Of a stretch of DNA of 64,000 nt, positions 1 to 64,000 are shown piece after piece; position 1 is the stretch's first letter; every line of letters begins with the position of its first letter. The stretch is from a virus. Position numbers and translations under genes: made by a program. Location: the IMG/VR virus record IMGVR_UViG_3300050506_000187, positions 1-64,000 of that record. The stretch is one strand, 5' to 3'. A model generated the notes under the pieces. It saw nothing but the letters and a program-made list of their open reading frames with translations, made no database searches and was not told the DNA's origin.

Positions 1-170
1 TCAATACCGGTATAAAATTGATGCTCCGTCGCAGTGTTATTATACCACGCTTGACGGTCGGATTTTACTTTCCGAATTTGCGCCGGTATTGGGGTGGAAA
101 TCACGAATTCCCATGGGACGCAAGGCGCGAAACTTTGCGACACCAGATTTTTGCAGGCGAAGAAGGTCAT
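1..170 (-). CDS. hypothetical protein, 3' end outside window
   Basis: Not in the ORF track because no stop lies in the window. ATG at 170-168 overlaps the TGA of the upstream ORF (ATGA). The frame stays open to position 1 (MTFFACKNLVSQSFAPCVPWEF...). Confidence 0.4.
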   Translation of the reverse strand, partial: MTFFACKNLVSQSFAPCVPWEFVISTPIPAQIRKVKSDRQAWYNNTATEHQFYTGI

Positions 171-355
171 TCGAATTTACAATTTCCGATATGGTTTTTC
201 TCTCCGACTCCGCCGCATTTTGGGCATACCGGAATATCGCCACATGCAATACATGAATATCCGACTACATATTCGTGATTTTGTTCTGTGATCGGATCGG
301 CTATCATCACAGAATTAATCATCAAATATGGTGCGTCGCAAATTGGGCAGTTCAT
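167..355 (-). CDS. small Cys-rich zinc-ribbon protein
   Basis: MNCPICD...CIACGDIPVCPKCGG. The internal ATG at 355 forms an ATGA overlap with the polymerase stop. Confidence 0.5.
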   Translation of the reverse strand: MNCPICDAPYLMINSVMIADPITEQNHEYVVGYSCIACGDIPVCPKCGGVGEKNHIGNCKFE

Positions 356-2349
356 TTGGTATAATGGGCAACTTCTTTGGCATCGGCGGCGATGGGACAT
401 CCTTCAATCCAATCCGGACACCGGCCCATAATCGAAGCCACGTCTTCAGCCTTCACATCAAGTTTACATTCGCAAATTGCTTCATCATGTGAGGTAAACA
501 AAACCCAATGCCCTGCGTCGACGAGATCGACGATATGATGTCCGAAAATGTCGCGCGCCGTTGCTTGAACAAGGTTCTCCGTCAACTTTCCGCCGTAAAA
601 TTGAACCCGGCGACCGTCGGACTCCGCCGTATAGATATGCTCTTTCTTCGGCTTCCCGGTCTTTTTGTCGACAGAAATTCGGGTCGAAGACCGAACGTTT
701 CTGTATGTCATGTATCGCCCGGAGGGAAGCATCATTCGAAAATCACTGCCAATCGAACGCTTGAACGCCTCATCGAGTTTTTCCCATAGCGCCACAGTTC
801 CCGGCGATTTCTCCCGGAATTCTTTGACGATTTCTTTGCTTCGTTTTCCGTAGCCGGGCACGGCGATTAGCTCATCCGTAAACGGGTCAATTGTCGTAAT
901 CGTTTCCGGGTCATCGGCAGTGACGTCAAGCCCTCCGGTTTTGGCGATGGTAATAAATTTTTCCCACCCGGCCTGATACCCGAGACCAAGCACCATAATC
1001 TTGACAAGTTTATAATAATCGCTGTCCTTGTCCATCTTTCCCGACTTGTCATATCCGAGATTCGCGCGCGCAAATGCTTCGTATACCGACATGCCCTCGG
1101 CAATCATTTGCATCAATTTGCGATTGCCGGTCAACCACGCTAACACTCGCGGCTCAATCTGACTCAGATCAGAGCAAATCATTTTATACCCGGGACGTGG
1201 TATCAGCAGCGCTCGAAAATCAATCGCATATCTCACCCAGTCCGGGTAAGACCCAGTGACTTTCTTTTGCTTCATCGCCTGTTCAACGAGCCCGCCTGCG
1301 GATTCGTCGGTTTCCATGAGCCCGTCCTGACGGGCAAAGACTGGCTTCTTGCGAGGATTCTGCAAATTGATTTTCTCCGAACCCGACCAGCGTCCCGTAT
1401 GCGCGCCGAAATATTTGAGACCAAATGGTATCGTCCCGTCGTCTCGGAGACGGGACTTAACGAGCAGCATCGTTTTATAAAGCTTGTTGATCGAGCGCCA
1501 CGAAGACAACGCCGCAATCCAAGGATGTTTCGGACCGTATACTGCTTCCCACTCTTCGAACGCATCCGCGCCATCATGCGCCTTAACCGGAGGACATGGA
1601 ATCCCGGCCTTGCGACATTGTTCCGCGATGCATTTCGTGCTTGTCGGTTTGATATTGTCGGAAAAATCATCCCACTCCGGATCATCGGCACCCGCAATCC
1701 ATGGCAGCGCTTTTTCCGTCATCGTCTTCATTTCATGCGCTTGAACGATGTATTGCCCGAGTAGCTCCGTATCGATTTGGATACCGCGCATACCCTGCTC
1801 GATTGTGATATTGCTGAGCCGTTGTTCAATCTCCGGCCATTGCGCAGAGTAATCAGTCCAGATTTTTTGGCACCAATATGCGTCGAGCGGCGCATACTTC
1901 AGCATCGCGGCCTGCTCTGCTTCAGAAAAATCCTTCGGCCATCGCTTGCCGTCCGCGTTTGCACGCGCCGATTTGTCTACCTTGACCTTATACAGAAACT
2001 CAACGGCATCATCGAGAGCCCGGCGGTTGCAGATAAACGAAGTAAGGTTCGCAGTGCAATGCCATCCCGCTAATTCAATTTTCGGAATCCAGCCCCGGCG
2101 AACGGTTTCATCATATACCGTTTTGTCGAAATATTTATTGTGGCTAACGAGGACCCTTCTATCGATTGCGTTCCAGTTAAATTCCCGAGGATGCCCGGCC
2201 CATGATTCAGAGCCGTCACAAACGGCCAACATGTAAGGATCGAATAACTCATGCCGGACATACGTCTCGGCAATCATTTGTTTCAATCCATATTTGAGTT
2301 TGCTGCTGTAAAATGTCTCATAGTCAAAACCGATGGCGGGACGAGTCAT
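352..2349 (-). CDS. family A DNA polymerase with 3'-5' exonuclease domain
   Basis: 665-aa ORF. Exonuclease motifs FDYET, HNKYFD, YAPLDAY. Polymerase motifs DLSQIEPRVLAW (A), KIMVLGLGYQAG (B), TSHDEA (C). Confidence 0.9.
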   Translation of the reverse strand: MTRPAIGFDYETFYSSKLKYGLKQMIAETYVRHELFDPYMLAVCDGSESWAGHPREFNWNAIDRRVLVSHNKYFDKTVYDETVRRGWIPKIELAGWHCTANLTSFICNRRALDDAVEFLYKVKVDKSARANADGKRWPKDFSEAEQAAMLKYAPLDAYWCQKIWTDYSAQWPEIEQRLSNITIEQGMRGIQIDTELLGQYIVQAHEMKTMTEKALPWIAGADDPEWDDFSDNIKPTSTKCIAEQCRKAGIPCPPVKAHDGADAFEEWEAVYGPKHPWIAALSSWRSINKLYKTMLLVKSRLRDDGTIPFGLKYFGAHTGRWSGSEKINLQNPRKKPVFARQDGLMETDESAGGLVEQAMKQKKVTGSYPDWVRYAIDFRALLIPRPGYKMICSDLSQIEPRVLAWLTGNRKLMQMIAEGMSVYEAFARANLGYDKSGKMDKDSDYYKLVKIMVLGLGYQAGWEKFITIAKTGGLDVTADDPETITTIDPFTDELIAVPGYGKRSKEIVKEFREKSPGTVALWEKLDEAFKRSIGSDFRMMLPSGRYMTYRNVRSSTRISVDKKTGKPKKEHIYTAESDGRRVQFYGGKLTENLVQATARDIFGHHIVDLVDAGHWVLFTSHDEAICECKLDVKAEDVASIMGRCPDWIEGCPIAADAKEVAHYTK

Positions 2350-2356
2350 CTTGATT

Positions 2357-2394
2357 ACAATAACAGATCGCGGGTTGTAATGCTAACGAAAAAA
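2357..2394 (-). promoter_or_regulatory. early promoter-like element (TTTTTCGTTAGCA-N18-TATTGT)
   Basis: Read on the minus strand: TTTTTTCGTTAGCA, 18-nt spacer ending TGT, TATTGT, then 7 nt to the polymerase ATG. Confidence 0.45.
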
Positions 2395-2519
2395 CAGCTT
2401 TACTCTGAAAGCCGCTAAGTCACGCCTTTATCGATGGCGTTCTCGTCGTAGTCAAGCAATCCTCGGCCAACTTCAGACCAGCACCGAGGGATGAGTCTGT
2501 TTCACCGCAGCTACGAAAA

Positions 2520-2831
2520 TCAGCGTGTTCGGCCAAGCGTGCAACCGACGGTAGGTTGACGTTGCACCTTATTTTGAATCAGGCGCGCAATGGCCTTGTC
2601 AATCTCGTTCTGAATTTTTTCCATGAGCGGACCCTTTGTGAACGCCGGGACTTCGCCGTCTTCTTGAGCAAGCGCCGGGTGCACGGTATTCGAATACTTA
2701 TTTCGAATCTCGCGTATCAGGCACTCAACGTCCGTGAGCACTTCGTCTTTGAAGTCGGAGCCGACCCGGGTAAATTTCCCGGCGCGATAAACTTTTGAGC
2801 ATCGTAGCGCATGATCGCAAATCGCAGCCAT
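2520..2831 (-). CDS. hypothetical protein
   Basis: ORF 2520..2981 trimmed to the internal ATG at 2831 to avoid overlapping the SprT-like gene. Confidence 0.45.
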   Translation of the reverse strand: MAAICDHALRCSKVYRAGKFTRVGSDFKDEVLTDVECLIREIRNKYSNTVHPALAQEDGEVPAFTKGPLMEKIQNEIDKAIARLIQNKVQRQPTVGCTLGRTR

Positions 2832-2872
2832 GTTGAGAGCCGGACGGTCGGAGGCTACTTGAATGTCGTCGC

Positions 2873-3490
2873 TCACGACTGCACCCCCATTTCTCCATGC
2901 TCCGGGCAATGCGGCGCGCCGACTTCGTCGAGCCAAGTCCGAGTGGTCCGGCACACGTATCCGCATTCCAGACATTCGCACTTAATCATACGCGAACCGA
3001 CTTTCGATTTTTTCTTGAACGTCCCGCGATGAGCATCGAAAACGGACCGATCGAATTTGATCTTCGACAGAAACTCCGTTGCACCGGCAGCGAGGTCAGT
3101 GTATCCGTATCCGACCGATTTGTCCCGGGGTTTCACTTCGAGCCCAAGTTTTTCTGCCATGGACTTAAAATGCTTATTGTGCGCGCGACCGGAGCAGTCC
3201 TTGATACCGAGAACGCGATTTTCGGCGTGCGCCAACTCGTGTATCAGCGTTTCGCCCATGTTGTGCTCTTGCAAATACTCCGCGCTGAGATTGATTTCGT
3301 GCATCGCAGAATCAACCTTGTCTTTCGTCCAGTGCTCCGGACCGAACCAGCCTAGGGCCTGCTTGCGGCCCTTGCTTTGAATGGTGAGACAGATTTGCTC
3401 CGGTTTGACCGTGAGACCGAAATGACGGATTGCTTCGCGCAACACTCGTTCCGATTCAGTAATGATAGGAATGATGGATGCGGATTTCAT
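2873..3490 (-). CDS. SprT-like zinc metalloprotease with C-terminal zinc ribbon
   Basis: HELAH (HExxH) in the context WFGPEHW...LIHELAHAEN. C-terminal CECLECG...HCPEH. Confidence 0.75.
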   Translation of the reverse strand: MKSASIIPIITESERVLREAIRHFGLTVKPEQICLTIQSKGRKQALGWFGPEHWTKDKVDSAMHEINLSAEYLQEHNMGETLIHELAHAENRVLGIKDCSGRAHNKHFKSMAEKLGLEVKPRDKSVGYGYTDLAAGATEFLSKIKFDRSVFDAHRGTFKKKSKVGSRMIKCECLECGYVCRTTRTWLDEVGAPHCPEHGEMGVQS

Positions 3491-3723
3491 CGGTGACAGA
3501 TTCCTTGTTGAATGAGGTTATCGGCAGTGCGGCCAAATGACCCTTGTAACTGCCAGACGATTCCGCTGTCAATGAGACATTGCCAAGCGGCGATTTGCGT
3601 ATCTTCATCTGCGGGCTCGACGCCTTCGCAGATCATACTTGCGGTAAACTGATCCATACGCAAACAATATAACACTTGCCGTTTAAATGTCAAGTGCCCC
3701 GGATTATATTTTCTCCGGGGCAC
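3487..3723 (-). CDS. hypothetical protein
   Basis: 78-aa ORF with a 4-nt overlap to the downstream gene. Confidence 0.55.
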   Translation of the reverse strand: MPRRKYNPGHLTFKRQVLYCLRMDQFTASMICEGVEPADEDTQIAAWQCLIDSGIVWQLQGSFGRTADNLIQQGICHR

Positions 3724-3740
3724 TTGCGCATTTCAGCAGA

Positions 3741-4640
3741 TTACTCCGCCGCAGTCTCCTCAGGAGCGCTGGCCGGGGTAATATCCCCGGTCTTAATCTG
3801 ATTCACGAACGCGAGCACTTCCGGCGTATTCTTGGCCGCAGGGACCGCGACCGGCACCCACGTTGAATTGCCAGTCTGCTTATACACCTGATTGCGGGTG
3901 CTCAGGCTGAAACTCATCGTCGGGTATCCCTTCAGAAGGCAACCCATCCGGCGTTGAGTGAAGAAAACCGCTTTAGCAACGCCAGTATAGGCAGTGCCCT
4001 TCAGCGCCAGCATGGCGATGGTGTATTTCTTGCCGCCAATTTCATAAACGAAAACGGTGTCATCGTCGGCGATGTGTTCCGGGCGCTCAATAAGGACGCC
4101 GAAATCCGCCAATTCTTCGAACCGTTTCATTCCGACGGTCTTTTTCAGTTTCCATTCATTGTAATCGAGAGTGCCGCCAGCGGCTCTGACTTCGTCTTCC
4201 GAATTGACGATGAGGTTTCGGACTCCCGGCGCGTAAACTTCCGGCTTCTCGACGTAACGAGTCGGACGGACTCCGAGGATCGTGATATTGACCGGCTTTG
4301 TCGCGGCGCGCCGAATCGTTCCGGACGCGGCATCGATGTCCGGCGGAATAAAAAGCGGCGTGGTGCGTCCAAGCACGATGGAGCCGGGAATAAAAGTATC
4401 CTTCAACTGTCCAGTATTGTGAACGAGGTTCACGCGAGGGAGGATAATGTCTTCGAAACCCGGGAGATCGTCATCACTCAGAAATTTGCGCGGAGACGAG
4501 ACGGGTTGAGGCGGGACGACGGCAACAGCGGTCCCGGGAACAGCCGCAGGCTTTGCGGCATCCGCTGCCGCAGCCTCGACCGGAGTCGCGACAATGGTCG
4601 TGACCGGAGTTTGATTTTTACCGAATTTAACTTCGCCCAT
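3741..4640 (-). CDS. hypothetical protein (possible ssDNA-binding/recombination partner, by position only)
   Basis: 299-aa ORF with an Ala/Pro-rich N-terminus. It sits between the Cas4-like exonuclease and the polymerase module. No motif recognised. Confidence 0.6.
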   Translation of the reverse strand: MGEVKFGKNQTPVTTIVATPVEAAAADAAKPAAVPGTAVAVVPPQPVSSPRKFLSDDDLPGFEDIILPRVNLVHNTGQLKDTFIPGSIVLGRTTPLFIPPDIDAASGTIRRAATKPVNITILGVRPTRYVEKPEVYAPGVRNLIVNSEDEVRAAGGTLDYNEWKLKKTVGMKRFEELADFGVLIERPEHIADDDTVFVYEIGGKKYTIAMLALKGTAYTGVAKAVFFTQRRMGCLLKGYPTMSFSLSTRNQVYKQTGNSTWVPVAVPAAKNTPEVLAFVNQIKTGDITPASAPEETAAE

Positions 4641-4649
4641 ATAGGTATT

Positions 4650-5828
4650 TTAGTTTGTGGTTGATGTTTGGTTTGTTTCCTTTTTAGCAACTGCTTTGAG
4701 GAAAGTGTATGGCTGACTTTCATCTGTCGCGCCCGCAGACGCGAGATGCTCTGCGAATTTTTCGACAGAGGCTTTTTTGTGCCCTCGTTCGGCCTTGAGC
4801 ATAATTGCTTTTTCGACTGCGCCGAACAAAATCTTTTTGGTATCGTTGTATTCGTCTTGCGTAAGATATTGCAAGGCGACTTTCTCAAACGCAACATCAT
4901 CGATGATTGCCCGGCGGGTTTGCGATACCAACATAAACCCTTCCGGAATCGGAACCGTGCCTTCGACAATTCGATTTGTTGCGAGTCGACGGTATCCATC
5001 GGCCCAAACCTTGACAACTTGTGCGAGCCGGAGCCCGAGGGTTGTATCTGCGGCAGAATGGATTTTGGTCGGCGTAATGTCTTCCGGAATTTCAATCGGA
5101 AAATATTTAGAGCCGACCTTGCAAACAAGGTCTGTAACCTTGGTGCAGGCTCCGATATTGCTGCAAAAATTGCAGGCCGGAATCATTGGCCGCGCCATAC
5201 TGAAATCGCCTTTGGCGACCTGCGCAGCAGCAATTTTAGCTTTTTCAACCGTAGCCCGGACCCGGGCATAGAGCCTCGGAATATCGGACCGAGTCCAAAT
5301 CACGTCTGTGATCAATTCAAGAGCCGGTTGTTTAAAGAAAAATCGAATCTGTTGCAGCGTCGGATACGTATGAAATAGCCCGAGAGCATACGCAATACCT
5401 TGCAAATTGTTCGGCGCAGGTTCGACCGGCCATCGACCGAATTTCCAGTCAATCAGTTCGGCATACGTTTGAGTCGGGTTCATCAATACGTGATCCACAT
5501 AGCCCGCTGTAGTATCCAGATCATCGACGGGAAGATAAACTTCTTTTATCTCAGTGCCCCCATCGAAAAACAAATTCTTCCGTTGCTGAACAAAATCAAG
5601 ACATTCAGCAACCATCGCCGCATGACCATCACTCAAGCGCGAATCATCCTTGCCCGATTCAACTGCCGAATGTGCAATCGTTCCTTCGATTGCCGCTTCG
5701 TTTGCTTCGCCGGAGGATTCGTAACAAGGGCACGCTTCGCGATTTTGCAGTGTGCTGGGGCTGAATCGATGATGTTTGCGTTCTGCAATCCACTCCCCGT
5801 AATCCTGATGTCGGCGGGACTCACTCAT
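4650..5828 (-). CDS. PD-(D/E)XK Cas4/RecB-like exonuclease
   Basis: N-terminal SPSTLQNREACPCYE, core D...ELIDWKFG (D-ExK), and a C-terminal CNFCSNIGAC cysteine cluster. Confidence 0.75.
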   Translation of the reverse strand: MSESRRHQDYGEWIAERKHHRFSPSTLQNREACPCYESSGEANEAAIEGTIAHSAVESGKDDSRLSDGHAAMVAECLDFVQQRKNLFFDGGTEIKEVYLPVDDLDTTAGYVDHVLMNPTQTYAELIDWKFGRWPVEPAPNNLQGIAYALGLFHTYPTLQQIRFFFKQPALELITDVIWTRSDIPRLYARVRATVEKAKIAAAQVAKGDFSMARPMIPACNFCSNIGACTKVTDLVCKVGSKYFPIEIPEDITPTKIHSAADTTLGLRLAQVVKVWADGYRRLATNRIVEGTVPIPEGFMLVSQTRRAIIDDVAFEKVALQYLTQDEYNDTKKILFGAVEKAIMLKAERGHKKASVEKFAEHLASAGATDESQPYTFLKAVAKKETNQTSTTN

Positions 5829-5901
5829 AGCAATTTATCATGGTCTTGATAATACCAATACAATACCACAAACACGACAAGAAAGATAACGATTTGTGCA
5901 A

Positions 5902-6132
5902 TCACATTACGACAATGACCGGAATCCGTTTTCCGTATTCTGCCTCCGGCGTAACGTCTTCGCCGTAGTCTTCCGTAAAACCCTTACCATCGAAAAGCGC
6001 GGTGGATTCCTCGATGTGAGCCTCCCGATACGAATGATCGGAGGACGGCACGACGATGAGCGCATTATCCGGCATCTTCGACACTTCCGCAAGGAATTGA
6101 AGTTTCGTCAAATGTTTGTGGATTCGGCTCAT
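5902..6132 (-). CDS. hypothetical protein
   Basis: 76-aa ORF with a 4-nt overlap to the upstream gene. Confidence 0.5.
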   Translation of the reverse strand: MSRIHKHLTKLQFLAEVSKMPDNALIVVPSSDHSYREAHIEESTALFDGKGFTEDYGEDVTPEAEYGKRIPVIVVM

Positions 6133-6428
6133 ATCAGCCCCGCAGAACGTGCCGCGCGCATGGCTTTGGCCAATTTCGCCAGTGCCTTGTATTCGATGTG
6201 ATGAACCATGGCGCGAGAGATACCTAATTCATCGGCGACGGACTGCGCAGTCCGGAGCGGTATCAACTGCTTTGCAATTGAAGCCCCGAGGGCCAAGTCC
6301 GCCTTCGCTGCGTGCGAACGAGGAGCGTATTTCGTTTTCACGACCGCGCCTTTCCCATGCTGAAGGCCGAAAACGCGGCTTGCGCGCACTTCGAGCGATG
6401 CGTCCCGCGATACCAGCGACGTTCCCAT
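6129..6428 (-). CDS. small HTH protein resembling sigma-70 region 4
   Basis: C-terminal TAQSVADELGISRAMVHHIEYKALAKL resembles a region 4.2 helix-turn-helix. Confidence 0.55.
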   Translation of the reverse strand: MGTSLVSRDASLEVRASRVFGLQHGKGAVVKTKYAPRSHAAKADLALGASIAKQLIPLRTAQSVADELGISRAMVHHIEYKALAKLAKAMRAARSAGLI

Positions 6429-6557
6429 ACGGAGAGTATCGGCGATGAGCCGTTGGGTTCGATGACAGGTCTTGTTCCTAGACCAAGACTCCTTGAGGAT
6501 TCATCCGATTCTGCGCGAGTAATATTTCTTCCGTTCATTTAGTTATTTCGATTGTTA

Positions 6558-6594
6558 ATATTAACGTATTGAGGTTGAAAATGCTAACGAAAAA
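6558..6594 (-). promoter_or_regulatory. early promoter-like element (TTTTTCGTTAGCA-N18-TAATAT)
   Basis: Minus-strand reading. Lies 19 nt upstream of the ATG at 6538. Confidence 0.45.
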
Positions 6595-6665
6595 TTAAAA
6601 GGAGATGCCGCTTTGCAAAAATAAAGCGGCCCAATCTACAGGGGCCATTTCGTCGAGATACCGGA

Positions 6666-6857
6666 TTACTTTCCGATAATGCGTTTTCGCAGGGCGTCCC
6701 GAGCCGGTGCGCCGGTCGGCTTCCATCCGTGCTCGACCGCGTTTAGCAAATGTTCTTGCCGTTTGGCCTTGGCCGGAGTCGTGGACTTGGCCTTGACCCC
6801 GTGCGGCGTGGAAACCCGGACGCGTCCTTTTCCGATTGATTGGATTTTTACGGGCAT
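6666..6857 (-). CDS. small basic hypothetical protein
   Basis: 63-aa Lys/Arg-rich ORF. Preferred over the overlapping 89-aa frame on composition only. Confidence 0.4.
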   Translation of the reverse strand: MPVKIQSIGKGRVRVSTPHGVKAKSTTPAKAKRQEHLLNAVEHGWKPTGAPARDALRKRIIGK

Positions 6858-6875
6858 AGGTCATAAACAGTCAGG

Positions 6876-8594
6876 TTATTTACTCATTTCAACGAAGGTC
6901 AATTCCGACTTGCTCCGGGTAATCGCCACATAAAAAAGATTTTCCTCTTCCAGTTCGGAGCGCTTCAGGTATGTTTCACGCAGAACGAAAACCCTATTCC
7001 ACTCAAGACCCTTGGCTTTGTGAGTGGACGACAGCACCACGGCGGGCTTCGGATTATTGTCGGAATCACTGAACAGGGTCACGCAACGAAGCTTGATTTC
7101 TTCGACATCTCTGGCGTCTTCCGCCAAAGCAATGAGAGTCTCGGTCTGGTCATCGATTGCCGCCAATTTCGATTCTGCATTCTTCAGTTTCGCAGCGCGG
7201 ACTTTGCACCGATCCCCGTAAGCGATAGCACGAGAAATAAATTCCGGGACGGACTTGGCCTTGAGACGTTCGATAATGCCAAGCAGCATCTTGCCAACAT
7301 CCCGGCCTTCGATTCTCGCTGAGACTCCCTTACGAATGAGCCCGAGGCAAATCGACATAAGCGGCGCGTTGATCCGGCTGAGAATCGCGTCCCCGACTTT
7401 GGCCGCAGAATAAATATTGTCGAGCGAAATATTATTGATGACGCCTTCCGGAGCATCGTCCGCAGCTTTGTAATCGGCGACATATCCAGCGGCGAGCGCA
7501 ACGACCGCCTTCGGGCATCGGCGGGTAATGGTCAGAGTGAGTGTCGCGGCGTTTAATTCGGATTTCATCAGTGCAAGCCCATTTTGAACCGCGCCACGAA
7601 AACCATAGATCGCTTGTCGGTCATCGCCGACAACGCAGACCCGGCCACGAGATGCTCCACGAGCCATCTGCAACTGCGGCGCGTTCATATCTTGCGCTTC
7701 GTCAATCGTCACGAGATCGAACCATGCGCGCACCCAGTTCATAGCGACGGGCAACCAAACCATGTCGTTAAAACTGATGCGGTTCTGCTTGTCGGCAACT
7801 TTGGACGCCTCAAGCACTTTGATAGCCGATTTCGCGAGCCGGTCGGCGTCCCACACTTCTGAGAATTGCCCGGCGTCGATGTCACGCTGTTCGCACAGGT
7901 CAACCATTTGGCCGTGAGTCGGAATTCCGCAAAAAACGTTTTTCGCAAAGCCAACAAGCTTGAGAACCGCGTTGCGGATTTCGCTGTCAACATCGCCGCC
8001 GATGATGGACTCTACCCGGTCGAATTCTACGGAGTCATCGGGACGCGCAGCCGACCAGACTCGCTTGATGAAGCGATAACCAAGCGCGTGCAAAGTCAGC
8101 ACGGTCACACGCTTGTCAGTGATCTTCGCCGCCGCTTCGCGCTGATTTTTCTTATTGAAAACCGCATAAAGCTGAGTCGATTCCGGTGCGTTCGCGAAAC
8201 CGAGGATGGTGGTGAAAGTTTTGCCGGAGCCAGCACGGGCAACGATGACGAGGTTGCCGGACCCGTTCCGATACCAGTCGATGATTGCGTTTTGCTCATC
8301 GCTGAGAACTACGCCTTCCGGAAGCACAGGCGGAACGAAAACGGGTTGCTCAACCGGCGCAATGACTTCGGGCTCCGGTTGAGATTGCGCGACGAAAGGG
8401 ACCGGGCGGGTCCAGCTAACAGTCCAGCTACGGTCCGCGCCGGGAGTCACGCGGATTCCAATGTCACGAAGCGCGGCTTTATCAGCGCGCCAGAGATTCC
8501 AGAATTCAGAATTCGGCGAGGCGAGATAAACGAAACCGTCGGGAGATTCGACCGGCGGTTCCCACTGAAGAAGAAATTCAAGTTTTTCAATCAT
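6876..8594 (-). CDS. UvrD/PcrA-like superfamily 1 DNA helicase
   Basis: AGSGKT (Walker A), DEAQD, VGDDRQAIYGFRGA, THKAKGLEW. Confidence 0.88.
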   Translation of the reverse strand: MIEKLEFLLQWEPPVESPDGFVYLASPNSEFWNLWRADKAALRDIGIRVTPGADRSWTVSWTRPVPFVAQSQPEPEVIAPVEQPVFVPPVLPEGVVLSDEQNAIIDWYRNGSGNLVIVARAGSGKTFTTILGFANAPESTQLYAVFNKKNQREAAAKITDKRVTVLTLHALGYRFIKRVWSAARPDDSVEFDRVESIIGGDVDSEIRNAVLKLVGFAKNVFCGIPTHGQMVDLCEQRDIDAGQFSEVWDADRLAKSAIKVLEASKVADKQNRISFNDMVWLPVAMNWVRAWFDLVTIDEAQDMNAPQLQMARGASRGRVCVVGDDRQAIYGFRGAVQNGLALMKSELNAATLTLTITRRCPKAVVALAAGYVADYKAADDAPEGVINNISLDNIYSAAKVGDAILSRINAPLMSICLGLIRKGVSARIEGRDVGKMLLGIIERLKAKSVPEFISRAIAYGDRCKVRAAKLKNAESKLAAIDDQTETLIALAEDARDVEEIKLRCVTLFSDSDNNPKPAVVLSSTHKAKGLEWNRVFVLRETYLKRSELEEENLFYVAITRSKSELTFVEMSK

Positions 8595-8633
8595 GGAAAT
8601 ACATTAACACGCGGTCGGCGCGCTGTCAAGGGA

Positions 8634-8954
8634 TTACTTCGCGATTTTCGCAATTTCTGGCTCCGCGCCAAAAGGCCGGGCAAAATATGCCTTGAGACTG
8701 TCCGAATTCCATCCGGTGAAAATGAATCGTTTATTCTCATAAATAAGAACCCGGGTATGGATTGACTTCACGTCGTCCCAGCCGTTCGGCACATCGATCT
8801 CAAGAAACTCCCGGCCTACGTCGGCGCGGGCGCTGTAGCGCACCGCAATCTCATCCTTGGCAATTCGTGCCCGGAACGGAGAGTCAACGTGCTGTAGCTC
8901 ATCAGCGCGAAAATGGCCGTATGAATTTTTGTCAATCTTTAAGTTATTTTTCAT
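8634..8954 (-). CDS. hypothetical protein
   Basis: 106-aa ORF directly downstream of a sigma70-like promoter. Confidence 0.6.
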   Translation of the reverse strand: MKNNLKIDKNSYGHFRADELQHVDSPFRARIAKDEIAVRYSARADVGREFLEIDVPNGWDDVKSIHTRVLIYENKRFIFTGWNSDSLKAYFARPFGAEPEIAKIAK

Positions 8955-8960
8955 GCGGAC

Positions 8961-8989
8961 AAGATAGCACGTCTCCGTTTAAACGTCAA
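8961..8989 (-). promoter_or_regulatory. sigma70-like promoter (TTGACG-N17-TATCTT)
   Basis: Minus-strand reading. Only 6 nt separate the -10 box from the ATG at 8954, giving a leaderless-type geometry. Confidence 0.4.
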
Positions 8990-9045
8990 ATAGTTTCAGC
9001 GATTATTTATCCAATTCCAACTCATAAATTCAATATGGCACAAGA

Positions 9046-9249
9046 TTAAATCCTCTCAAGTCGATTGCGTGCTATCGGACTAAGCCAACGTATATCCGAG
9101 TTTGCAATCTGTTTCAAGGTATCATTCTGCAATCGGTTCAAAAACTGGATCAATTTTTCATACGCCGGACCGCATGGATCAATCGACTGAATTTTGGCGT
9201 AATTTTCTCGGAGGATTTCGATTTGCTTCGCAGTGAATTCGATTTTCAT
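9046..9249 (-). CDS. hypothetical protein
   Basis: 67-aa ORF, tightly packed. Confidence 0.5.
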   Translation of the reverse strand: MKIEFTAKQIEILRENYAKIQSIDPCGPAYEKLIQFLNRLQNDTLKQIANSDIRWLSPIARNRLERI

Positions 9250-9254
9250 TATTC

Positions 9255-10715
9255 CTAATCTAGCACAAGATTGAGCCCTGTCAAATCGGCGTCCGTCAGC
9301 GAATCCAGATTATCGAGTTTCGCAGAGATAAGGCTATGCCGCCGCCGTTCGACCTGAGAGCCCTCGGCAAAGATGACTTGGTAAAAACTATCCGATTTAC
9401 CACCATGACGCGGAAGACGCCCGGTTAGCTGGCGAAAAAGCACCGCGCTGAACGGCGGGAAGACTAGACCCGCCCGGGGATGGCCCCCCGCAGCATCATC
9501 GAGGGAAATCGAGGCATTTCCGGCGGCATTGCTCAGGATGATGTCGGACTTCTCATTATTGCGAAATAATCGGACCGCCTCGTCTCGATCTCGAACGCCT
9601 TCCGGGCTTCCATCAATAAGCGCGGCATCGGGTATCCGTTCGCGTAACGCGGCAATCGTGCGCTGATAGTTTACGAACATCGCGACAGAAATCCCTCGGG
9701 CACGGTAATCTGCACGTAGCTCAAGCATCAGCGGCACTTTGAGCAGTTCAATTTCCTCCGAGGCGCGCAACATGCGCGTAAGCGGATGGTCCGGAGATTT
9801 GTCGGTTCGGTCGGCGCGAGAGCGAAGGTCGGCTAGATGAGTCGCCATTTCGGCATAAAGCGCATCCAATTTCTCGCCGGAACCGAGGTCGAAAAGTTCG
9901 GCCCTAATTTCGCACTTGGGAAAGTCGGGGATGTCGGACTTCCGGACGCGGATTCCTTTGGCCGGGAAAATCTGGGAATTGATTCCCGCCATGATGGCGC
10001 GCTGTTGCGCCTTGGATTTCATCCAGACGAGACCGCCGCCGGGAATCTTGCGATAGCCAAGGCGACTCAACCAAGGATAGAAATCCCCCAGTTTATGAAG
10101 TCCGAGGACATATCCGAGTGCCCGCAGGTCTGCGGGTTCAATCGCTGGTGTTGCTGACAAACCGATAACGCGGTGCCCTCCTCGCTTTGCGGCGATGAGC
10201 ATTTCGGCATTGAGGCTATCAGTTCCATTACATCGATGAACCTCGTCGAAGATGAGTAATGCCACTTCCGGGGAAAAATAAAATTTTCCAAGTCGTCGCG
10301 GAGACTTTCGCGTCTCAAAACAATGTATTCCATCTGGTCGTGTATAACAAGGATCGGCGGCAATTCCAGCCCCTTTATCCGGTTCAAAACGCCTTTGACA
10401 GTTAGTGCATACAAAATACTTCTTCGCGGGTTCAGGGGTATGCTCCCAACATCCGAAAGGCGTATTACCAGTTCGGAGGGCCTCGTATCCAATGACGGAA
10501 ATCTTATCGTCGAAAGCGGCGGCGGCGCGGTGCCAAGCTGAAATAGAAATTTTTGGAACGACTGCCAATGTAGGCAAACCCAGTTGCTTAGCCACGTAGG
10601 CCGCAATATAAGTTTTCCCAATTCCCATATCCGAGCCATCAAGAGCACTGGAAGACCGATGCAAAATATCGAGCAGATGCCCGGCGGGCGCGATTTGGTG
10701 CGGGCGTAGAGACAT
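9255..10715 (-). CDS. SF2 (DEAD/DEAH, SNF2-like) helicase
   Basis: GIGKTY (motif I), DEVH (II), SAT (III), QLTGRLPRHG (VI), and a CTNCQRRF insert. ATG at 10715 chosen; the ORF could extend to 10739 or 10790. Confidence 0.8.
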   Translation of the reverse strand: MSLRPHQIAPAGHLLDILHRSSSALDGSDMGIGKTYIAAYVAKQLGLPTLAVVPKISISAWHRAAAAFDDKISVIGYEALRTGNTPFGCWEHTPEPAKKYFVCTNCQRRFEPDKGAGIAADPCYTRPDGIHCFETRKSPRRLGKFYFSPEVALLIFDEVHRCNGTDSLNAEMLIAAKRGGHRVIGLSATPAIEPADLRALGYVLGLHKLGDFYPWLSRLGYRKIPGGGLVWMKSKAQQRAIMAGINSQIFPAKGIRVRKSDIPDFPKCEIRAELFDLGSGEKLDALYAEMATHLADLRSRADRTDKSPDHPLTRMLRASEEIELLKVPLMLELRADYRARGISVAMFVNYQRTIAALRERIPDAALIDGSPEGVRDRDEAVRLFRNNEKSDIILSNAAGNASISLDDAAGGHPRAGLVFPPFSAVLFRQLTGRLPRHGGKSDSFYQVIFAEGSQVERRRHSLISAKLDNLDSLTDADLTGLNLVLD

Positions 10716-10719
10716 GGAT

Positions 10720-10920
10720 TCATGCGATAATTTGAGCATTCGATTCTGCAAACATGCCCCAATCAAATAAATCCTTATGGGAACCGTCACGTAAAGTAAT
10801 TACCGGTCCGCGTTCTTCAATACTCTGCACAACCCAGACTGTCGGATACCCATCGAATTTCAGACGGGTCCCGATTTTCAAAAGTGATTTAGCTTCGTTA
10901 GCGTTTTTTATGAGTGTCAT
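10720..10920 (-). CDS. hypothetical protein
   Basis: 66-aa ORF. Confidence 0.5.
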   Translation of the reverse strand: MTLIKNANEAKSLLKIGTRLKFDGYPTVWVVQSIEERGPVITLRDGSHKDLFDWGMFAESNAQIIA

Positions 10921-11026
10921 ATTTTATTTTCGCGTCTTTCCAAATCAGAACACTGCACCATACCCAAACGATGAGCCAAACGAATATCCCGAACAGGACT
11001 ACGGTCCCTGTGATGAAATCGATCAT
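10898..11026 (-). CDS. 42-aa single-pass membrane peptide (MIDFI twin 2)
   Basis: MIDFITGTVVLFGIFVWLIVWVWCSVLIW... The internal ATG forms an ATGA overlap with twin 1. Confidence 0.4.
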   Translation of the reverse strand: MIDFITGTVVLFGIFVWLIVWVWCSVLIWKDAKIKYDTHKKR

Positions 11027-11136
11027 CGAAGAAAAAGATAGCCCACGATGAGACCGAGAAGCCCGGCGAGAATCGCAATAACGATGATAAATCGGATGAG
11101 ATACCGGCAAACCGCTTCGATAATAAAATCAATCAT
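11023..11136 (-). CDS. 37-aa single-pass membrane peptide (MIDFI twin 1)
   Basis: MIDFIIEAVCRYLIRFIIVIAILAGLLGLIVGYLFLR. ATGA overlap with the upstream nuclease-like gene. Confidence 0.4.
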   Translation of the reverse strand: MIDFIIEAVCRYLIRFIIVIAILAGLLGLIVGYLFLR

Positions 11137-11627
11137 ATCGGGTGAAAATGTTTTGCCGGAATCCGGATCATAATTTCGACGTCTGCGGGGTCGTTGCGGT
11201 CCCACCGGCCTCCCTCGGCTCGCTCGAACGGCGGAATACCGGGGCGCGTGACTCGATTCGGATCACATACAAAGGCGGCATCGTCCCACGAAAAGCAAAT
11301 AAAGAATTTGCACTTGCGGCGCGCGGCTTCCATTTGGCATCGTTCGTATTTTTCATTACTGAAGTGCCAATCGTCGGTTCGCGGCGGACCGGTGCGTCCC
11401 TTGACTTCGGCGATGGCGAATAGTTTTCCGTCACAGAAAATTTCGGCGTCGAACGGGTCCATTTTGCCCGCCGGACGCGAAGTATACTTCTGGCCGGTGT
11501 TGAATTTATTCAGACCGGCAACGAGTTTCGCGATGACTTTGGCCTCGTTATCGCGGTCCGCAGGACGACAATAGACCGGTCGTCGTCCGCTATTTCGCCC
11601 GGTTACTCGATAATCATCGGGTCTCAT
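11133..11627 (-). CDS. PD-(D/E)XK nuclease-like protein
   Basis: PFDAEIF...FAIAEVKG fits a D-x(n)-E-x-K core. Confidence 0.5.
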   Translation of the reverse strand: MRPDDYRVTGRNSGRRPVYCRPADRDNEAKVIAKLVAGLNKFNTGQKYTSRPAGKMDPFDAEIFCDGKLFAIAEVKGRTGPPRTDDWHFSNEKYERCQMEAARRKCKFFICFSWDDAAFVCDPNRVTRPGIPPFERAEGGRWDRNDPADVEIMIRIPAKHFHPI

Positions 11628-11806
11628 ATCGCTTCAATCATCCATTTTTTAGATCGAAGTTCGCGATACACTAAACTCCGATGAGATTTAATTAAGGAAT
11701 GCGCCATGACATACCCGTGCAACGAATCGGGAACCGGATACCAATCTCGTTGAATAAGGTATCTTATCGCCTCTCGACGAGTGCGGAATTCTGTTCGAAT
11801 TTTCAT
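11624..11806 (-). CDS. hypothetical protein
   Basis: 60-aa ORF with a 4-nt overlap. Confidence 0.45.
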   Translation of the reverse strand: MKIRTEFRTRREAIRYLIQRDWYPVPDSLHGYVMAHSLIKSHRSLVYRELRSKKWMIEAI

Positions 11807-11837
11807 CGCTCAGAATATAGCACATTATCAACCGATG

Positions 11838-12347
11838 TCAATCCCAGTAGGAATCCAAATCCGGGTTATAGTCCTGCCGTAGCCGCAGCGAATAGGTAAT
11901 TTTCTCCGGACTAACCTTATAATACGGGATTCGAAAAAGTAGCGGGCATCCGGCGAACTCGAAGGCCGCAGCGATAACGTCGGAGCAAAACCAATGATTT
12001 TGGTGTATCATTGAATCGAGCGGATCGTGCTTGATGAAGGGAATCACGAATCGGAATACGCCGCGCCAGTCATAAGGTTTGCCGATTTGAAGCCTCAAAA
12101 ATCTAATAATATCGGCATGTTGCCTCGCGTCGATGGCCGGACTCAGCGCAAGGCACCCGCCACGTTTAGCGCAAAAATCCGCAATTCCCTCCGCCGGTAT
12201 TTTCAACTGCCGGACTCCGATGCCGGGTTCCGATTCGATAATCGTTCCGTCCTCAAGAAACACGGCGACGTGACTGTATTTGGACCATGTTTGCCAACGG
12301 ATGAGCGCCGACGCAATTCCCCGGCCTCGAAAAAGCAATATCTTCAT
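11838..12347 (-). CDS. permuted papain/NlpC-P60-like amidase (YiiX-like)
   Basis: A His block (SHVAVF...IESEPG) precedes a Cys block (KPYDW...HWFCSDVI). ATGA overlap at 12347. Confidence 0.5.
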   Translation of the reverse strand: MKILLFRGRGIASALIRWQTWSKYSHVAVFLEDGTIIESEPGIGVRQLKIPAEGIADFCAKRGGCLALSPAIDARQHADIIRFLRLQIGKPYDWRGVFRFVIPFIKHDPLDSMIHQNHWFCSDVIAAAFEFAGCPLLFRIPYYKVSPEKITYSLRLRQDYNPDLDSYWD

Positions 12348-12949
12348 TGATTCACCTTTCGCAAAATTTGACGACACCAATCTTGCGGTGAATCAACTTG
12401 TGCTTTCCATGGACTACCATTTCTCCCATCGGGCCGCAACATGAGATAAACCTCCCCTTTTATCGGAGCCCGAATTTCTCCGGGAATCGCTTCGTATTCA
12501 TCTCCGTCAAAAACATAAACGAAAGCTTTTGGCGATTTGATTCGATCTTCTGGTGCATCGCAATCCGGACACGGAATCTCTTCGGCATCACTCAAATCCG
12601 GATATTTCCGCAGCGCGGTTTCCCGCACGTCGAGGTTAAATATCACTGCGGCAGCATGGTCCTCATGGCGAATACCGGCGAGATAATCTTCAGTATGGCG
12701 CAGTAATGACCGCCCGGCGCGTTGAAAAGCAGCAAGCGCGGATTCTCGCGTTGCGAAAAACTTCAGCCAATTGCGGGCAGCATACTTGCGCGCGCCGCGC
12801 GTGAGATGCTCCGCATAACGTCGATACATCACGCCGTCGCGCACGAGGGTATAATCGACTTTGTTTTCTTCAGTATCCCGGACACCGCCGCCGATGTTGA
12901 CGCGGGCTCCGGAGTCCTTGATCGTAAATTCGTTATTTGAATTCGACAT
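12344..12949 (-). CDS. dATP/dGTP diphosphohydrolase-like (MazG-related) domain protein
   Basis: KDSGARVNIGGGVRD...GARKYAARNW...HEDHAAAVIFNLD. Start set at the internal ATG 12949. Confidence 0.45.
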   Translation of the reverse strand: MSNSNNEFTIKDSGARVNIGGGVRDTEENKVDYTLVRDGVMYRRYAEHLTRGARKYAARNWLKFFATRESALAAFQRAGRSLLRHTEDYLAGIRHEDHAAAVIFNLDVRETALRKYPDLSDAEEIPCPDCDAPEDRIKSPKAFVYVFDGDEYEAIPGEIRAPIKGEVYLMLRPDGRNGSPWKAQVDSPQDWCRQILRKVNQ

Positions 12950-13292
12950 AGCTAATCGGAAGTTTGAGTTTTCTAGCAATCTTGATTTCGGCTTGGACGC
13001 CAACAGATTCGCGCCACCCGGGAATCATTAGCACCACAAGTCTGCGGGAAATCCGCAGATATTGAGTATCGACACGTTTCCAAAATTTCCAATTACCGGC
13101 CATACCCGCGATGTCGTGAAGTGGATGACTGTGCGTAATCGGAGAAAAGACGTTTGCGCGCGGATGCATTCGCATATACTGCGCTGCCGCGAGGGTGCAA
13201 AGTTTAAACCGTTGTTCCCGCGTCTCCGGGTTCGGGTGTGAATACGGACACGCAAGATACGTCAGCGGTCGATAGTTCTTTTTCATTTGCAT
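12933..13292 (-). CDS. DUF1937 / nucleoside 2-deoxyribosyltransferase-like protein
   Basis: YLACPYSHPNPETREQRF...VFSPITHSH...LMIPGWRESVGVQAEI. The ATG at 13292 or 13286 is possible; the latter is an ATGA overlap. Confidence 0.5.
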   Translation of the reverse strand: MQMKKNYRPLTYLACPYSHPNPETREQRFKLCTLAAAQYMRMHPRANVFSPITHSHPLHDIAGMAGNWKFWKRVDTQYLRISRRLVVLMIPGWRESVGVQAEIKIARKLKLPISYVEFK

Positions 13293-13714
13293 ATCCTCGT
13301 CATTTTGTGCGGGTCGAACGGATCGAAAATCAGCCGGGCCTCGACCTTTTGTTCGTAGCCGTTCCGATAATATGCCCGCCAAATATCTCCGCTCTCTTCG
13401 CCTTCGCCAGAGAGAATAAACAGCACATCAGGAAACTTAAGGCTCAGCTTTGCGATGTCGTCGGAAAATTTATACCACGTGCAAGCGTCGGTAGATTCTC
13501 CTTTATGGTCGATGCCGAAACAAAACTCTTCGTTGGTAGTCTTTTCAAGCGCAATATACATCGAGATTGCATCATCGATAGGAAGCGGCGCAGACGATTG
13601 ACCACATTCCGGACAAAACTTATGACCGGTCTTCGCCGGGTGTTTGCACCTTGGGACGGATTTCATGTGGTCCGGGGCCTCCCATTTCAACCTATAAATT
13701 GATTCGTATCCCAT
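13283..13714 (-). CDS. hypothetical protein with zinc-ribbon motif
   Basis: 143-aa ORF containing CKHPAKTGHKFCPECG. Confidence 0.55.
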   Translation of the reverse strand: MGYESIYRLKWEAPDHMKSVPRCKHPAKTGHKFCPECGQSSAPLPIDDAISMYIALEKTTNEEFCFGIDHKGESTDACTWYKFSDDIAKLSLKFPDVLFILSGEGEESGDIWRAYYRNGYEQKVEARLIFDPFDPHKMTRICK

Positions 13715-13750
13715 AACTTCGAGTTATAAATTGATTCCGCATCCCGTGCG

Positions 13751-13909
13751 CTACCTCACAAGCGGAATCTCGGTCTCGCCGTCCGGCGGTTCTTTGATTA
13801 CGCCGGGTTGCAAGGTATGATCGCCGGGCCAAGCTGGATTATGACCGTCCGCCTCATTCGGCGCTCGAATCGGAGTTTTTTCTTCGCTGTTGTTTTCTTT
13901 GTCGCTCAT
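13751..13909 (-). CDS. small acidic hypothetical protein
   Basis: Internal ATG at 13909 (MSDKENNSEEK...). Confidence 0.35.
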   Translation of the reverse strand: MSDKENNSEEKTPIRAPNEADGHNPAWPGDHTLQPGVIKEPPDGETEIPLVR

Positions 13910-13913
13910 AAAA

Positions 13914-14861
13914 TTATTCAAAAGAAATATCAAGATTGGTTTCGGACAACGCCGACGGAATGGAGCCGCCGCACGCAGTCACAAACTCTGACAACAGCCA
14001 GAGCCGATTGCTGATTGGGTTCGTGGTATCGTTCCAAATAACCCGAAGTTTTTTGCCCTCGCGCTGCTGGCTGATTTTCTTCGTAACGTCATTGTCGAGG
14101 GTTGTGTTCAATTTGTCTGCCGCCGGACCGCCGGAGCCGGATTTAATGCCGGTCCGTGCCGTAACGTGCCAGTGCTGGAATCCATTTGCGACGAAAAATT
14201 TGTATTCGTATTCAGAAGCAATGCCGGTAATCACGCTGCGGGCGGACCCATTCGCAACGGCTTGCGCAAGCGCGGAATCAATCCAGAACCCTTCGTCGAA
14301 TCCAAATCGATCCCAGTTGATGACATCCGACATCGGTAACAGTTTTTGCCGACCGAGTGTCCGGACCATAACCACGAAGGTTGCCCGTGCCGGAGATGCC
14401 GGGTAGTTCGCGGAAAACTCCGCAGAGCCGAATGCTTTGATCGTGCTGAGAAAATTCTCCGCACCGGCGGTCTTACCGTCGAGATTCGGAAAGAAATGCC
14501 GCGCAAGCGCGATAATTGGCGCGCTGATTGCAAATTCTTGCGCACCAATAGCTTTGGCCACTTCACTGAGTCCTCGACCGGTCAGCAGCAACCGTTGCGA
14601 CGGCGCGACGGTCGGCGGCACCGGGGTTGCCGCAGGGGATACAGCAACCGCCGGTGTCGCCGGGGGTGGGGGCTCTGGTTTTGTCGGGGTTTGCGCTGAG
14701 GGAAAAGATTTAACCGACTCTTTCAAATCTTCCGGTATTTCTGCGCCGGTAATAGCAGGGTTATTCAGCACCCCGAGCAGGTTTCGTAGTGTCGCATTGT
14801 CGTTGCTCAGGTTCGATTTATCGAGCGGTCGGCTCAGTTTGGTATCGTTCAATTCATTCAT
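13914..14861 (-). CDS. hypothetical protein (weak dNMP-kinase-like resemblance)
   Basis: 315-aa ORF with a Pro-rich linker and a degenerate P-loop-like TGRGLSEVAK. Function not established. Confidence 0.6.
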   Translation of the reverse strand: MNELNDTKLSRPLDKSNLSNDNATLRNLLGVLNNPAITGAEIPEDLKESVKSFPSAQTPTKPEPPPPATPAVAVSPAATPVPPTVAPSQRLLLTGRGLSEVAKAIGAQEFAISAPIIALARHFFPNLDGKTAGAENFLSTIKAFGSAEFSANYPASPARATFVVMVRTLGRQKLLPMSDVINWDRFGFDEGFWIDSALAQAVANGSARSVITGIASEYEYKFFVANGFQHWHVTARTGIKSGSGGPAADKLNTTLDNDVTKKISQQREGKKLRVIWNDTTNPISNRLWLLSEFVTACGGSIPSALSETNLDISFE

Positions 14862-14919
14862 AAATTAAAGGTGGGGAAGGCGGGTTCTGGATCGCCCCCG
14901 CATCGCAGGCTTGAAGGGC

Positions 14920-15510
14920 CTATGTCTTAGGATTAGACGACTTCCCCATACGGTTATGCAATTCGGACTGTAAAAGAGTCTTGGTTATTTCGACATTTAC
15001 CAAGCGCAAATTGATCGCGCTGAGAGCATTAGTGCGCATGGTTTCGTTGCTCAGCGTCTCCGCGCGTTTCGCGGCTTTGCGTAACTTCATGTTCAAATGC
15101 AGCGCCCGGCGCAACCACTTGCCTAACTGGCTAAGCTTCGCCGATTCAAACCGGGACGCTAATTTGGTTGTGCCGGGCGTCGATTCCGGAAATCGGGCGA
15201 TGTATCGCGTTTCGCGCGCCGCCATAAATGTCTTGCGCTGCCGGGCGGTGAGTCGGGCGCGGTTATCGCAAAGCATCTCAGTTGCTACCTCTATCGGAGG
15301 CGCATCGAAATCGATTGACAGAGGCGTGCGCTCCATCAGCCAATCATGGGCCGATTCGGCAATACGGACTTGTTCTTCGACATGTGGACGAAGCTGTCGA
15401 GCCATCTCGTTATCCGGGGCCTCGTTCAGATATTGCAAAGATCGATGGGCAACCCGGAGCCGGTCTTCCGCACGCAAAATTCTTTTGGTAATTAACGGAG
15501 CGTTATTCAT
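14920..15510 (-). CDS. hypothetical protein
   Basis: 196-aa helical ORF preceded by a promoter-like element. Confidence 0.6.
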   Translation of the reverse strand: MNNAPLITKRILRAEDRLRVAHRSLQYLNEAPDNEMARQLRPHVEEQVRIAESAHDWLMERTPLSIDFDAPPIEVATEMLCDNRARLTARQRKTFMAARETRYIARFPESTPGTTKLASRFESAKLSQLGKWLRRALHLNMKLRKAAKRAETLSNETMRTNALSAINLRLVNVEITKTLLQSELHNRMGKSSNPKT

Positions 15511-15994
15511 TAGATTCAGTATCGCATACAGCGGCTCGATTTGCTAACGGAGAAATAACATAATTTCCAATGGCGATTTCGCCCGGCTTGAGAGCCCACT
15601 CCTTCGCCGGAAAATAAATTGCACCGGATTTCATATCGGCGATTGCAGCGCCCAAAGTGCGTTGTAACTCTTCGAGTTGTTGAATCTGAGAAGCACAATC
15701 AATATTCGGCGCATCAGTATTGAGCGGGTGCGGCATACCGTCCGATAAAGCTTTCGTCGGCGCGGGCGAGATGTCGAAGACCGGCGCGAACCGGGAGTGA
15801 GTAACATTTTTTGCGCTAAGCGGATGATGTTCGCGCCAAAGCCCATGCAAACACGCAAGCCGCAAGTCGTGCCGCAATTCCAAAATGTAATTCGCAGAAT
15901 GCCGCAGTCGAGATTCCAGCACGGCGCGAGAGCTATCAGGATACGCACTGCGCAATATCACTCGCCGGAACCAGCGCATAAATCGACGTTTCAT
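15503..15994 (-). CDS. hypothetical protein
   Basis: 163-aa ORF. Confidence 0.55.
   Translation of the reverse strand: MKRRFMRWFRRVILRSAYPDSSRAVLESRLRHSANYILELRHDLRLACLHGLWREHHPLSAKNVTHSRFAPVFDISPAPTKALSDGMPHPLNTDAPNIDCASQIQQLEELQRTLGAAIADMKSGAIYFPAKEWALKPGEIAIGNYVISPLANRAAVCDTESNE
15518..15550 (-). promoter_or_regulatory. early promoter-like element (CCGTTAGCA-N18-GATACT)
   Basis: Minus-strand reading. 7 nt separate the -10 box from the ATG at 15510. The element lies inside the 3' end of the upstream ORF. Confidence 0.4.
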
Positions 15995-16471
15995 TTATGG
16001 TATATTTTCCAATCGCGATTTGAAAATATCCTCGCTGGTCAACGATTGCAACACGCGATGAATGTCCGAGCGAGTTGCGCTTAATTTGGCCATCTGTTCA
16101 CTCAGCGTAGCATATCTCGCCGCGCTCAGATTAGTCGAGTCATTACACGGATAACAATACCGGAGCGAAACTTTTTCTCGTTTTCCGCTTGGTTTGCGAA
16201 TCCAAACAGCGGTCCCGCGAAGCCCATTTCCGTCCGCAATCGACGTAATCGTCACTTTTACTGGCCCGGAATATTCCGGCCAATACCACGCAGATAGCGC
16301 GACCCGTTTTCGTTTTTCTGTCGATTCTGCGTTGATAGCCACGCGGGCTTTCGATAACGATTCAAACTTTCGCTCGCGCCCGTCGATTTCGCAAACCCAT
16401 TTGTTTTCCGCCTCGTCGAGCGTTATCTCAATTTCGGAATGAGTTACTTTAACTGGTTGATCAGAGTCCAT
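15995..16471 (-). CDS. hypothetical protein
   Basis: 158-aa ORF. Confidence 0.6.
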   Translation of the reverse strand: MDSDQPVKVTHSEIEITLDEAENKWVCEIDGRERKFESLSKARVAINAESTEKRKRVALSAWYWPEYSGPVKVTITSIADGNGLRGTAVWIRKPSGKREKVSLRYCYPCNDSTNLSAARYATLSEQMAKLSATRSDIHRVLQSLTSEDIFKSRLENIP

Positions 16472-16474
16472 AAA

Positions 16475-16777
16475 TTAGATATTGGCTTTACGCACGAGTG
16501 CAATAACGTCGGCGTGGTCGTGACTATCGTTGAAAGAAGACAGAGACCCCTTGTAAACTGCACCCAATTTTTGCAACGCGATAGACCGGCGTTCCGGATC
16601 GGGGTATATTTTCTGACATGCACCAATCAGACAAAACTTTGCCGCGCTTGAAGATTGAACCGAGACCCGAAATCCATTGTAATCGGAGGCCAAGTGATAC
16701 CGACACCAGCGTTTCGGCGATGCAAGCAAACCACGAACCGACTTAAACTCCCGAACTTTTGTAGAGGGATTTTTCAT
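16475..16777 (-). CDS. small paralog family protein, copy 1
   Basis: Shares the pattern F/K-x-V-x-x-LL..P.RW(T/C)xG...A.(F)CL.GA...(V)Y...FND...H.DV..LVRKA.I with 16774, 17905, 18159 and 18449. Confidence 0.65.
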   Translation of the reverse strand: MKNPSTKVREFKSVRGLLASPKRWCRYHLASDYNGFRVSVQSSSAAKFCLIGACQKIYPDPERRSIALQKLGAVYKGSLSSFNDSHDHADVIALVRKANI

Positions 16778-17112
16778 ACATTTGCTTCTCGGATAACGTC
16801 TTGGATCATCTCAAAAGTTACGTCGGGATGATCATTAAACCCGGCGATAGAAATACGCCCATTTGCGATGGTGCCCTGTTTCGGATACAATTTGCGTATC
16901 GCTTCTCGAATCGCAATCTCTTGACGGACGCGACGGACGCGACGGACGCGACGGACGCGACGTGCACCGTCATTAAGTCGCTGCATGCCCCCCAGTAGAC
17001 AAAATGAAACCGCATTGCAACTGGTCGGACTTAGCGATACGCCTTTCGAATCGCGAGCCGAACAACCTTTGGTCCACTTGTCCGGCGAAGTAAATAGATC
17101 AGTTAGTTTCAT
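16774..17112 (-). CDS. small paralog family protein, copy 2 (carries the RRV repeat)
   Basis: DKWTKGCSARD...VSFCLLGGMQ...GFNDHPDVTFEMIQDVIREANV. Contains the 9-bp tandem repeat. Confidence 0.65.
   Translation of the reverse strand: MKLTDLFTSPDKWTKGCSARDSKGVSLSPTSCNAVSFCLLGGMQRLNDGARRVRRVRRVRRVRQEIAIREAIRKLYPKQGTIANGRISIAGFNDHPDVTFEMIQDVIREANV
16923..16962. repeat. 9-bp tandem repeat GACGGACGC x4.4
   Basis: In frame inside copy 2, where it encodes (RRV)n on the minus strand. Confidence 0.9.
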
Positions 17113-17308
17113 ATTTGGTTACTGGTATTTTTCCATATACTTTGCGAAAACGAAAAGAACCCGGCACTTTTGCGCCATGCGTCGCGCCCCAATCGATCTC
17201 GTCATAGTGCTCCCGCCAGCCCGGAGACCGGTCGGCGCTGCCCTTGCCATTCTGGCCGGGGTGAGACTCAAACATGTCTCGTTTGGTGTGTCCAGAATTG
17301 CGCGGCAT
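17099..17308 (-). CDS. hypothetical protein
   Basis: 69-aa ORF with a 14-nt overlap. Confidence 0.4.
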   Translation of the reverse strand: MPRNSGHTKRDMFESHPGQNGKGSADRSPGWREHYDEIDWGATHGAKVPGSFRFRKVYGKIPVTKYETN

Positions 17309-17313
17309 AAAAC

Positions 17314-17529
17314 TTATTTTATCAAACGATCGAGTATGCGATGAAGCTCGTTACAGTTATCCTCATTGGGGAAGGTCCCCAGAATCTCGGAGGGGTTCAA
17401 ATCTCCGAGTCCGATTGCCTTAGATATGGAGATGTGGTTTAGGATCGCATAAATTGCGTCAACTTCGGCTTGAGACTCAAGCACGAGTGTTACCGGCTTG
17501 AAGGATGAGTCATCGAGTCTAGCTTTCAT
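17314..17529 (-). CDS. hypothetical protein
   Basis: Internal ATG at 17529 (MKARLDDSSFKPVTLVLESQ...). Confidence 0.45.
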   Translation of the reverse strand: MKARLDDSSFKPVTLVLESQAEVDAIYAILNHISISKAIGLGDLNPSEILGTFPNEDNCNELHRILDRLIK

Positions 17530-17908
17530 CGGGAGAAGTAGATTGGGATTCAAGAATGCGGGCGTTCGTCGCGGCGATGATATTGGATACCCGGACTCCA
17601 ATAGTGCCGATAGCGCTGAGCAGCGGTTGATACTCGTTCCGCAACGTAAACCAAGCACCGAGAAATTCCTCAGCGTGGTTCAGCAAAGTGTTCGCGAGAT
17701 ACTCGTGCGTTCCGCGAATCTCGGCTTCGTGCGCCGCAGTCTTGACTTCAAGCGACGACAATTGCCGGAGCCGTTGCAGCGCGCCGCCAAGTTGAATTGC
17801 TTCTTCGCGACTGAGTTGAACAAGTTTTACTTGCGCGCCTCCGCTTTCACTCTTGTTATCCGACTCAGATGATACCGGTCGGCCATTCAGATTAACGATA
17901 TTGCTCAT
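17519..17908 (-). CDS. hypothetical protein
   Basis: 129-aa ORF. Confidence 0.55.
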   Translation of the reverse strand: MSNIVNLNGRPVSSESDNKSESGGAQVKLVQLSREEAIQLGGALQRLRQLSSLEVKTAAHEAEIRGTHEYLANTLLNHAEEFLGAWFTLRNEYQPLLSAIGTIGVRVSNIIAATNARILESQSTSPDES

Positions 17909-18162
17909 AATGATATACTAACAGTTTTGTTTGAGTGCGCGCAGCAGGTTGGTATACGATTTAACCGCAGCACGCAATCGGGTTTTTCAACCGTCGATGT
18001 TCGGCAACCATAAACTCGACTGATTGCTCCATACAAACAAAAACATTTTGCGTCCGAAGAACGTGGATTGGTCGATATACCCTCTTTATTGCGAGCCATT
18101 GCACCGCGAGTCCAGCGACTCGGATCGCGCAACAATGCCCGAACTGATTTGAATGTTTTCAT
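17905..18162 (-). CDS. small paralog family protein, copy 3 (divergent C-terminus)
   Basis: The N-terminal two thirds match the family (SRWTRGAMARN...CFCLYGAISRVYG). The FND...RKA.I tail is missing. Confidence 0.5.
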   Translation of the reverse strand: MKTFKSVRALLRDPSRWTRGAMARNKEGISTNPRSSDAKCFCLYGAISRVYGCRTSTVEKPDCVLRLNRIPTCCAHSNKTVSISL

Positions 18163-18452
18163 ATCTTGGCCTTTCGGACGAGACGCATCACATCAGCGTG
18201 ACTCGTGGACGCGGCATCGTTGAAATTAATAATACCGCAGGAATTGTTAAGAAGATGATGCTTCCGAAGAGTTTCCATGATCGAATTCGAACGAGGACCA
18301 TATACTTTTCGGATTGCGCCAACGAGGCAGAACCGAACTGCCTTCGGAGAGTCCCATCCGACGACAAGCCCGTCCGCTGTTTCGCCGGTGGTGCCTTTCG
18401 TCCAGCGACGTTTGTCGCGAAGCAGCGCGGCGACTGTTTTGAATGTTCTCAT
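18159..18452 (-). CDS. small paralog family protein, copy 4
   Basis: RRWTKGTTGE...VRFCLVGAIRKVYG...INFNDAASTSHADVMRLVRKAKI. Confidence 0.65.
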   Translation of the reverse strand: MRTFKTVAALLRDKRRWTKGTTGETADGLVVGWDSPKAVRFCLVGAIRKVYGPRSNSIMETLRKHHLLNNSCGIINFNDAASTSHADVMRLVRKAKI

Positions 18453-18739
18453 ATATTGGCCTTTCGAACAACGTCAAGAATTTCAGCGTGCGTCCGTTTT
18501 GGGTTATCGTTGAACGCAGATATAGCCCCGATACCGACAACGGGCGCGAGTTTCGTATAGGCATCGGACCGCGATGCGTAATCCGGATAGACGTGCTGAA
18601 CAGCGCCAATGAGGCAAAAAGATACAGCGTCCGGATGATTAGGATCGCACGGGTCTCCGAGAATAGTCCGGGCTGAGGCTCGCTGAGTCCATCGATTCGG
18701 TGACTCAATCAATTCTGCAACAGTTTTGAAGTTATTCAT
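18449..18739 (-). CDS. small paralog family protein, copy 5
   Basis: NRWTQRASART...VSFCLIGAVQHVY...SAFNDNPKRTHAEILDVVRKANI. ATG at 18739. Confidence 0.65.
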   Translation of the reverse strand: MNNFKTVAELIESPNRWTQRASARTILGDPCDPNHPDAVSFCLIGAVQHVYPDYASRSDAYTKLAPVVGIGAISAFNDNPKRTHAEILDVVRKANI

Positions 18740-18749
18740 ACGCGCAAAC

Positions 18750-18786
18750 AATATAACACATCGCAAAATATATGCTAACAAAAAAA
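18750..18786 (-). promoter_or_regulatory. early promoter-like element (TTTTTTTGTTAGCA-N17-TATATT)
   Basis: Minus-strand reading. TGT precedes the -10 box. 10 nt to the ATG at 18739. Confidence 0.45.
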
Positions 18787-18790
18787 TGCA

Positions 18791-19456
18791 TCAACTGAAG
18801 ATTGGCGATGCCGGAGGATCGCCGATCCACGAAGTTCCCGGCAATGGCGTTTGTGGTGGTGGTGTTTCTGTTGCCGGTTGAACGATGCTGACCGGGTTTC
18901 GCAACGTAAGCGCATCGAGTTTGGACTCGATACGAAGCAACGTTCGTTCAATGTCGGTAATGCGATTGAGCATTGATTCGAATTGATCGCGCGCAGTGCG
19001 CACTTTATTGACGACGACTCGCGGCTTGCGCGGCGCGGGCTCCGGAAGCGATGCAACCATTTGAATAATGATGGAGAGAATTTCCGGCTCAGATTCCAAG
19101 TCGCGCTCGACTTGCGCGGCGCTGAGATTGAAGTCATCATCGGAGAGAAATGACTTGGCTTTGCGAACCCTCTTGCCGTTAAGATATTTCGTGATCATGT
19201 CGGCAATCCGAAACGCTTCTTCGAATCCGAAAAGGTCTCGCGCGGCCCAACAATGTTGCACCCCACGGAAAAAAATCCGGACATACCATCGATCTCCCAT
19301 TTTATAGCAGTTCTTGGGCCGGAATGCCGGGTTTGCAGACTCGGCTAACCCTCCGGCATGTGTCTGAAGCTGGGCGCTGAGTGGGCAGTTGAACTTCACG
19401 ACGTCTAGGCGTTTCGCCATTTTGTAAAACTCAGGAAACTTTTCAGCGGTTGTCAT
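18791..19456 (-). CDS. putative DNA-binding protein with AP2-like domain
   Basis: WYVRIFFRGVQHCWAARDLFGFEEAFRIAD. This is the first gene of the leftward arm. ATG at 19456; the ORF extends to 19504. Confidence 0.5.
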   Translation of the reverse strand: MTTAEKFPEFYKMAKRLDVVKFNCPLSAQLQTHAGGLAESANPAFRPKNCYKMGDRWYVRIFFRGVQHCWAARDLFGFEEAFRIADMITKYLNGKRVRKAKSFLSDDDFNLSAAQVERDLESEPEILSIIIQMVASLPEPAPRKPRVVVNKVRTARDQFESMLNRITDIERTLLRIESKLDALTLRNPVSIVQPATETPPPQTPLPGTSWIGDPPASPIFS

Positions 19457-19636
19457 ACGGATTTGATACGGATAAGGTAAACTGTTTTGCCGGATGCCTC
19501 GCAAAATGATTTGATTCTGCGGGACTTGTGCAAACGAGATAACGTTTTCCCGCAGCTTGGGCAGTGGTATTGATTACGCACGCCACTCGGGCGTGTCGGC
19601 GATTCGATGGATCGACGTTTCGTCATCTCGGTGGAA

Positions 19637-19673
19637 AGACTACCACGAAAAGAACGATTTTGCTAACGAAATC
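19637..19673 (-). promoter_or_regulatory. early promoter-like element (TTTCGTTAGCA-N18-TAGTCT)
   Basis: Minus-strand reading. Lies at the head of the leftward arm. Confidence 0.35.
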
Positions 19674-19696
19674 GCGTTTATTTTATTCAGAGAATA

Positions 19697-19867
19697 CTAT
19701 CAAAGCTATCAATGTTATATGGGGCGTTTTCAAGTCGTCAGGAAAAATTGATACACTACGATTACTTGTATTCTTAATTATACTTCAGGCGTATAAGTAA
19801 AATAATAGTATATCAAATTTTCCCAACGACTTGAAAAGGGCTCATATAACATTGATAGCTTTGATAG
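19697..19867. repeat. 42-bp imperfect inverted repeat (39/42) flanking an 87-bp AT-rich spacer
   Basis: The left arm 19697-19738 (CTATCAAAGCTATCAATGTTATATGGGGCGTTTTCAAGTCGT) is the reverse complement of 19826-19867 apart from 3 central mismatches. Confidence 0.9.
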
Positions 19868-19918
19868 AATTCATTGAATATTATCTAAAGGATTTTTTGA
19901 TCTTTTTTCGTGATCTTT

Positions 19919-19931
19919 CCTGACTATTAGG
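19919..19931 (+). promoter_or_regulatory. rightward start-proximal motif, instance 1 (CCTGACTATTAGG)
   Basis: Followed by a GTG at 19933. Confidence 0.45.
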
Positions 19932-19932
19932 C

Positions 19933-20082
19933 GTGAAGAAGTCAACACACGAGGACAAGCTTTTCGAAAGGGCACCGGTTTCGGTGCGAAAACTGCACAA
20001 ATTGGCCCGGCAGGAGCGCCGCGAGCGCCGCCGCAAGGAATGGGCGGAAAAGGTCTCCGGTATAGAAAGGACCGGACCTTGA
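19933..20082 (+). CDS. 49-aa highly basic small ORF
   Basis: Below the ORF-track size cutoff. GTG lies 1 nt after the motif. Sequence VKKSTHEDKLFERAP...[11 protein letters not shown]... Confidence 0.3.
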   Translation: MKKSTHEDKLFERAPVSVRKLHKLARQERRERRRKEWAEKVSGIERTGP

Positions 20083-20510
20083 AACCTACGGTATTTCCGG
20101 ACAAGGTCTGCAAAGCTTGCGGGCGACCATTCAATCGCCGAACCACCAAAACAGGAAGATTGGAATCCTTTGAGGATTGTTCCGTTCGTAAATTTTGTTC
20201 TCGAATATGCTGGAAAAAGTTTACTCGTGGAGAGAACCACCCGCTCTTTGTTCCGGGAGGAACTCCAAGAGCCGACGGATATTTTCGAACAACGGCTAAT
20301 GGCAAGAGAGAATATGTTCATCGGTTAGTAGCCGCAGAAATCTTAGGAAGGCCCCTTCAATCTTCAGAGCATGTCCATCACATCGATGAGAGTCCGGGGC
20401 TTAACGTAAAAGAAAATCTTCAAATCTCGACCAATTCAGAACATCGAAAGATTCATGCCGCCCGAGACCCCCGTTCCGAAATCGGAAGATTCGTATGCAA
20501 AGAGCGTTAA
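20040..20510 (+). CDS. HNH endonuclease
   Basis: [48 protein letters not shown], plus an N-terminal CKACG...CSRIC zinc motif. Confidence 0.75.
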
Positions 20511-21493
20511 TATTTGGGCTGACAGGCCAAGACGGGAGTTATCTCGCAGAGTTGCTTCTCTCTAAGGGATACGAAGTTCACGGCACGGTCCGCCGGTCCT
20601 CCACAAACAATCTCAGCCGGATCGAACACTTGCCCGCACTCAATTTGCACTACGCAGATTTGAGCGATTCGAACTCGCTCGACCGAGTCGTCGGCCAAAC
20701 AGCACCGCATGAAATTTACAATTTGGCGGCTCAGAGTCATGTTGCGGTTTCATTCGCGAATCCCGAATACACAGCCAATTGCGATGCGACTGGCACCATT
20801 CGAATACTTGAGTCGGTCCGAGCCCATGCGCCGCAAGCGCGATTTTACCAAGCCTCGTCAAGCGAGATGTTTGGCCTCGTTCAAGAAATACCGCAGCGTG
20901 AAACAACGCCGTTCCATCCTCGAAGCCCATATGGTTGCTCAAAAGTCTTTTCGTATTGGGCCGTTCGAAATTATCGGGAGAGTTATGGTTTACACGCCAG
21001 CAACGGAATATTATTCAATCACGAATCGCCTCGACGTGGACTCAACTTCGTTACTCGCAAGATCACTCGCGCTGTGGCTCGCATTAAGTTCGGCTTGCAA
21101 GACAAAGTTAAACTCGGCAATCTCGATGCGCAGCGTGATTGGGGCTTCGCCGGTGATTATGTCGATGCCATGTGGCGAATGTTGCAACAGCCGTCGCCGG
21201 ACGATTACGTCATCGCGACCGGCCAGACGTGGACCGTTCGTGATTTCGCCCGCACAGCTTTCGCATACGTTGGGCTCGACTGGAACGAGTATGTGGAAAC
21301 TGATGCCGCGTTATTGCGCCCTGCCGAAGTTGATTTACTTATCGGCGATGCGACCAAAGCTAAGACCAAGCTTGGATGGAGTCCGCGAGTTGGCTTTGAC
21401 GGACTTGTTCGAATGATGGTTGACGCCGACATCGACGACATCAAAAGTTTTTGCACGAATTGCGGCCAGACCGCTTTCAAACTCTCAACATGA
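20495..21493 (+). CDS. gmd: GDP-mannose 4,6-dehydratase
   Basis: [28 protein letters not shown] (YxxxK), [28 protein letters not shown]. Confidence 0.92.
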
Positions 21494-22086
21494 ACGATTT
21501 AGTTCAATCAGATACTCTCGCGAAAGCACAAAGCCTCGAACTCGACATTGAGAACATTTTCCTGTTGTATGCGACATTCTGCGGCGATGTTGAACGCACC
21601 GCACACGCATGCAATCGCACACCTTCAGAAATCATTTCGTTAGCTTCGGTCCATGGATGGAATGAAAAGCTTCGTGGCATTATTGAATTAAAACGATCCG
21701 GTAAGCCCGGTGACGTCGAACGCGCCATCAATCGCGCTCTCAATTTTGTTCAAGCGCATAAGTTTCGCCTTTTTCTTGAGCGGGTCCTCCGCGATATTTA
21801 TGCGCTTGATTCAGCGTATTTGATGGAATTGCTTGTTGTTGGCTCCGTGGACAAGGACGGTAACAAATCACACAAACTCAGCACGCGCGCTTTCGCAGAC
21901 CTTGCCGCAGCGTTAGAGAAATGCCAAGCGATGACTTATCTTGCGCTTGGTGATAGCGCAGGCGAGCGCAAGGGACGCGAAGAAGCCGCCGACAGTGAAG
22001 CCAGCGGCGTGTCGTTGCATTCGAAGCTTGCGGCACTCATGGCGAATAACAGTCCGAGTGCTGCGCTGGCGGATTCGCAGAAATGA
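21490..22086 (+). CDS. hypothetical protein (HTH-like N-terminus)
   Basis: ATG at 21490 forms an ATGA overlap with the gmd stop. [20 protein letters not shown] is vaguely similar to small-terminase/DNA-binding proteins. Confidence 0.55.
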
Positions 22087-22435
22087 GAAACAAGTGTGTC
22101 ATATTAGCACACACTGTGTCACAATGGCACAAAGCGAAAATCTGGCGAGAGATCGCGGGTTCGTTTGGATATACTCCCCGGCGCGTATAGGCACATCGTA
22201 TCTATATCGTGTATGGAGCGCAATACAACGAACCGTAAAGCCCAACGCCGGAATGGCTTGACGCCGTTCCGCCGAGCGGGCCATACGTCGCCCGGACCGG
22301 CCCCCGGGTCACCCTCGGTTTTCGCAAATTTGAGAAATGGGCTGGGGGTTTTGCGGTTTTGAATCCTTCGCTTAGGCACGATTTCGAGATGAAAAAATTT
22401 GGATCGAAGGCTTGACATGTGTGCTACATTAAGCC

Positions 22436-22717
22436 ATGAATAAATTTTTTCGCAAGCGTCCCGTCATCGTTCAGGCGGAACAGTTCATTTTCGATGATGG
22501 GGAATGGCCCGAAGGCGTTCGAATGAAGCCCGCCTTGGTTGGATTTGAGATGGACACCCCGCAGGGAATTCGAGAAGTGCATGACGGCGATTGGATCATC
22601 ACATCCCGCGAAGGTTGCCGGTATCCATGCAACGAAGCTATTTTCAAGATGTATTACGAGCCAGTCAGTGACGCAGAATCACAACGATTGAGCGCAAAGC
22701 CCAATGAAACTATCTGA
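22436..22717 (+). CDS. hypothetical protein
   Basis: 93-aa ORF. Confidence 0.6.
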   Translation: MNKFFRKRPVIVQAEQFIFDDGEWPEGVRMKPALVGFEMDTPQGIREVHDGDWIITSREGCRYPCNEAIFKMYYEPVSDAESQRLSAKPNETI

Positions 22718-22931
22718 AGCGCTGAGTCCCGCAGAATGCGCCGAGTTGCAAAATATTATGCTGCACGAGCCCGTGTTGCCCGGCCATACCATCAGTCACG
22801 CCGCCGCAACCTCGCTTGCGATTCGCGGACTTATTAAGCGCGACCCGTCCGGACGACGTTGGGTCGTGTGCTGGGACGCTGTCAAGGCGGGCGCAACTCA
22901 ATCAGTGCTCAGTCCTTTTGTCAAACCATAG
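22704..22931 (+). CDS. hypothetical protein
   Basis: 75-aa ORF. Confidence 0.5.
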   Translation: MKLSEALSPAECAELQNIMLHEPVLPGHTISHAAATSLAIRGLIKRDPSGRRWVVCWDAVKAGATQSVLSPFVKP

Positions 22932-22933
22932 TA

Positions 22934-22970
22934 TTTTTCGTTAGCACGGCATCCGCAGGTGTGATACAGT
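22934..22970 (+). promoter_or_regulatory. early-type promoter on the plus strand (TTTTTCGTTAGCA-N18-TACAGT)
   Basis: Same architecture as the minus-strand copies. TGTGA precedes the -10 box. An ATG lies 7 nt downstream at 22977. Confidence 0.45.
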
Positions 22971-22976
22971 TTGCAC

Positions 22977-23120
22977 ATGATTACATTCGTTTTTACAAAA
23001 CTCTTTGGAAAAGATTGGCATCAGAATCAGATCGCAGCTAATTCGATTCAGCAATTGTCCCTCTCGGCGTTATACCTCGCCGCCGCCGCAACCCTTCTTC
23101 GACTCGCGTTTAAACTATGA
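22977..23120 (+). CDS. 47-aa small hydrophobic ORF
   Basis: Below the ORF-track cutoff. It starts at the predicted transcription start and ends in an ATGA overlap with the HAD gene. Confidence 0.35.
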   Translation: MITFVFTKLFGKDWHQNQIAANSIQQLSLSALYLAAAATLLRLAFKL

Positions 23121-23461
23121 GTATCGCAGTTGACCTCGACGGAACGCTTGCGTATTACGACCATTGGCGCGGGCCGGAACATATCGGCGAGCCGATTCAG
23201 CCGATGATGGAGCGCGTCCGAGACTGGCTTGAGCAAGGACATGAGGTAGTAATCTTCACGGCCCGAATCACTCCGCATCCGGATTTTCCTACGGAAGATA
23301 CAGCGAGACTCCGCGACGGAGTCCGGATTATTCAGGACTGGCTTGAACAACATGGGCTACCTCGACTTCGGGTGACCAATATCAAAGACCCCGGGATGGA
23401 GGCTATTTGGGATGATCGCGCCGTGCGCGTTCGGGTTAATACAGGACTTATTGACCGATGA
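23117..23461 (+). CDS. HAD-superfamily phosphatase-like protein
   Basis: VDLDGTL (DxDxT) and VVIFTAR motifs. Confidence 0.6.
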   Translation: MSIAVDLDGTLAYYDHWRGPEHIGEPIQPMMERVRDWLEQGHEVVIFTARITPHPDFPTEDTARLRDGVRIIQDWLEQHGLPRLRVTNIKDPGMEAIWDDRAVRVRVNTGLIDR

Positions 23462-23676
23462 AAACCAAAAAATCTCCATTTCAATTTCGAATGGTCAACG
23501 TGTTCGGAAAACAATATCCCGCCATCGTCTTCGGGTTCCAGTATGCGCCGTTTATCTTTCGGGAATCGGCGAAAGCGGTCCTCGCCGATTTGAGCCGGAT
23601 GACTGCGGTGCAATCGCGGAAATCTTGGAAAGAATGGGGCCGGGCCTCACTTCGAACCCACAAACGAATTAAATGA
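23458..23676 (+). CDS. hypothetical protein
   Basis: 72-aa ORF with 4-nt overlaps on both sides. Confidence 0.5.
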   Translation: MKTKKSPFQFRMVNVFGKQYPAIVFGFQYAPFIFRESAKAVLADLSRMTAVQSRKSWKEWGRASLRTHKRIK

Positions 23677-24623
23677 GTATCTCATCTTATTCCTCGATTT
23701 TCAATCTCGGCCATCGGGCCATCGCCAATCTATTTTCGCGCCCGATCATCATCGAAGAAAAAATCGACGGGTCTCAATTTTCCTTCGGCGTCGATGAGTC
23801 CGGGACTCTGCACTGCCGCTCGAAAGGCAGCGAGATCAATCTGAGCGCCCCGGAGAAAATGTTTGCCGCCGGGGTGGAGTATGTTCAGTCGATTGCCGCT
23901 CGTCTGACTCCGGGTGATACATACCGTGGCGAATATTTGAAATCGCCGCATCATAATGCGCTTACGTATTCCCGCATTCCGCGCAACCACATTATTATTT
24001 TCGACATTGAAGCACCCGGTCAGAATTTTTATTCTCCTGCGGGAAAAGCCGCCGAGGCCGCACGTATCGGCCTCGAATGCGTTCCATGTTTCGCAAACTC
24101 CGCCGTTATTTCCGATCCGAACGAGTTACGCGCCTACCTCGACCGGGAATCGATACTCGGGGGTTGCAAGATCGAAGGCGTCGTAATCAAGCCCGCAGGT
24201 TACGATATGTTCAACATCGACAAAAAGGTGCTGCTTGCGAAATTTGTTTCCGAAGAATTCAAGGAAATTCACAACAAGACTTGGGACCGAGAGCACAAAA
24301 CGCCCGGCAGTAATGATGTCCTGACCTTGCTCAAGGCGAAGTATTCGACCGTCCCGCGCTGGCAGAAGGCCGTCCAGCACTTGACTGAGTCCGGCATTAT
24401 TACCGGCAACCTGACCGACATTCAGCACCTCATCAAGGAAATTCCCGCCGACGTCGAGCGGGAATGCAAAGCGCAGATAATGGAGGACCTATATGCATGG
24501 GCTTGGCCGCAACTGCGGCGAGGTCTCACCGCCGGTTTCCCGGAGTGGTATAAAGATCAACTCGTTCGTAAACAATTCAATGAAACCGAAAAAGAATCTG
24601 ACACAGTTAATGTCAGTCGTTAG
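23673..24623 (+). CDS. ATP-dependent RNA ligase-like nucleotidyltransferase
   Basis: EEKIDGSQFSF (KxDG), IIIFDIE, IEGVVIK, LLAKFVSEEFKE. Confidence 0.7.
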   Translation: MSISSYSSIFNLGHRAIANLFSRPIIIEEKIDGSQFSFGVDESGTLHCRSKGSEINLSAPEKMFAAGVEYVQSIAARLTPGDTYRGEYLKSPHHNALTYSRIPRNHIIIFDIEAPGQNFYSPAGKAAEAARIGLECVPCFANSAVISDPNELRAYLDRESILGGCKIEGVVIKPAGYDMFNIDKKVLLAKFVSEEFKEIHNKTWDREHKTPGSNDVLTLLKAKYSTVPRWQKAVQHLTESGIITGNLTDIQHLIKEIPADVERECKAQIMEDLYAWAWPQLRRGLTAGFPEWYKDQLVRKQFNETEKESDTVNVSR

Positions 24624-24771
24624 CCCGCTCGAAGGCCCCGGTTCTCCGAAGCCGGTTACTCTCGTCGGCCCCGGGGTATGCGTTCACATGCCGGGGTATC
24701 GAATCATCGCCACGCAGTTATCGCACCCAAAATTAAAATCCATTACGCTGAGTGTTTTTGGCCTGAACTGA

Positions 24772-25020
24772 ATGCAATACTTACTAACCGAAGAAGAGTT
24801 TAAGTCGCGAACCCCGGACCGCGCTGCCATCGAAAAAGAAATCCGGGAGAAGTATGACCGGGAGATGGCGAAGTGTCTTGCGATATTTGCCGCAAACGTT
24901 CTGCGCAATCCGCAATACTTTAACGAGTGGTCTACAGAAAAAACTCGTTGGAGCGCGTTGAAGCGCTTTGCGGCTGAGGCTCGATTTCCGGAAGTCACGC
25001 TCGGTGCCTTGCCGACGTAA
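24772..25020 (+). CDS. hypothetical protein
   Basis: 82-aa ORF. Confidence 0.5.
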   Translation: MQYLLTEEEFKSRTPDRAAIEKEIREKYDREMAKCLAIFAANVLRNPQYFNEWSTEKTRWSALKRFAAEARFPEVTLGALPT

Positions 25021-25049
25021 AATAAAGTGGGGAGCGTCTCCGTCTCCGG

Positions 25050-25061
25050 TGACTATTTTGT
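25050..25061 (+). promoter_or_regulatory. rightward start-proximal motif, instance 2 (TGACTATTTTGT)
   Basis: Followed by a GTG at 25062. Confidence 0.4.
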
Positions 25062-25400
25062 GTGAGTAGTCCGACATCGCCGACCCAAGTAGTCCGCGCG
25101 CAACCTGCGCCCGGAGATACCGACAATAATTTGCTTCGCAAAGTTGCGGCTCTGCTGGCAACCGGCGCGGGGCTTGCAGGTCTCGATGTTATTACCGACA
25201 ACGCAAAGCACTCCGGCAACTGGGGGATTTTTCACGCGCTGCAAGATTCCGTAGTTTCCGCAATCGAGTTTCAACCATACGCGAACGCAACCGGTTCCCT
25301 CGACGGCCAAACAATCAAAGCCGGGGACCGGGTCTATGGCTTTTTCAAATCGATTACGCTTGTGTCCGGTTCCGTCATTGCGTATCGAGTCGCATTATAA
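25062..25400 (+). CDS. hypothetical protein
   Basis: 112-aa ORF. Confidence 0.55.
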   Translation: MSSPTSPTQVVRAQPAPGDTDNNLLRKVAALLATGAGLAGLDVITDNAKHSGNWGIFHALQDSVVSAIEFQPYANATGSLDGQTIKAGDRVYGFFKSITLVSGSVIAYRVAL

Positions 25401-25415
25401 TTGCAAGTTAATATT

Positions 25416-25556
25416 ATGCTTGCAATACAAAATCAAAATCAGATTTTCGGCCCAATACTTGAAATCGGGGTCCCGATTCCGATTGGGGAAGACCGCATTA
25501 CGGAAGATGCAGAGCAGCGCATTACGGAATCCGGCGAAGATCGCATCATCGAATAA
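25416..25556 (+). CDS. 46-aa small ORF with RITE repeats
   Basis: Below the ORF-track cutoff. MLAIQNQNQIFGPILEIGVPIPIGEDRITEDAEQRITESGEDRIIE. Its stop lies 3 nt before the fibre-like gene. Confidence 0.4.
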   Translation: MLAIQNQNQIFGPILEIGVPIPIGEDRITEDAEQRITESGEDRIIE

Positions 25557-25559
25557 TTT

Positions 25560-26117
25560 ATGTCGAAGAAAATTTCACAGTTACCCGCCGTCGTTACCCC
25601 CGGAACCGCAGACCAGCACGAAGTAAACCAAGGCGGCGTCAGCAAGCGGTTGACGAGCGCTCAACTTCTCGATCTCGTCAGCACGGGCGCGTATAATTTT
25701 TCCAGTGTTGGCGTAGGCCCCGGTCCGGGCTCGACACTGCTCGGTGACGGTAGCGCGGTCCTCGCAGGCGGAGGACTCGTCATCGGCGCGGATGGCTCGA
25801 TCTCGAATGTCGCCGGTGCTTTTCAATTCAATGCCGATGGCTCCGGCTCGCTTACGTCCGGCCTGATTACGTGGAATACGAATGGAGACATCGCGGCTAA
25901 ATCACTGTCGATTAACGCCGGAGTTATCACCCTTGGCGCAGACGGCGTTATCTCGTCCAACGATACCGTCGTCGCCGACGTCCTCGTTAAATCGAATGGC
26001 CGGGTTGCCGCCGCAGATCATTTTGAATGCAATGCTCAAGCTGGTGTTACCGCCGACATCGTTGTCGGCGCGCAAACGTTGCATTTCGAAGGCGGTATTC
26101 TGACAAGCGTTGTATGA
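25560..26117 (+). CDS. tail-fibre-like protein
   Basis: N-terminal KISQLP...NQGGVSKRLTSAQL and a Gly/Ser/Ala-rich repetitive body. Confidence 0.55.
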   Translation: MSKKISQLPAVVTPGTADQHEVNQGGVSKRLTSAQLLDLVSTGAYNFSSVGVGPGPGSTLLGDGSAVLAGGGLVIGADGSISNVAGAFQFNADGSGSLTSGLITWNTNGDIAAKSLSINAGVITLGADGVISSNDTVVADVLVKSNGRVAAADHFECNAQAGVTADIVVGAQTLHFEGGILTSVV

Positions 26118-27046
26118 AAAAATTAGCTGGTGTTACTCTCGGATTTTTGTTGCTATTCGGACCGTCTCTCCTCGTCGGCGCGTTGCGATTGCGCGAATCG
26201 ATTCCCGATACAAAACCCAAAGAAAATATTATCACCCGGGCACAGGAATCAACGGTCCGGGTCCAAGCACCGGATGGAACCGGCTCCGGGTTCGTGATTG
26301 CGCGTAAAGACGTTCGCACTCATCAGTCGCGATATTTTGTTTGGACGGCGCGCCACGTAACTCAGCCGAACTTTCCTGACCTGAAGGTTGAGAAAATTAT
26401 CCGGTGGAATCAGACTAACCGGGTTACGTATACCTATGCGGCGCATACTCTCGTCCGGCTCGCTGATACGGATGCCGCGCTGCTCGCCGTCGACGCGCCG
26501 CCCGGCGCATTTGCGGGAGTTGACGTTTATACGTCAGAAATTTCTGTCGGGGATTCGATCTTCGTTATCGGAAGTCCACTCGGGGATTTCGACGGTTCCG
26601 TCTCGGTCGGGATTCTGTCTCAACGGGATTCTCATCCGACGCACGTCGAAGGATGGCCGTGGGCTCTCGTCGATCAAACGGACGCGCGAGTACTGCCGGG
26701 CAGTTCCGGCGGTCCGGTTTTTGAACGGTCAGGAAAAGTGGTCGGAATCATCGTCGGCGGTCCGAACCAAGGTATGCTGGGCATTTCGCATTTCGTTCCG
26801 CTGCGCGCAATTCGTTCGGACTCGGTGTATTCCGGTATTCAATGGGCGTTATATGGAAATCTTTGTCCAGACGATGCGGCGATTTCCGCCGCAATTATTG
26901 CCGTCGCGAAGATGGATGCGCTGCTTGAGGCTTCAGCCAAAAAGGCCGCAGAGGATAATCAACCAAAGGCCGAACCGGTGAAGCCGGGAACGGGTTCTGT
27001 GGTCAACCCACCGAGACCGGCGCACTGGTGGAATCGATCTCATTAA
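26114..27046 (+). CDS. secreted trypsin-like (S1) serine protease
   Basis: ATGA overlap with the fibre gene. Signal peptide MKKLAGVTLGFLLLFGPSLLVGA. Catalytic triad contexts TARHV, DTDAALLAV, PGSSGGPVF. Confidence 0.75.
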   Translation: MKKLAGVTLGFLLLFGPSLLVGALRLRESIPDTKPKENIITRAQESTVRVQAPDGTGSGFVIARKDVRTHQSRYFVWTARHVTQPNFPDLKVEKIIRWNQTNRVTYTYAAHTLVRLADTDAALLAVDAPPGAFAGVDVYTSEISVGDSIFVIGSPLGDFDGSVSVGILSQRDSHPTHVEGWPWALVDQTDARVLPGSSGGPVFERSGKVVGIIVGGPNQGMLGISHFVPLRAIRSDSVYSGIQWALYGNLCPDDAAISAAIIAVAKMDALLEASAKKAAEDNQPKAEPVKPGTGSVVNPPRPAHWWNRSH

Positions 27047-27237
27047 AATTTCCGGTTGTTGCGCCAGAGCAGGTAAGCTTTTTTCTTCCAGCAGTTGCAT
27101 TCCGACTCATCTACTGGGGGAGTATATTTCGGATGTCGATTCGGCAAACACGATTTTGATTTTTGAAATTTGCAATCCGGATGGTGAGAACCAAATCGGA
27201 TTGCATCGCTTAGAACGAAATTCAGTTCAGCATTCAT
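27043..27237 (-). CDS. hypothetical Cys/His-rich small protein
   Basis: 64-aa ORF, convergent with the protease gene. Confidence 0.45.
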   Translation of the reverse strand: MNAELNFVLSDAIRFGSHHPDCKFQKSKSCLPNRHPKYTPPVDESECNCWKKKAYLLWRNNRKF

Positions 27238-27545
27238 GGGATTCTCAACGATTGTAACGCCGCGATGTGCGTATCGATGGCGAGATTGAGCGTAGTCTTG
27301 GCTTCGACTTCAGTTCGGAATACGCGCTCCGGGGGCCACGACATCGAAAATTCGTATTCGGCTTTGCGGCACGTAATAAAAGTTTCTCCATTCTTCATCG
27401 ATACTCCTTCGAATATACGTTGCTGAACGCTCGCGCTCGGGGTTCGATCCGTGCTCTTTCCATTCGGATTGAAAAAATAAATCCAAACCTTCGTCCCGAT
27501 TTTCGGAAGTTTTTTAATGTCAATCATGGACTCAATATAGCACAT
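27234..27545 (-). CDS. hypothetical protein
   Basis: ATG at 27545; the ORF extends to a TTG at 27554. Confidence 0.5.
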   Translation of the reverse strand: MCYIESMIDIKKLPKIGTKVWIYFFNPNGKSTDRTPSASVQQRIFEGVSMKNGETFITCRKAEYEFSMSWPPERVFRTEVEAKTTLNLAIDTHIAALQSLRIP

Positions 27546-27564
27546 CGGTTCCAACTGTCAAGTG

Positions 27565-27580
27565 CCTGACTTTAAAATGT
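27565..27580 (+). promoter_or_regulatory. rightward start-proximal motif, variant instance 3 (CCTGACTTTAAAATGT)
   Basis: Followed by an ATG at 27581. Confidence 0.35.
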
Positions 27581-27802
27581 ATGGCTACATTATCAGCAGC
27601 GAATAGCAAAGAGATTCAGGCAGTCATTGACTACATCGTGAAGTCGAACGCCCCGCAGCTTCCTTTCGACGCAACCGCAATCGAGCGACTCGCGCGGGTT
27701 GCCGCGTCGGTCGGTTTTGAGGGCGCAGGCAACTTCAAAGAGGATGCCAAAAATAGTCCAATCACGACCCTGCTTGCTCTTGCGAAGTTTTTGGGGACTT
27801 AA
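27581..27802 (+). CDS. hypothetical protein
   Basis: 73-aa ORF. Confidence 0.5.
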   Translation: MATLSAANSKEIQAVIDYIVKSNAPQLPFDATAIERLARVAASVGFEGAGNFKEDAKNSPITTLLALAKFLGT

Positions 27803-27836
27803 TAGTCTTCATTAGGACAACTTAAATAGTTTTCGT

Positions 27837-27865
27837 CCGCCGGAAAGTGTTAGACTTTTCGGCGG
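27837..27865 (+). terminator. strong hairpin (11-bp stem, 7-nt loop), terminator-like
   Basis: CCGCCGGAAAG-tgttaga-CTTTTCGGCGG followed by ATTGTGTT. The U-tract is imperfect. Confidence 0.45.
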
Positions 27866-27884
27866 ATTGTGTTATGGTGATAGC

Positions 27885-28014
27885 GGTCGGGTGCCGGAAT
27901 CGGAAAAGACGGAGAATTCATCGGTCGCCGAATGCTGAACGTTTATGCGCCGGTTGTGCAATGCCGTAAAGGCTGATGAAGGATGTGGTGGTTCGAACCC
28001 ACCCCCGACCACCA
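27885..28014 (+). ncRNA. tRNA-like element A (130 nt, oversized core, encoded CCA)
   Basis: Perfect 7-bp acceptor stem GGTCGGG/CCCGACC. Type-II-like D arm TGCCGGAATCGGAAAAGACGG. Canonical T arm GGTGG-TTCGAAC-CCACC, then A-CCA. There are 74 nt between the D and T arms, and I could not draw an anticodon arm. Confidence 0.3.
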
Positions 28015-28019
28015 ATTTT

Positions 28020-28559
28020 ATGAAGAAATTATTCACAATCCTCGGAATGTTTTTGTTGATGGCCAGCGCTTTGCGCGCCGCGCCCGCGTGCATCACTAAC
28101 GTAACGCTGTCTTTCTCCGGCGTAAAATTCGGAGTGCCCGCAGGCGACAACGGCGGATTCGTCACCAACGGTAATTCTCTCGTCGGCGTCGGGCTGTTAT
28201 CGCTCTGCACCCCTAGCGGATGCGACGGTCCGGAAATCATCATCGTCCCGAAGGAGCCCCGCTCTCCGAACGATCCGGATATTCAGTGCGCGAATCATTC
28301 AACGCAAATCGGTGTGCTGACGTGGAAATGTGATCCTTCGTGTGACCCATCCGGCGACACGCACGTTGCCAGCATTATTTTTCCGCCCAACGCCCTCAGT
28401 CTCTCTTTTCATATCTGCATTAATCCGGACAGCAATTGCGGGCTGTATCTCGGATGCTTTACCGCCGTCGCGTGCTCCGCGCCTCCGCCGGAATCATGTC
28501 GAATTGAAGAACGATTTCGTATCGAGAGTTACCCGCGCAATCTTATCGCTGCACGATAA
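28020..28559 (+). CDS. secreted Cys-rich protein
   Basis: ATG at 28020. Signal peptide MKKLFTILGMFLLMASALRAAPA. Many cysteines. Confidence 0.6.
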   Translation: MKKLFTILGMFLLMASALRAAPACITNVTLSFSGVKFGVPAGDNGGFVTNGNSLVGVGLLSLCTPSGCDGPEIIIVPKEPRSPNDPDIQCANHSTQIGVLTWKCDPSCDPSGDTHVASIIFPPNALSLSFHICINPDSNCGLYLGCFTAVACSAPPPESCRIEERFRIESYPRNLIAAR

Positions 28560-28560
28560 C

Positions 28561-28917
28561 ATGCAAAAACTTTGTATACTCATCGCGCTCATGGCCATAC
28601 TCTCCTCAAATGCCGACCAGCCGATTACGGAGGAAGAAGCGATTCCGGTTCTCGCGAATTTATTTTCGTATGCAGACCTTGAGTGGGACCCATCTCCGGA
28701 CGAGTCCGTAATCGGATATAAAATTTATTTCGGGCATGAATCCGGGCGGTATACCTCCGTCGTCGATGTTGGCAACGTTAAGCAAGCGCGAATCGATCTC
28801 GGAGAACTATCGAATAATCGCACTTGGTTCATCGCTGCGACATCATACGATGATGCGGGCCTTGAGTCCGACTTCAGCAACGAAGTCAAGGTTGAAGAAG
28901 CGCGAGGCCCGCAATGA
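28561..28917 (+). CDS. secreted fibronectin type III-like domain protein
   Basis: Signal peptide MQKLCILIALMAILSS. LEWDPSPDESVIGYKIYFG...WFIAATSYDDAGLESDFSNEV. Confidence 0.65.
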   Translation: MQKLCILIALMAILSSNADQPITEEEAIPVLANLFSYADLEWDPSPDESVIGYKIYFGHESGRYTSVVDVGNVKQARIDLGELSNNRTWFIAATSYDDAGLESDFSNEVKVEEARGPQ

Positions 28918-29072
28918 AAGAATTTTTCGGCGCACTCGGTTTGATCTTCATACTACTGGCGCAAGTCCTGCTCGGATTGCTGGCGACTTATTTTTTCGCG
29001 GTGTTCGCAATCCTCGTTGGCGGCGCAATTCGGGATTTGCTGAGCCATAAAAAACATGACTCTGATTGTTGA
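28914..29072 (+). CDS. 52-aa membrane peptide
   Basis: Below the ORF-track cutoff. ATGA overlap. MKEFFGALGLIFILLAQVLLGLLATYFFAVFAILVGG... Confidence 0.4.
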   Translation: MKEFFGALGLIFILLAQVLLGLLATYFFAVFAILVGGAIRDLLSHKKHDSDC

Positions 29073-29103
29073 CAAATTAACGCCGATGTGTTAGGATTCT
29101 GGT

Positions 29104-29319
29104 ATGAAGAAAAAATTGAAACTTTACGTATGGACGGAGTTCAAAGTTGATTATACGCCCGGCCTTGCGTTTGCCATCGCCGATTCGGAAGACGAAGCGA
29201 AGAAAATGCTTGAGAAAAAAGGTGTCCGTGTTTTTGGGGGTAACTACAGTTGTTGGGGTGATCTTACGGTGCATCCACTCACTAAAAAAATCGCTGAGTT
29301 TGTTTACGGAGGCGGGTAG
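29104..29319 (+). CDS. hypothetical protein
   Basis: 71-aa ORF. Confidence 0.5.
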   Translation: MKKKLKLYVWTEFKVDYTPGLAFAIADSEDEAKKMLEKKGVRVFGGNYSCWGDLTVHPLTKKIAEFVYGGG

Positions 29320-29322
29320 CCC

Positions 29323-30180
29323 ATGAATGTGTTTTCGTATCTCCGAGTTTCCGGTCTTGGCCAAGTGGACAAGGACGGTCCAGTTCGTCAACGGTTGAGT
29401 ATCAAAGCTTTCGCAGACCGATTTAATTTGATCATCCTGCAAGAGTTTTTTGATGAGGGAGTATCCGGAACGGTCGAGTGTATGGAGAGACCCGGGTTCG
29501 CTGATATGATTACGAAGGTAATCATTTCCCAGAATACTCCGTTCCCGGTTGAGGCAATCGTCGTCGAATGCATGGACCGGCTCGCGCGCGATTTGATGAT
29601 TTCCGAAATGCTGCTGAAGACGTGTCGCGATAATCAAGTTAAAGTATTCTGTTCGGTCGACAGTGGGCTCGTGGATGTGGCCTCGGAAGCAGATCAAAAC
29701 CGAACCATGCTCAGACAAATTTTGGCAATCGTCGCGCAGTGGGACAAAACGAATACCGTGAAAAAATTACTAAGTGCGCGTTTGCGGGCGCGCGCCGAAG
29801 GTCGTCGTTGCGAAGGCAGCAAACCGTATGGACATTTTCCCTCTGAGCAAATAGTGTTGGCGCGGATGAAAACGTTGCATCGCGAGATGTCGCTCTCAGA
29901 GTTAGCGTTTACACTCAACACGGAAGGATTTAGAAATCGGGCTGGTCGTCAGTGGACGAAAGCGTCAGTGTATTCAATATTAACCGGTCAGTCATTGGCT
30001 GCAACCAGAAAAGAAAGAAAAAACAATGCGAGGCGCATACATGCAATATCTCAGGGCGAAGGGCTCACCCCCGGCGCTGAAATCTGCGGACCCGGTGGAA
30101 CAAGCGCATGCGTTGCGCAAGGAGCAAGCGGAATTGCGCAGAGCGCGAATCCTCAATCGGGCAGAGCCGTCAATGCGTAA
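29323..30180 (+). CDS. serine recombinase (resolvase/invertase catalytic domain plus recombinase-domain segment)
   Basis: FSYLRVSGLGQ, MDRLARD, LNTEGFRNRAGRQWTKASVYSIL. Confidence 0.8.
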   Translation: MNVFSYLRVSGLGQVDKDGPVRQRLSIKAFADRFNLIILQEFFDEGVSGTVECMERPGFADMITKVIISQNTPFPVEAIVVECMDRLARDLMISEMLLKTCRDNQVKVFCSVDSGLVDVASEADQNRTMLRQILAIVAQWDKTNTVKKLLSARLRARAEGRRCEGSKPYGHFPSEQIVLARMKTLHREMSLSELAFTLNTEGFRNRAGRQWTKASVYSILTGQSLAATRKERKNNARRIHAISQGEGLTPGAEICGPGGTSACVAQGASGIAQSANPQSGRAVNA

Positions 30181-30198
30181 CGGAAAATAATTTTTTTA

Positions 30199-30289
30199 GT
30201 CGGGTTAGCTCAAAGGTAGAGCCCCGCGCCGTAGTAGGCTTTTCACCGAAACGGGGCGGAGGTTGATGGTTCGAGTCCTTCACCCGACT
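30199..30289 (+). ncRNA. tRNA-like element 1 (91 nt, no drawable anticodon arm)
   Basis: Acceptor stem GTCGGGT/ACCCGAC (perfect). D arm GCTC-AAAGGTA-GAGC. T arm GATGG-TTCGAGT-CCTTC. The 42-nt central segment has no 5-bp/7-nt stem-loop. Confidence 0.35.
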
Positions 30290-30298
30290 TCTTCTATT

Positions 30299-30373
30299 TG
30301 CAGGGTGGCGCAGTGGCAGCGCGGCGCGCTCATAACGCGCAAGTCGTCGGTTCGATTCCGGCCCCTGCACCCA
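30299..30373 (+). tRNA. tRNA with CAT anticodon (Met or Ile2), CCA encoded
   Basis: Hand-folded cloverleaf: TGCAGGG/CCCTGCA acceptor stem; GCGC-AGTGGCA-GCGC D arm; GCGCG-CTCATAA-CGCGC anticodon arm; AAGTC variable loop; GTCGG-TTCGATT-CCGGC T arm; then C-CCA. Confidence 0.85.
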
Positions 30374-30377
30374 ATTT

Positions 30378-30491
30378 GGCCGGTTAGCTCAATATATTCA
30401 GAGCACCGCCCTTAAGCGGGGTGTGAGATGTATACGATTTCACACTTGCGCAAGGGAGGGGACGGGGGTGAAAATCCTTCACTGACCGCCA
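30378..30491 (+). ncRNA. tRNA-like element 3 (114 nt, degenerate)
   Basis: Acceptor stem GGCCGGT/ACTGACC (1 mismatch, 1 GU) followed by G-CCA. D arm GCTC...GAGC. Possible arm CGCCC-TTAAGCG-GGGTG. A 7-bp hairpin insert GTGTGAG...TTCACAC. Non-canonical T loop TGAAAAT. Confidence 0.25.
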
Positions 30492-30517
30492 ATTTTCTAG
30501 TCCGGTTCTCTTTTTTC

Positions 30518-30533
30518 CCTGACTATTAGGGGA
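30518..30533 (+). promoter_or_regulatory. rightward start-proximal motif, instance 4 (CCTGACTATTAGGGGA)
   Basis: Followed immediately by a TTG at 30534. Confidence 0.45.
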
Positions 30534-30857
30534 TTGAAGATACTCACGACTTTTGTCCCGGAATCCGCCCCGATTCTCAAAACATGGGCTGCAAGCTGGC
30601 GGGGTCATGGCTGGACCCCCGGATTGCTGGCCCCCAAGGAGATTCAAAAACATCGCAAATTACGGGCTGCCGTCGCCGCCCGGCGCGGTCGTCTTTTTTG
30701 CAGTGCTTACCTAATCAATTTTGGTCTTCGCCGGGCTCCGCGTTCGCTCCGGACCTTCATTCGAAAATTCGGGTCCCCGGGGTGGGATACCGCAAAACTA
30801 GTCCTTTTTCCCGCCGGGACTACTTCAGAGCAGATCGAAAACTGTGGACATCGCTGA
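30534..30857 (+). CDS. hypothetical protein (small terminase candidate by position only)
   Basis: 107-aa ORF immediately upstream of, and overlapping, the large terminase gene. Confidence 0.45.
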   Translation: MKILTTFVPESAPILKTWAASWRGHGWTPGLLAPKEIQKHRKLRAAVAARRGRLFCSAYLINFGLRRAPRSLRTFIRKFGSPGWDTAKLVLFPAGTTSEQIENCGHR

Positions 30858-32784
30858 ACGAACAAAACTTTCGGCCATCGTCGCAAAGCACGTCCAATCC
30901 GCTGAACCGTGGATTGCCGCGCAAGCGATTTCTGACTTTGCGCAAATCAATGTCCGGTATACCCGCGATTCGCGGCCAGAAAAACTGAACGAGATTTTGC
31001 AGAGTTACTTACATGGACTATTGAATAATAACGGCATGTCGGAAGCCGCGAGTATACTTTGGACTCCGACGCAATTCACCGCTGGGCCCAATTCGGTTAA
31101 ATCGGTATGGGAACTTTTCGAGTCCTCATCTGCGGGTTTGATTATGGGAGCCGCTGCTCTCGGAAAATCTTTTTCGATGGGAGTCCGGCTTATGCTGGAA
31201 TGGATCAGAGACCCGGAGTATACGGGCATTCGCGTCATCGGCCCAAGCGAAGACCATCTTGAGCAAAATCTTTTTTCGCATCTCGTAAGTTTGCACGCAC
31301 AAGCGAGCCTACCCATGCCCGGAGAAGTCGGAGATTTATTCATCGGCACCAATCGTCGAAATCAAACGGCGGCGATTCGCGGCATCGTTGTTCCGAAGGG
31401 CAATAACAAAAAGGCAGGACGCCTGCAAGGCGGACACCGAAAGCCTCGCCCGAAACCCCATCCGATTTTCGGACCGCTGACGCGGATGTTTATTTTCATC
31501 GACGAAATCGAAAACGTTCCGGCAGGTATTTGGCACGATGTCGGCAACGTGCTCAGCGAAGTCGGTCCTGACGGAGGATTCAAAATTTTCGGCGCGTATA
31601 ACCCGACGAATCTAGGAGATGAAGTCGCAAAACAGGCGGAACCTCCTTTCGGATGGCCGAATGTTGACGTCAATATTCATTATAAATGGAAGTCTACTCG
31701 CGGATGGGATGTAATCCGTCTCGACGCCGAAAAATGTGAAAACGTAATCGCCGGAAAAGTGATATATCCCGGGCTGCAAACGCGCGAAGGGCTTGCGAAG
31801 ATTGCTCTGTCGTCCGGTGGAACGCAATCTGCGGGATATTACACCATGGGTCGGGGAATGTATCCGCAGCAGGGCATGCAAGCGACATTGATACCCTCCG
31901 GCATGCTGGAAAAAAGTCGCGCGAAATTTATTTGGTATGATGACAAGCAAGTTCGCGTAGGCGGATGCGATTTAGCGCTTGAAGGCGGGGACGATGCGGT
32001 ATATGCGTTAGGAAAATGGGGGCTCGCAACCGGTATTCAGTATCCGCCGACGCTTGAAAAACCGGATGGATTCAAGATCATGTTCAAAGATGAAAAGGGA
32101 CGAGTTCGGGCGCGGCACGGATTGCAAATCGAGAGCCTGATGATTATTCCGAAGGGCGATACCGTCGCAATCAAAGACCGTATCATCAAATTTAACAAGA
32201 ACGCAGGTGTCCGCCCAGAGTTTTTTGCGTGTGATCGAACCGGTGTAGGGGCCGGTGCTGCCGATTTGATACGCCATGAGTGGTCTCCTTCGATTCACGA
32301 CATAAATTATTCCTCCGGGGCCTCCGATTCTCGAATTATGTCGGAGCACAGCAAGACATGCGCCGACGAATATGATCGGCTTGCAACCGAAATTTGGTTC
32401 CGGCTCCGGTTCTGGCTTGAATTTGGGTTCGCGCTTTTCGATCCGGGCATGGATATGAGCAAGGTCGGACAGCAATTAACGCAACGACGGCAGCTTAGCT
32501 CCGGTTCGAAGGCCAAAATTGAGTCCAAACGGGATTACGAATCGCGCGGATTCGCGTCTCCGAATGAAGCGGACGCGATTACGCTGCTCGTTCACGCGGC
32601 ACATCGCGGTTCCGGCGTGACCCCAAGCATGGACGGCGGGTCTCAAATACCGGAAAACCCGTGGGAAGATGATTGGCCGCACTCGGGCATGCAGGGCGGA
32701 GTAAAAATTGATTTATCAAACCGTTCTGACTGGCTGGACGACCGCCCCGAATCAGCGGAGCCGGGAGAATTTGCGATTTTATGA
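30844..32784 (+). CDS. terL: terminase large subunit
   Basis: Walker A-like GAAALGKS, Walker B MFIFIDEIE, and a C-terminal nuclease-type GCDLALEGGDDAVYALG. Confidence 0.85.
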   Translation: MDIAERTKLSAIVAKHVQSAEPWIAAQAISDFAQINVRYTRDSRPEKLNEILQSYLHGLLNNNGMSEAASILWTPTQFTAGPNSVKSVWELFESSSAGLIMGAAALGKSFSMGVRLMLEWIRDPEYTGIRVIGPSEDHLEQNLFSHLVSLHAQASLPMPGEVGDLFIGTNRRNQTAAIRGIVVPKGNNKKAGRLQGGHRKPRPKPHPIFGPLTRMFIFIDEIENVPAGIWHDVGNVLSEVGPDGGFKIFGAYNPTNLGDEVAKQAEPPFGWPNVDVNIHYKWKSTRGWDVIRLDAEKCENVIAGKVIYPGLQTREGLAKIALSSGGTQSAGYYTMGRGMYPQQGMQATLIPSGMLEKSRAKFIWYDDKQVRVGGCDLALEGGDDAVYALGKWGLATGIQYPPTLEKPDGFKIMFKDEKGRVRARHGLQIESLMIIPKGDTVAIKDRIIKFNKNAGVRPEFFACDRTGVGAGAADLIRHEWSPSIHDINYSSGASDSRIMSEHSKTCADEYDRLATEIWFRLRFWLEFGFALFDPGMDMSKVGQQLTQRRQLSSGSKAKIESKRDYESRGFASPNEADAITLLVHAAHRGSGVTPSMDGGSQIPENPWEDDWPHSGMQGGVKIDLSNRSDWLDDRPESAEPGEFAIL

Positions 32785-33353
32785 AATCGATTAACCCAAA
32801 TTTGTATCCGCACGACGGAAGATTTTTCATCGATTCCGACGGCGCACGAATTTCCGGCGATACGTGGGCCGGAGTGATTCGCAGAGTTGAAGGATACCGC
32901 CGCCGACAGGGCCGACCGGTTGGCGACGTCGCCGCCGAAGTCACGGCTCAAGCGTGCCAGCGTAATCCGGTTATCTGCACCGAAGATAACGCAGCGTATA
33001 AACAGGAATTGCGAAAATCGTCGCTCAAATCTCGGGTGCTCGCGTGGTTTTCCGCGTTTATACACCAAGTGCAGAGTAGCCCGCCGACTTTTTCGTCGGA
33101 GAATGACGCACGCAACCGCGCAAACGTGTGCGCCGGGTGTCCACTCAATACCGCGCTGCCGGATGGATGCTCGTCATGCAAGGCGGCACTAAACGAAATG
33201 CGAAAATCGGTCATAGGAGGCCGTTTTCAAGACCAGAGAATCCATGCGTGCAACGCGCTTAGCGAAGATTTGAATACGGTCGTCTGGATTGAACAAACTA
33301 CGGTCGAAAATCCGGCACTTCCCGGACATTGTTGGCGAAAACGAACGGTATGA
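32781..33353 (+). CDS. hypothetical Cys-rich protein
   Basis: 190-aa ORF with an ATGA overlap to terL. Confidence 0.6.
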   Translation: MKSINPNLYPHDGRFFIDSDGARISGDTWAGVIRRVEGYRRRQGRPVGDVAAEVTAQACQRNPVICTEDNAAYKQELRKSSLKSRVLAWFSAFIHQVQSSPPTFSSENDARNRANVCAGCPLNTALPDGCSSCKAALNEMRKSVIGGRFQDQRIHACNALSEDLNTVVWIEQTTVENPALPGHCWRKRTV

Positions 33354-33589
33354 GCTTATTTTTTCGGATTTTTGTTTCGTGGTTCGTGTTACGGTGGGCA
33401 AAACTACGGGGATACCGAGTTTTGGCGAATTGTAACGAACAACTTGACCGTTTAGCATCGTGCGGGGTGTGCCCATTTTATAAAAATGGACTATGCGAGA
33501 TTTGTGGGTGTCTTGTCATAGCTAAAATCACTCTAACTACCGAAAAATGCCCTAAAAAAAGGTGGGGCCGGATATTCGAAAAGCGCTGA
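33350..33589 (+). CDS. small membrane-anchored Cys-rich protein
   Basis: ATGA overlap. CGVCPFYKNGLCEICGCLVIAKITLTTEKCPKKRW. Confidence 0.5.
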   Translation: MSLFFRIFVSWFVLRWAKLRGYRVLANCNEQLDRLASCGVCPFYKNGLCEICGCLVIAKITLTTEKCPKKRWGRIFEKR

Positions 33590-33600
33590 CTATTAGGGGA
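33586..33600 (+). promoter_or_regulatory. rightward start-proximal motif, instance 5 (CTGACTATTAGGGGA)
   Basis: 8 nt upstream of the portal ATG at 33609. Confidence 0.45.
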
Positions 33601-33608
33601 CCTAAAAA

Positions 33609-35750
33609 ATGGCATCACGCGATTCATCTACCGTCTCCGCCGACACAAATTCGACTGGCTATCCGACGAACGCCCTCGGTTCGATTATTCAGAGCCCGGA
33701 AATTAACAAATCCGGGACTCCGACGCAAAAATCCATCAAGGATGCCCGCATGGCTGCGGATGTGGTCAAGACAGTCATCATGGCCGGGAGAAATCGGTCG
33801 ATTGTTAATTCCCGAATCCTTGCGAAGTATAACGCGGAGCGGCCATACGATGCGACGAAGCTTGAAGCGGAGGGACTCGGATGGCGTTCGAACTTTACCA
33901 GCAAGCCGCTGCCGTCGATGATTGAAAAAGTTGCCCCGCGCTTTACTGAAGCGGTAAACAACTTGAAATATTTCACGAACGCTCAACTTTCGGACAAGTG
34001 GCAGAACCGCACGGAAAAAACTGAAGTATTCCGGCGAACCATTACTGATACGATTCGGAATCGAAAAGGCTGGACGACCTTGCTCGAAGACATTGCGTTC
34101 AACAACGCAATTTTCGGGTATGACATCGTTGCTTGGCTAGATGAGTTTAGCTGGTTCCCGAAAAATTTTCAACAGGATGAATCGTTCGCCGCCGATGGAA
34201 CCAAGTCCGATCCCCGTTGGGCGCAAATTCTTGTGCTCAAAGAGGTATTCTATCCTCACGAGTTGTTCAAAATGATCGAGGACAAAGAATCGGCCAAAGA
34301 GGCCGGATGGAATATCGAGAACACTCGCGAAGCGATTAACAAAGCTTCGCCGGTTCAAATCAGGGATCGTCTGAATGTCGGTGGAACGCTGGAGACGTGG
34401 TATCAAAATGCATTACGAGAACTTACCATCGGCGCGAGTTACATGGCGGGTGCGTCGGTTATCGTGGTCTACTCTTTACTGGCGCGAGAAGTCACAGGAA
34501 AGGTCTCTCATTATCGCCTTGCCGGTCCTGAGATGTCTGACATTTTTTCTCGGGATGACCGTTTTCCATCCTTTGAAGATTGCGTTTCATTTTTCACATT
34601 CCAGAAAGGAAATGGAACTTTGCACGGAAGCAAAGGAGTCGGTCGAGATATTTATGAGATGGCCGGGATGGTGGACCGCACTCGTAACGAAGTGGTTGAC
34701 CGTCTTATCATGTCGGGCAAAACGATTGTTCAAGGAGACGTAAGAAAAATTCATACGTTCAAAATGCACGTCATCGGCAGCACGGTGATCTTCCCTCGGG
34801 ACTGGGAAGTGCTTGAACGAAAGATCGATGGCAATGTTGAGCCGTTTCTCAAACTCGATGCGTATTTTCAACAGCTAACTGATCAACTCATCGGTGCCGT
34901 TTCTCCGCCGCAGGTCGAGGGTGAAGCTTTTCGTTCGCCTGCGGCATGGAGTTTGATGGCTCAACGTCAGGAAGAAGGCCGTGACGTTAGAATATCTCGT
35001 TTTCTTGCGCAGTTTATCGATCTCGTCGGCACGATGCAGAAACGAATCTGTGACCCGGATACTTCCGAGGATGACGCCAAGGAGGCTCAAAAGGCTCTGT
35101 TGAAAATAATGACTCGTGAAGAGATCGACGAGTTGGCCAAACAGCCGGTTGCAAGCGCAGTCAAGGATTTGACTCCGTTTGAGCGGCAGGCTATCGCGAT
35201 GATTGCTTCGAGCAAAAAAGGAAATCCGCTTTACAATCAGCGTCAGCTTGAGGTTGAGGAATTGAGCGCAGGTCCCGGCGCGGAGTTTGCAGATCGTGTG
35301 TTGCTGCCGGACCAAGACCCTACGGTTCAAGCGGAGCAGACACGGCAGCAGAATTTGGAAATGATTTTGCTTTCTGGTGGTCAGCCGGTTCCTGTTTCGC
35401 CGCGTGATAATCACCTCATTCATCTTGGGGTATTGATGCCTCAAGCGCAGCAAATGGCGCAGCATATCATGGAAGGGAAATTCCATTCGGATGCGATGGA
35501 AGCAATCGGCGCTCACGTCTCCGAACATTTTAATTTCGCCGAACAGCAGGGCGCGCCGAAACAACAGCTTGCGCAAATTAAAGAATTTTTGAACAAACTC
35601 GGACCTGCGTTGGCTCAGCTAAAGCAGGTAGAGTCCCAAGCGGCGCAAGTCGCGTCCGCTTCCTCGCAATTGGAGGGCGGCGGTCCTCCGCCTGCGCCGC
35701 CCGGTCCGGCTCCGCTGGGGCCGCCGGGCTCCGCTCCTCCGGTCCCGTAA
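33609..35750 (+). CDS. portal protein (positional call)
   Basis: 713-aa ORF following the terminase genes. Pro-rich C-terminus. No motif recognised. Confidence 0.6.
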   Translation: MASRDSSTVSADTNSTGYPTNALGSIIQSPEINKSGTPTQKSIKDARMAADVVKTVIMAGRNRSIVNSRILAKYNAERPYDATKLEAEGLGWRSNFTSKPLPSMIEKVAPRFTEAVNNLKYFTNAQLSDKWQNRTEKTEVFRRTITDTIRNRKGWTTLLEDIAFNNAIFGYDIVAWLDEFSWFPKNFQQDESFAADGTKSDPRWAQILVLKEVFYPHELFKMIEDKESAKEAGWNIENTREAINKASPVQIRDRLNVGGTLETWYQNALRELTIGASYMAGASVIVVYSLLAREVTGKVSHYRLAGPEMSDIFSRDDRFPSFEDCVSFFTFQKGNGTLHGSKGVGRDIYEMAGMVDRTRNEVVDRLIMSGKTIVQGDVRKIHTFKMHVIGSTVIFPRDWEVLERKIDGNVEPFLKLDAYFQQLTDQLIGAVSPPQVEGEAFRSPAAWSLMAQRQEEGRDVRISRFLAQFIDLVGTMQKRICDPDTSEDDAKEAQKALLKIMTREEIDELAKQPVASAVKDLTPFERQAIAMIASSKKGNPLYNQRQLEVEELSAGPGAEFADRVLLPDQDPTVQAEQTRQQNLEMILLSGGQPVPVSPRDNHLIHLGVLMPQAQQMAQHIMEGKFHSDAMEAIGAHVSEHFNFAEQQGAPKQQLAQIKEFLNKLGPALAQLKQVESQAAQVASASSQLEGGGPPPAPPGPAPLGPPGSAPPVP

Positions 35751-35762
35751 GATATAACCCCT

Positions 35763-36026
35763 ATGAGACCCCCCACAGAAAAGATAATGTTTTTATACCA
35801 GTATCCTCTGGATAATAATCTCAACAAATGGGGAGACTTTGATCTCCTCGTTTGCACTCGCGAGCGAGAAAAATTTTCTGGACCAGTTTCAGGACCAGAG
35901 TCGGTTCGATATTTTCTAGAATCGTCGATTTCAGACAAGAAAGCATATCTTAACCGAGAAGAGTTTGTTAATTGTTGCGAAAATCTTTTTTTACTGGAGC
36001 TACCTCGATTAAATTATGATAACTAA
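35763..36026 (+). CDS. hypothetical protein
   Basis: 87-aa ORF. Confidence 0.45.
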   Translation: MRPPTEKIMFLYQYPLDNNLNKWGDFDLLVCTREREKFSGPVSGPESVRYFLESSISDKKAYLNREEFVNCCENLFLLELPRLNYDN

Positions 36027-36327
36027 TGACGCCCTTCCGTGGTTTACTGAAGACGAGCAAAATTGGAATGCTTTTTTGCAAACGACAACCGGTCAACGAC
36101 TGCTTCCCAAGCTGGCGCAGACGGCTCCTGTGCTGCTTCGGCGCGGACATGTCAACGCAATCTTGATCCGGTCCGGAGAAGTGCTCGGAGTCCAAACGGT
36201 GTTGCAAGCGATGCTTGACCTGACGCATTCTCCGCCCAAACTCAATGATTCGATTTCCACGCAGTATCCTAATTTGGAAGATGACGCCGCGTGGCCTGAC
36301 GGAGAAAAACTAACCCCCAAGCAATGA
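36016..36327 (+). CDS. hypothetical protein
   Basis: 103-aa ORF. Confidence 0.5.
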   Translation: MITNDALPWFTEDEQNWNAFLQTTTGQRLLPKLAQTAPVLLRRGHVNAILIRSGEVLGVQTVLQAMLDLTHSPPKLNDSISTQYPNLEDDAAWPDGEKLTPKQ

Positions 36328-36330
36328 TTT

Positions 36331-37707
36331 ATGCCTGAGAATAATGCTAACAATCAGGGATTCGCTGATCCCGAGAAAAATAACGCCGACGTTGCCAAAA
36401 AACTTTTGGAGCAAAACGCCGAAACTCTCGATGTCGATGTAGGACCGGCTTCGGACGCACTCGACAAACTGGCGCAAGAAGCGCAAAAGAAGGCGGATGC
36501 CGCCGCTGCTGCGACCCCGCCGGTCGTCGAACCGAAAGAAGACAAGGACGAGTCTCCGGATGTTCAACCGTTGCCGGACAAAGATAAAGACAAAGGTAAG
36601 TCCGGGACTGCGCCTCCGGAGCCGACGGAAGCAGAAAAAGCTACGGCCAAGGAAAAGGCCGATGCCGAAGCGAAACAGCGCGAGGAAGCGGATAAAATTT
36701 TCAAAGACAGTCCGAGTCTTCCGGCGAATGCCAGTCCTAAATCTTCGGAGGCATTCAACGCAATCAAGATCAAAGCCGCGCAGGTAATCAGCGCTCGCGA
36801 GGCCGAATTGGAAAAGCTTCGCAAAGAAAAATCGGAGCTAGAACAGAAACTCAAAAATCCGATTCCGGAAGATGTTGCAAAGGAATTGGAGGATCATCGG
36901 AATTGGAGAGCCAAACTCGACATCGACGCCGATCCCAAGTTCAAAGAATTCGACAAATCTATTGCGTCGACGCAGGAGTTTATTTACGCGCAGCTTCGCA
37001 AGAGCCCGAAGATTACGAATGAGGTAATCGAAAAAATCAAGGCCCACGGCGGTCCGGAGAATGTCAAACTCGACGCTGTTTTCGAAGCGATTGGAGACCC
37101 GGTCACTCAGCGCCTCGTGGAATCCAAAATCGCGGATATTGAGATGGCCAAGTATAATAAAGAAATGGCCATTCGCGCCGCGAAAGAAAATGTTGGCCAG
37201 TATCGCGAAGCGCGGAGCAAGGCGATGATCGAGAGCCAGTCGGCTCATACGAACGCGACGAAAGAAAGCTTGGGGCGTTATCTCGGAGCGCTCGAATGGG
37301 CCAAAGAAAAAACTGCCGATGAGAAAGCCGACGAGAACACCAAGAAATCGGTTGCGGAGTATAATAAATTCCTCGACGAAACTCGGGCGCAAATCGAGAA
37401 CGCCGTCAAAGATGACTCTGCGGAAATGAGGGCTATCCTCATTACCGGCATGGCTCAACTTTTCTATGAACGTCGAGAAACTGCCGGTCTCAAGGCCGAA
37501 CTGGAAGCGACGAAGAAAAATCTCGCGGACGTCACGGCGAAATGGGAAAAGATCAAGCAATCGTCCGGACGGCTTAGCACCACGGCCCCGGCCACTGCGA
37601 CGACTGTGGCCAAGCCGACGCATGACGTTACCGTCCCTGCGGGCGATGCGCTCGATGCCATTGCGAAACAGGTCATGGAGAAACGCGCCGCCGAAGCCAA
37701 TAAATGA
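36331..37707 (+). CDS. scaffolding protein (positional/compositional call)
   Basis: 458 aa, K/E/A-rich and predicted helical. Lies between the portal and capsid genes. Confidence 0.6.
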   Translation: MPENNANNQGFADPEKNNADVAKKLLEQNAETLDVDVGPASDALDKLAQEAQKKADAAAAATPPVVEPKEDKDESPDVQPLPDKDKDKGKSGTAPPEPTEAEKATAKEKADAEAKQREEADKIFKDSPSLPANASPKSSEAFNAIKIKAAQVISAREAELEKLRKEKSELEQKLKNPIPEDVAKELEDHRNWRAKLDIDADPKFKEFDKSIASTQEFIYAQLRKSPKITNEVIEKIKAHGGPENVKLDAVFEAIGDPVTQRLVESKIADIEMAKYNKEMAIRAAKENVGQYREARSKAMIESQSAHTNATKESLGRYLGALEWAKEKTADEKADENTKKSVAEYNKFLDETRAQIENAVKDDSAEMRAILITGMAQLFYERRETAGLKAELEATKKNLADVTAKWEKIKQSSGRLSTTAPATATTVAKPTHDVTVPAGDALDAIAKQVMEKRAAEANK

Positions 37708-38621
37708 TCGAGCTATTTTCATCCGACAAAGCCGAAGGACTGGAACCACTTCCGGTCCTTCCGGCTACTACGGTGGTGACTTACGGGAAAAAAATTCTCG
37801 TTTGTATGCCGTGGCAAAAACACGTCTCGCCCATTACCTCGATGTGTGTGACGAATCTTGTTGATAGAAAACGGACCGCTACTATGATGAATTTCGGGGA
37901 TGCCTTTGTCGCGCATTCTCGAAATCATTGTGCCGATTTTTTTCTCAAGGGAGATTTTGAATGGATGCTAACCGTTGACGATGACATGGTTATTCCGTTC
38001 GGAAATGCGATGTGGTATAATGCGTATACCGGGTTCAATTTTTCGGAAAAGTTCGCCGGATGGAACGCGCTGGATCGATTGATGTCGCATAAAAAATCAC
38101 TTGTTGGTGCGCTTTATTTTGGTCGACATCAGTATGGTCCGCCGGTGTATAATGAGGGAACCGCAAATCCTCAGGAGGCTACGTATGCCCGAGGAGGTCC
38201 CTACGATTTAATTAGGCCGACGAAGTGGGTCGGGACCGGATGCATGTTGATACACCGCTCCGTATTTGAGGACATCGAGAAAAAATTTCCGACGATTGCC
38301 CGGGGACCCGATAAGTCGGGGGGTCAATGGTTTACATCGACGGAAGTAACCTTCATGGAGGACGTGATTCGGGCGCGCGCCGCGCTGGATGGTGAATTAA
38401 ACGGAGAACGGGCGTATAAGGCTTTGACTTTGTTAGATGCCGCCATCGCAAAGGCGAGGGTGGATAACTGCCTCGGCTGCGGCGAAGACGTTTCTTTCTG
38501 TCGTCGAGCGATGGCCGCAGGGCATCAGCCGTATGTGGATATGGGTTTGATATGCGGTCATATTGGGCACAAAGTTTACGGTCCGGACAGCACCAAAAAC
38601 AAACCTGTGCTTTCGCGGTGA
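37704..38621 (+). CDS. GT-A fold glycosyltransferase
   Basis: ATGA overlap with the scaffold gene. TVDDDMV (DxD), GTGCMLIHRSVFEDI, GEDVSFCRRA. Confidence 0.7.
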   Translation: MIELFSSDKAEGLEPLPVLPATTVVTYGKKILVCMPWQKHVSPITSMCVTNLVDRKRTATMMNFGDAFVAHSRNHCADFFLKGDFEWMLTVDDDMVIPFGNAMWYNAYTGFNFSEKFAGWNALDRLMSHKKSLVGALYFGRHQYGPPVYNEGTANPQEATYARGGPYDLIRPTKWVGTGCMLIHRSVFEDIEKKFPTIARGPDKSGGQWFTSTEVTFMEDVIRARAALDGELNGERAYKALTLLDAAIAKARVDNCLGCGEDVSFCRRAMAAGHQPYVDMGLICGHIGHKVYGPDSTKNKPVLSR

Positions 38622-39361
38622 AAAATCCGGTCCCCACAGATCGAATGCTGATTTGTCTCCTGTTCTGGGAGGGAGACAAAAAACAATGTTTCGCGCTTGC
38701 AAAACTCATCGCCGATCTCGAAGATTCACACTCTTCGAAGGCCGATTTGCTTTTTGTTTCTCGATTTGATTGCAAGCATGATATGGATGCAATTCGGGCT
38801 ATCTCAAGGAAATTTAATGTTTACACGCACACTTCAAAAAGACGCGGGACGGGCTGGCCGATGGGATGCAATTCTCTTTTCTTCGGAACGTTGGAATGGG
38901 TTTATTACAAGATGGCCGGTGCGCAGATTCCGCATTATCGGAGCGTGCTGATTCTTGGCGCGGATACCGTCCCGCTGAATAAAAATTGGATCGACATTAT
39001 GCGCAATGCGTTCGAAGAGAACGGACGCCCTTGTATTTCCGGAGCGCTGATTAAGGACCCGGTCGGAGGTCACGATCATATTAATGGGGATTGCGCGTTG
39101 CTTACCGGTGATTTGAATTTTTTGAAATGGCTGACATTGGAAATCGGAGACATTTCCGTTCAAGCGGGGTGGGACTGGGTTTTGTCGAAAGAATTCGAGC
39201 GTCGGGGATGGTGCAATTTTCCGTTCGTAACTAGTTACTGGAATCGACCGGTTCCATTCACTCAGGAAGATTGGGAACGCGAGCAAGCCTCCGGAACGGT
39301 AATGTTTCACGGTCAAAAAGGATTTTCTCTTCTTAACATTGCCCGTAAAAATCTCCTATGA
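38618..39361 (+). CDS. hypothetical protein, possible glycosyltransferase
   Basis: GTGA overlap start (alternative ATG at 38645). GTGWPMGCN and HINGDCALL motifs. Function inferred from context only. Confidence 0.5.
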   Translation: MKNPVPTDRMLICLLFWEGDKKQCFALAKLIADLEDSHSSKADLLFVSRFDCKHDMDAIRAISRKFNVYTHTSKRRGTGWPMGCNSLFFGTLEWVYYKMAGAQIPHYRSVLILGADTVPLNKNWIDIMRNAFEENGRPCISGALIKDPVGGHDHINGDCALLTGDLNFLKWLTLEIGDISVQAGWDWVLSKEFERRGWCNFPFVTSYWNRPVPFTQEDWEREQASGTVMFHGQKGFSLLNIARKNLL

Positions 39362-40311
39362 ATGAATTAGCTGTAGTCTGTGGTGCTGGCGGATACGTCG
39401 GCGGTCGTCTTGTTCAATTTCTCAAGAAAAAAGGATTTCGAGTCCGGGCGGTCTATTCCCCGAGAGTGGTTGCAGTTCACGACTGTGTAGATGAACGAAT
39501 CAAGGCCGATTTAACAATCCCGTATCAGGCCGAAAAATCCGTTGAAGGAGGAACGTGGATTTTTAATCTCGCGGCCAATGTCGGCGGTATCGGTTACATC
39601 AGCAAAAATCGGGCACAATGTATGTCAATTGCCTCGATAAATCTTAACTTGCTTCAGGCGTGTGCAAAACATCCAGTCGCCGGATATTTTTTTGCTTCGT
39701 CTTCGTGTGTATATCCAAGTCATTACGAAGGGCAAGTGTGCAAAGAACATAACGGGTCTTTTGCGTGTTCGACCGCCGGATACGGGCAGGAGAAATATTT
39801 TAGCGAGCAGGCGTGCAAATGGTTTGAAACCGAACACAAGGTCCCGGTTAAAATCGCTCGATACCACACCATTTATGGGCCGGGTGATGATCGAGGTGCA
39901 GACCGGGATCATTTTCCCTCGGCCATGGCATCAAAAGTTGCGCGCGCAAAGGTCTCTGGATCGAATGAGATAACCATTTGGGGCGACGGAACGCAAACGA
40001 GAAGCCTTATTCACGTTGACGATTGCGTCGAAGGAACCTTTAGGCTTATGTTCTCCAATATCGAAGGGCCGATAAATCTGGCACACCCCGAAGTCGTATC
40101 GGTGAATTCTTTAGTCGACGAATTGGAGACAATCTCTGGAACAAAACCGGTTCGGTTTTATTCTCCGGAAGCGACTGTCGGAGCCAAGAATAAAGTCGCC
40201 TGCTTGAATCGATTGCGGACTCGACTCGGCTGGGTTCCCGAAATCAGCATGGCGGAAGGATTGCCCAGTCTATATCGGTATTTTTACGACCGGTATCTTT
40301 TCGCAAAGTGA
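39358..40311 (+). CDS. extended-SDR sugar-nucleotide epimerase/reductase (GDP-mannose 3,5-epimerase / GDP-L-fucose synthase-like)
   Basis: GAGGYVGG Rossmann motif, YGQEK (YxxxK), FNLAANVGGIGYI, FFASSSCVYP, RYHTIYGP, IWGDGTQTRSLIHVDDCVEG. Confidence 0.78.
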   Translation: MNELAVVCGAGGYVGGRLVQFLKKKGFRVRAVYSPRVVAVHDCVDERIKADLTIPYQAEKSVEGGTWIFNLAANVGGIGYISKNRAQCMSIASINLNLLQACAKHPVAGYFFASSSCVYPSHYEGQVCKEHNGSFACSTAGYGQEKYFSEQACKWFETEHKVPVKIARYHTIYGPGDDRGADRDHFPSAMASKVARAKVSGSNEITIWGDGTQTRSLIHVDDCVEGTFRLMFSNIEGPINLAHPEVVSVNSLVDELETISGTKPVRFYSPEATVGAKNKVACLNRLRTRLGWVPEISMAEGLPSLYRYFYDRYLFAK

Positions 40312-41006
40312 ACGAAGATACGCTCATCGCCGTTTGTGCATACGCCGGGGATGCGCATCAAGTAATTAATGCTCTCCCGCTGTATTTGCACCATGAATGC
40401 CCGGTTGTCGTGTTTTCCCCGACGAATTCTCCCGCTGATGTCCGATACCCGGGAGTTGAGCGTGAATTTATCGGAGCCGCCGCGTATATCGGAGAGTTAT
40501 CGTTGATGCGTCAGATTTGGAATTTGCAAGCACTTTTGCGGCATCCACAAAACTATTTTTTACTTCACGATTCCGATTCATTTTGTTTGAGCCCGGCGAT
40601 TCCGTGGGAGTTGTATACGTTGTCGGAAAAAACTATTTGGTCCAATGAAATTACCGAACCTCGCCCGCATGCGAGCCCGTATCCAAAACTGGCTTTCCAG
40701 CCTCCTTATTTTCTCAGTCGTCGGGTCATCGAGCAAATGTTATCCGTGGCGGATAATTTCACAAATCATCCGATTACTCCTTACATAGATTGGGCGATGA
40801 ATTGTTGGTCTGCGGAGGCAGGGTTGAGCCACCGGTCATTTTCTGCGCTGGAACACACTCCGTATACAGAAAATCCGTGCGTCTCGGATGACCCATGGGA
40901 AACATTGCGGTATCGAATTCGATATATGGGCGCGACGATGATGCATCCAATCAAAACACCGGAGCAGATAAAACTTTGCACTGAAGCCTATGCTAAAAAA
41001 TCCTGA
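40308..41006 (+). CDS. DxD-motif protein, glycosyltransferase candidate (paralog a)
   Basis: GTGA overlap. AYAGDAHQV...LLHDSDSFCLSP...IWSNE...LAFQPPYFLSR. Paralogous to 40990..41730. Confidence 0.55.
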   Translation: MNEDTLIAVCAYAGDAHQVINALPLYLHHECPVVVFSPTNSPADVRYPGVEREFIGAAAYIGELSLMRQIWNLQALLRHPQNYFLLHDSDSFCLSPAIPWELYTLSEKTIWSNEITEPRPHASPYPKLAFQPPYFLSRRVIEQMLSVADNFTNHPITPYIDWAMNCWSAEAGLSHRSFSALEHTPYTENPCVSDDPWETLRYRIRYMGATMMHPIKTPEQIKLCTEAYAKKS

Positions 41007-41730
41007 CACTCTCGTTTCGGTCCATGCTTACGCCGGTGACTTACATCAAGTCGAGAACAACATGTCATTATACGCGCACCATGGTTGTCAGGTTTGCGTG
41101 CTGTCGCCGACCGATGCGCCAATTGAACGGGTTGAACATCCCGGAGTTGTGTGCCATCAATTAGGTCTCAAGGGGTGGATCGGTCCCCAAACGCTCGAAC
41201 GTCAGCGACTTCATCTCGAATTTTTATTGCGGTTCCCGCAAAAGTTTTTTCTTTGCAACGACGCCGATTCGTTTTGTCTCAGTGCAAAACTTCCAAACTA
41301 TCTGTATGCAAATCCGGATGTGATTTGGTCGAACGAAGTCGCCGATTTGAATCCTGCGCCATCGCTGCTTCCGAAATTGGCGTTGCAACCTCCGTATTTT
41401 CTTTCTCGAAAAACTATCGAAGGAATGCTTCGGACATGGGATCATCTGCCAACATCATATTACGCGGGCGCAGACCCGGCCAATGGATGCCCGGTCCCGA
41501 CATCGTGTATCGATCATGTCATGTTGCAGGCCGCAGAGGGTAGCGGGTATCCGCACCACAGTTTTCGGGACGGTGCAAGTTTTGAGACGGAAAGCGCCGT
41601 AGGTCTGAGCACCATGGTTGATCTCGTTCAAAACCATGGCAGGATTTTTATTCACTCCGTCAAAACCCGACCGGTTATGGAGCGTCTCGTCTCTGCGCGG
41701 GCGCAATGGGCGCGCGAAAATCGAGGTTGA
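40990..41730 (+). CDS. DxD-motif protein, glycosyltransferase candidate (paralog b)
   Basis: AYAGDLHQV...LCNDADSFCLSA...IWSNE...LALQPPYFLSR. Confidence 0.55.
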   Translation: MLKNPDTLVSVHAYAGDLHQVENNMSLYAHHGCQVCVLSPTDAPIERVEHPGVVCHQLGLKGWIGPQTLERQRLHLEFLLRFPQKFFLCNDADSFCLSAKLPNYLYANPDVIWSNEVADLNPAPSLLPKLALQPPYFLSRKTIEGMLRTWDHLPTSYYAGADPANGCPVPTSCIDHVMLQAAEGSGYPHHSFRDGASFETESAVGLSTMVDLVQNHGRIFIHSVKTRPVMERLVSARAQWARENRG

Positions 41731-41908
41731 TGATTTCGGTCGGACGAGTGACCACTTTATGAGCCCTACGCCCGGCTGGCTCCCCGGGAAGTGCCTAAGC
41801 GCTGTTTGGCCACAGCGAGAGAAAATCAAAGTCTTTGAAGCGGACAGGTTGCTTCACCGAATTTGAGACCCGGACAACGGTCTCTCGTTAGTTAAACGCC
41901 CAAACATT

Positions 41909-43207
41909 ATGGCTTTTTTCTGTGATGATCCCAGTGCGATTTCCGACATCGCCAGTAAGGATACAAATCGTATCGTCGGCACCATCGCGAAGGCTCTCGC
42001 GGCTAATTCCGTATACATGAACGTCATTGGCGGCGGGGTTTTCCCTTCCGGCGTGTCTGATGCTATCCGGTCGGTTGTCCAAATGCAGGCGGCTCCCGGC
42101 GATTCGCTTGCCATTCCGACCTTTGTTTGTGATACCGAAATCTGCGGTCAGACCGGCATTCAGGACTTGACGGATACCGTCGAGTTTACCCTCCGGCTGG
42201 AAAGCTTCCGTGGTCGGGGTCCCAATATTTGCGTGAAGAAAGGTTACGCGGCTTTCAAGGGGTCCTACGTCATGGCGGAGGATTCGCTCAAGAAACTCGT
42301 GACCCAGTATATTAACTCCGACATTCGCGCTCAGTTGTATCTGCGCTCGGCGTCGAAGTTTACTGCGAACGCGAATTACGATTTCGATTCGCTGTTCACC
42401 GGTGGTCTCGAAACCGATCTCGGCGTGAAGTTCGCTCCGCTGTTGCCGACCGGTCCGATGACCTTCAAGGCGCTGCATTACATCGCCCGTTACCTCAAAG
42501 AAGTTCTGTTCGGCGAATGGTATTCGCAGGATAAGGGCATGCCTCATTTTCGCTTCATCGGCGGAGCCGATCAGGTCGAATATTTTCGTTCCGAAGTCGG
42601 GGTTCAAAACATCATGATTGCGTTGACGACCGGCGGATACAAACTTGGTGAGCAATCACTGACTGCGTATTCGTTCGAACAGTCTCCGGCCTACCGTGGT
42701 ATCGCTTTTGGTGTCGATCAACGGCCTTTGCGTGCGACAGGCTTCAAGGCCGACGGCACCCTTAATCTCGTCGACCCCGTCACCATCGTTAGCAACCCGG
42801 CGCGCAACACCGCGTTTGCCAAACCTAATCCGGCTTGGTTGAATGCCGATTACGAAGTCGGCGTGCTTATCGCGGACGGCAGCTTTGAACGCCTCGTGCC
42901 GGAAAAGTATGTCGGCGAAGGTTCGTTCAAATTCGCGCCTCAGCTTCACATGGGAGAGTTGGAATGGCATTACATTCTCGACAATGAATGTAATCAGTGG
43001 GGAGATTTCGGCTGGCATAAGTATCAGATTACTCGTGCTTACCGGCCTCTGCGTCCTCAGCACATTATTCCGATTCTGTATAAGCGCTGCAAAGCTGACC
43101 TCGGCCTCATCGCTTGTGCGGATTCTAGCTCGTCCAGCTTCTCCGGCTCGGATAGCTTCACGAACATCGGGGTTTGCGGCGACGATGAGCATCCCGTGAT
43201 TCACTAA
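41909..43207 (+). CDS. major capsid protein (positional call) with Ser-rich C-terminal tail
   Basis: 432-aa ORF after the scaffold gene, followed by a strong terminator. C-terminus ...ADSSSSSFSGSDSFTNIGVCGDDEHPVIH. Confidence 0.65.
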   Translation: MAFFCDDPSAISDIASKDTNRIVGTIAKALAANSVYMNVIGGGVFPSGVSDAIRSVVQMQAAPGDSLAIPTFVCDTEICGQTGIQDLTDTVEFTLRLESFRGRGPNICVKKGYAAFKGSYVMAEDSLKKLVTQYINSDIRAQLYLRSASKFTANANYDFDSLFTGGLETDLGVKFAPLLPTGPMTFKALHYIARYLKEVLFGEWYSQDKGMPHFRFIGGADQVEYFRSEVGVQNIMIALTTGGYKLGEQSLTAYSFEQSPAYRGIAFGVDQRPLRATGFKADGTLNLVDPVTIVSNPARNTAFAKPNPAWLNADYEVGVLIADGSFERLVPEKYVGEGSFKFAPQLHMGELEWHYILDNECNQWGDFGWHKYQITRAYRPLRPQHIIPILYKRCKADLGLIACADSSSSSFSGSDSFTNIGVCGDDEHPVIH

Positions 43208-43247
43208 CCGTCCAAACTCTTAACATAGGGGGAGAGTTTGACACAAA

Positions 43248-43279
43248 GGGCGGGTTGGGAAACCAGCCCGCCCTTTTTT
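43248..43279 (+). terminator. rho-independent terminator
   Basis: GGGCGGGTTGG-gaaa-CCAGCCCGCCC followed by TTTTTT. Confidence 0.75.
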
Positions 43280-43303
43280 GTTACAAAAATAAATTTTTGA
43301 GTT

Positions 43304-44350
43304 ATGGCCGATGATCCCAATACAGATTTCAAAACGGGCGACAACGAGTATAATATTTTTCGGAAGATACTCGCGCGTCTTAACCTCGGCATCACTACAT
43401 CCGGAGGCGGAGGCGGTGGGGGAGGCGGCGGAGCCGTCACCGTTGCCGATGGCGCAGACGTAACTCAAGGCGCGAAAGCGGACGCCGCCGCAACGGATTC
43501 AACTTCCGCGTGGTCGGTCGTCTCTGTTCTGAAGGGAATTTTTGCCAAGCTTGCAGGAACGTTGACGGCTACACTCACGGGCGCACTTCCGGCAGGCACG
43601 AATGTTATCGGACACGTTATCGCCGATTCTGGTTCGACCACGGCGGTAACTGGGAACGTCGCGGTTACAAACGCGGGTTTGACTAATCTCGATGTTGCAC
43701 TTTCGACCCGGCTTAAGCCTGCGGATACTCTCGCCGCTGTTACGGCGGTGACTTCGATCACGAATCCGGTTGCGGTAACGAACGCCGGGCTCACTAATAT
43801 CGACGTAGCGCTTTCGACTCGACTCAAACCGGCGGATACTTTGGCGGCTGTTACTACGGTCGGAACGGTGTCGGCTCTGACAACCGGCAACGTCGGCGGA
43901 TTTACTACGGTCATCAAAGACGCGACTGTCGTATCCACTTCTCCGGCATATTCTGCGGGTGACGCGGTCGGCGCAAAACGAACATTGGCGAACGCCGTCC
44001 GTTCTGCGGGAACTGGTATTCTGCAAACAGTCGCGATTCTCGACAGATCGAACCAAAAAGCGGCTATGACCGTTTTTATTTTCGACGCCGACCCGACTAA
44101 TGCCACAATAACCGACAACGCGGCTTTTGTTTTCAGCACCGACGATCTCAAGGTCATTGCGCAAGTAAACATCGCGGCTTCTGATTACGTGACTACGAAC
44201 AGTAAGGCGTATGCGATTATCTCCGGGTTATCAATTCCGGTCAGGGCCGCAAGTGGAACTAGTTTGTATTGCGCAGTAGTTACGACCGGCACGCCGACGT
44301 TTGCGGCAACAACTGACGTTCAGATTGAAGTCGGAATTCTGCAAGACTAA
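43304..44350 (+). CDS. repeat-containing fibre/decoration-like structural protein
   Basis: 348 aa with a run of 11 Gly and two 37-aa tandem repeats (VAVTNAGLTN(L/I)DVALSTRLKPADTLAAVT...). Confidence 0.6.
   Translation: MADDPNTDFKTGDNEYNIFRKILARLNLGITTSGGGGGGGGGGAVTVADGADVTQGAKADAAATDSTSAWSVVSVLKGIFAKLAGTLTATLTGALPAGTNVIGHVIADSGSTTAVTGNVAVTNAGLTNLDVALSTRLKPADTLAAVTAVTSITNPVAVTNAGLTNIDVALSTRLKPADTLAAVTTVGTVSALTTGNVGGFTTVIKDATVVSTSPAYSAGDAVGAKRTLANAVRSAGTGILQTVAILDRSNQKAAMTVFIFDADPTNATITDNAAFVFSTDDLKVIAQVNIAASDYVTTNSKAYAIISGLSIPVRAASGTSLYCAVVTTGTPTFAATTDVQIEVGILQD
43658..43879. repeat. 111-bp tandem duplication (2 diverged copies) inside CDS 43304..44350
   Basis: Copies begin at 43658 and 43769. 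Confidence 0.8.
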
Positions 44351-45981
44351 TGCCGAATGCCAGTATTAATCGCCGGATTGTAAAGAAGAAATCGATTTCT
44401 TCTGTGGTCCAAAGTTGGCTGGCTCGCATCGTAATTAATGGCGGGACTACACCGTCATCTCAAACGATAACGGCGGTAAATACTTTTTACAACACGATTG
44501 CCGGTCTCGGCATCGCGTCAAAAATATCGGCACTCTGCATTTTCGTTCCGGACAGCCTAACGGCGGGGATTACTCCGCTCATCAAAACAAACGGCAACGA
44601 TCCGTGGACGAATCACAATTTCGTTGCCGCAGATTTGAATGCCTACGGATTGAAAGGCAACGGTTCGAATAAATATTTGCAAACCGGAGTGATACCCAGT
44701 AGCAGCATTTTGTCTGCGACATCTTGCGGTATTACTATCTACGGCGCTACTCCAAGCGGAAAAGCCGATACCGATTTTGGTTCGAGTGACGGCTCCGGAA
44801 ATGCGTTGCAGTTGAGTATTTCAAACTCTGATACGACAATCGGCGATTGTCTCAATACAGGATCACAACGGATTTCCGTCTCCAATCCATATTGGACCGG
44901 ATACTCGTTGCTGACTCGAATCGCAAATAACGATTCCCGGATTTTTCAAGCGAATCCCGTCACCGCGCATGCGCAGCTTGGAAGCACGAATACGGCGACT
45001 GGCGGAAGTTTGCCGACCACGGAGGCATACGCTTTTGCGACGAATGGAAATGGGACTCCGCTTGCCTATTCTCATAAAAGAATTCGGCTACTTGCGATTC
45101 ATCAAGGGCTGTCCTCGACAGAGTCGGCGGCGTTTTACTCCGCGATTGCGACTCTGGATTCGGCTCTGATGGCATCGGCTGCAAATCATGTGCTCGTGAC
45201 GTCTTGGATTTCGCGAGTTATCGCAAACGGCGGGGCGACTCCGTCGAGCACGACTGTAACCGCGTTGAATACATTTTGTAATACGCTTGATTCAAAATAT
45301 ATCTCGCCATTCATTTGTGCGCTCAATCCAATTGTTCCGGATAATCTCATCGCCGCGACGACACCGTTATTTTTTATTCCGTCGAATGGAAATGATCCGT
45401 GGACGAATTCGAATTTCGTATCCGGAGATTTGACTGTCAATGGATTGCTCGGAAACGGAACGACAAAAAAACTTGCGACTGGATTCGTTCCAAGCACAAC
45501 GTTTACCCCGTCTAGCGGGGGAATGAGTATCTACAATGTGACTGCTTCCGGCGGGGGAACGGAACAGGACATGGGAGAAAACAACGATGCAAATAACTGT
45601 ATTCAGTTACACATCGATGTCGCCGGAAATGCAATTTGCGATTGTTATAACGATTCGGGAGCCCGCATTTCCGCCGCGAATAGCGGATGGAAGGGTTACT
45701 TGAACATGAGCAAGACCGCGTCTAACGTGTTCAAGCTTTACAAGGCCAATTCTACTACCGCGCACGCTCAGCTAGGTTCAACCAATACTAATTCCTCCGG
45801 CGCTCCCGGCACAATTGAAATATATTGTTTCGCGCGAAACAACGGTTCCGGCGGAACTTCATTTTCGACCAAACGATTGTCCTTTTCGGCCATTCATTTC
45901 GGCCTGACGAGCCAGCAATCTAGTGATTTTTTCAACGCCGTCCAACAGTTGCGGACTGATTTGGGCGGAGGAAATATATGA
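44350..45981 (+). CDS. fibre/receptor-binding-like protein with internal tandem domain duplication
   Basis: 543 aa comprising two modules of about 270 aa. Each starts SW(L/I)(A/S)R(I/V)..NGG.TPSS.T.TA.NTF and ends ...TAHAQLGSTNT... Confidence 0.6.
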   Translation: MPNASINRRIVKKKSISSVVQSWLARIVINGGTTPSSQTITAVNTFYNTIAGLGIASKISALCIFVPDSLTAGITPLIKTNGNDPWTNHNFVAADLNAYGLKGNGSNKYLQTGVIPSSSILSATSCGITIYGATPSGKADTDFGSSDGSGNALQLSISNSDTTIGDCLNTGSQRISVSNPYWTGYSLLTRIANNDSRIFQANPVTAHAQLGSTNTATGGSLPTTEAYAFATNGNGTPLAYSHKRIRLLAIHQGLSSTESAAFYSAIATLDSALMASAANHVLVTSWISRVIANGGATPSSTTVTALNTFCNTLDSKYISPFICALNPIVPDNLIAATTPLFFIPSNGNDPWTNSNFVSGDLTVNGLLGNGTTKKLATGFVPSTTFTPSSGGMSIYNVTASGGGTEQDMGENNDANNCIQLHIDVAGNAICDCYNDSGARISAANSGWKGYLNMSKTASNVFKLYKANSTTAHAQLGSTNTNSSGAPGTIEIYCFARNNGSGGTSFSTKRLSFSAIHFGLTSQQSSDFFNAVQQLRTDLGGGNI

Positions 45982-46172
45982 TTACGTTAATAACCAACAA
46001 GCCCTTTGTGGGGTATATCGGAGCGACCGTGGGATTTTTCTCCGGTTTGCTGACTATTTTAAAAGTATTAACCCCTATTCTCGGTTTTGCGGGTGCTCTC
46101 TTCGGCGCGGCTGCTGGATTGATTACCATGTTACTGAAATTTCGAGAGTGGAAAGAAAAGAACAGACAATGA
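45978..46172 (+). CDS. 64-aa two-helix membrane protein (holin-like)
   Basis: ATGA overlaps on both sides. Hydrophobic GYIGATVGFFSGLLTIL and ILGFAGALFGAAAGLITMLL, with a charged C-terminus. Confidence 0.45.
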   Translation: MITLITNKPFVGYIGATVGFFSGLLTILKVLTPILGFAGALFGAAAGLITMLLKFREWKEKNRQ

Positions 46173-46738
46173 AAAAATTATTCGCCCTTGTTTCCCTGAT
46201 TGCGCTGACTGGTTGCGCGTATTTTCCGCTTCGGCCCGGTATCGGAACGATTACCGCAAATGGGGCCTATGTCCGGCAATCTCAAAATCCTCAGCAAGCC
46301 AGCACTCAAGAATTTGAAAAAACCACGGAATTTATTCCGACGAATGGCGTCGGTGTTGTTCGGACGCACGAACACGGCAAGACTTATATAGGCGCGGCTC
46401 AGAAGGATACCGCCCGAGAAGTCGGAGCGAAACTCGCTTCTCTGTCGATTGTGGTCTGGGTCGGACTCGCGCTTGCGATTTTCGGCGCGGCCAGTTTTGT
46501 GTATCCTCCGATCAAAATTCTCGTCGGCGGGAGCGTGACTACCAGTGCTGTTTTGACTGCGTCGGGAGTCGCGCTGATTGCGTTGCCGTCACTACTCGTC
46601 GGCCATGAGTTACTAATTCTTTCTGTTGGGCTAGGCGCTGCCGGTCTTTACTGGTTCGCGCACCGGCACGGCGGGCTTGCCGGAGCGTTGGCGGCGGCGA
46701 AAGCGGACCTTGAGAAACTCAATCCTCCGAAGCAATAA
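46169..46738 (+). CDS. lipoprotein with C-terminal transmembrane segments
   Basis: Lipobox MKKLFALVSLIALTGC. Three hydrophobic segments in the C-terminal half. Confidence 0.6.
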   Translation: MKKLFALVSLIALTGCAYFPLRPGIGTITANGAYVRQSQNPQQASTQEFEKTTEFIPTNGVGVVRTHEHGKTYIGAAQKDTAREVGAKLASLSIVVWVGLALAIFGAASFVYPPIKILVGGSVTTSAVLTASGVALIALPSLLVGHELLILSVGLGAAGLYWFAHRHGGLAGALAAAKADLEKLNPPKQ

Positions 46739-46743
46739 TTTTT

Positions 46744-47829
46744 ATGCCCTGCGCCAATTGCGGACACGATCACGATCACAGGAATCCTCTCGATTCCTGT
46801 AGTCGAAGTTTTGACGCTTGTCAAAATCCCTGCGGCGTTGGGCCGAAGAATACGGCCAAGTGTGAATCGCTTCCGTCCCAAATTCAGAATTTCACACTTC
46901 AGTTTTTTGGAACCGTAGTCAAGACGGAAGTCGACGGACTCGTTACGTGGTCGTTGCCCTGTGGGCTAGATGTCGGATTGCCGAACAATCCTCGCGGAAT
47001 CGATGAAGGACTCGCGTGCTATTTTCTCCGGTTATTTCACGATGGAATCGTGGGATTAACCGGACCGCAAGGCGCGCCGGGCGCGAATGGTGCCAACGGA
47101 AATAATGCGTTCACGGTGACTTTGCGCGGGTTTACTCAGCCTACGATTGCTTCGCCTATCGTTCAAGTAGTTACTCAGTTCAACCCCGCGATTATCGCCG
47201 GGATTTATGTGTATATCACGAATTCCGGATGGTATCAAATTTTGGAGACGGATGGAAACGGAACTCTGCTTCTCGCGTTGGTAAAGTCTGCGGATTCTCC
47301 GGCGAATTTTATCGTAGCCGGAAAGCTTGTCGTGCCGTCGGGGTTCCCCGGCGCGAGTATTCAGGGCGGTCCCGGTCCGCAAGGTCCGCAGGGTCCACAG
47401 GGCGGTCCCGGTGAAGACTTCACCAAAACGAACGGTCAATTTTTTACGCAAGTCGGAGTTGATTTTTCACTTCCGATTACCTACACGCAAATCGATTATG
47501 CGAATGCGGCCCCGGCAGTAACGCTGCCCGCCGCCGGAACGTATCTCGTGACGGTTAATGTAGGATTCGCGGGTTCTGGTTCAGTTGCAGTGACGGATGA
47601 AGCCTCATTCAAACTTTTTAATCTTAATCTGAGCGCCGATATTCCGGGATCGGAACAATCTATGACCGGTTTAAGTGCCGCCGGTCAGAAACGAACTATT
47701 GCAATCTCGGTTCAGGTTCAGACCGATGCTCCGAATCAGACGGTTGCTCTTTTTGGCAAGGGTTCCAATGCCAGTGTGTTTACGGCGACGGCTTTGAGAA
47801 CCACGATTACGTATACTCGAATCTCGTGA
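46744..47829 (+). CDS. collagen-like repeat tail fibre protein
   Basis: GLTGPQGAPGANGANGNN and GGPGPQGPQGPQGGPGED G-x-y tracts. Cys/His-rich N-terminus. Confidence 0.65.
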   Translation: MPCANCGHDHDHRNPLDSCSRSFDACQNPCGVGPKNTAKCESLPSQIQNFTLQFFGTVVKTEVDGLVTWSLPCGLDVGLPNNPRGIDEGLACYFLRLFHDGIVGLTGPQGAPGANGANGNNAFTVTLRGFTQPTIASPIVQVVTQFNPAIIAGIYVYITNSGWYQILETDGNGTLLLALVKSADSPANFIVAGKLVVPSGFPGASIQGGPGPQGPQGPQGGPGEDFTKTNGQFFTQVGVDFSLPITYTQIDYANAAPAVTLPAAGTYLVTVNVGFAGSGSVAVTDEASFKLFNLNLSADIPGSEQSMTGLSAAGQKRTIAISVQVQTDAPNQTVALFGKGSNASVFTATALRTTITYTRIS

Positions 47830-48008
47830 GTTGTTCTTCGAACACTGGAAAGGATAATTGCGCGCTCCCGGTAATTCGGGATGAAGCGCATGTTGTCGTC
47901 CACGATTGTAAGACCGAAAAGGGAGGAACAAAAACGGTCGGGGCTCCGGAATATGTATTAGTAGTCCGGAATCCGGAGAATGGGACTGATTTTTTGCCGG
48001 GAAGTTGA
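47826..48008 (+). CDS. hypothetical protein
   Basis: 60-aa ORF with a GTGA overlap to the collagen-like gene. Confidence 0.4.
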   Translation: MSCSSNTGKDNCALPVIRDEAHVVVHDCKTEKGGTKTVGAPEYVLVVRNPENGTDFLPGS

Positions 48009-48014
48009 GAAATG

Positions 48015-48029
48015 CCTGACTATTATAAG
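48015..48029 (+). promoter_or_regulatory. rightward start-proximal motif, instance 6 (CCTGACTATTATAAG)
   Basis: ATG at 48031. Confidence 0.45.
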
Positions 48030-48030
48030 T

Positions 48031-48396
48031 ATGAAAGAACTCGATCTTGAGATAACGGATAAGTATGGACCAATCGGCACGGTTCCAGCTTCGGATTCCG
48101 GCAGTGCAAAATATTATCCTACGCTTCACTTGGAAGGTTCAGAGTTAGACTTTCCGGAGGATGGGACGGTCACTTTCGAGTTTAGCGTTAAGCGCCGGAC
48201 GGAATCAAAAAATTCGGATGGCTCGGAGCGATGCGAATACGATCTTGAGATTCGAAAACTGAAATCGGTTAAAGCTGCCCCCGGCGAGAAAGACGAGCAA
48301 CCGTATAAGCGTGACACCAGCGCAGAGGATGCGCTTGACCGGTTGATGAAGGAAAGAGAAGCCGAAGGTTCTGACGATGAGGGAGATGAATATTGA
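48031..48396 (+). CDS. acidic structural-module protein
   Basis: ATG at 48031 chosen because of the motif; the ORF track starts at 47980. Confidence 0.55.
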   Translation: MKELDLEITDKYGPIGTVPASDSGSAKYYPTLHLEGSELDFPEDGTVTFEFSVKRRTESKNSDGSERCEYDLEIRKLKSVKAAPGEKDEQPYKRDTSAEDALDRLMKEREAEGSDDEGDEY

Positions 48397-48399
48397 TTT

Positions 48400-49401
48400 A
48401 TGTTCAGAGTTGATGACGTATACGATGAGGCGAAAAAAATCATCGGGGTTTGTGATGACGCCAAATTATTCCGATGGCTCGGGGATTCTGTTACGCTCAT
48501 CTCGAATAAGTGCGATTTGGAGGGGTGGAAAGGGTATCTCGATATTTGTTCTCAAGGATGTTCTTGCGCAGACCACACTACTTGCAATAATCCTGCTGGT
48601 TGCGGTCGGCGTTGCATCGCTCTCCCGAGGGAAGTTGAAACGGTCATCGGCGTCAACATTGGAGGGCAACCCGTTCTCGGTCGAGACCAGCTTTTTTCCT
48701 TCCATCTGAACGGCCCCGGCGATTGTCGGACCGCTTGCGAATGGGCATGGAATGATAAGGGAAATTTTCACTGCACCTATCGGGATTTGATTCATCCCGC
48801 AAAACTCGTCGCGTATTTGCAAAACCCCGGAGATTCCGGAAAGGAATTAACCATTCTCGGCTATGACAAAGCCGGAAATGTGTTACGGAGATTTGAAAAT
48901 GGCGTGTGGAAAAACGGATACCGAGTGCCGACAATTTACGGATACGCAATACCCGATGAGGGCGCGCCGGAGATTGCTCGAATTACTGGATTGTATAAAG
49001 AACCGACTATCGGAAGCGTTCGGCTCTCAACAATTGACGATTCCGGATCGACGGGAACGTTGCTATCGATTTTGGAGCCCGACGAAATTTTGCCTCAGTA
49101 TCGTCGGATTCAAGTCAATCGAAGTTGTAACTGGGTCCGAATCGCATATCGGAAAAGTGACCCGACTTTTCATTCTCGGTTTGACCACGTTCCGTTGAAA
49201 TCCCGCGTAGCCTTTTTGTTAGCAGTTCAGGCGCGTAAATCATATAGTGAACTTCAAATGGAAGTGGCGCACGGGTATGAAGCCGACGCGGCTCGACTTG
49301 AGATCGAGGCACAAGAAATTCGGGAGGCTCCGGTCTACATGCCCGTTCAAGTTATCGATCTTTCTAATCCACGTAACAAGTTCGATTACGATATAAGATA
49401 A
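48400..49401 (+). CDS. structural protein (tail/adaptor candidate by position)
   Basis: 333-aa ORF. Confidence 0.6.
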   Translation: MFRVDDVYDEAKKIIGVCDDAKLFRWLGDSVTLISNKCDLEGWKGYLDICSQGCSCADHTTCNNPAGCGRRCIALPREVETVIGVNIGGQPVLGRDQLFSFHLNGPGDCRTACEWAWNDKGNFHCTYRDLIHPAKLVAYLQNPGDSGKELTILGYDKAGNVLRRFENGVWKNGYRVPTIYGYAIPDEGAPEIARITGLYKEPTIGSVRLSTIDDSGSTGTLLSILEPDEILPQYRRIQVNRSCNWVRIAYRKSDPTFHSRFDHVPLKSRVAFLLAVQARKSYSELQMEVAHGYEADAARLEIEAQEIREAPVYMPVQVIDLSNPRNKFDYDIR

Positions 49402-50007
49402 ATGCCTTACGCTGATTCTAAAAAAAGAAAAGCGTATCAGGCCGCATATCGAATACGCAACAAAGAAAAGCTTAGAACCAAAAAGAAAATTTGGGTTAAA
49501 AAGAATTGGAAGACTTTATACGCTAAGATGCGGGAGTATCGCCGATATAACATCGATAAAATTCGATGCATTTCCAGACAGTGGGCAGCGCGTCAGCCGA
49601 AGGAGGTAATGGCTCGAAAGATGAGAATATGGAGAGCCGATAATCTAGAACATGTCCGAAATACTCGAAGAATATGGGAACGTAGAGCATACAAAACTCG
49701 ATTAGAATTTCGGTTAGGAAAAAATTTGCGAGGTAGAATAAAAGATGCTCTAAAACGTAAATATAATAAATTCGGAACCTTGTATGAATTAATCGGATGT
49801 TCAATTCCCGAATTTAAAGAACATATTTCGAAAAAATTTCTTCCGGGCATGACGTGGAAAAATCACGGTCTGTGGCATCTGGATCATATCCTACCGTGCG
49901 CTTTTTTCGACCTGAGCCAGCCGGACCAACAAAGGAAATGTTTTCATTTCTCTAATCAACAGCCGTTGTGGAAACTTGATAACCTTGAGAAGGGGGCAAA
50001 GGTTTAA
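49402..50007 (+). CDS. HNH endonuclease
   Basis: Basic N-terminus. GLWHLDHILPCAFF...NQQPLWKLDNLEKG. Confidence 0.7.
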   Translation: MPYADSKKRKAYQAAYRIRNKEKLRTKKKIWVKKNWKTLYAKMREYRRYNIDKIRCISRQWAARQPKEVMARKMRIWRADNLEHVRNTRRIWERRAYKTRLEFRLGKNLRGRIKDALKRKYNKFGTLYELIGCSIPEFKEHISKKFLPGMTWKNHGLWHLDHILPCAFFDLSQPDQQRKCFHFSNQQPLWKLDNLEKGAKV

Positions 50008-50009
50008 TC

Positions 50010-52019
50010 ATGCCCGGCGCACAACGTTTAATTGATTACGACGGAACGTTCTTTAGGGGGATGAAGTCGGACTCCGACCCCGGTCAACTTCCTCTTGGGT
50101 ATTACTACTCCGGAATAAACACGATCAACCTCGGAGGAACGATTTCTTGCCGACCGGGGTATCGATGCCTCGTCTCTTTCCCTAAAGGCAATCTTCAGGG
50201 TTGCGCAATCTTTCGTCCCCAAGTCGGCCTTGAGCAGGCCATGGTTGCTATCGACGGTGTAATCTACGTTGCGGAATGGCCATTTCTCGAATTCCGAATT
50301 TTGCCGAACGTGCAATTTTCTCCGTATGCGAGGCAAATCTACTGGCAACTCGCGACCCAATCCGCCCGACGAATTACGGACGACTTCGCCTCCGCTATCG
50401 AAGTCATTCCGCCACGCACCGTCATGTTCATGCAGGATGGGGGGTCGACCGCGCCCGCGTGGTATGATGGTTCGCAGTCGGACCACATCCGAGGAAAAGA
50501 ATTTGAAACACCAGTCGGAGGACCGATGCAATGGGTCGGAGATCGCCTCTGGATCGGAGTCGGAAACCAAGTCTTTGCCTCCGACATAGCCAATCCGTTT
50601 AGTTTTCGAGAGCAGAATTATCTCGGTGGTAACACGTCATTTTATTTCTCGGACGATGTGACGGCGATGATAAAGACTCCGAGTATTGAGTCCCCGCAGT
50701 TAATGGTCTGCACAGAATCAAATGCCTCGATATTGCAAGCGAATATCCGAGACCGTGCCGCGTGGACGAATACAGATGGATTTCAAACGGAAATCTTGCA
50801 AATCGGATGCCCATCCAATCGAGGCATCATTTCTCATTACGGGAGAGTAGTGTGGTTTTCTCCGCAAGGGTTAGTATTTTTCGATCCCGCGACGTCTGGA
50901 AAACTGACCACGAGAATGCCGGTCCGGGATAATGAAATGTTGATCAGCAAGGTAAAACTTAGCGAGGACCTGACGGGCGTTGCCCTCGGGGCCTTCGGTC
51001 AATTTCTGCTATCCAGCGTTCCGGCGGAAGACAGCTTTAACAAACATACGTGGGTCCTCAATCACGCCAGTTTGCAAACTCTCGAAGATGATTCCGGTCC
51101 ATCGTGGGCCTCATGGTGGTTAGGCACTCGTCCGGTTGAATGGATGTTCGGCGAAATCGCCGGAACGGAGAGAATTTTTCACGTCAGCGCTGATGAAGAC
51201 GGAATTAATCGTCTTTGGGAAGCTTTCATTCCGAATCGCCTCGACAACGGTTGCCCGATTACATGGGCGGTCGAGACGCGCGGATACTTCGGTCAAACCA
51301 ATCAAGCGAACAAGCCGCCCGGCGCGCGTGTCCGGCTCGCGTGGACTGACATTGCGATGTCAGGCATCGAAGAAAATCTCAATCTCGGAATATTTTATGC
51401 GCCCGGGGCTCGTGGTTCTTATATCCCGATTTTCAACAAATTGATCTCGGTCGAAAAAGGAAGTCTTGCGTTCGATGTTCCGATTGAAGCAACGACTAGT
51501 TTGTTTGCGTTTAAACCACAATCTCGACTTGCGCGAACGGAAGACGCCAATCAGCAAAGCACCGATACTCAGACTGGGTCTTGCGGAATTGAGAGCGCCG
51601 ATAACGATGGAATTGATGAGAGTTTTCAGCTTCTCATCGTTGGTCACGGCCCGGCAACTATTCGATGGATTCGTCCGTTCGCCTTCACTGTGCCGGAAAA
51701 TAATTCAGGTGACGCAGAAGCATGTCAAAATGAAGACCCTTTCAATACAATTCGATTCGACGGGGTTGGCGTTCGAGATACCGATTTACCTGCGGCCACA
51801 ATTGAACTTGCGACCAAGTCCCTTGCGTATTACACCGCGAATAAAACGGCGGTTGTCGAACAAGGAGGGCTATCCGCCGTCGGAGTCGGATTCGCGCAAA
51901 GCGTCGTGTCGCAAGAAGCCGCCGACCGGGTAGCCGGTATCATCGCCGTAAAGCAAGCGGAATCGGAACTTCGCCGGGATTTACCGCCGATTATTTCTGC
52001 CGGTGAGGTGATAGAGTGA
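50010..52019 (+). CDS. large tail structural protein (positional)
   Basis: 669-aa ORF. Confidence 0.6.
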   Translation: MPGAQRLIDYDGTFFRGMKSDSDPGQLPLGYYYSGINTINLGGTISCRPGYRCLVSFPKGNLQGCAIFRPQVGLEQAMVAIDGVIYVAEWPFLEFRILPNVQFSPYARQIYWQLATQSARRITDDFASAIEVIPPRTVMFMQDGGSTAPAWYDGSQSDHIRGKEFETPVGGPMQWVGDRLWIGVGNQVFASDIANPFSFREQNYLGGNTSFYFSDDVTAMIKTPSIESPQLMVCTESNASILQANIRDRAAWTNTDGFQTEILQIGCPSNRGIISHYGRVVWFSPQGLVFFDPATSGKLTTRMPVRDNEMLISKVKLSEDLTGVALGAFGQFLLSSVPAEDSFNKHTWVLNHASLQTLEDDSGPSWASWWLGTRPVEWMFGEIAGTERIFHVSADEDGINRLWEAFIPNRLDNGCPITWAVETRGYFGQTNQANKPPGARVRLAWTDIAMSGIEENLNLGIFYAPGARGSYIPIFNKLISVEKGSLAFDVPIEATTSLFAFKPQSRLARTEDANQQSTDTQTGSCGIESADNDGIDESFQLLIVGHGPATIRWIRPFAFTVPENNSGDAEACQNEDPFNTIRFDGVGVRDTDLPAATIELATKSLAYYTANKTAVVEQGGLSAVGVGFAQSVVSQEAADRVAGIIAVKQAESELRRDLPPIISAGEVIE

Positions 52020-53722
52020 ACACGGTAATCGATACACTTTTTCTACGTCGACCGAAGATTGATTATTTGTCTCCTCCGGTGTGCGAGGCGATCTTTTCAA
52101 ATTCTGGGTCTCCGGTCATCATTCTACCGGATATTGCGCATACTCCCGGACCGACCGGACTCGTCATCGGCGGACGTGGAAAATTCACCTTGCGATGGAA
52201 TGCGTATCCGGGCGCGTTGTGTTATAACGTATATTCTCAAATCAATTTTGATTTTAGTCTGGCATGCTCGGACCAACATGTCATTGCCGCAGGCGCGCAA
52301 TACGCGATTCTCGCAGAATGCCAACAGGGCACGTCCATCGACTTGCCGCAACCCGGATGTTATCGCATCACGGCGATTACCCCGGACGGCGAATCCGAAT
52401 TAAGCGCCGCAGTTTGCACTTGTGATTGTCCGAATTGTGTGTGTCCCGATGGAACGACTTTTTATCCGGACTTTAACGAGTGCCTTTGCTCACCTCAATC
52501 ATGCCCCTCCGGACAAGTGTGGGACCCGATTATTTGTGAATGTGTCGGTTGTGGGTCTCAACATTGCCCGCCAAGCTTTTTTCCGGACCCATTGAATCCG
52601 TGCAACTGTGTTACGGGCGGAGGTGGTCCGGTTCAGGTTTGTAACCAAGAGCAGACGGCGACGTGTCCCGAGGGTGAGACCGGCGATCCGGTTACAATTC
52701 CGGCGGGAACTTTTTGCACGATGGCCCCCAATCGATTACCGGATACGATTGCAGCGGCTCAGGCCGCGATGAATGCCGAAGCGTTAGCTGCTGCGCAAGA
52801 TGAGTTAGTTTGCACTCCGAATTCCGGGTATAAAATTTGTCAGTGGCCGGAAAAACGAGATCAAATCACGTTTTCTTTGTGTGACCCATCGGTTGCGCCG
52901 GAATGGAACGGGGTATTCGATAAGCAATCAACGTGGATGCAGGGACCCCTTTGGTATTTTACCGGACAATCGATTCTCGGTAACAGCGTTGCGGCGGACG
53001 AAGCCCCGGATTATCCCGGAGGCGATTGGCAGGATAACGATTGCTTTGCGCAACTTTTCTTCAATGCAGCGTCGCATAATTGGCATCTATGGATAGTTTG
53101 CACGAACTGCCCGGCTCCCGGATATGCGTGGGAAGGTGTGTTGGCGCAAGATGATCCGAACAATGCTGCCGGGGTATACACTAATGTTGCGCCCGGAACC
53201 GGTCCGGATACGATGACAGTCGTTCCGATTTCTGGAACGTGTTGCGCGGATTGGAATACGCTCTCGTGGACTGCTCCGTCTTATTCACTCGGAACCGGCT
53301 CGACTGCGTCGGCCACAGTCGCAAACAATGGCGGGCACATGCAGGCATTTGACCCGCCGGGATTCTCCGGTGCCGCAATTCGTGACGCGGTCGGTAGCAT
53401 GCATTATACCGGTCCGGGATGCGATTGTAATTTGCACGTAACGATAAATCAATGGGATGGAAATGGTCTATCGTTTATGAATATCGCAATCCTCATCCGT
53501 CAAGACGGTGTGGATATGCTGTCGTTTATCAAAAACCAAGTTGATATTCCGCCGGGGACCCCGGGTCCGATTGTGTTCGATACTCCGTTTACTATTAACG
53601 GCGGAACGAATTCCCTCATTGAAGTGCTCGGTGCAGGCGCGCTCGGAACATGGCTGAATGCGACCGCCGGAGCCGGGGCCAATGTTACGATTAACTTCGA
53701 CTTCAGTATAGCACCGCAATGA
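52016..53722 (+). CDS. structural protein with Cys-rich repeat segment
   Basis: 568 aa containing CTCDCPNCVCPDG...CLCSPQSCPSG...CECVGCGSQHCPP...CNCV. Confidence 0.6.
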   Translation: MNTVIDTLFLRRPKIDYLSPPVCEAIFSNSGSPVIILPDIAHTPGPTGLVIGGRGKFTLRWNAYPGALCYNVYSQINFDFSLACSDQHVIAAGAQYAILAECQQGTSIDLPQPGCYRITAITPDGESELSAAVCTCDCPNCVCPDGTTFYPDFNECLCSPQSCPSGQVWDPIICECVGCGSQHCPPSFFPDPLNPCNCVTGGGGPVQVCNQEQTATCPEGETGDPVTIPAGTFCTMAPNRLPDTIAAAQAAMNAEALAAAQDELVCTPNSGYKICQWPEKRDQITFSLCDPSVAPEWNGVFDKQSTWMQGPLWYFTGQSILGNSVAADEAPDYPGGDWQDNDCFAQLFFNAASHNWHLWIVCTNCPAPGYAWEGVLAQDDPNNAAGVYTNVAPGTGPDTMTVVPISGTCCADWNTLSWTAPSYSLGTGSTASATVANNGGHMQAFDPPGFSGAAIRDAVGSMHYTGPGCDCNLHVTINQWDGNGLSFMNIAILIRQDGVDMLSFIKNQVDIPPGTPGPIVFDTPFTINGGTNSLIEVLGAGALGTWLNATAGAGANVTINFDFSIAPQ

Positions 53723-53730
53723 TTTTTGGA

Positions 53731-53743
53731 TGACTATTTAGAG
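53731..53743 (+). promoter_or_regulatory. rightward start-proximal motif, instance 7 (TGACTATTTAGAG)
   Basis: ATG at 53751. Confidence 0.4.
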
Positions 53744-53750
53744 TAATTCT

Positions 53751-54575
53751 ATGAGCCTGAAAGCCACAAATTTATATATCTCGATGTCGCAAATCCCGGC
53801 GACGTTCAAAGGAACGCCGCAGGATTTCGCCGCCGCGATGGTGTCGCGCATGAAGATTCTGTCTCCGAACGGGGCCAATTTTATCTTCATCGGTGACGTT
53901 GAACCGACGAGCAATGTAGGCCCATGGTTGCGCGGAGGGACGAAATGGTATGTCTGGGATGATACCATCAAACGATACGTTCCCCTCGATATATCCGACT
54001 CAGAAACGAAATGGTTTTGGATTGGAAGTTCAACTCCGACCAGCACTCCTCCGCAAGTCTGGTTGCGGACGACCAAAGACGCGACGGACCAAGACCCGAG
54101 TCATGGAGACCCGGTGGGGTGGTATGTATTCGATGGAACTAACTGGGTTGCGTTCAACAGCGTCGTCATGTCTGGTCCGACCGCGAGCCGACCGGTTAAT
54201 CCGGTTGAGTTTCAGCAATTCTACGATTCCGACATCGGCGTGCTAATTTGGTTCGAGCGAGGCGAATGGCGAACAGTCGCCGGAGTGCCGGGAGACGTCA
54301 AGTTTGTTGCCTACGAACAATTGAGCGATGCGTTGAGATTCAATCCCGGATGGGAAGTTTTCGGAAGCACGAATCAGTCGTGGCGCGGTCGGCTCATCGT
54401 TCAAGCGGCCAAAGATGCCGGGGCATCACCGGTTACGGTTTTGAGCGTTGGTCCGGGAATCACACCTCGCGGTGCATTCGAGACCTTCGGCGAGGATTCC
54501 GGCATCAAAGTAGATAATACGTCTACGTTGAAATACCCCGGAACTATCGGTCTTTGGACTCTCGTTAAGAACTAA
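53751..54575 (+). CDS. tail fibre-like protein (collar-domain-like segment)
   Basis: 274 aa. VAGVPGDVKFVAYEQL...NPGWEVFG resembles tail-collar motifs. Confidence 0.5.
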   Translation: MSLKATNLYISMSQIPATFKGTPQDFAAAMVSRMKILSPNGANFIFIGDVEPTSNVGPWLRGGTKWYVWDDTIKRYVPLDISDSETKWFWIGSSTPTSTPPQVWLRTTKDATDQDPSHGDPVGWYVFDGTNWVAFNSVVMSGPTASRPVNPVEFQQFYDSDIGVLIWFERGEWRTVAGVPGDVKFVAYEQLSDALRFNPGWEVFGSTNQSWRGRLIVQAAKDAGASPVTVLSVGPGITPRGAFETFGEDSGIKVDNTSTLKYPGTIGLWTLVKN

Positions 54576-54582
54576 AAACGGG

Positions 54583-54595
54583 TGACTATTAACGG
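54583..54595 (+). promoter_or_regulatory. rightward start-proximal motif, instance 8 (TGACTATTAACGG)
   Basis: ATG at 54596. Confidence 0.4.
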
Positions 54596-55045
54596 ATGGG
54601 ATACTCAGTTCGACGATTGCGAATGAAAGAATTTGGCCCGGTCATGGCAGAGATTTGGAAGACTTGGGGAGACACAGTGTCATACCCCGGCGGTCCGATT
54701 TCGCCTTTATTTCTGATTGAGTCTTTTCAGAAACTCATCGACAACGGGACTGGCCGGGCATACGGACTTTTTTCGCAGGATTATCCTGCCGGAATATTGC
54801 TGGGAATGTTGGTTCCGGACATGATGACGGGACGGTTGCAGGGCGTGGAATATCTTTGGGCGGTTGATCCGGCTCATCGCGGAATTCCATCGTTGCAGCT
54901 ACTCAGACGGTTCGAGCAGGATTGCGCGGACTCTCATTGCGAGGGCATCGTTGCCGGGTTCCGGGACAGATCGAATGACCTTGAAAAGATTTACGACCGT
55001 CGGGGATATGTTCCTTACGGAAAATCTTTTTTCAAGGCGCTATAA
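54596..55045 (+). CDS. GNAT-family acetyltransferase-like protein
   Basis: VEYLWAVDPAHRGIPSLQLLRRFEQDCADSHCEGIV and YDRRGYVPYG. Confidence 0.6.
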   Translation: MGYSVRRLRMKEFGPVMAEIWKTWGDTVSYPGGPISPLFLIESFQKLIDNGTGRAYGLFSQDYPAGILLGMLVPDMMTGRLQGVEYLWAVDPAHRGIPSLQLLRRFEQDCADSHCEGIVAGFRDRSNDLEKIYDRRGYVPYGKSFFKAL

Positions 55046-55048
55046 TTT

Positions 55049-56041
55049 ATGGGTGAGATTTTTTCAGCCGCCGGTCAAGTAGGAGCCGCCGAAATTTCGG
55101 CTGAAGCCAGTCGCGAAGCTACGCAAATGCAGCTTGATGCCCTCGCGCGTCAGAGGCAGTTTGTTTATCAGAATCTCGATCCTAGCCTTATCGGCCCTAT
55201 GGCTTCTGCCGCCGACGCGACCAATGCCGCAAACCGGCTCGCGTTACAAGGCCAGCTTGATCCCGCTTTACTGGCTCAACGATACGCCGCAGAAAACGCA
55301 ATCGGAAATGCCTCCGGTCAAATTGGCGTTGATTCCGGGAAGATTTCTCAGCAGGCGATAAACGAAGCTACGGCATCCGGCCCGGCGATGACGGCGGCTA
55401 AGAACCGTTTGATTGACGCCGCAAATCAGCAACTCAACCTCGGGGCGTCGCTGCCTCCGGACGTGCAAGCGGAATTGGTCAAAGCCGGTTTGGAAAAAAC
55501 CGGCATGGTGACTCAGCGCGCCGGTGGTCAAGGTGTCGGCGGAAATGTGTTGAGAACCATTCTCGGGACCGCCGGAATTCAGTTACAGCAACAGCGACAG
55601 CAGCAGGCTTCTGGCTTGCTCACCGCTGCGCAGAATCTTGATACTCAGCGACAGAATATTTTGCAGAGCCTTTTTCCAAGTCTCGCGAATACGCAACTTA
55701 AAAATCTCGCCGGTCAGCAAGGGGTATTGCAGCAATCAAATAGTATGTTGCCCGGAGGTGGGCTCAGCGGAACCGATGTTGCTAATCTCTGGCTTGCGCG
55801 CGTCGGTGCGACTAATCAACTCGCGTCGAATGCCGCGAACGTCGCCGCTCAGGGAACGATGGCACAAGGAAACGCTTTTGCGAACGCCCTCGGAGCAATT
55901 GGCGGAGGTCTGGGCGGCGCATATAACAACGGGACTCTCGGTAGTGTAGGCCGGACGGTGTCCGGATGGTTTTCGTCTCCGTCCTCGTCCTATGGCAATT
56001 CCCCCGATTACAACGGACTCGGAGATTACGCAGGAGAATAA
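55049..56041 (+). CDS. Gln/Ala/Gly-rich internal virion protein candidate
   Basis: 330-aa low-complexity ORF. Confidence 0.55.
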   Translation: MGEIFSAAGQVGAAEISAEASREATQMQLDALARQRQFVYQNLDPSLIGPMASAADATNAANRLALQGQLDPALLAQRYAAENAIGNASGQIGVDSGKISQQAINEATASGPAMTAAKNRLIDAANQQLNLGASLPPDVQAELVKAGLEKTGMVTQRAGGQGVGGNVLRTILGTAGIQLQQQRQQQASGLLTAAQNLDTQRQNILQSLFPSLANTQLKNLAGQQGVLQQSNSMLPGGGLSGTDVANLWLARVGATNQLASNAANVAAQGTMAQGNAFANALGAIGGGLGGAYNNGTLGSVGRTVSGWFSSPSSSYGNSPDYNGLGDYAGE

Positions 56042-56044
56042 AAT

Positions 56045-56683
56045 ATGCCGGTCAATACAATTAATGGATGGACGAGCATGGGGCTGAGCCCTTCATATTC
56101 AGTTCTAGCGTCGATTTTGCATAGTGCTGGCGGGACACCGACGCAAGCCGCAACTCCGGCCCCGGCCTCGACGAGCACATCGGCTCCGAAAAATATTCTG
56201 CCCGGGGTAACGCCGATGCCCAAAAATCCCTATGGCGGCGGATTTGCCGGAGGCGCGACGTATGGCACAGGTTCACTTATTCCGAATGGCCGGTCTCCAA
56301 TTAATTCTGCGTTGAACCCGCAGGAAGCTTATTCCCAGTATTTGCAAAACCGTGCAATTTTGGAAGGTTCGACACCGCAACAGAGCGCGTATAATATCGC
56401 GGTGTATCAACATCAGCTTTTGAATGACGCGGACCCCAGCGGAATTTGGAGAAATCCGGACGCGGGTCAGATTGGTCGGCCTCAAGATGCTTTTTTGCAG
56501 CAGCAGCAATTTCAATCTGATCTTGCAACGCGCATGTTTAATACTGCGTCACCTTATTCTTATGCTCAAGGTGTCGCTCCGGCGAACGCTCCGGCTCCTC
56601 CGCCTCGTAGCACCGGATATTCATCCGGGTGGACTCCCGCAGGTGGTGGGTTCGGATTTGGCGGCGGTGGATTCGGTTACTAA
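56045..56683 (+). CDS. Gly/Pro/Gln-rich virion protein candidate
   Basis: 212-aa ORF. Confidence 0.55.
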   Translation: MPVNTINGWTSMGLSPSYSVLASILHSAGGTPTQAATPAPASTSTSAPKNILPGVTPMPKNPYGGGFAGGATYGTGSLIPNGRSPINSALNPQEAYSQYLQNRAILEGSTPQQSAYNIAVYQHQLLNDADPSGIWRNPDAGQIGRPQDAFLQQQQFQSDLATRMFNTASPYSYAQGVAPANAPAPPPRSTGYSSGWTPAGGGFGFGGGGFGY

Positions 56684-56691
56684 GGAAATTT

Positions 56692-56964
56692 ATGGCATAC
56701 GGCGAAACAATCGGCGCTCTCGATCACATCGCGAATCATCTCAATGCGGCTCCGCCTAATCCGGCGCTTGCGCGGATAACGGACCACATGAACCGGACTC
56801 AAATCGCGATGGATAAAAACCATCAATCGATTATCGGAGCATTGCAGCATCCGAATTATAACGAGGACCATGTCAACGAATTGCTTGAGGCGCAACAGCG
56901 GCACAAGCACAACATGGAATACCTGAAAAAACTTCACGGTCATCTCAGCGGCGGAAAAGCGTAA
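56692..56964 (+). CDS. hypothetical His-rich protein
   Basis: Internal ATG at 56692 (MAYGETIGALDHIANHL...). Confidence 0.5.
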   Translation: MAYGETIGALDHIANHLNAAPPNPALARITDHMNRTQIAMDKNHQSIIGALQHPNYNEDHVNELLEAQQRHKHNMEYLKKLHGHLSGGKA

Positions 56965-56972
56965 AAAATTTT

Positions 56973-58367
56973 ATGCCCGGATTTGGTTCTGAATCTCAAA
57001 CTCCTTTGTCGGCGGGGCTATCGGCTCAGCCTCTTGTTACTCCAATCACACCGGCAGCGACGCCGGACGCGGTTGCTAAGCTAACAGAAGCTTTTCGTTC
57101 CGGTCTGATTACGTCTCAAGACATTATCGACCGAATCGGACCGCTCGGCGCAAGCAAACGAAAAGCAGAAATTCAACTCGCGAACGAAGTAACTCAACCG
57201 GCATCGGTTGATGCACGATTACAGGCGTATAAAGCGGCCTCGGAACAAGCGCGATTGCAGCAGTTGCAGGGAGCCGCCGGAATCGGACTCGTCGAACCGG
57301 AATCCAATCTCAAGGCGTCTCAAATCGCCGCAGCGCAATCGCTGGTTGAGCCTCAGCGGGAGCTAACGGCACAACAATTGTCCCTTGCGGCGAAGTATAT
57401 GTATCCGCAAGCGGTGCTGGGTCTCGTTCAGCAACGACTCAAGCCGGTCAAGACCGTTGAGCGTATCAATCCGGACGGAACAAAATTTTCTCAGGATTAC
57501 AACGACATCGGCGAAGATATTACCCCGGGGTCTCCGGCGCACAAGTTTTTGACGGATACGGCGAAGAATGTTTTCAACATGTCGCCCGGGACGGCGGCGC
57601 TCGTTCCTCCGGCTTCGGCGGCTACTCCGGATGTCACCCCGGGAGTCACCCCGGATGTGACCCCGAAAAATGAGGTGGTGCCTGCGACTGCGCCGACTAT
57701 TCCCGTAGACAATACTGGATACACTCCGGGTATGGGAATTCAAACCGGGTTGTCAAAGGATTACCAAACTCCTGCCGAAATCGGCTCAGACTTGCGAAAA
57801 CAGGATGCTTACTCTCTTTGGGACAAACAGCAGGCCCCCGCAAACAGTTTCAAAACGAGCGCGCAGGAAATCCTCAACATTCCAGAGAAAGACCAGCTTT
57901 CCGGAAAGGCCAAAATGAACGCGCTTGATTTGAGTCTCGCGGAAAACATTATCAAAATGTATGATCCCGGCGCAGCGATTCGAGAATTCAAATGGGATAA
58001 ACTTGCCGAAGGTCAGCCGTATACAGAAAAACTTCGTAACTTCAAAGCGGAAGTTCAGCGGACCGGAACGTTGACTCCGGAAAGCCGGAAACGCCTGATT
58101 GCGCTTGGGTATGATACCCTAGCGGCGTCCGATGCTGCGGCGTTGCCCCACATTCAACTTGCGGCAACCCGGGCTCAGGCTACCGGTAAACCCTTGGAAT
58201 CGGTCCTCAATCCTCGGGAATTGAGTTTGCTGCGCAATGGACCGGTAAAACCTCCTGCCGGAGTCGCTTCCGGCGCAGCGCAACTACCGCCGGGCGGGAA
58301 ACTCGTCAATATCCCCGGTCGAGGGACTGGGATGCTGTATCCCGGCGGAATTTTCATACCCCAATAA
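56973..58367 (+). CDS. internal virion protein candidate
   Basis: 464-aa ORF containing a (TPxV)n micro-repeat. Confidence 0.6.
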   Translation: MPGFGSESQTPLSAGLSAQPLVTPITPAATPDAVAKLTEAFRSGLITSQDIIDRIGPLGASKRKAEIQLANEVTQPASVDARLQAYKAASEQARLQQLQGAAGIGLVEPESNLKASQIAAAQSLVEPQRELTAQQLSLAAKYMYPQAVLGLVQQRLKPVKTVERINPDGTKFSQDYNDIGEDITPGSPAHKFLTDTAKNVFNMSPGTAALVPPASAATPDVTPGVTPDVTPKNEVVPATAPTIPVDNTGYTPGMGIQTGLSKDYQTPAEIGSDLRKQDAYSLWDKQQAPANSFKTSAQEILNIPEKDQLSGKAKMNALDLSLAENIIKMYDPGAAIREFKWDKLAEGQPYTEKLRNFKAEVQRTGTLTPESRKRLIALGYDTLAASDAAALPHIQLAATRAQATGKPLESVLNPRELSLLRNGPVKPPAGVASGAAQLPPGGKLVNIPGRGTGMLYPGGIFIPQ

Positions 58368-58376
58368 CTCGGTTTC

Positions 58377-58391
58377 CCTGACTATTAGGGG
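58377..58391 (+). promoter_or_regulatory. rightward start-proximal motif, instance 9 (CCTGACTATTAGGGG)
   Basis: Abuts the ATG at 58392. Confidence 0.45.
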
Positions 58392-61300
58392 ATGCCCGAC
58401 GCTATTCAATTAACCCCTGCGGAAGTCGCCGCCGCGCAACCGGTAGAACCTCCGGCGGGCACAGTTCAATTAACCCCAGAAGAGGTTGCGAGCGCTCAAC
58501 CCGCAGCGCTAGATGTCTTCAAAGAGTTGAGCCCGGAACAGCTTGTCGAATTGCAAAAACAGTCTCCGGAAGATTTCAATATCGTCAATCAATTTATTTC
58601 GCGTCCGGACTTACATTCCGATGCCAGCATCAAACAAAAAGTAGCCGATGCTTTCGATCTCGCGTCTCAAACTCCGCTGTTAGATACGCTAGCCCCCGGA
58701 AATACGGTCGGAGAGCGCGCCGTCTCCGCACTCAAAACCGGTGGTAAAGGTGTGCTCGGAATCGTGAAAGGCGCGGGCAAAACGGCTTTCAATCTCGCGC
58801 AAGCCGGAGCCACGATGACTCTCGCGCCGCTCGCGCCGCTCGTCGGAACAACGGTCAAAGATGTTCAAGACCAAGCATTGCGGAACCTCGCGGAACAGGG
58901 CATCGCGATTGAAAAAGGAGCCCAAGAAAATATAGGACTCGCAAACGCGGTTGCCAAAACTGCGGCCAGAAAAGTCTTTCCCGGAACAACTCCGGAATCC
59001 CGAGTTTCTGCGCTCGATGAAGAAATCGCAAAACGTCAACAGATGGCGGAAACCCTCGCAGGCCGGGGGCCGATTGAGCAATCTCTGCATACGTTAGCGC
59101 CGCAAGTATTTCCTGCTCCTACGGGCGAAATTGCGCCCGGCGTGTCTGTTCGTCCGGAAAATGTCGAGGGACTTCTCGATCCTGCCTCCTTCGCGCTGCA
59201 AACTACCGCGTTCGGCCTTCCGGGTAAAGTCATTCCCGGCGCTGCGAAAGCTGCGATTGCCGAAGGCGCTGCACGCGTAGGTCAGGCAGCGGCGGCGGGC
59301 GTGGGGCGAGCAATTACCGGAGCCGGGGTGCTGTCTGAACTGGGCGGAAAAGCTTTGAAAGTTGCCTCACCGATTGTCAAACCGATTGCCGCAACTGTCG
59401 GCGCGGTGAAAGGATTAGAGCACGGCGGACCGGTCGGAGCTATTGCCGGTCTTGCACTCGGAGAACGGGCAGGCGCGGCCTCACAAGCTGCGGCGGAAAC
59501 AATTCAAAAGGCCGGACAATCGGTTGCCGATCTCGGTCGTCAGATTTCCGGCGTCAAAACGATTACGTCTCCATACGCTCAACTAGCACGAGACGTGATA
59601 CAATCGACGCCGAACGCTGCCGTCCATACTGCCGCCGGTGCGGCGTATGATCTAGGACTGGCCGCAGCGACATCCGGAGAAGCACCAGAAAATCGAGCCT
59701 CACTCGGTATCGGAACTTTTCTCGGAGCCGCAGGCGGTGCACTTGGTGTTGGCACTCGTGCGTTGAGTGGTCAACTTATTGGACCAAGAGAATATGGAGT
59801 CGGAACTAGGATTCCTTCTTCTGGCAATTTTCCTGCGCTCGACGCGATGCACAACGACGCGATGAAAACTGCTGCGCCCGGAATCGTTGCCCGGCTCAAT
59901 GCGATTCGATCATTCGCGAATGGAGCGGCCCCGGATACCGATGTTTTTCTCGGAACGCAAGATAGCACGGCGAACGCGTTGAAGTCGATGGGGGTCAATG
60001 AAAATACCGCCGCGAAATTCGCGGAGCAAAAGGGATTTTTCACAACCGATCTCATTGGCAAGGATGGCAAACCACACCGCGTCGTCGTGGTCCGTGACGT
60101 GGATAGCGCGCCACACGAGGCATTGCATGCGGTTCAAGATGTTCTCGGCGAATCGGCGAATCAGCGTATCGACCAAATTGTTGCCGAAAATTATACTCCG
60201 GAGGAACGAGCGGCAATCGGTCAACAGTATGCTCGACGAATCTCCGGACCCGGAGACACCCGTCCTTGGCAAGACATCGTTCTGGACGAGACTGGCCGGG
60301 GCAAGGATGCAGAAGCCGAAAAAGGTTCACCATTGACACCCGCAGAGCGAGCCGCCGAAGCCGACAAATATATCTTGCGCGAAATTGCGGCAGAGAATTT
60401 TGACTCAGTGTTTAAACACGCACAAACCGGGAAACCGGCAGTGATTGAGAAACTCGCGAATATTGTCGGTAATGTCGTTACATTACTTGGCGGAAATCCA
60501 CTTGAGGGCCGCACTAGCGCAACTCAACGAATCCCACTTAAACCAGAAGTAATCGAGGCTGTCAATGAAGCTACAAAAAAAGGACCCAAACCCATTATCA
60601 CCCCTTCGGGAAATGGTCCGGAGGGCGCGGCGTCAACTAAGGCAGGCGCGATTCCGTCAACGGATGCTGAACGAACTGCCGCCGCTGCCGACGCTGCGAG
60701 AATTGCATCAGAGGCACCCGGAGCACCCACGGTTGCCGGAACTGCGTCGCCGCGAGAATTACTAGGCGCGATAGCGGAAGCGATTGCACAACGTTCTGGC
60801 GTCAAGATTAACTACTCATCGGCCCCGGAAGAACCGGCAGCGGCAACCACGAGTAATCGGCCAGTCCGGCGCGCGATGATCGAGGCTTTTCGTCAAATGC
60901 CCGAGTCTGCTCGCCGTCTTTGGGAGAAGAATTTCTTTCCGGAAAAGGTCCTTAAAACGAAATCCGGGTATCAAGTCCAAGGATGGGCTCCGGAAATTTT
61001 TGCGTCGAATGCGCATAAAGTCGGACAGTTTATCGTCGACGTGAATCGAGTCCAGCCCGGGACGATTGATTCTCCGTATGAAATTGATCCAAAGACCCGA
61101 AGTTTGAGTCCGGCGGCATGGCAGCAGTTATACACCGACGTTCAAAACTTTGTCTCAAATCAAAAAGCGGGAAAGACCGGAGCCGGTGAATCGCTGGTAA
61201 TCCCGAAACATTTGATCGAGCAAGGGTTTACGCAACCAGAAAAAGCCGGGACCGGCGGCGCGGCGCTTGAGCAACGAAAAGCCGATTTCATTAATGCTCT

Positions 61301-64000
61301 TTTCAATCTCAAACTTCCGGAAACGCCGCGAATTACCGGAAACCGATTTCCCGGCGCAGTCGTCGGCGCGGACATCAGCGCAGCGACGAAACCCGGTCGA
61401 GTTGAGTTACCGGTTCGGCCTCGGGGGGAATTTACCGGCAAAAAAGCGGAGGCTCTCGGTATCGAAGGTAGGCCAATCGAAGAAGTAAATCCATTTAGAA
61501 ATGAGTTAGAGCGCGCCGGAGCCGCGACCGGAGTCGGACTTCCGTCGATGATTGAGGCGATTCAGAAATTAGACTTGAATCATATCAAAGAGGTTCAAGT
61601 TGCGCCTGAATTGCCGGATTTTAGAGCAAATTCGCTTACTTTACGTGCCGGATTCCAGCCGGATTTTAACCCGGATGAAAAGCCGGAGGCGATTAAGTCG
61701 GCAGCGATTCGAGACGAGAATGGAAAAATTTACGCCGCCGATAACCATATCCAAGCGGCATTCGATGCGTTGCAAGAGCGTAATCCGAACGCCAAGGCGC
61801 GCAATTTGCTCGACGCTTGGAATTCTCATCATGGATGGGAAGAAGGTTTCGTTACCAATAACGGAGAATTTCTTAATCGAGCCGCGTCTCTCAAACGGGC
61901 GACCGATCTCGGACAGTTTAAACCGGCCCCCGGACAGACCAGTCTTGAATCAACTAGGTTTAACGAACAACGAGAACAACGTTTGTCAGGTCAATTTTCT
62001 CCTGCGGAAAATATTCAGTCTTTGACGACAATGCCGGATGAGGAGTGGCGGAAACTGAAAGATTATTCTGGGAAATTAGGCGGCGGAGTTTCCGGGTGGG
62101 CATTCGATCAAGGAGCAGCAGCGAAAACCCCCGAAGATTTGGCGGCATTTCGATCCGCGTATGAAACTCTGGGCTCCATGGGCCGCGAGGCGATGAAGAA
62201 TAAAGATTTCAATGCCGCCTCTAATCTTTTTACTAAGTCCCAGCTTGCTCGCGAGGCATACGAAGTTGCGACCGGAGAGCGTATTGACGGCGGTGAAGGA
62301 GAACCGGGAAGCCCACGGCTATTGCGTCAAGAAAATCCAGATTTTGTTCCTCCGTTGGCAAAAGAGTCTGTTACCGGACGATTTCAACCGAAAGGCAATA
62401 AAGAAGAATGGACGCTCCGCCCCGCTTCTTCCGGATTCAGTAAGGCATGGATTCTGCCGAACGGAAAACCGGTTCAACTCGGAGGCCAATGGCATCACGA
62501 ATGGTTAGCGGAAAATCCTGACATCCGGAAAGAATACGGAATCAAAAAAGCCAGCCCCACGGAGGACAATTCCCGGGTCGACGCTCTGAAAAAAGGATTC
62601 GCACGAATTAATTATGACGCTCGAACCGGCGCGTTGACAGTCGAAGCCCGGCAGCAAGACCTCGACGACTTGCGCCCGAGTATTGCGAAATTTATCGAAT
62701 CGAATCTTGGCAAGGTTGACAAAGTTCAGTTTTACCTGTTCAATAAGGATGTGAATTTTGTTGAAGATTCTGGAAGCGCAACTTTGTTTGACAAGCCCAA
62801 ATCGGAGCGAATGGGAGCCATTCCCTTTATTTCCGCGCCGGGGGAGATTACCGAAGTTAGCCCACAGGCAACCGCCGGGGCGCTCAGTGAGCAAGCCGCG
62901 CCGGGTGCCGTGCCGAAACGCGGAAAAATTTCGGGCCAATTTCAGCCATATACTCCCCAAACCCAATCCGGGAAAGATTTGGAGAAACGAGGATTCGAAT
63001 TGAGCCGGAAAGATTATACTACAGAGCTTCGGAATGGAGAGATTCGGACTGACGAAATTCATTTTCAGGTCTACAAAGGAAACGAAAAGATTGCCGCGAT
63101 TGACTTTTCCATTGGGCCGACTTCGGCCAACGTCGAGCGGGTCCACGTCATTCCCCAATACCAAAAAAAGGGAATCGCGGAAACCCTATATCGAGAGATG
63201 GCGACTGAACTACAAGGTCTCGGAATTAAATCAGTCACGGGCTCAACGGTCCACGCGGCACCGGAGAAGATCAGAAATAAACTCTTCGGAACAGAAATCC
63301 CGTTTCGCGAATCAGACGACACGACCCCGGAGGGAGAACATTTTTTTCCGATGTCAGTGGATTCGAAAATCTCTCCGTCGGCAAAGTTTCAGCCGTTTGA
63401 ATCAAAGGATTTCGAATCCGAGTTGTCCAAAATTCGTTCCGGTAAATCCGGCGGTCAGACCTTTGCGCCGGACGGCACCGTCTGGGTTCCCGCAGACACC
63501 AAATCCGACATCGTAAGCCTCGCGTCCGTCAATGTGCCGCAGGGCGACTTAACGCCGGAGAATTTCCGCACCGCGATTGCGCCATATGAAGATTTACTCT
63601 CCGAGCCCGGCATCGTTGCCGGTGCGTATTCGTTTTCGAAAGACGGAAAACCGACAGTGTCAATTGATATTAACGCCGTCGTGCCGCAAAAGTATCGGGA
63701 CAATACTTTGAAGTTTGCCAAGGATAATGACCAGCGCGCAATCTTCGATATGGATAAGCTTTCCGATGTTGCTTCCGGAGGCTCTGGAAACACGAAACTC
63801 AATTCGGCTGGGGAAATACTCGACGCTCTCGACAATCTTCGGCGCGGAAAACCGGTCGACGTCGACGACATTATTACACAGCATCGTCCTCCGGAGGAAT
63901 CGCCGACTGAGCAGGCATTACCCGGGTTCGGCAAACTCCCTCTCGGAACTAAACAGTTATCAGAGATGACAAAGGCCGAAGTTGCCAAGCATTATCCGGA
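58392..64000 (+). CDS. giant multidomain virion (polyvalent-type) protein, 3' end outside window
   Basis: Absent from the ORF track. I translated the frame by hand from the ATG at 58392 (in-frame TAG at 58386) and found no stop through 64000 (1,869 codons). HEALH motif at 60114-60128. GNAT-like VHVIPQYQKKGIAETLYREMATELQGLGI near 63150. Confidence 0.8.
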   Translation, partial: MPDAIQLTPAEVAAAQPVEPPAGTVQLTPEEVASAQPAALDVFKELSPEQLVELQKQSPEDFNIVNQFISRPDLHSDASIKQKVADAFDLASQTPLLDTLAPGNTVGERAVSALKTGGKGVLGIVKGAGKTAFNLAQAGATMTLAPLAPLVGTTVKDVQDQALRNLAEQGIAIEKGAQENIGLANAVAKTAARKVFPGTTPESRVSALDEEIAKRQQMAETLAGRGPIEQSLHTLAPQVFPAPTGEIAPGVSVRPENVEGLLDPASFALQTTAFGLPGKVIPGAAKAAIAEGAARVGQAAAAGVGRAITGAGVLSELGGKALKVASPIVKPIAATVGAVKGLEHGGPVGAIAGLALGERAGAASQAAAETIQKAGQSVADLGRQISGVKTITSPYAQLARDVIQSTPNAAVHTAAGAAYDLGLAAATSGEAPENRASLGIGTFLGAAGGALGVGTRALSGQLIGPREYGVGTRIPSSGNFPALDAMHNDAMKTAAPGIVARLNAIRSFANGAAPDTDVFLGTQDSTANALKSMGVNENTAAKFAEQKGFFTTDLIGKDGKPHRVVVVRDVDSAPHEALHAVQDVLGESANQRIDQIVAENYTPEERAAIGQQYARRISGPGDTRPWQDIVLDETGRGKDAEAEKGSPLTPAERAAEADKYILREIAAENFDSVFKHAQTGKPAVIEKLANIVGNVVTLLGGNPLEGRTSATQRIPLKPEVIEAVNEATKKGPKPIITPSGNGPEGAASTKAGAIPSTDAERTAAAADAARIASEAPGAPTVAGTASPRELLGAIAEAIAQRSGVKINYSSAPEEPAAATTSNRPVRRAMIEAFRQMPESARRLWEKNFFPEKVLKTKSGYQVQGWAPEIFASNAHKVGQFIVDVNRVQPGTIDSPYEIDPKTRSLSPAAWQQLYTDVQNFVSNQKAGKTGAGESLVIPKHLIEQGFTQPEKAGTGGAALEQRKADFINALFNLKLPETPRITGNRFPGAVVGADISAATKPGRVELPVRPRGEFTGKKAEALGIEGRPIEEVNPFRNELERAGAATGVGLPSMIEAIQKLDLNHIKEVQVAPELPDFRANSLTLRAGFQPDFNPDEKPEAIKSAAIRDENGKIYAADNHIQAAFDALQERNPNAKARNLLDAWNSHHGWEEGFVTNNGEFLNRAASLKRATDLGQFKPAPGQTSLESTRFNEQREQRLSGQFSPAENIQSLTTMPDEEWRKLKDYSGKLGGGVSGWAFDQGAAAKTPEDLAAFRSAYETLGSMGREAMKNKDFNAASNLFTKSQLAREAYEVATGERIDGGEGEPGSPRLLRQENPDFVPPLAKESVTGRFQPKGNKEEWTLRPASSGFSKAWILPNGKPVQLGGQWHHEWLAENPDIRKEYGIKKASPTEDNSRVDALKKGFARINYDARTGALTVEARQQDLDDLRPSIAKFIESNLGKVDKVQFYLFNKDVNFVEDSGSATLFDKPKSERMGAIPFISAPGEITEVSPQATAGALSEQAAPGAVPKRGKISGQFQPYTPQTQSGKDLEKRGFELSRKDYTTELRNGEIRTDEIHFQVYKGNEKIAAIDFSIGPTSANVERVHVIPQYQKKGIAETLYREMATELQGLGIKSVTGSTVHAAPEKIRNKLFGTEIPFRESDDTTPEGEHFFPMSVDSKISPSAKFQPFESKDFESELSKIRSGKSGGQTFAPDGTVWVPADTKSDIVSLASVNVPQGDLTPENFRTAIAPYEDLLSEPGIVAGAYSFSKDGKPTVSIDINAVVPQKYRDNTLKFAKDNDQRAIFDMDKLSDVASGGSGNTKLNSAGEILDALDNLRRGKPVDVDDIITQHRPPEESPTEQALPGFGKLPLGTKQLSEMTKAEVAKHYP

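What the first reader, a model, noticed from the sequence alone, without database searches (positions are those of the whole stretch)
37704..43207. Sugar-nucleotide/glycosyltransferase island between the scaffold and major capsid genes: candidate virion glycosylation system
Five tightly coupled genes interrupt the usual scaffold-capsid adjacency. Coupling is by ATGA/GTGA overlaps at 37704, 38618, 39358 and 40308, plus a 17-nt overlap at 40990. The genes are a clear GT-A glycosyltransferase (DDD, GEDxxFC), an unassigned GWP/HING protein, an SDR epimerase/reductase close to GDP-mannose 3,5-epimerase/GDP-fucose synthase, and two paralogous DxD proteins (HDSDSF / NDADSF). The same genome carries gmd (20495-21493), which supplies GDP-4-keto-6-deoxymannose. 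The capsid protein ends in a Ser-rich tail (ADSSSSSFSGSDSFTN). Chloroviruses and some mycobacteriophages are known to glycosylate capsids with virus-encoded enzymes, and the mycobacteriophage cases use C-terminal tails. A GDP-hexose pathway plus four candidate transferases embedded in the head module would be a more elaborate version. Three of the five proteins have no function I can assign.
Basis: partly seen in the sequence, partly recalled or inferred. Interest (0 to 1): 0.8.

Follow-up and report, generated by a model that had tools for sequence, protein, structure and literature searches.

The report
Glycosyltransferase cluster inside phage head operon
An uncultured soil phage, like all its relatives examined, carries sugar-attaching enzyme genes between its probable scaffold and capsid genes, most likely to coat the virus head with sugars, though the target is not yet proven.

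Summary
Five translationally coupled genes lie between the presumed scaffold and major capsid (MCP) genes.

- **Enzymes.** Four are GT-A-type glycosyltransferases. O2 and P4 were modelled with AlphaFold2 (pLDDT 97 and 92) and matched glycosyltransferases in Foldseek. P5 is a 39% paralog of P4. GT1 is supported by invariant DDD/GED motifs and weak PHROG hits only. The fifth gene is a GDP-mannose-3,5-epimerase-like SDR with a Cys/His catalytic pair. gmd at 20495-21493 is genuine.
- **Not an insertion.** GT1 is present in 62 of 62 and O2 in 61 of 62 related IMG/VR loci. The pair also occurs where the MCP is only 29% identical. Accessory genes (gmd, fucose synthase, P4/5 copies, sulfotransferases, a pyruvyltransferase-like gene, a CapD-like dehydratase, HNH nucleases) give about 33 layouts.
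- **Capsid tail.** The MCP ends in a conserved Cys-loop followed by a Ser-rich motif. Ser/Thr-rich tails occur across the MCP family.

Best reading (confidence 0.55): late-expressed cytoplasmic glycosylation of a head protein, most likely the MCP tail. The target is unproven. The MCP, scaffold and portal identities are inferred, because no database recognises them. This is a new variant of a known kind (mycobacteriophage and chlorovirus capsid glycosylation) with no detectable sequence similarity to the Che8 enzymes. Interest 0.65.

The parts
36331..37707 (+). Presumed scaffolding protein (458 aa). It is the first gene of the coupled run.
   Evidence: The identification is inferred and no family matches. 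It has 36% charged residues, no hydrophobic segment, and lies between the portal-like gene and the MCP. Homologs occupy the same place in relatives at 33-54% identity. Its stop overlaps the GT1 start (ATGA).
37704..38621 (+). GT1: core glycosyltransferase (305 aa), probably GT2-like GT-A. The fold was not modelled.
   Evidence: It is present in 62 of 62 loci and in distant L083 and L087 (E 3e-120 and 8e-42). DDD and GED are invariant in 31 diverse homologs. All 31 hit phrog_1574 (unknown function); 11, 4, 3, 2 and 1 members hit five PHROGs annotated as glycosyltransferases, best E 3e-6, and no other annotated family is hit. No Pfam, NCBIfam or PDB sequence hit was found. It has no transmembrane segment.
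38618..39361 (+). O2: core GT-A glycosyltransferase (247 aa), with a GT8/glycogenin-like fold.
   Evidence: The AlphaFold2 model has pLDDT 96.8 and pTM 0.93. Foldseek against PDB gives glycogenin E 2.8e-8 and TM 0.57, then CHSY3-CHPF, XXYLT1, B3GalT5/6 and XT1. Foldseek against BFVD gives viral GT8-like glycosyltransferases, best E 1.3e-9. It is present in 61 of 62 loci and in L083, L084 and L087. The family has 601 members, none with a Pfam domain.
39358..40311 (+). Extended-SDR nucleotide-sugar 3,5-epimerase or epimerase/reductase (317 aa).
   Evidence: Pfam Epimerase E 3.5e-37. The best solved relative is GDP-mannose 3,5-epimerase 2c59, E 6.6e-44. The residues equivalent to Ser143, Cys145, Tyr174 and Lys178 are conserved, but Lys217 is His, and this His is invariant in 12 phage homologs. 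It scores 98 bits against the GDP-fucose synthase equivalog, whose cutoff is 500.
40308..41006 (+). P4: accessory GT-A glycosyltransferase (232 aa) with a DxD motif (HDSDS).
   Evidence: The AlphaFold2 model has pLDDT 92.0 and pTM 0.90. Foldseek against PDB gives the CHSY3-CHPF chondroitin polymerase E 2.5e-9 and TM 0.66, then GfsA, LARGE1 and the GT6 ABO transferases. D88, D90 and S91 are invariant. The family has 708 members, none with a Pfam domain.
40990..41730 (+). P5: paralog of P4 (246 aa) with NDADS as its DxD motif.
   Evidence: It is 39% identical to P4, E 4e-48, and belongs to the same family alignment. Relatives carry 0-2 copies. Tandem fusions of 540-553 aa exist elsewhere (P0121-P0123).
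41865..41884 (+). Conserved hairpin in the 178-nt spacer upstream of the MCP gene. It may be an mRNA 5'-end, processing or regulatory element.
   Evidence: The sequence is GAGACCCGGACAACGGTCTC. In 20 diverse relatives the 5-bp stem is 91% paired, 4 of 5 pairs carry compensatory changes, and 0 of 500 shuffles reach the observed score.
41909..43207 (+). Presumed major capsid protein (432 aa).
   Evidence: The identification is inferred. It is the most conserved gene of the module, at 73-96% identity where the portal is 45-77%. The family has 179 clusters at 50% identity, mostly 400-430 aa. It is always downstream of the portal, scaffold and glycosyltransferase genes and is followed by a strong terminator. 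No Pfam, PHROG or PDB sequence hit was found for any of 74 members or for the family profile. A crude propensity profile (hairpin about residues 91-111, then a helix about 120-137) is compatible with an HK97-type E-loop and spine helix (weak evidence).
43088..43204 (+). MCP C-terminal tail (residues 394-432): Cys394-x8-Cys403 loop, Ser-rich motif SSSSSFSGSDSFT, then GVC. This is the candidate acceptor.
   Evidence: The motif RC.ADLGL..C...SS[FY][ST]G[AS]D[ST][FY]...GVC is conserved in all loci whose MCP C-terminus could be read. Ser/Thr make up 53% of residues 404-420. Family-wide, tails after the second Cys are 34% Ser/Thr against 13% in the body, in 56 of 60 sequences.
43245..43276 (+). Intrinsic terminator that closes the scaffold-glycosyltransferase-MCP unit.
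   Evidence: It has a 14-bp stem with 9 GC pairs, then TTTTGTT. A GC-rich hairpin of -12 to -31 kcal/mol followed by a T-run lies at the same place in at least 28 of 57 distinct relatives.
20495..21493 (+). GDP-mannose 4,6-dehydratase (gmd). It belongs to the pathway but lies outside the cluster in this genome.
   Evidence: TIGR01472 475 bits, cutoff 415. In 22 relatives gmd lies inside the scaffold-MCP interval, usually next to a GDP-fucose-synthase-like gene.
20040..20510 (+). HNH endonuclease that overlaps the gmd start. It may be the mobility partner that relocated gmd.
   Evidence: PF13392 E 1e-5. Endonuclease-VII-type HNH genes sit inside the cluster in 16 relatives.

Best explanation
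The five genes form a phage-encoded, soluble, cytoplasmic glycan-building module.

**Expression.** The module is expressed as part of the late head operon: scaffold, GT1, O2, SDR, P4, P5, spacer with hairpin, MCP, terminator.

**Donor supply.** gmd and the Cys/His SDR convert host GDP-mannose into a GDP-L-hexose or GDP-6-deoxy-L-hexose donor, such as fucose or a related sugar.

**Core enzymes.** GT1 and O2 are present in essentially every relative. They put the first sugars on a head protein. The most likely acceptor is the set of Ser/Thr residues in the conserved Ser-rich motif, which follows the Cys-loop at the C-terminus of the major capsid protein.

**Accessory enzymes.** P4 and P5, the paralogous pair, extend the glycan. 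In relatives this accessory part is swapped. It carries other GT-A proteins, gmd plus fucose synthase, sulfotransferases, a pyruvyltransferase-like gene or a CapD-like dehydratase. HNH nucleases may drive these swaps. Closely related capsids would therefore carry different glycans.

**What is shown:** the gene order and coupling; the GT-A folds of O2 and P4; the SDR and gmd identities; the conservation and variability of the module; and the conserved Ser-rich tail.

**What is inferred:** the capsid and scaffold identities; the acceptor; the order of action; and the sugars.
For: - **Enzyme identities.** Searches support the assignments above.
- **Soluble proteins.** No protein in the run has a transmembrane-like segment.
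- **Coupling and transcription unit.** Overlaps of 4 nt or 17 nt run from the scaffold stop to P5. A strong terminator lies directly after the MCP and is positionally conserved.
- **Linkage to the head genes is ancient.** GT1 is in 62 of 62 loci and O2 in 61 of 62, between scaffold and MCP. L087, with an MCP only 29% identical, still has portal, scaffold, GT1, an O2-containing protein and MCP in that order. L084 (37%) has O2 upstream of its MCP.
- **Minimal version.** Five loci carry GT1+O2 alone. This constant pair matches the constant Ser-rich MCP motif.
- **Family-wide tails.** Ser/Thr-rich tails occur across the MCP family.
- **Glycan-locus behaviour.** About 33 architectures occur in 62 loci, and near-identical MCP tails sit next to different accessory sets. 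Sulfotransferase PF13469 scores E 2e-28, PS_pyruv_trans E 5e-10 and Polysacc_synt_2 E 2e-72. Fucose-synthase-like genes score 356-430 bits.
- **Precedents.** Mycobacteriophages carry glycans on the C-termini of capsid and tail-tube subunits, made by phage glycosyltransferases (PMC12619734, PMC12363180). Chloroviruses encode GMD, GMER and soluble GT-A enzymes that glycosylate their capsid protein (PMC5408694).
Against: - No experiment or structure ties any enzyme to any acceptor.
- The MCP, scaffold, portal and terminase labels have no family, PHROG or PDB support.
- The Ser-rich motif is conserved, not variable. It could serve assembly or another role.
- Co-occurrence of the tail and the glycosyltransferases cannot be tested inside the clade, because no member lacks them.
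- The most distant relative examined (L089, MCP 22% identical) has a Ser/Gly-rich tail but no GT1 or O2 within 10 kb upstream.
- O2 has only one invariant Asp where GT-A enzymes usually have DxD.
- The next gene, d1, is 22% Ser/Thr and is an equally reasonable acceptor.
Confidence: 0.55

Rival explanations
1. The same module glycosylates a different virion protein and not the MCP tail. Candidates are the Ser/Thr-rich protein encoded just after the MCP (d1, 43304-44350), the collagen-like fibre (46744-47829), or the scaffold.
For: d1 is 22% Ser/Thr, against 12% for the MCP overall. It contains a Gly run and two repeats. The collagen-like protein gives weak tail-fibre PHROG hits. Mycobacteriophages also glycosylate tail-tube subunits (PMC12619734). 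Everything that supports a late, head-linked module applies equally here.
Against: d1 lies beyond the terminator. It is poorly conserved or undetectable in many relatives (45-80% identity or no hit), whereas GT1 and O2 are universal. The MCP and its Ser-rich motif are the constant partners of GT1 and O2.
Confidence: 0.17
2. The enzymes remodel host envelope glycans (LPS, capsule or EPS) during infection, for example for superinfection exclusion, release or receptor masking. Their position in the head operon only provides late timing.
For: Many phage glycosyltransferases modify host serotype (reviewed in PMC12619734). A GDP-fucose pathway, sulfotransferases and pyruvyltransferases are typical of bacterial surface-polysaccharide loci. 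A serine recombinase at 29323-30180 could indicate a temperate lifestyle.
Against: No flippase, polymerase, initiating phosphoglycosyl transferase or any membrane-spanning protein lies in the run. Serotype-converting genes are normally expressed in lysogeny and located near attachment sites; they are not translationally coupled to a scaffold gene. The tight, ancient linkage to the MCP across 29-96% identity is unexplained by this model.
Confidence: 0.13
3. The transferases hypermodify phage DNA with sugars to evade restriction.
For: Three of 31 GT1 homologs weakly hit phrog_842 (beta-glucosyl-HMC alpha-glucosyltransferase, best E 1.6e-4). DNA glycosylation by diverse viral glycosyltransferases is known (cited in PMC12619734). 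The left arm carries nucleotide-metabolism genes of unclear role: a dGTP diphosphohydrolase-like domain and DUF1937.
Against: No hydroxymethylase- or thymidylate-synthase-like gene appears among the Pfam-annotated genes across about 0-31 kb of the genome. The module sits in the head operon and not in the replication arm. Sulfo- and pyruvyl-transferases, the GDP-fucose pathway and four different GT-A proteins are not what known DNA-glycosylation systems use.
Confidence: 0.05
4. The conserved pair GT1+O2 has a non-catalytic or assembly role, for example as capsid chaperones derived from glycosyltransferases. Alternatively, the module makes a free or lipid-bound glycan that is not attached to the virion.
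For: O2 lacks a full DxD motif. The position between scaffold and MCP is where assembly factors normally sit. No acceptor is demonstrated.
Against: Residues typical of a catalytic site are invariant: GT1 DDD and GED; O2 D116, H154 and H231; P4/5 DxD. Dedicated sugar-nucleotide enzymes and glycan-modifying enzymes travel with the pair, which argues for real glycan synthesis.
Confidence: 0.08

Closest known systems
Mycobacteriophage virion O-glycosylation (Che8 gp108-110, Corndog gp38, Myrna; Freeman et al. 2023, as summarised in PMC12363180 and PMC12619734)
   Same: In both, phage-encoded soluble glycosyltransferases are present and the capsid subunit has a C-terminal region as the (proposed) acceptor. 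In both, an HNH gene lies near the glycosyltransferase genes (Che8 gp112).
   Different: - In Che8 the scaffold (gp5) and MCP (gp6) are adjacent. The three glycosyltransferases lie at the far right genome end. Here the enzymes sit between scaffold and MCP and are translationally coupled to the scaffold.
- No sequence or profile similarity was found between the Che8 glycosyltransferases or MCP and the proteins here.
- The module here adds its own GDP-sugar pathway and, in relatives, sulfo- and pyruvyl-transferases.
- The Che8 MCP ends in a short ...NKTGS tail. Here there is a roughly 30-residue Cys-loop plus Ser-rich motif.
- Glycosylation is demonstrated for Che8 and only inferred here.
Chlorovirus PBCV-1 capsid (Vp54) glycosylation with virus-encoded GMD, GMER and soluble GT-A enzymes such as A064R (PMC5408694)
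   Same: Both have a virus-encoded GDP-mannose 4,6-dehydratase plus a 3,5-epimerase/reductase-type SDR. Both have several soluble GT-A glycosyltransferases without signal peptides or membrane anchors. In both, glycan variation would give antigenic variation of the capsid.
   Different: The chlorovirus is a eukaryotic giant virus with a double-jelly-roll capsid protein and atypical N-linked glycans. Its genes are scattered and expressed early. Here the virus is a tailed phage of about 72 kb, the proposed acceptor is an O-type Ser-rich tail, and the genes are clustered in the late head operon.
GT-A glycosyltransferases of the GT8/glycogenin type and the CHSY/CHPF, LARGE1 and GT6 types
   Same: The fold is shared: TM 0.56-0.67 and Foldseek E 1e-8 to 1e-9. 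P4/P5 have a DxD after the fourth strand. P4/P5 occur as a pair or as a two-domain fusion, like the two-domain polymerases CHSY and LARGE1.
   Different: Identity is only 9-16%. No Pfam, NCBIfam or PDB sequence hit was found. O2 has a single invariant Asp where DxD is usual. Donor, acceptor and stereochemistry are unknown.
GDP-mannose 3,5-epimerase (GME, PDB 2c59) and GDP-L-fucose synthase (Fcl/GMER)
   Same: It is an extended SDR with GxxGxxG, the Ser/Tyr/Lys triad and the catalytic Cys. The best solved relative is GME, E 6.6e-44.
   Different: The GME base Lys217 is replaced by His, giving the Cys/His pair known from GDP-fucose synthase (the GFS pair is from established knowledge). The protein nevertheless scores only 98 bits on the Fcl equivalog model, whose cutoff is 500. 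Many relatives carry a true Fcl-like gene in its place.

Membership tests
GT-A fold glycosyltransferases (O2, P4, P5, GT1) | Single Rossmann-like alpha/beta/alpha domain with a central mixed sheet that superposes on solved GT-A enzymes | tested here: met
   O2 has pLDDT 96.8 and its top 50 PDB matches are all glycosyltransferases. P4 has pLDDT 92.0 with the same result. P5 follows from 39% identity to P4. The GT1 fold was NOT modelled; its support is sequence-level only.
GT-A fold glycosyltransferases (O2, P4, P5, GT1) | DxD (or variant) metal/nucleotide-binding motif after the fourth strand | tested here: inconclusive
   The motif is met for P4/P5: D88-x-D90 is invariant and follows strand 83-88. 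It is met at sequence level for GT1, where DDD 92-94 is invariant. O2 has only D116 invariant after strand 106-113, with H154 and H231 invariant.
GT-A fold glycosyltransferases (O2, P4, P5, GT1) | Assignable to a curated sequence family (Pfam, CAZy-type or NCBIfam) | tested here: not met
   No hit reached threshold for any of the four proteins or for 31 GT1 homologs. No Pfam domain was found on the best 120 listed of 601 O2 relatives or of 708 P4/5 relatives. The three families are not detectably related to each other.
GT-A fold glycosyltransferases (O2, P4, P5, GT1) | Transfer of a sugar from a nucleotide sugar to an acceptor | not testable with these tools
   This needs recombinant enzyme assays.
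GDP-mannose 4,6-dehydratase (gmd, 20495-21493) | Score above the curated equivalog cutoff of TIGR01472 | tested here: met
   475 bits against a cutoff of 415, E 1.7e-142, full length.
GDP-mannose 3,5-epimerase (SDR, 39358-40311) | Extended SDR with GxxGxxG and the Ser143/Tyr174/Lys178 triad | tested here: met
   GAGGYVG, SSSC and YGQEK align with 2c59.
GDP-mannose 3,5-epimerase (SDR, 39358-40311) | Cys145/Lys217 acid-base pair for the two epimerisations | tested here: not met
   Cys is conserved, but Lys217 aligns with His (RDH). This His is invariant in 12 phage homologs.
GDP-L-fucose synthase (Fcl/GMER) | Score above the NF047922 equivalog cutoff | tested here: not met
   98 bits against a cutoff of 500. 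Fcl-like genes in relatives score 356-430 bits.
Phage virion glycosylation systems of the mycobacteriophage (Che8) type | Phage-encoded glycosyltransferases homologous to Che8 gp108-110 | tested here: not met
   hmmsearch and hhalign of the GT1, O2 and P4/5 profiles against gp108-110 gave nothing; the best hhalign probability was 4.8%.
Phage virion glycosylation systems of the mycobacteriophage (Che8) type | Ser/Thr-bearing C-terminal extension on the capsid subunit | tested here: met
   The Ser-rich motif is conserved in all loci whose MCP C-terminus could be read. Tails are Ser/Thr-enriched in 56 of 60 family members. This holds only if the 432-aa protein is the capsid subunit.
Phage virion glycosylation systems of the mycobacteriophage (Che8) type | Glycans physically present on virion proteins | not testable with these tools
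   This needs virions or co-expression plus mass spectrometry.
HK97-fold major capsid proteins (41909-43207) | Recognisable by a capsid family profile or a solved capsid sequence | tested here: not met
   No Pfam, PHROG, NCBIfam or PDB hit was found for the protein, for 74 family members or for the family profile. No hit was found in GenBank phages. hhalign against the Che8 MCP gave 0.8% probability.
HK97-fold major capsid proteins (41909-43207) | HK97 fold (N-arm, E-loop, spine helix, P and A domains) | not tested
Only a crude propensity profile is available, and it is compatible with a hairpin followed by a long helix. Context evidence comes from gene order, conservation and the terminator.
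Serotype-converting prophage glycosyltransferase modules (Gtr type) | Membrane-embedded flippase, bactoprenol transferase or serotype-specific transferase | tested here: not met
   The maximum 19-residue hydropathy is at most 1.36 for all five proteins, so no transmembrane segment is present.
Phage DNA glycosylation systems (T-even type) | Hydroxymethyl-pyrimidine synthesis gene together with DNA glycosyltransferases | tested here: inconclusive
   No such Pfam family appears among the annotated genes of about 0-31 kb. Many genes there are unannotated, and about 7.6 kb of the contig lies outside the window. Three of 31 GT1 homologs weakly hit phrog_842.

The most novel reading that the evidence does not exclude
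The capsid of this phage group carries a proteoglycan-like coat. GT1 and O2 prime a Ser-Gly-containing acidic motif (SFSGSDSF) on the capsid tail. The paired or fused GT-A domains P4/P5 act like the two-domain polymerases they most resemble (CHSY3-CHPF, LARGE1) and build a repeating polymer. In some relatives sulfotransferases and pyruvyltransferases make that polymer anionic. This would be a glycosaminoglycan-like, serotype-variable shell on a tailed phage, exchanged between genomes by homing endonucleases.
Probability: 0.1. Interest if true: 0.9.

Novelty: new variant of a known kind. Interest (0 to 1): 0.65.

Why it matters
Virion glycosylation by phage-encoded enzymes has so far been shown for a few mycobacteriophages and is treated as a curiosity.

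Here a sequence-unrelated glycosylation module is a fixed, ancient part of the head operon. It occurs in a large, entirely uncultured group of phages of about 72 kb, with hundreds of relatives in metagenomes. Its accessory part varies in the way bacterial O-antigen loci do.

If the capsid is the target, three things follow:
- Sugar coats on phage heads would be widespread in the environment.
- They would be under diversifying pressure, whether for adhesion, stability, or evasion of host or predator recognition.
- They would be encoded in a compact, portable cassette with defined acceptor motifs, which would be useful for engineering glycosylated phage particles.

The work also assigns folds to three large 'hypothetical protein' families of 601, 708 and an uncounted number of members.

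Tried and rejected
**Searches that led nowhere**
- Pfam, NCBIfam, PHROG and PDB-sequence searches of O2, P4, P5, MCP, portal, scaffold and the terminase-like protein gave nothing. This held for single sequences and for profiles built from relatives.
- The best P4/5 PDB sequence hit was an insignificant IspD match (E 0.3).
- Profile-profile comparison of GT1 with O2 and with P4/5 showed no relationship.
- DNA and protein searches of GenBank phages found no relatives. The only hit was a weak Caulobacter phage Cr30 hypothetical protein for GT1.
- The genome-contig scan for a host or prophage found nothing. Scans with distant MCPs gave one locus only.
- Comparison with the Che8 glycosyltransferases, MCP, portal and terminase showed no similarity.
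- The Freeman 2023 paper itself is not held, so its facts are taken from papers that cite it.

**Ideas rejected**
- 'Island inserted into this genome': the arrangement is ancestral, and GC content is unremarkable.
- 'The SDR is a GME': the catalytic Lys is His.
- 'The Ser tail is hypervariable': it is conserved.
- Accessory gene content tracking the MCP tail variant: near-identical tails occur with different gene sets.

**Not used**
- The third large protein search was not run. Its top-120 listing would again have shown only close, unannotated relatives.

Full report
**Observation**

All reported ORFs are present on the + strand. The junctions are as described.
- The scaffold stop overlaps the GT1 start as ATGA at 37704.
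- GTGA lies at 38618, ATGA at 39358 and GTGA at 40308.
- P4 and P5 overlap by 17 nt at 40990.
- A 178-nt gap precedes the next gene at 41909.

Gene callers on the two source contigs made the same calls, including the GTG start that gives a 247-aa O2. Those contigs are JGI 3300006914 Ga0075436_100000049 (71,634 bp) and Logan SRR5585387.

The window is clearly phage.
- The leftward arm carries family-A DNA polymerase, a UvrD-type helicase and PD-(D/E)XK nucleases.
- The rightward arm starts with HNH and gmd and runs through the head and tail-like genes.

**What the five genes are**

GT1 (305 aa) has no Pfam, NCBIfam or PDB sequence hit.
- In 31 diverse homologs, DDD(92-94), GED(260-262) and H286 are invariant.
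- All 31 hit phrog_1574, which has no known function.
- Every annotated PHROG that any member hits is a glycosyltransferase family: 11, 4, 3, 2 and 1 members, best E 3e-6.
- Its fold was not modelled.

O2 and the P4/P5 pair were invisible to every sequence library, even as profiles.
- Large searches found 601 and 708 relatives. All the best 120 listed are 'hypothetical' without Pfam domains.
- AlphaFold2 on alignments of those relatives gave confident models: O2 pLDDT 96.8 and P4 pLDDT 92.0.
- Foldseek placed both among GT-A glycosyltransferases.
- O2 is nearest glycogenin/GT8 (E 2.8e-8, TM 0.57), then CHSY3-CHPF, XXYLT1, B3GalT5/6 and XT1. It also matches viral GT8-like enzymes.
- P4 is nearest the CHSY3-CHPF chondroitin polymerase (E 2.5e-9, TM 0.66), then GfsA, LARGE1 and the GT6 blood-group transferases.
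- P4/P5 carry an invariant D-x-D-S after strand 4. O2 has one invariant Asp there, plus invariant His154 and His231.
- P5 is 39% identical to P4. Tandem fusions of this domain exist elsewhere.
- None of the five proteins has a membrane-spanning segment.

The SDR is closest to GDP-mannose 3,5-epimerase (2c59, E 6.6e-44).
- The residue-level alignment keeps the Ser/Tyr/Lys triad and the catalytic Cys.
- It replaces the GME base Lys217 by His, and this His is invariant in 12 phage homologs.
- A Cys/His pair is the arrangement of GDP-fucose synthase (established knowledge). Yet the protein scores only 98 bits on that equivalog model, whose cutoff is 500.
- It is therefore a GDP-hexose 3,5-epimerase, or epimerase/reductase, of unresolved product.

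gmd at 20495-21493 is a bona fide GDP-mannose 4,6-dehydratase. An HNH nuclease gene overlaps its start.

**Comparative genomics**

The presumed MCP has 110 relatives in IMG/VR, and 80 loci were fetched. The genomes are about 70-75 kb.
- tblastn and ORF clustering show GT1 in 62 of 62 and O2 in 61 of 62 loci that include the scaffold-MCP interval.
- The one O2 'miss' (L032) has a tblastn hit.
- Five loci carry GT1+O2 alone.
- The rest add genes in about 33 different layouts.

| Sugar-nucleotide content of the interval | Loci |
|---|---|
| gmd + Fcl-like SDR | 19 |
| Fcl-like SDR only | 17 |
| GME-like SDR only | 8 |
| GME-like SDR + gmd | 3 |
| none | 15 |

- The GDP-fucose-synthase-like SDRs score 356-430 bits.
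- P4/5 is present in 0-2 copies.
- Other additions are sulfotransferases (PF13469, E 2e-28), a PS_pyruv_trans-like protein, a CapD/Polysacc_synt_2 dehydratase, several unassigned families and Endonuclease-VII-type HNH genes.
- MCPs are 73-96% identical where GT1 is 47-67% and O2 29-61%.
- Near-identical MCP tails sit next to different accessory sets. The accessory part therefore turns over quickly, as surface-glycan loci do.

The linkage is ancient.
- L087 has an MCP only 29% identical, yet its gene order is portal, small ORF, 529-aa scaffold-like protein, GT1 (E 8e-42), a 466-aa protein containing an O2 domain (E 1e-34), then MCP.
- L084 (37%) has a methyltransferase, O2 and an unknown gene upstream of its MCP.
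- L083 has both GT1 and O2.
- L089 (22%) has neither within 10 kb.

**The flanking genes**

No library recognises the portal-like, scaffold-like, terminase-like or MCP-like proteins. No cultured phage has relatives. The MCP label rests on the following.
- Gene order.
- A constant size of 400-430 aa across 179 clusters at 50% identity.
- The highest conservation in the module.
- A strong intrinsic terminator directly downstream (43245-43276), which is positionally conserved in relatives.
- A crude propensity profile compatible with an E-loop hairpin followed by a spine helix (weak evidence).

I rate it probable, not shown.

**The tail**

All loci whose MCP C-terminus could be read share RC.ADLGL..C, then a Ser-rich SS[FY][ST]G[AS]D[ST][FY] motif, then GVC, then a variable end.
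- The two Cys are conserved across the whole family, in 54-56 of 60 sequences.
- The segment after them is Ser/Thr-rich in 56 of 60 members, at 34% against 13% in the body.
- The motif is constant, like GT1 and O2.

**Regulatory features**

The 178-nt spacer before the MCP contains a hairpin at 41865-41884. Its 5-bp stem is kept by compensatory changes in relatives: 91% paired, 4 of 5 pairs covary, and 0 of 500 shuffles reach the score. A separate, stronger MCP transcript or a processing site would let the enzymes be made in catalytic amounts and the MCP in bulk amounts. This is inference.

**Mechanism proposed**

Late in infection the head operon supplies soluble enzymes in the cytoplasm, where capsid subunits are made.
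- gmd and the SDR draw on host GDP-mannose.
- GT1 and O2 start a glycan on the conserved Ser-rich capsid tail.
- P4/P5 and, in other genomes, alternative enzymes extend and decorate it.

Shown: enzyme folds and identities, coupling, conservation, variability and the tail motif. Inferred: acceptor, order of action, sugars and capsid identity. Confidence is 0.55.

**Rival explanations**

| Rival | Confidence |
|---|---|
| Another virion protein is the acceptor | 0.17 |
| Host envelope remodelling | 0.13 |
| Non-catalytic role or a free glycan | 0.08 |
| DNA glycosylation | 0.05 |

- For another virion acceptor, d1 is 22% Ser/Thr but is poorly conserved and lies beyond the terminator.
- For host envelope remodelling, there are no membrane components, and the coupling to head genes is unexplained.
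- For DNA glycosylation, there are only weak phrog_842 hits, no hydroxymethylase was found, and the module is in the wrong place.

**Comparison with known systems**

The closest functional precedent is mycobacteriophage virion glycosylation (PMC12363180, PMC12619734).
- In Che8 the scaffold and MCP are adjacent.
- The Che8 glycosyltransferases sit at the other genome end.
- Nothing is similar at the sequence level.

Chloroviruses offer the parallel of virus-encoded GMD, GMER and soluble GT-A enzymes acting on a capsid protein (PMC5408694). They do so with a different capsid fold, linkage and gene arrangement.

The finding is therefore a new variant of a known kind. It is computationally well supported as a glycan-synthesis module and plausible but unproven as a capsid-glycosylation system.

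Noticed in passing
window 41865-41884 (within spacer 41731-41908): A hairpin, GAGACCCGGACAACGGTCTC, lies 25-45 nt upstream of the MCP start. Compensatory changes maintain it in 20 diverse relatives. It is preceded by CCGG and a second hairpin, and followed by a TAGAAAGG-like ribosome-binding region. It may mark an mRNA 5' end, a processing site or a phage-specific regulatory site.
   Followed up: partly
window 43245-43276: A strong intrinsic terminator (14-bp stem, then a T-run) lies directly after the MCP gene. A GC-rich hairpin plus T-run lies at the same position in at least 28 of 57 distinct relatives, with unrelated stem sequences.
   Followed up: partly
window 20040-20510 and 49402-50007; relatives e.g. 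L042:8666-9121: HNH or Endonuclease-VII-type genes recur next to sugar genes. One overlaps the gmd start here, one sits among the tail-side genes, and 16 relatives carry one inside the glycosyltransferase cluster. This suggests homing-endonuclease-driven shuffling; gmd lies inside the cluster in 22 relatives but elsewhere here.
   Followed up: partly
window ~12353-13295 (-) and ~16484-18739 (-): The left arm encodes a dGTP-diphosphohydrolase-like N-terminal domain (PF18909) next to a DUF1937 protein, plus four DUF6197 paralogs. The first two hint at unusual nucleotide metabolism or DNA base modification.
   Followed up: no
window 30198-30373: Two adjacent tRNA genes lie just upstream of the terminase-like gene: tRNA-Met (CAT) and a 94-nt tRNA-like gene with an undetermined two-base 'anticodon'.
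   Followed up: no
window 29323-30180: A serine recombinase (Resolvase N-terminal domain, E 1e-17) lies in the rightward arm. It may be an integrase or invertase, so the phage may be temperate.
   Followed up: no
window 43088-43174 (MCP residues 394, 403, 421): Three conserved cysteines bracket the Ser-rich motif. The first two are conserved across the whole MCP family, down to about 20% identity. Their role (disulfide, metal site or cross-link) is unexplained.
   Followed up: partly
window 43304-44350: The gene after the MCP terminator encodes a 348-aa protein with an 11-Gly run, two 33-residue near-identical repeats (VAVTNAGLTN.DVALSTRLKPADTLAAVT) and 22% Ser/Thr. It is probably a head decoration or fibre protein, and an alternative glycosylation target.
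   Followed up: no
L089:7999-9783 versus window 30844-32784: In the most distant relative, a homolog (E 4e-19) of the window's 646-aa Walker-motif 'terminase-like' protein sits immediately upstream of the MCP. Either the gene order is rearranged there or this protein is not a conventional large terminase.
   Followed up: no
P0121-P0123 (relatives, 540-553 aa): Some relatives encode two P4/5-type GT-A domains fused in one protein. This mirrors the adjacent overlapping P4/P5 pair here and resembles two-domain glycan polymerases.
   Followed up: no
L073:7428-8378, L078:7115-7678, L068:8064-9083, L084:103-768, L089:7554-8006: In relatives, sulfotransferase, pyruvyltransferase-like and methyltransferase genes lie in the same scaffold-MCP interval. 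This implies charged or capped glycans in some lineages.
   Followed up: partly
window 26027-27046: A trypsin-like serine peptidase (PF13365, E 1e-18) is encoded far upstream of the head genes. No protease lies between the portal and the MCP.
   Followed up: no
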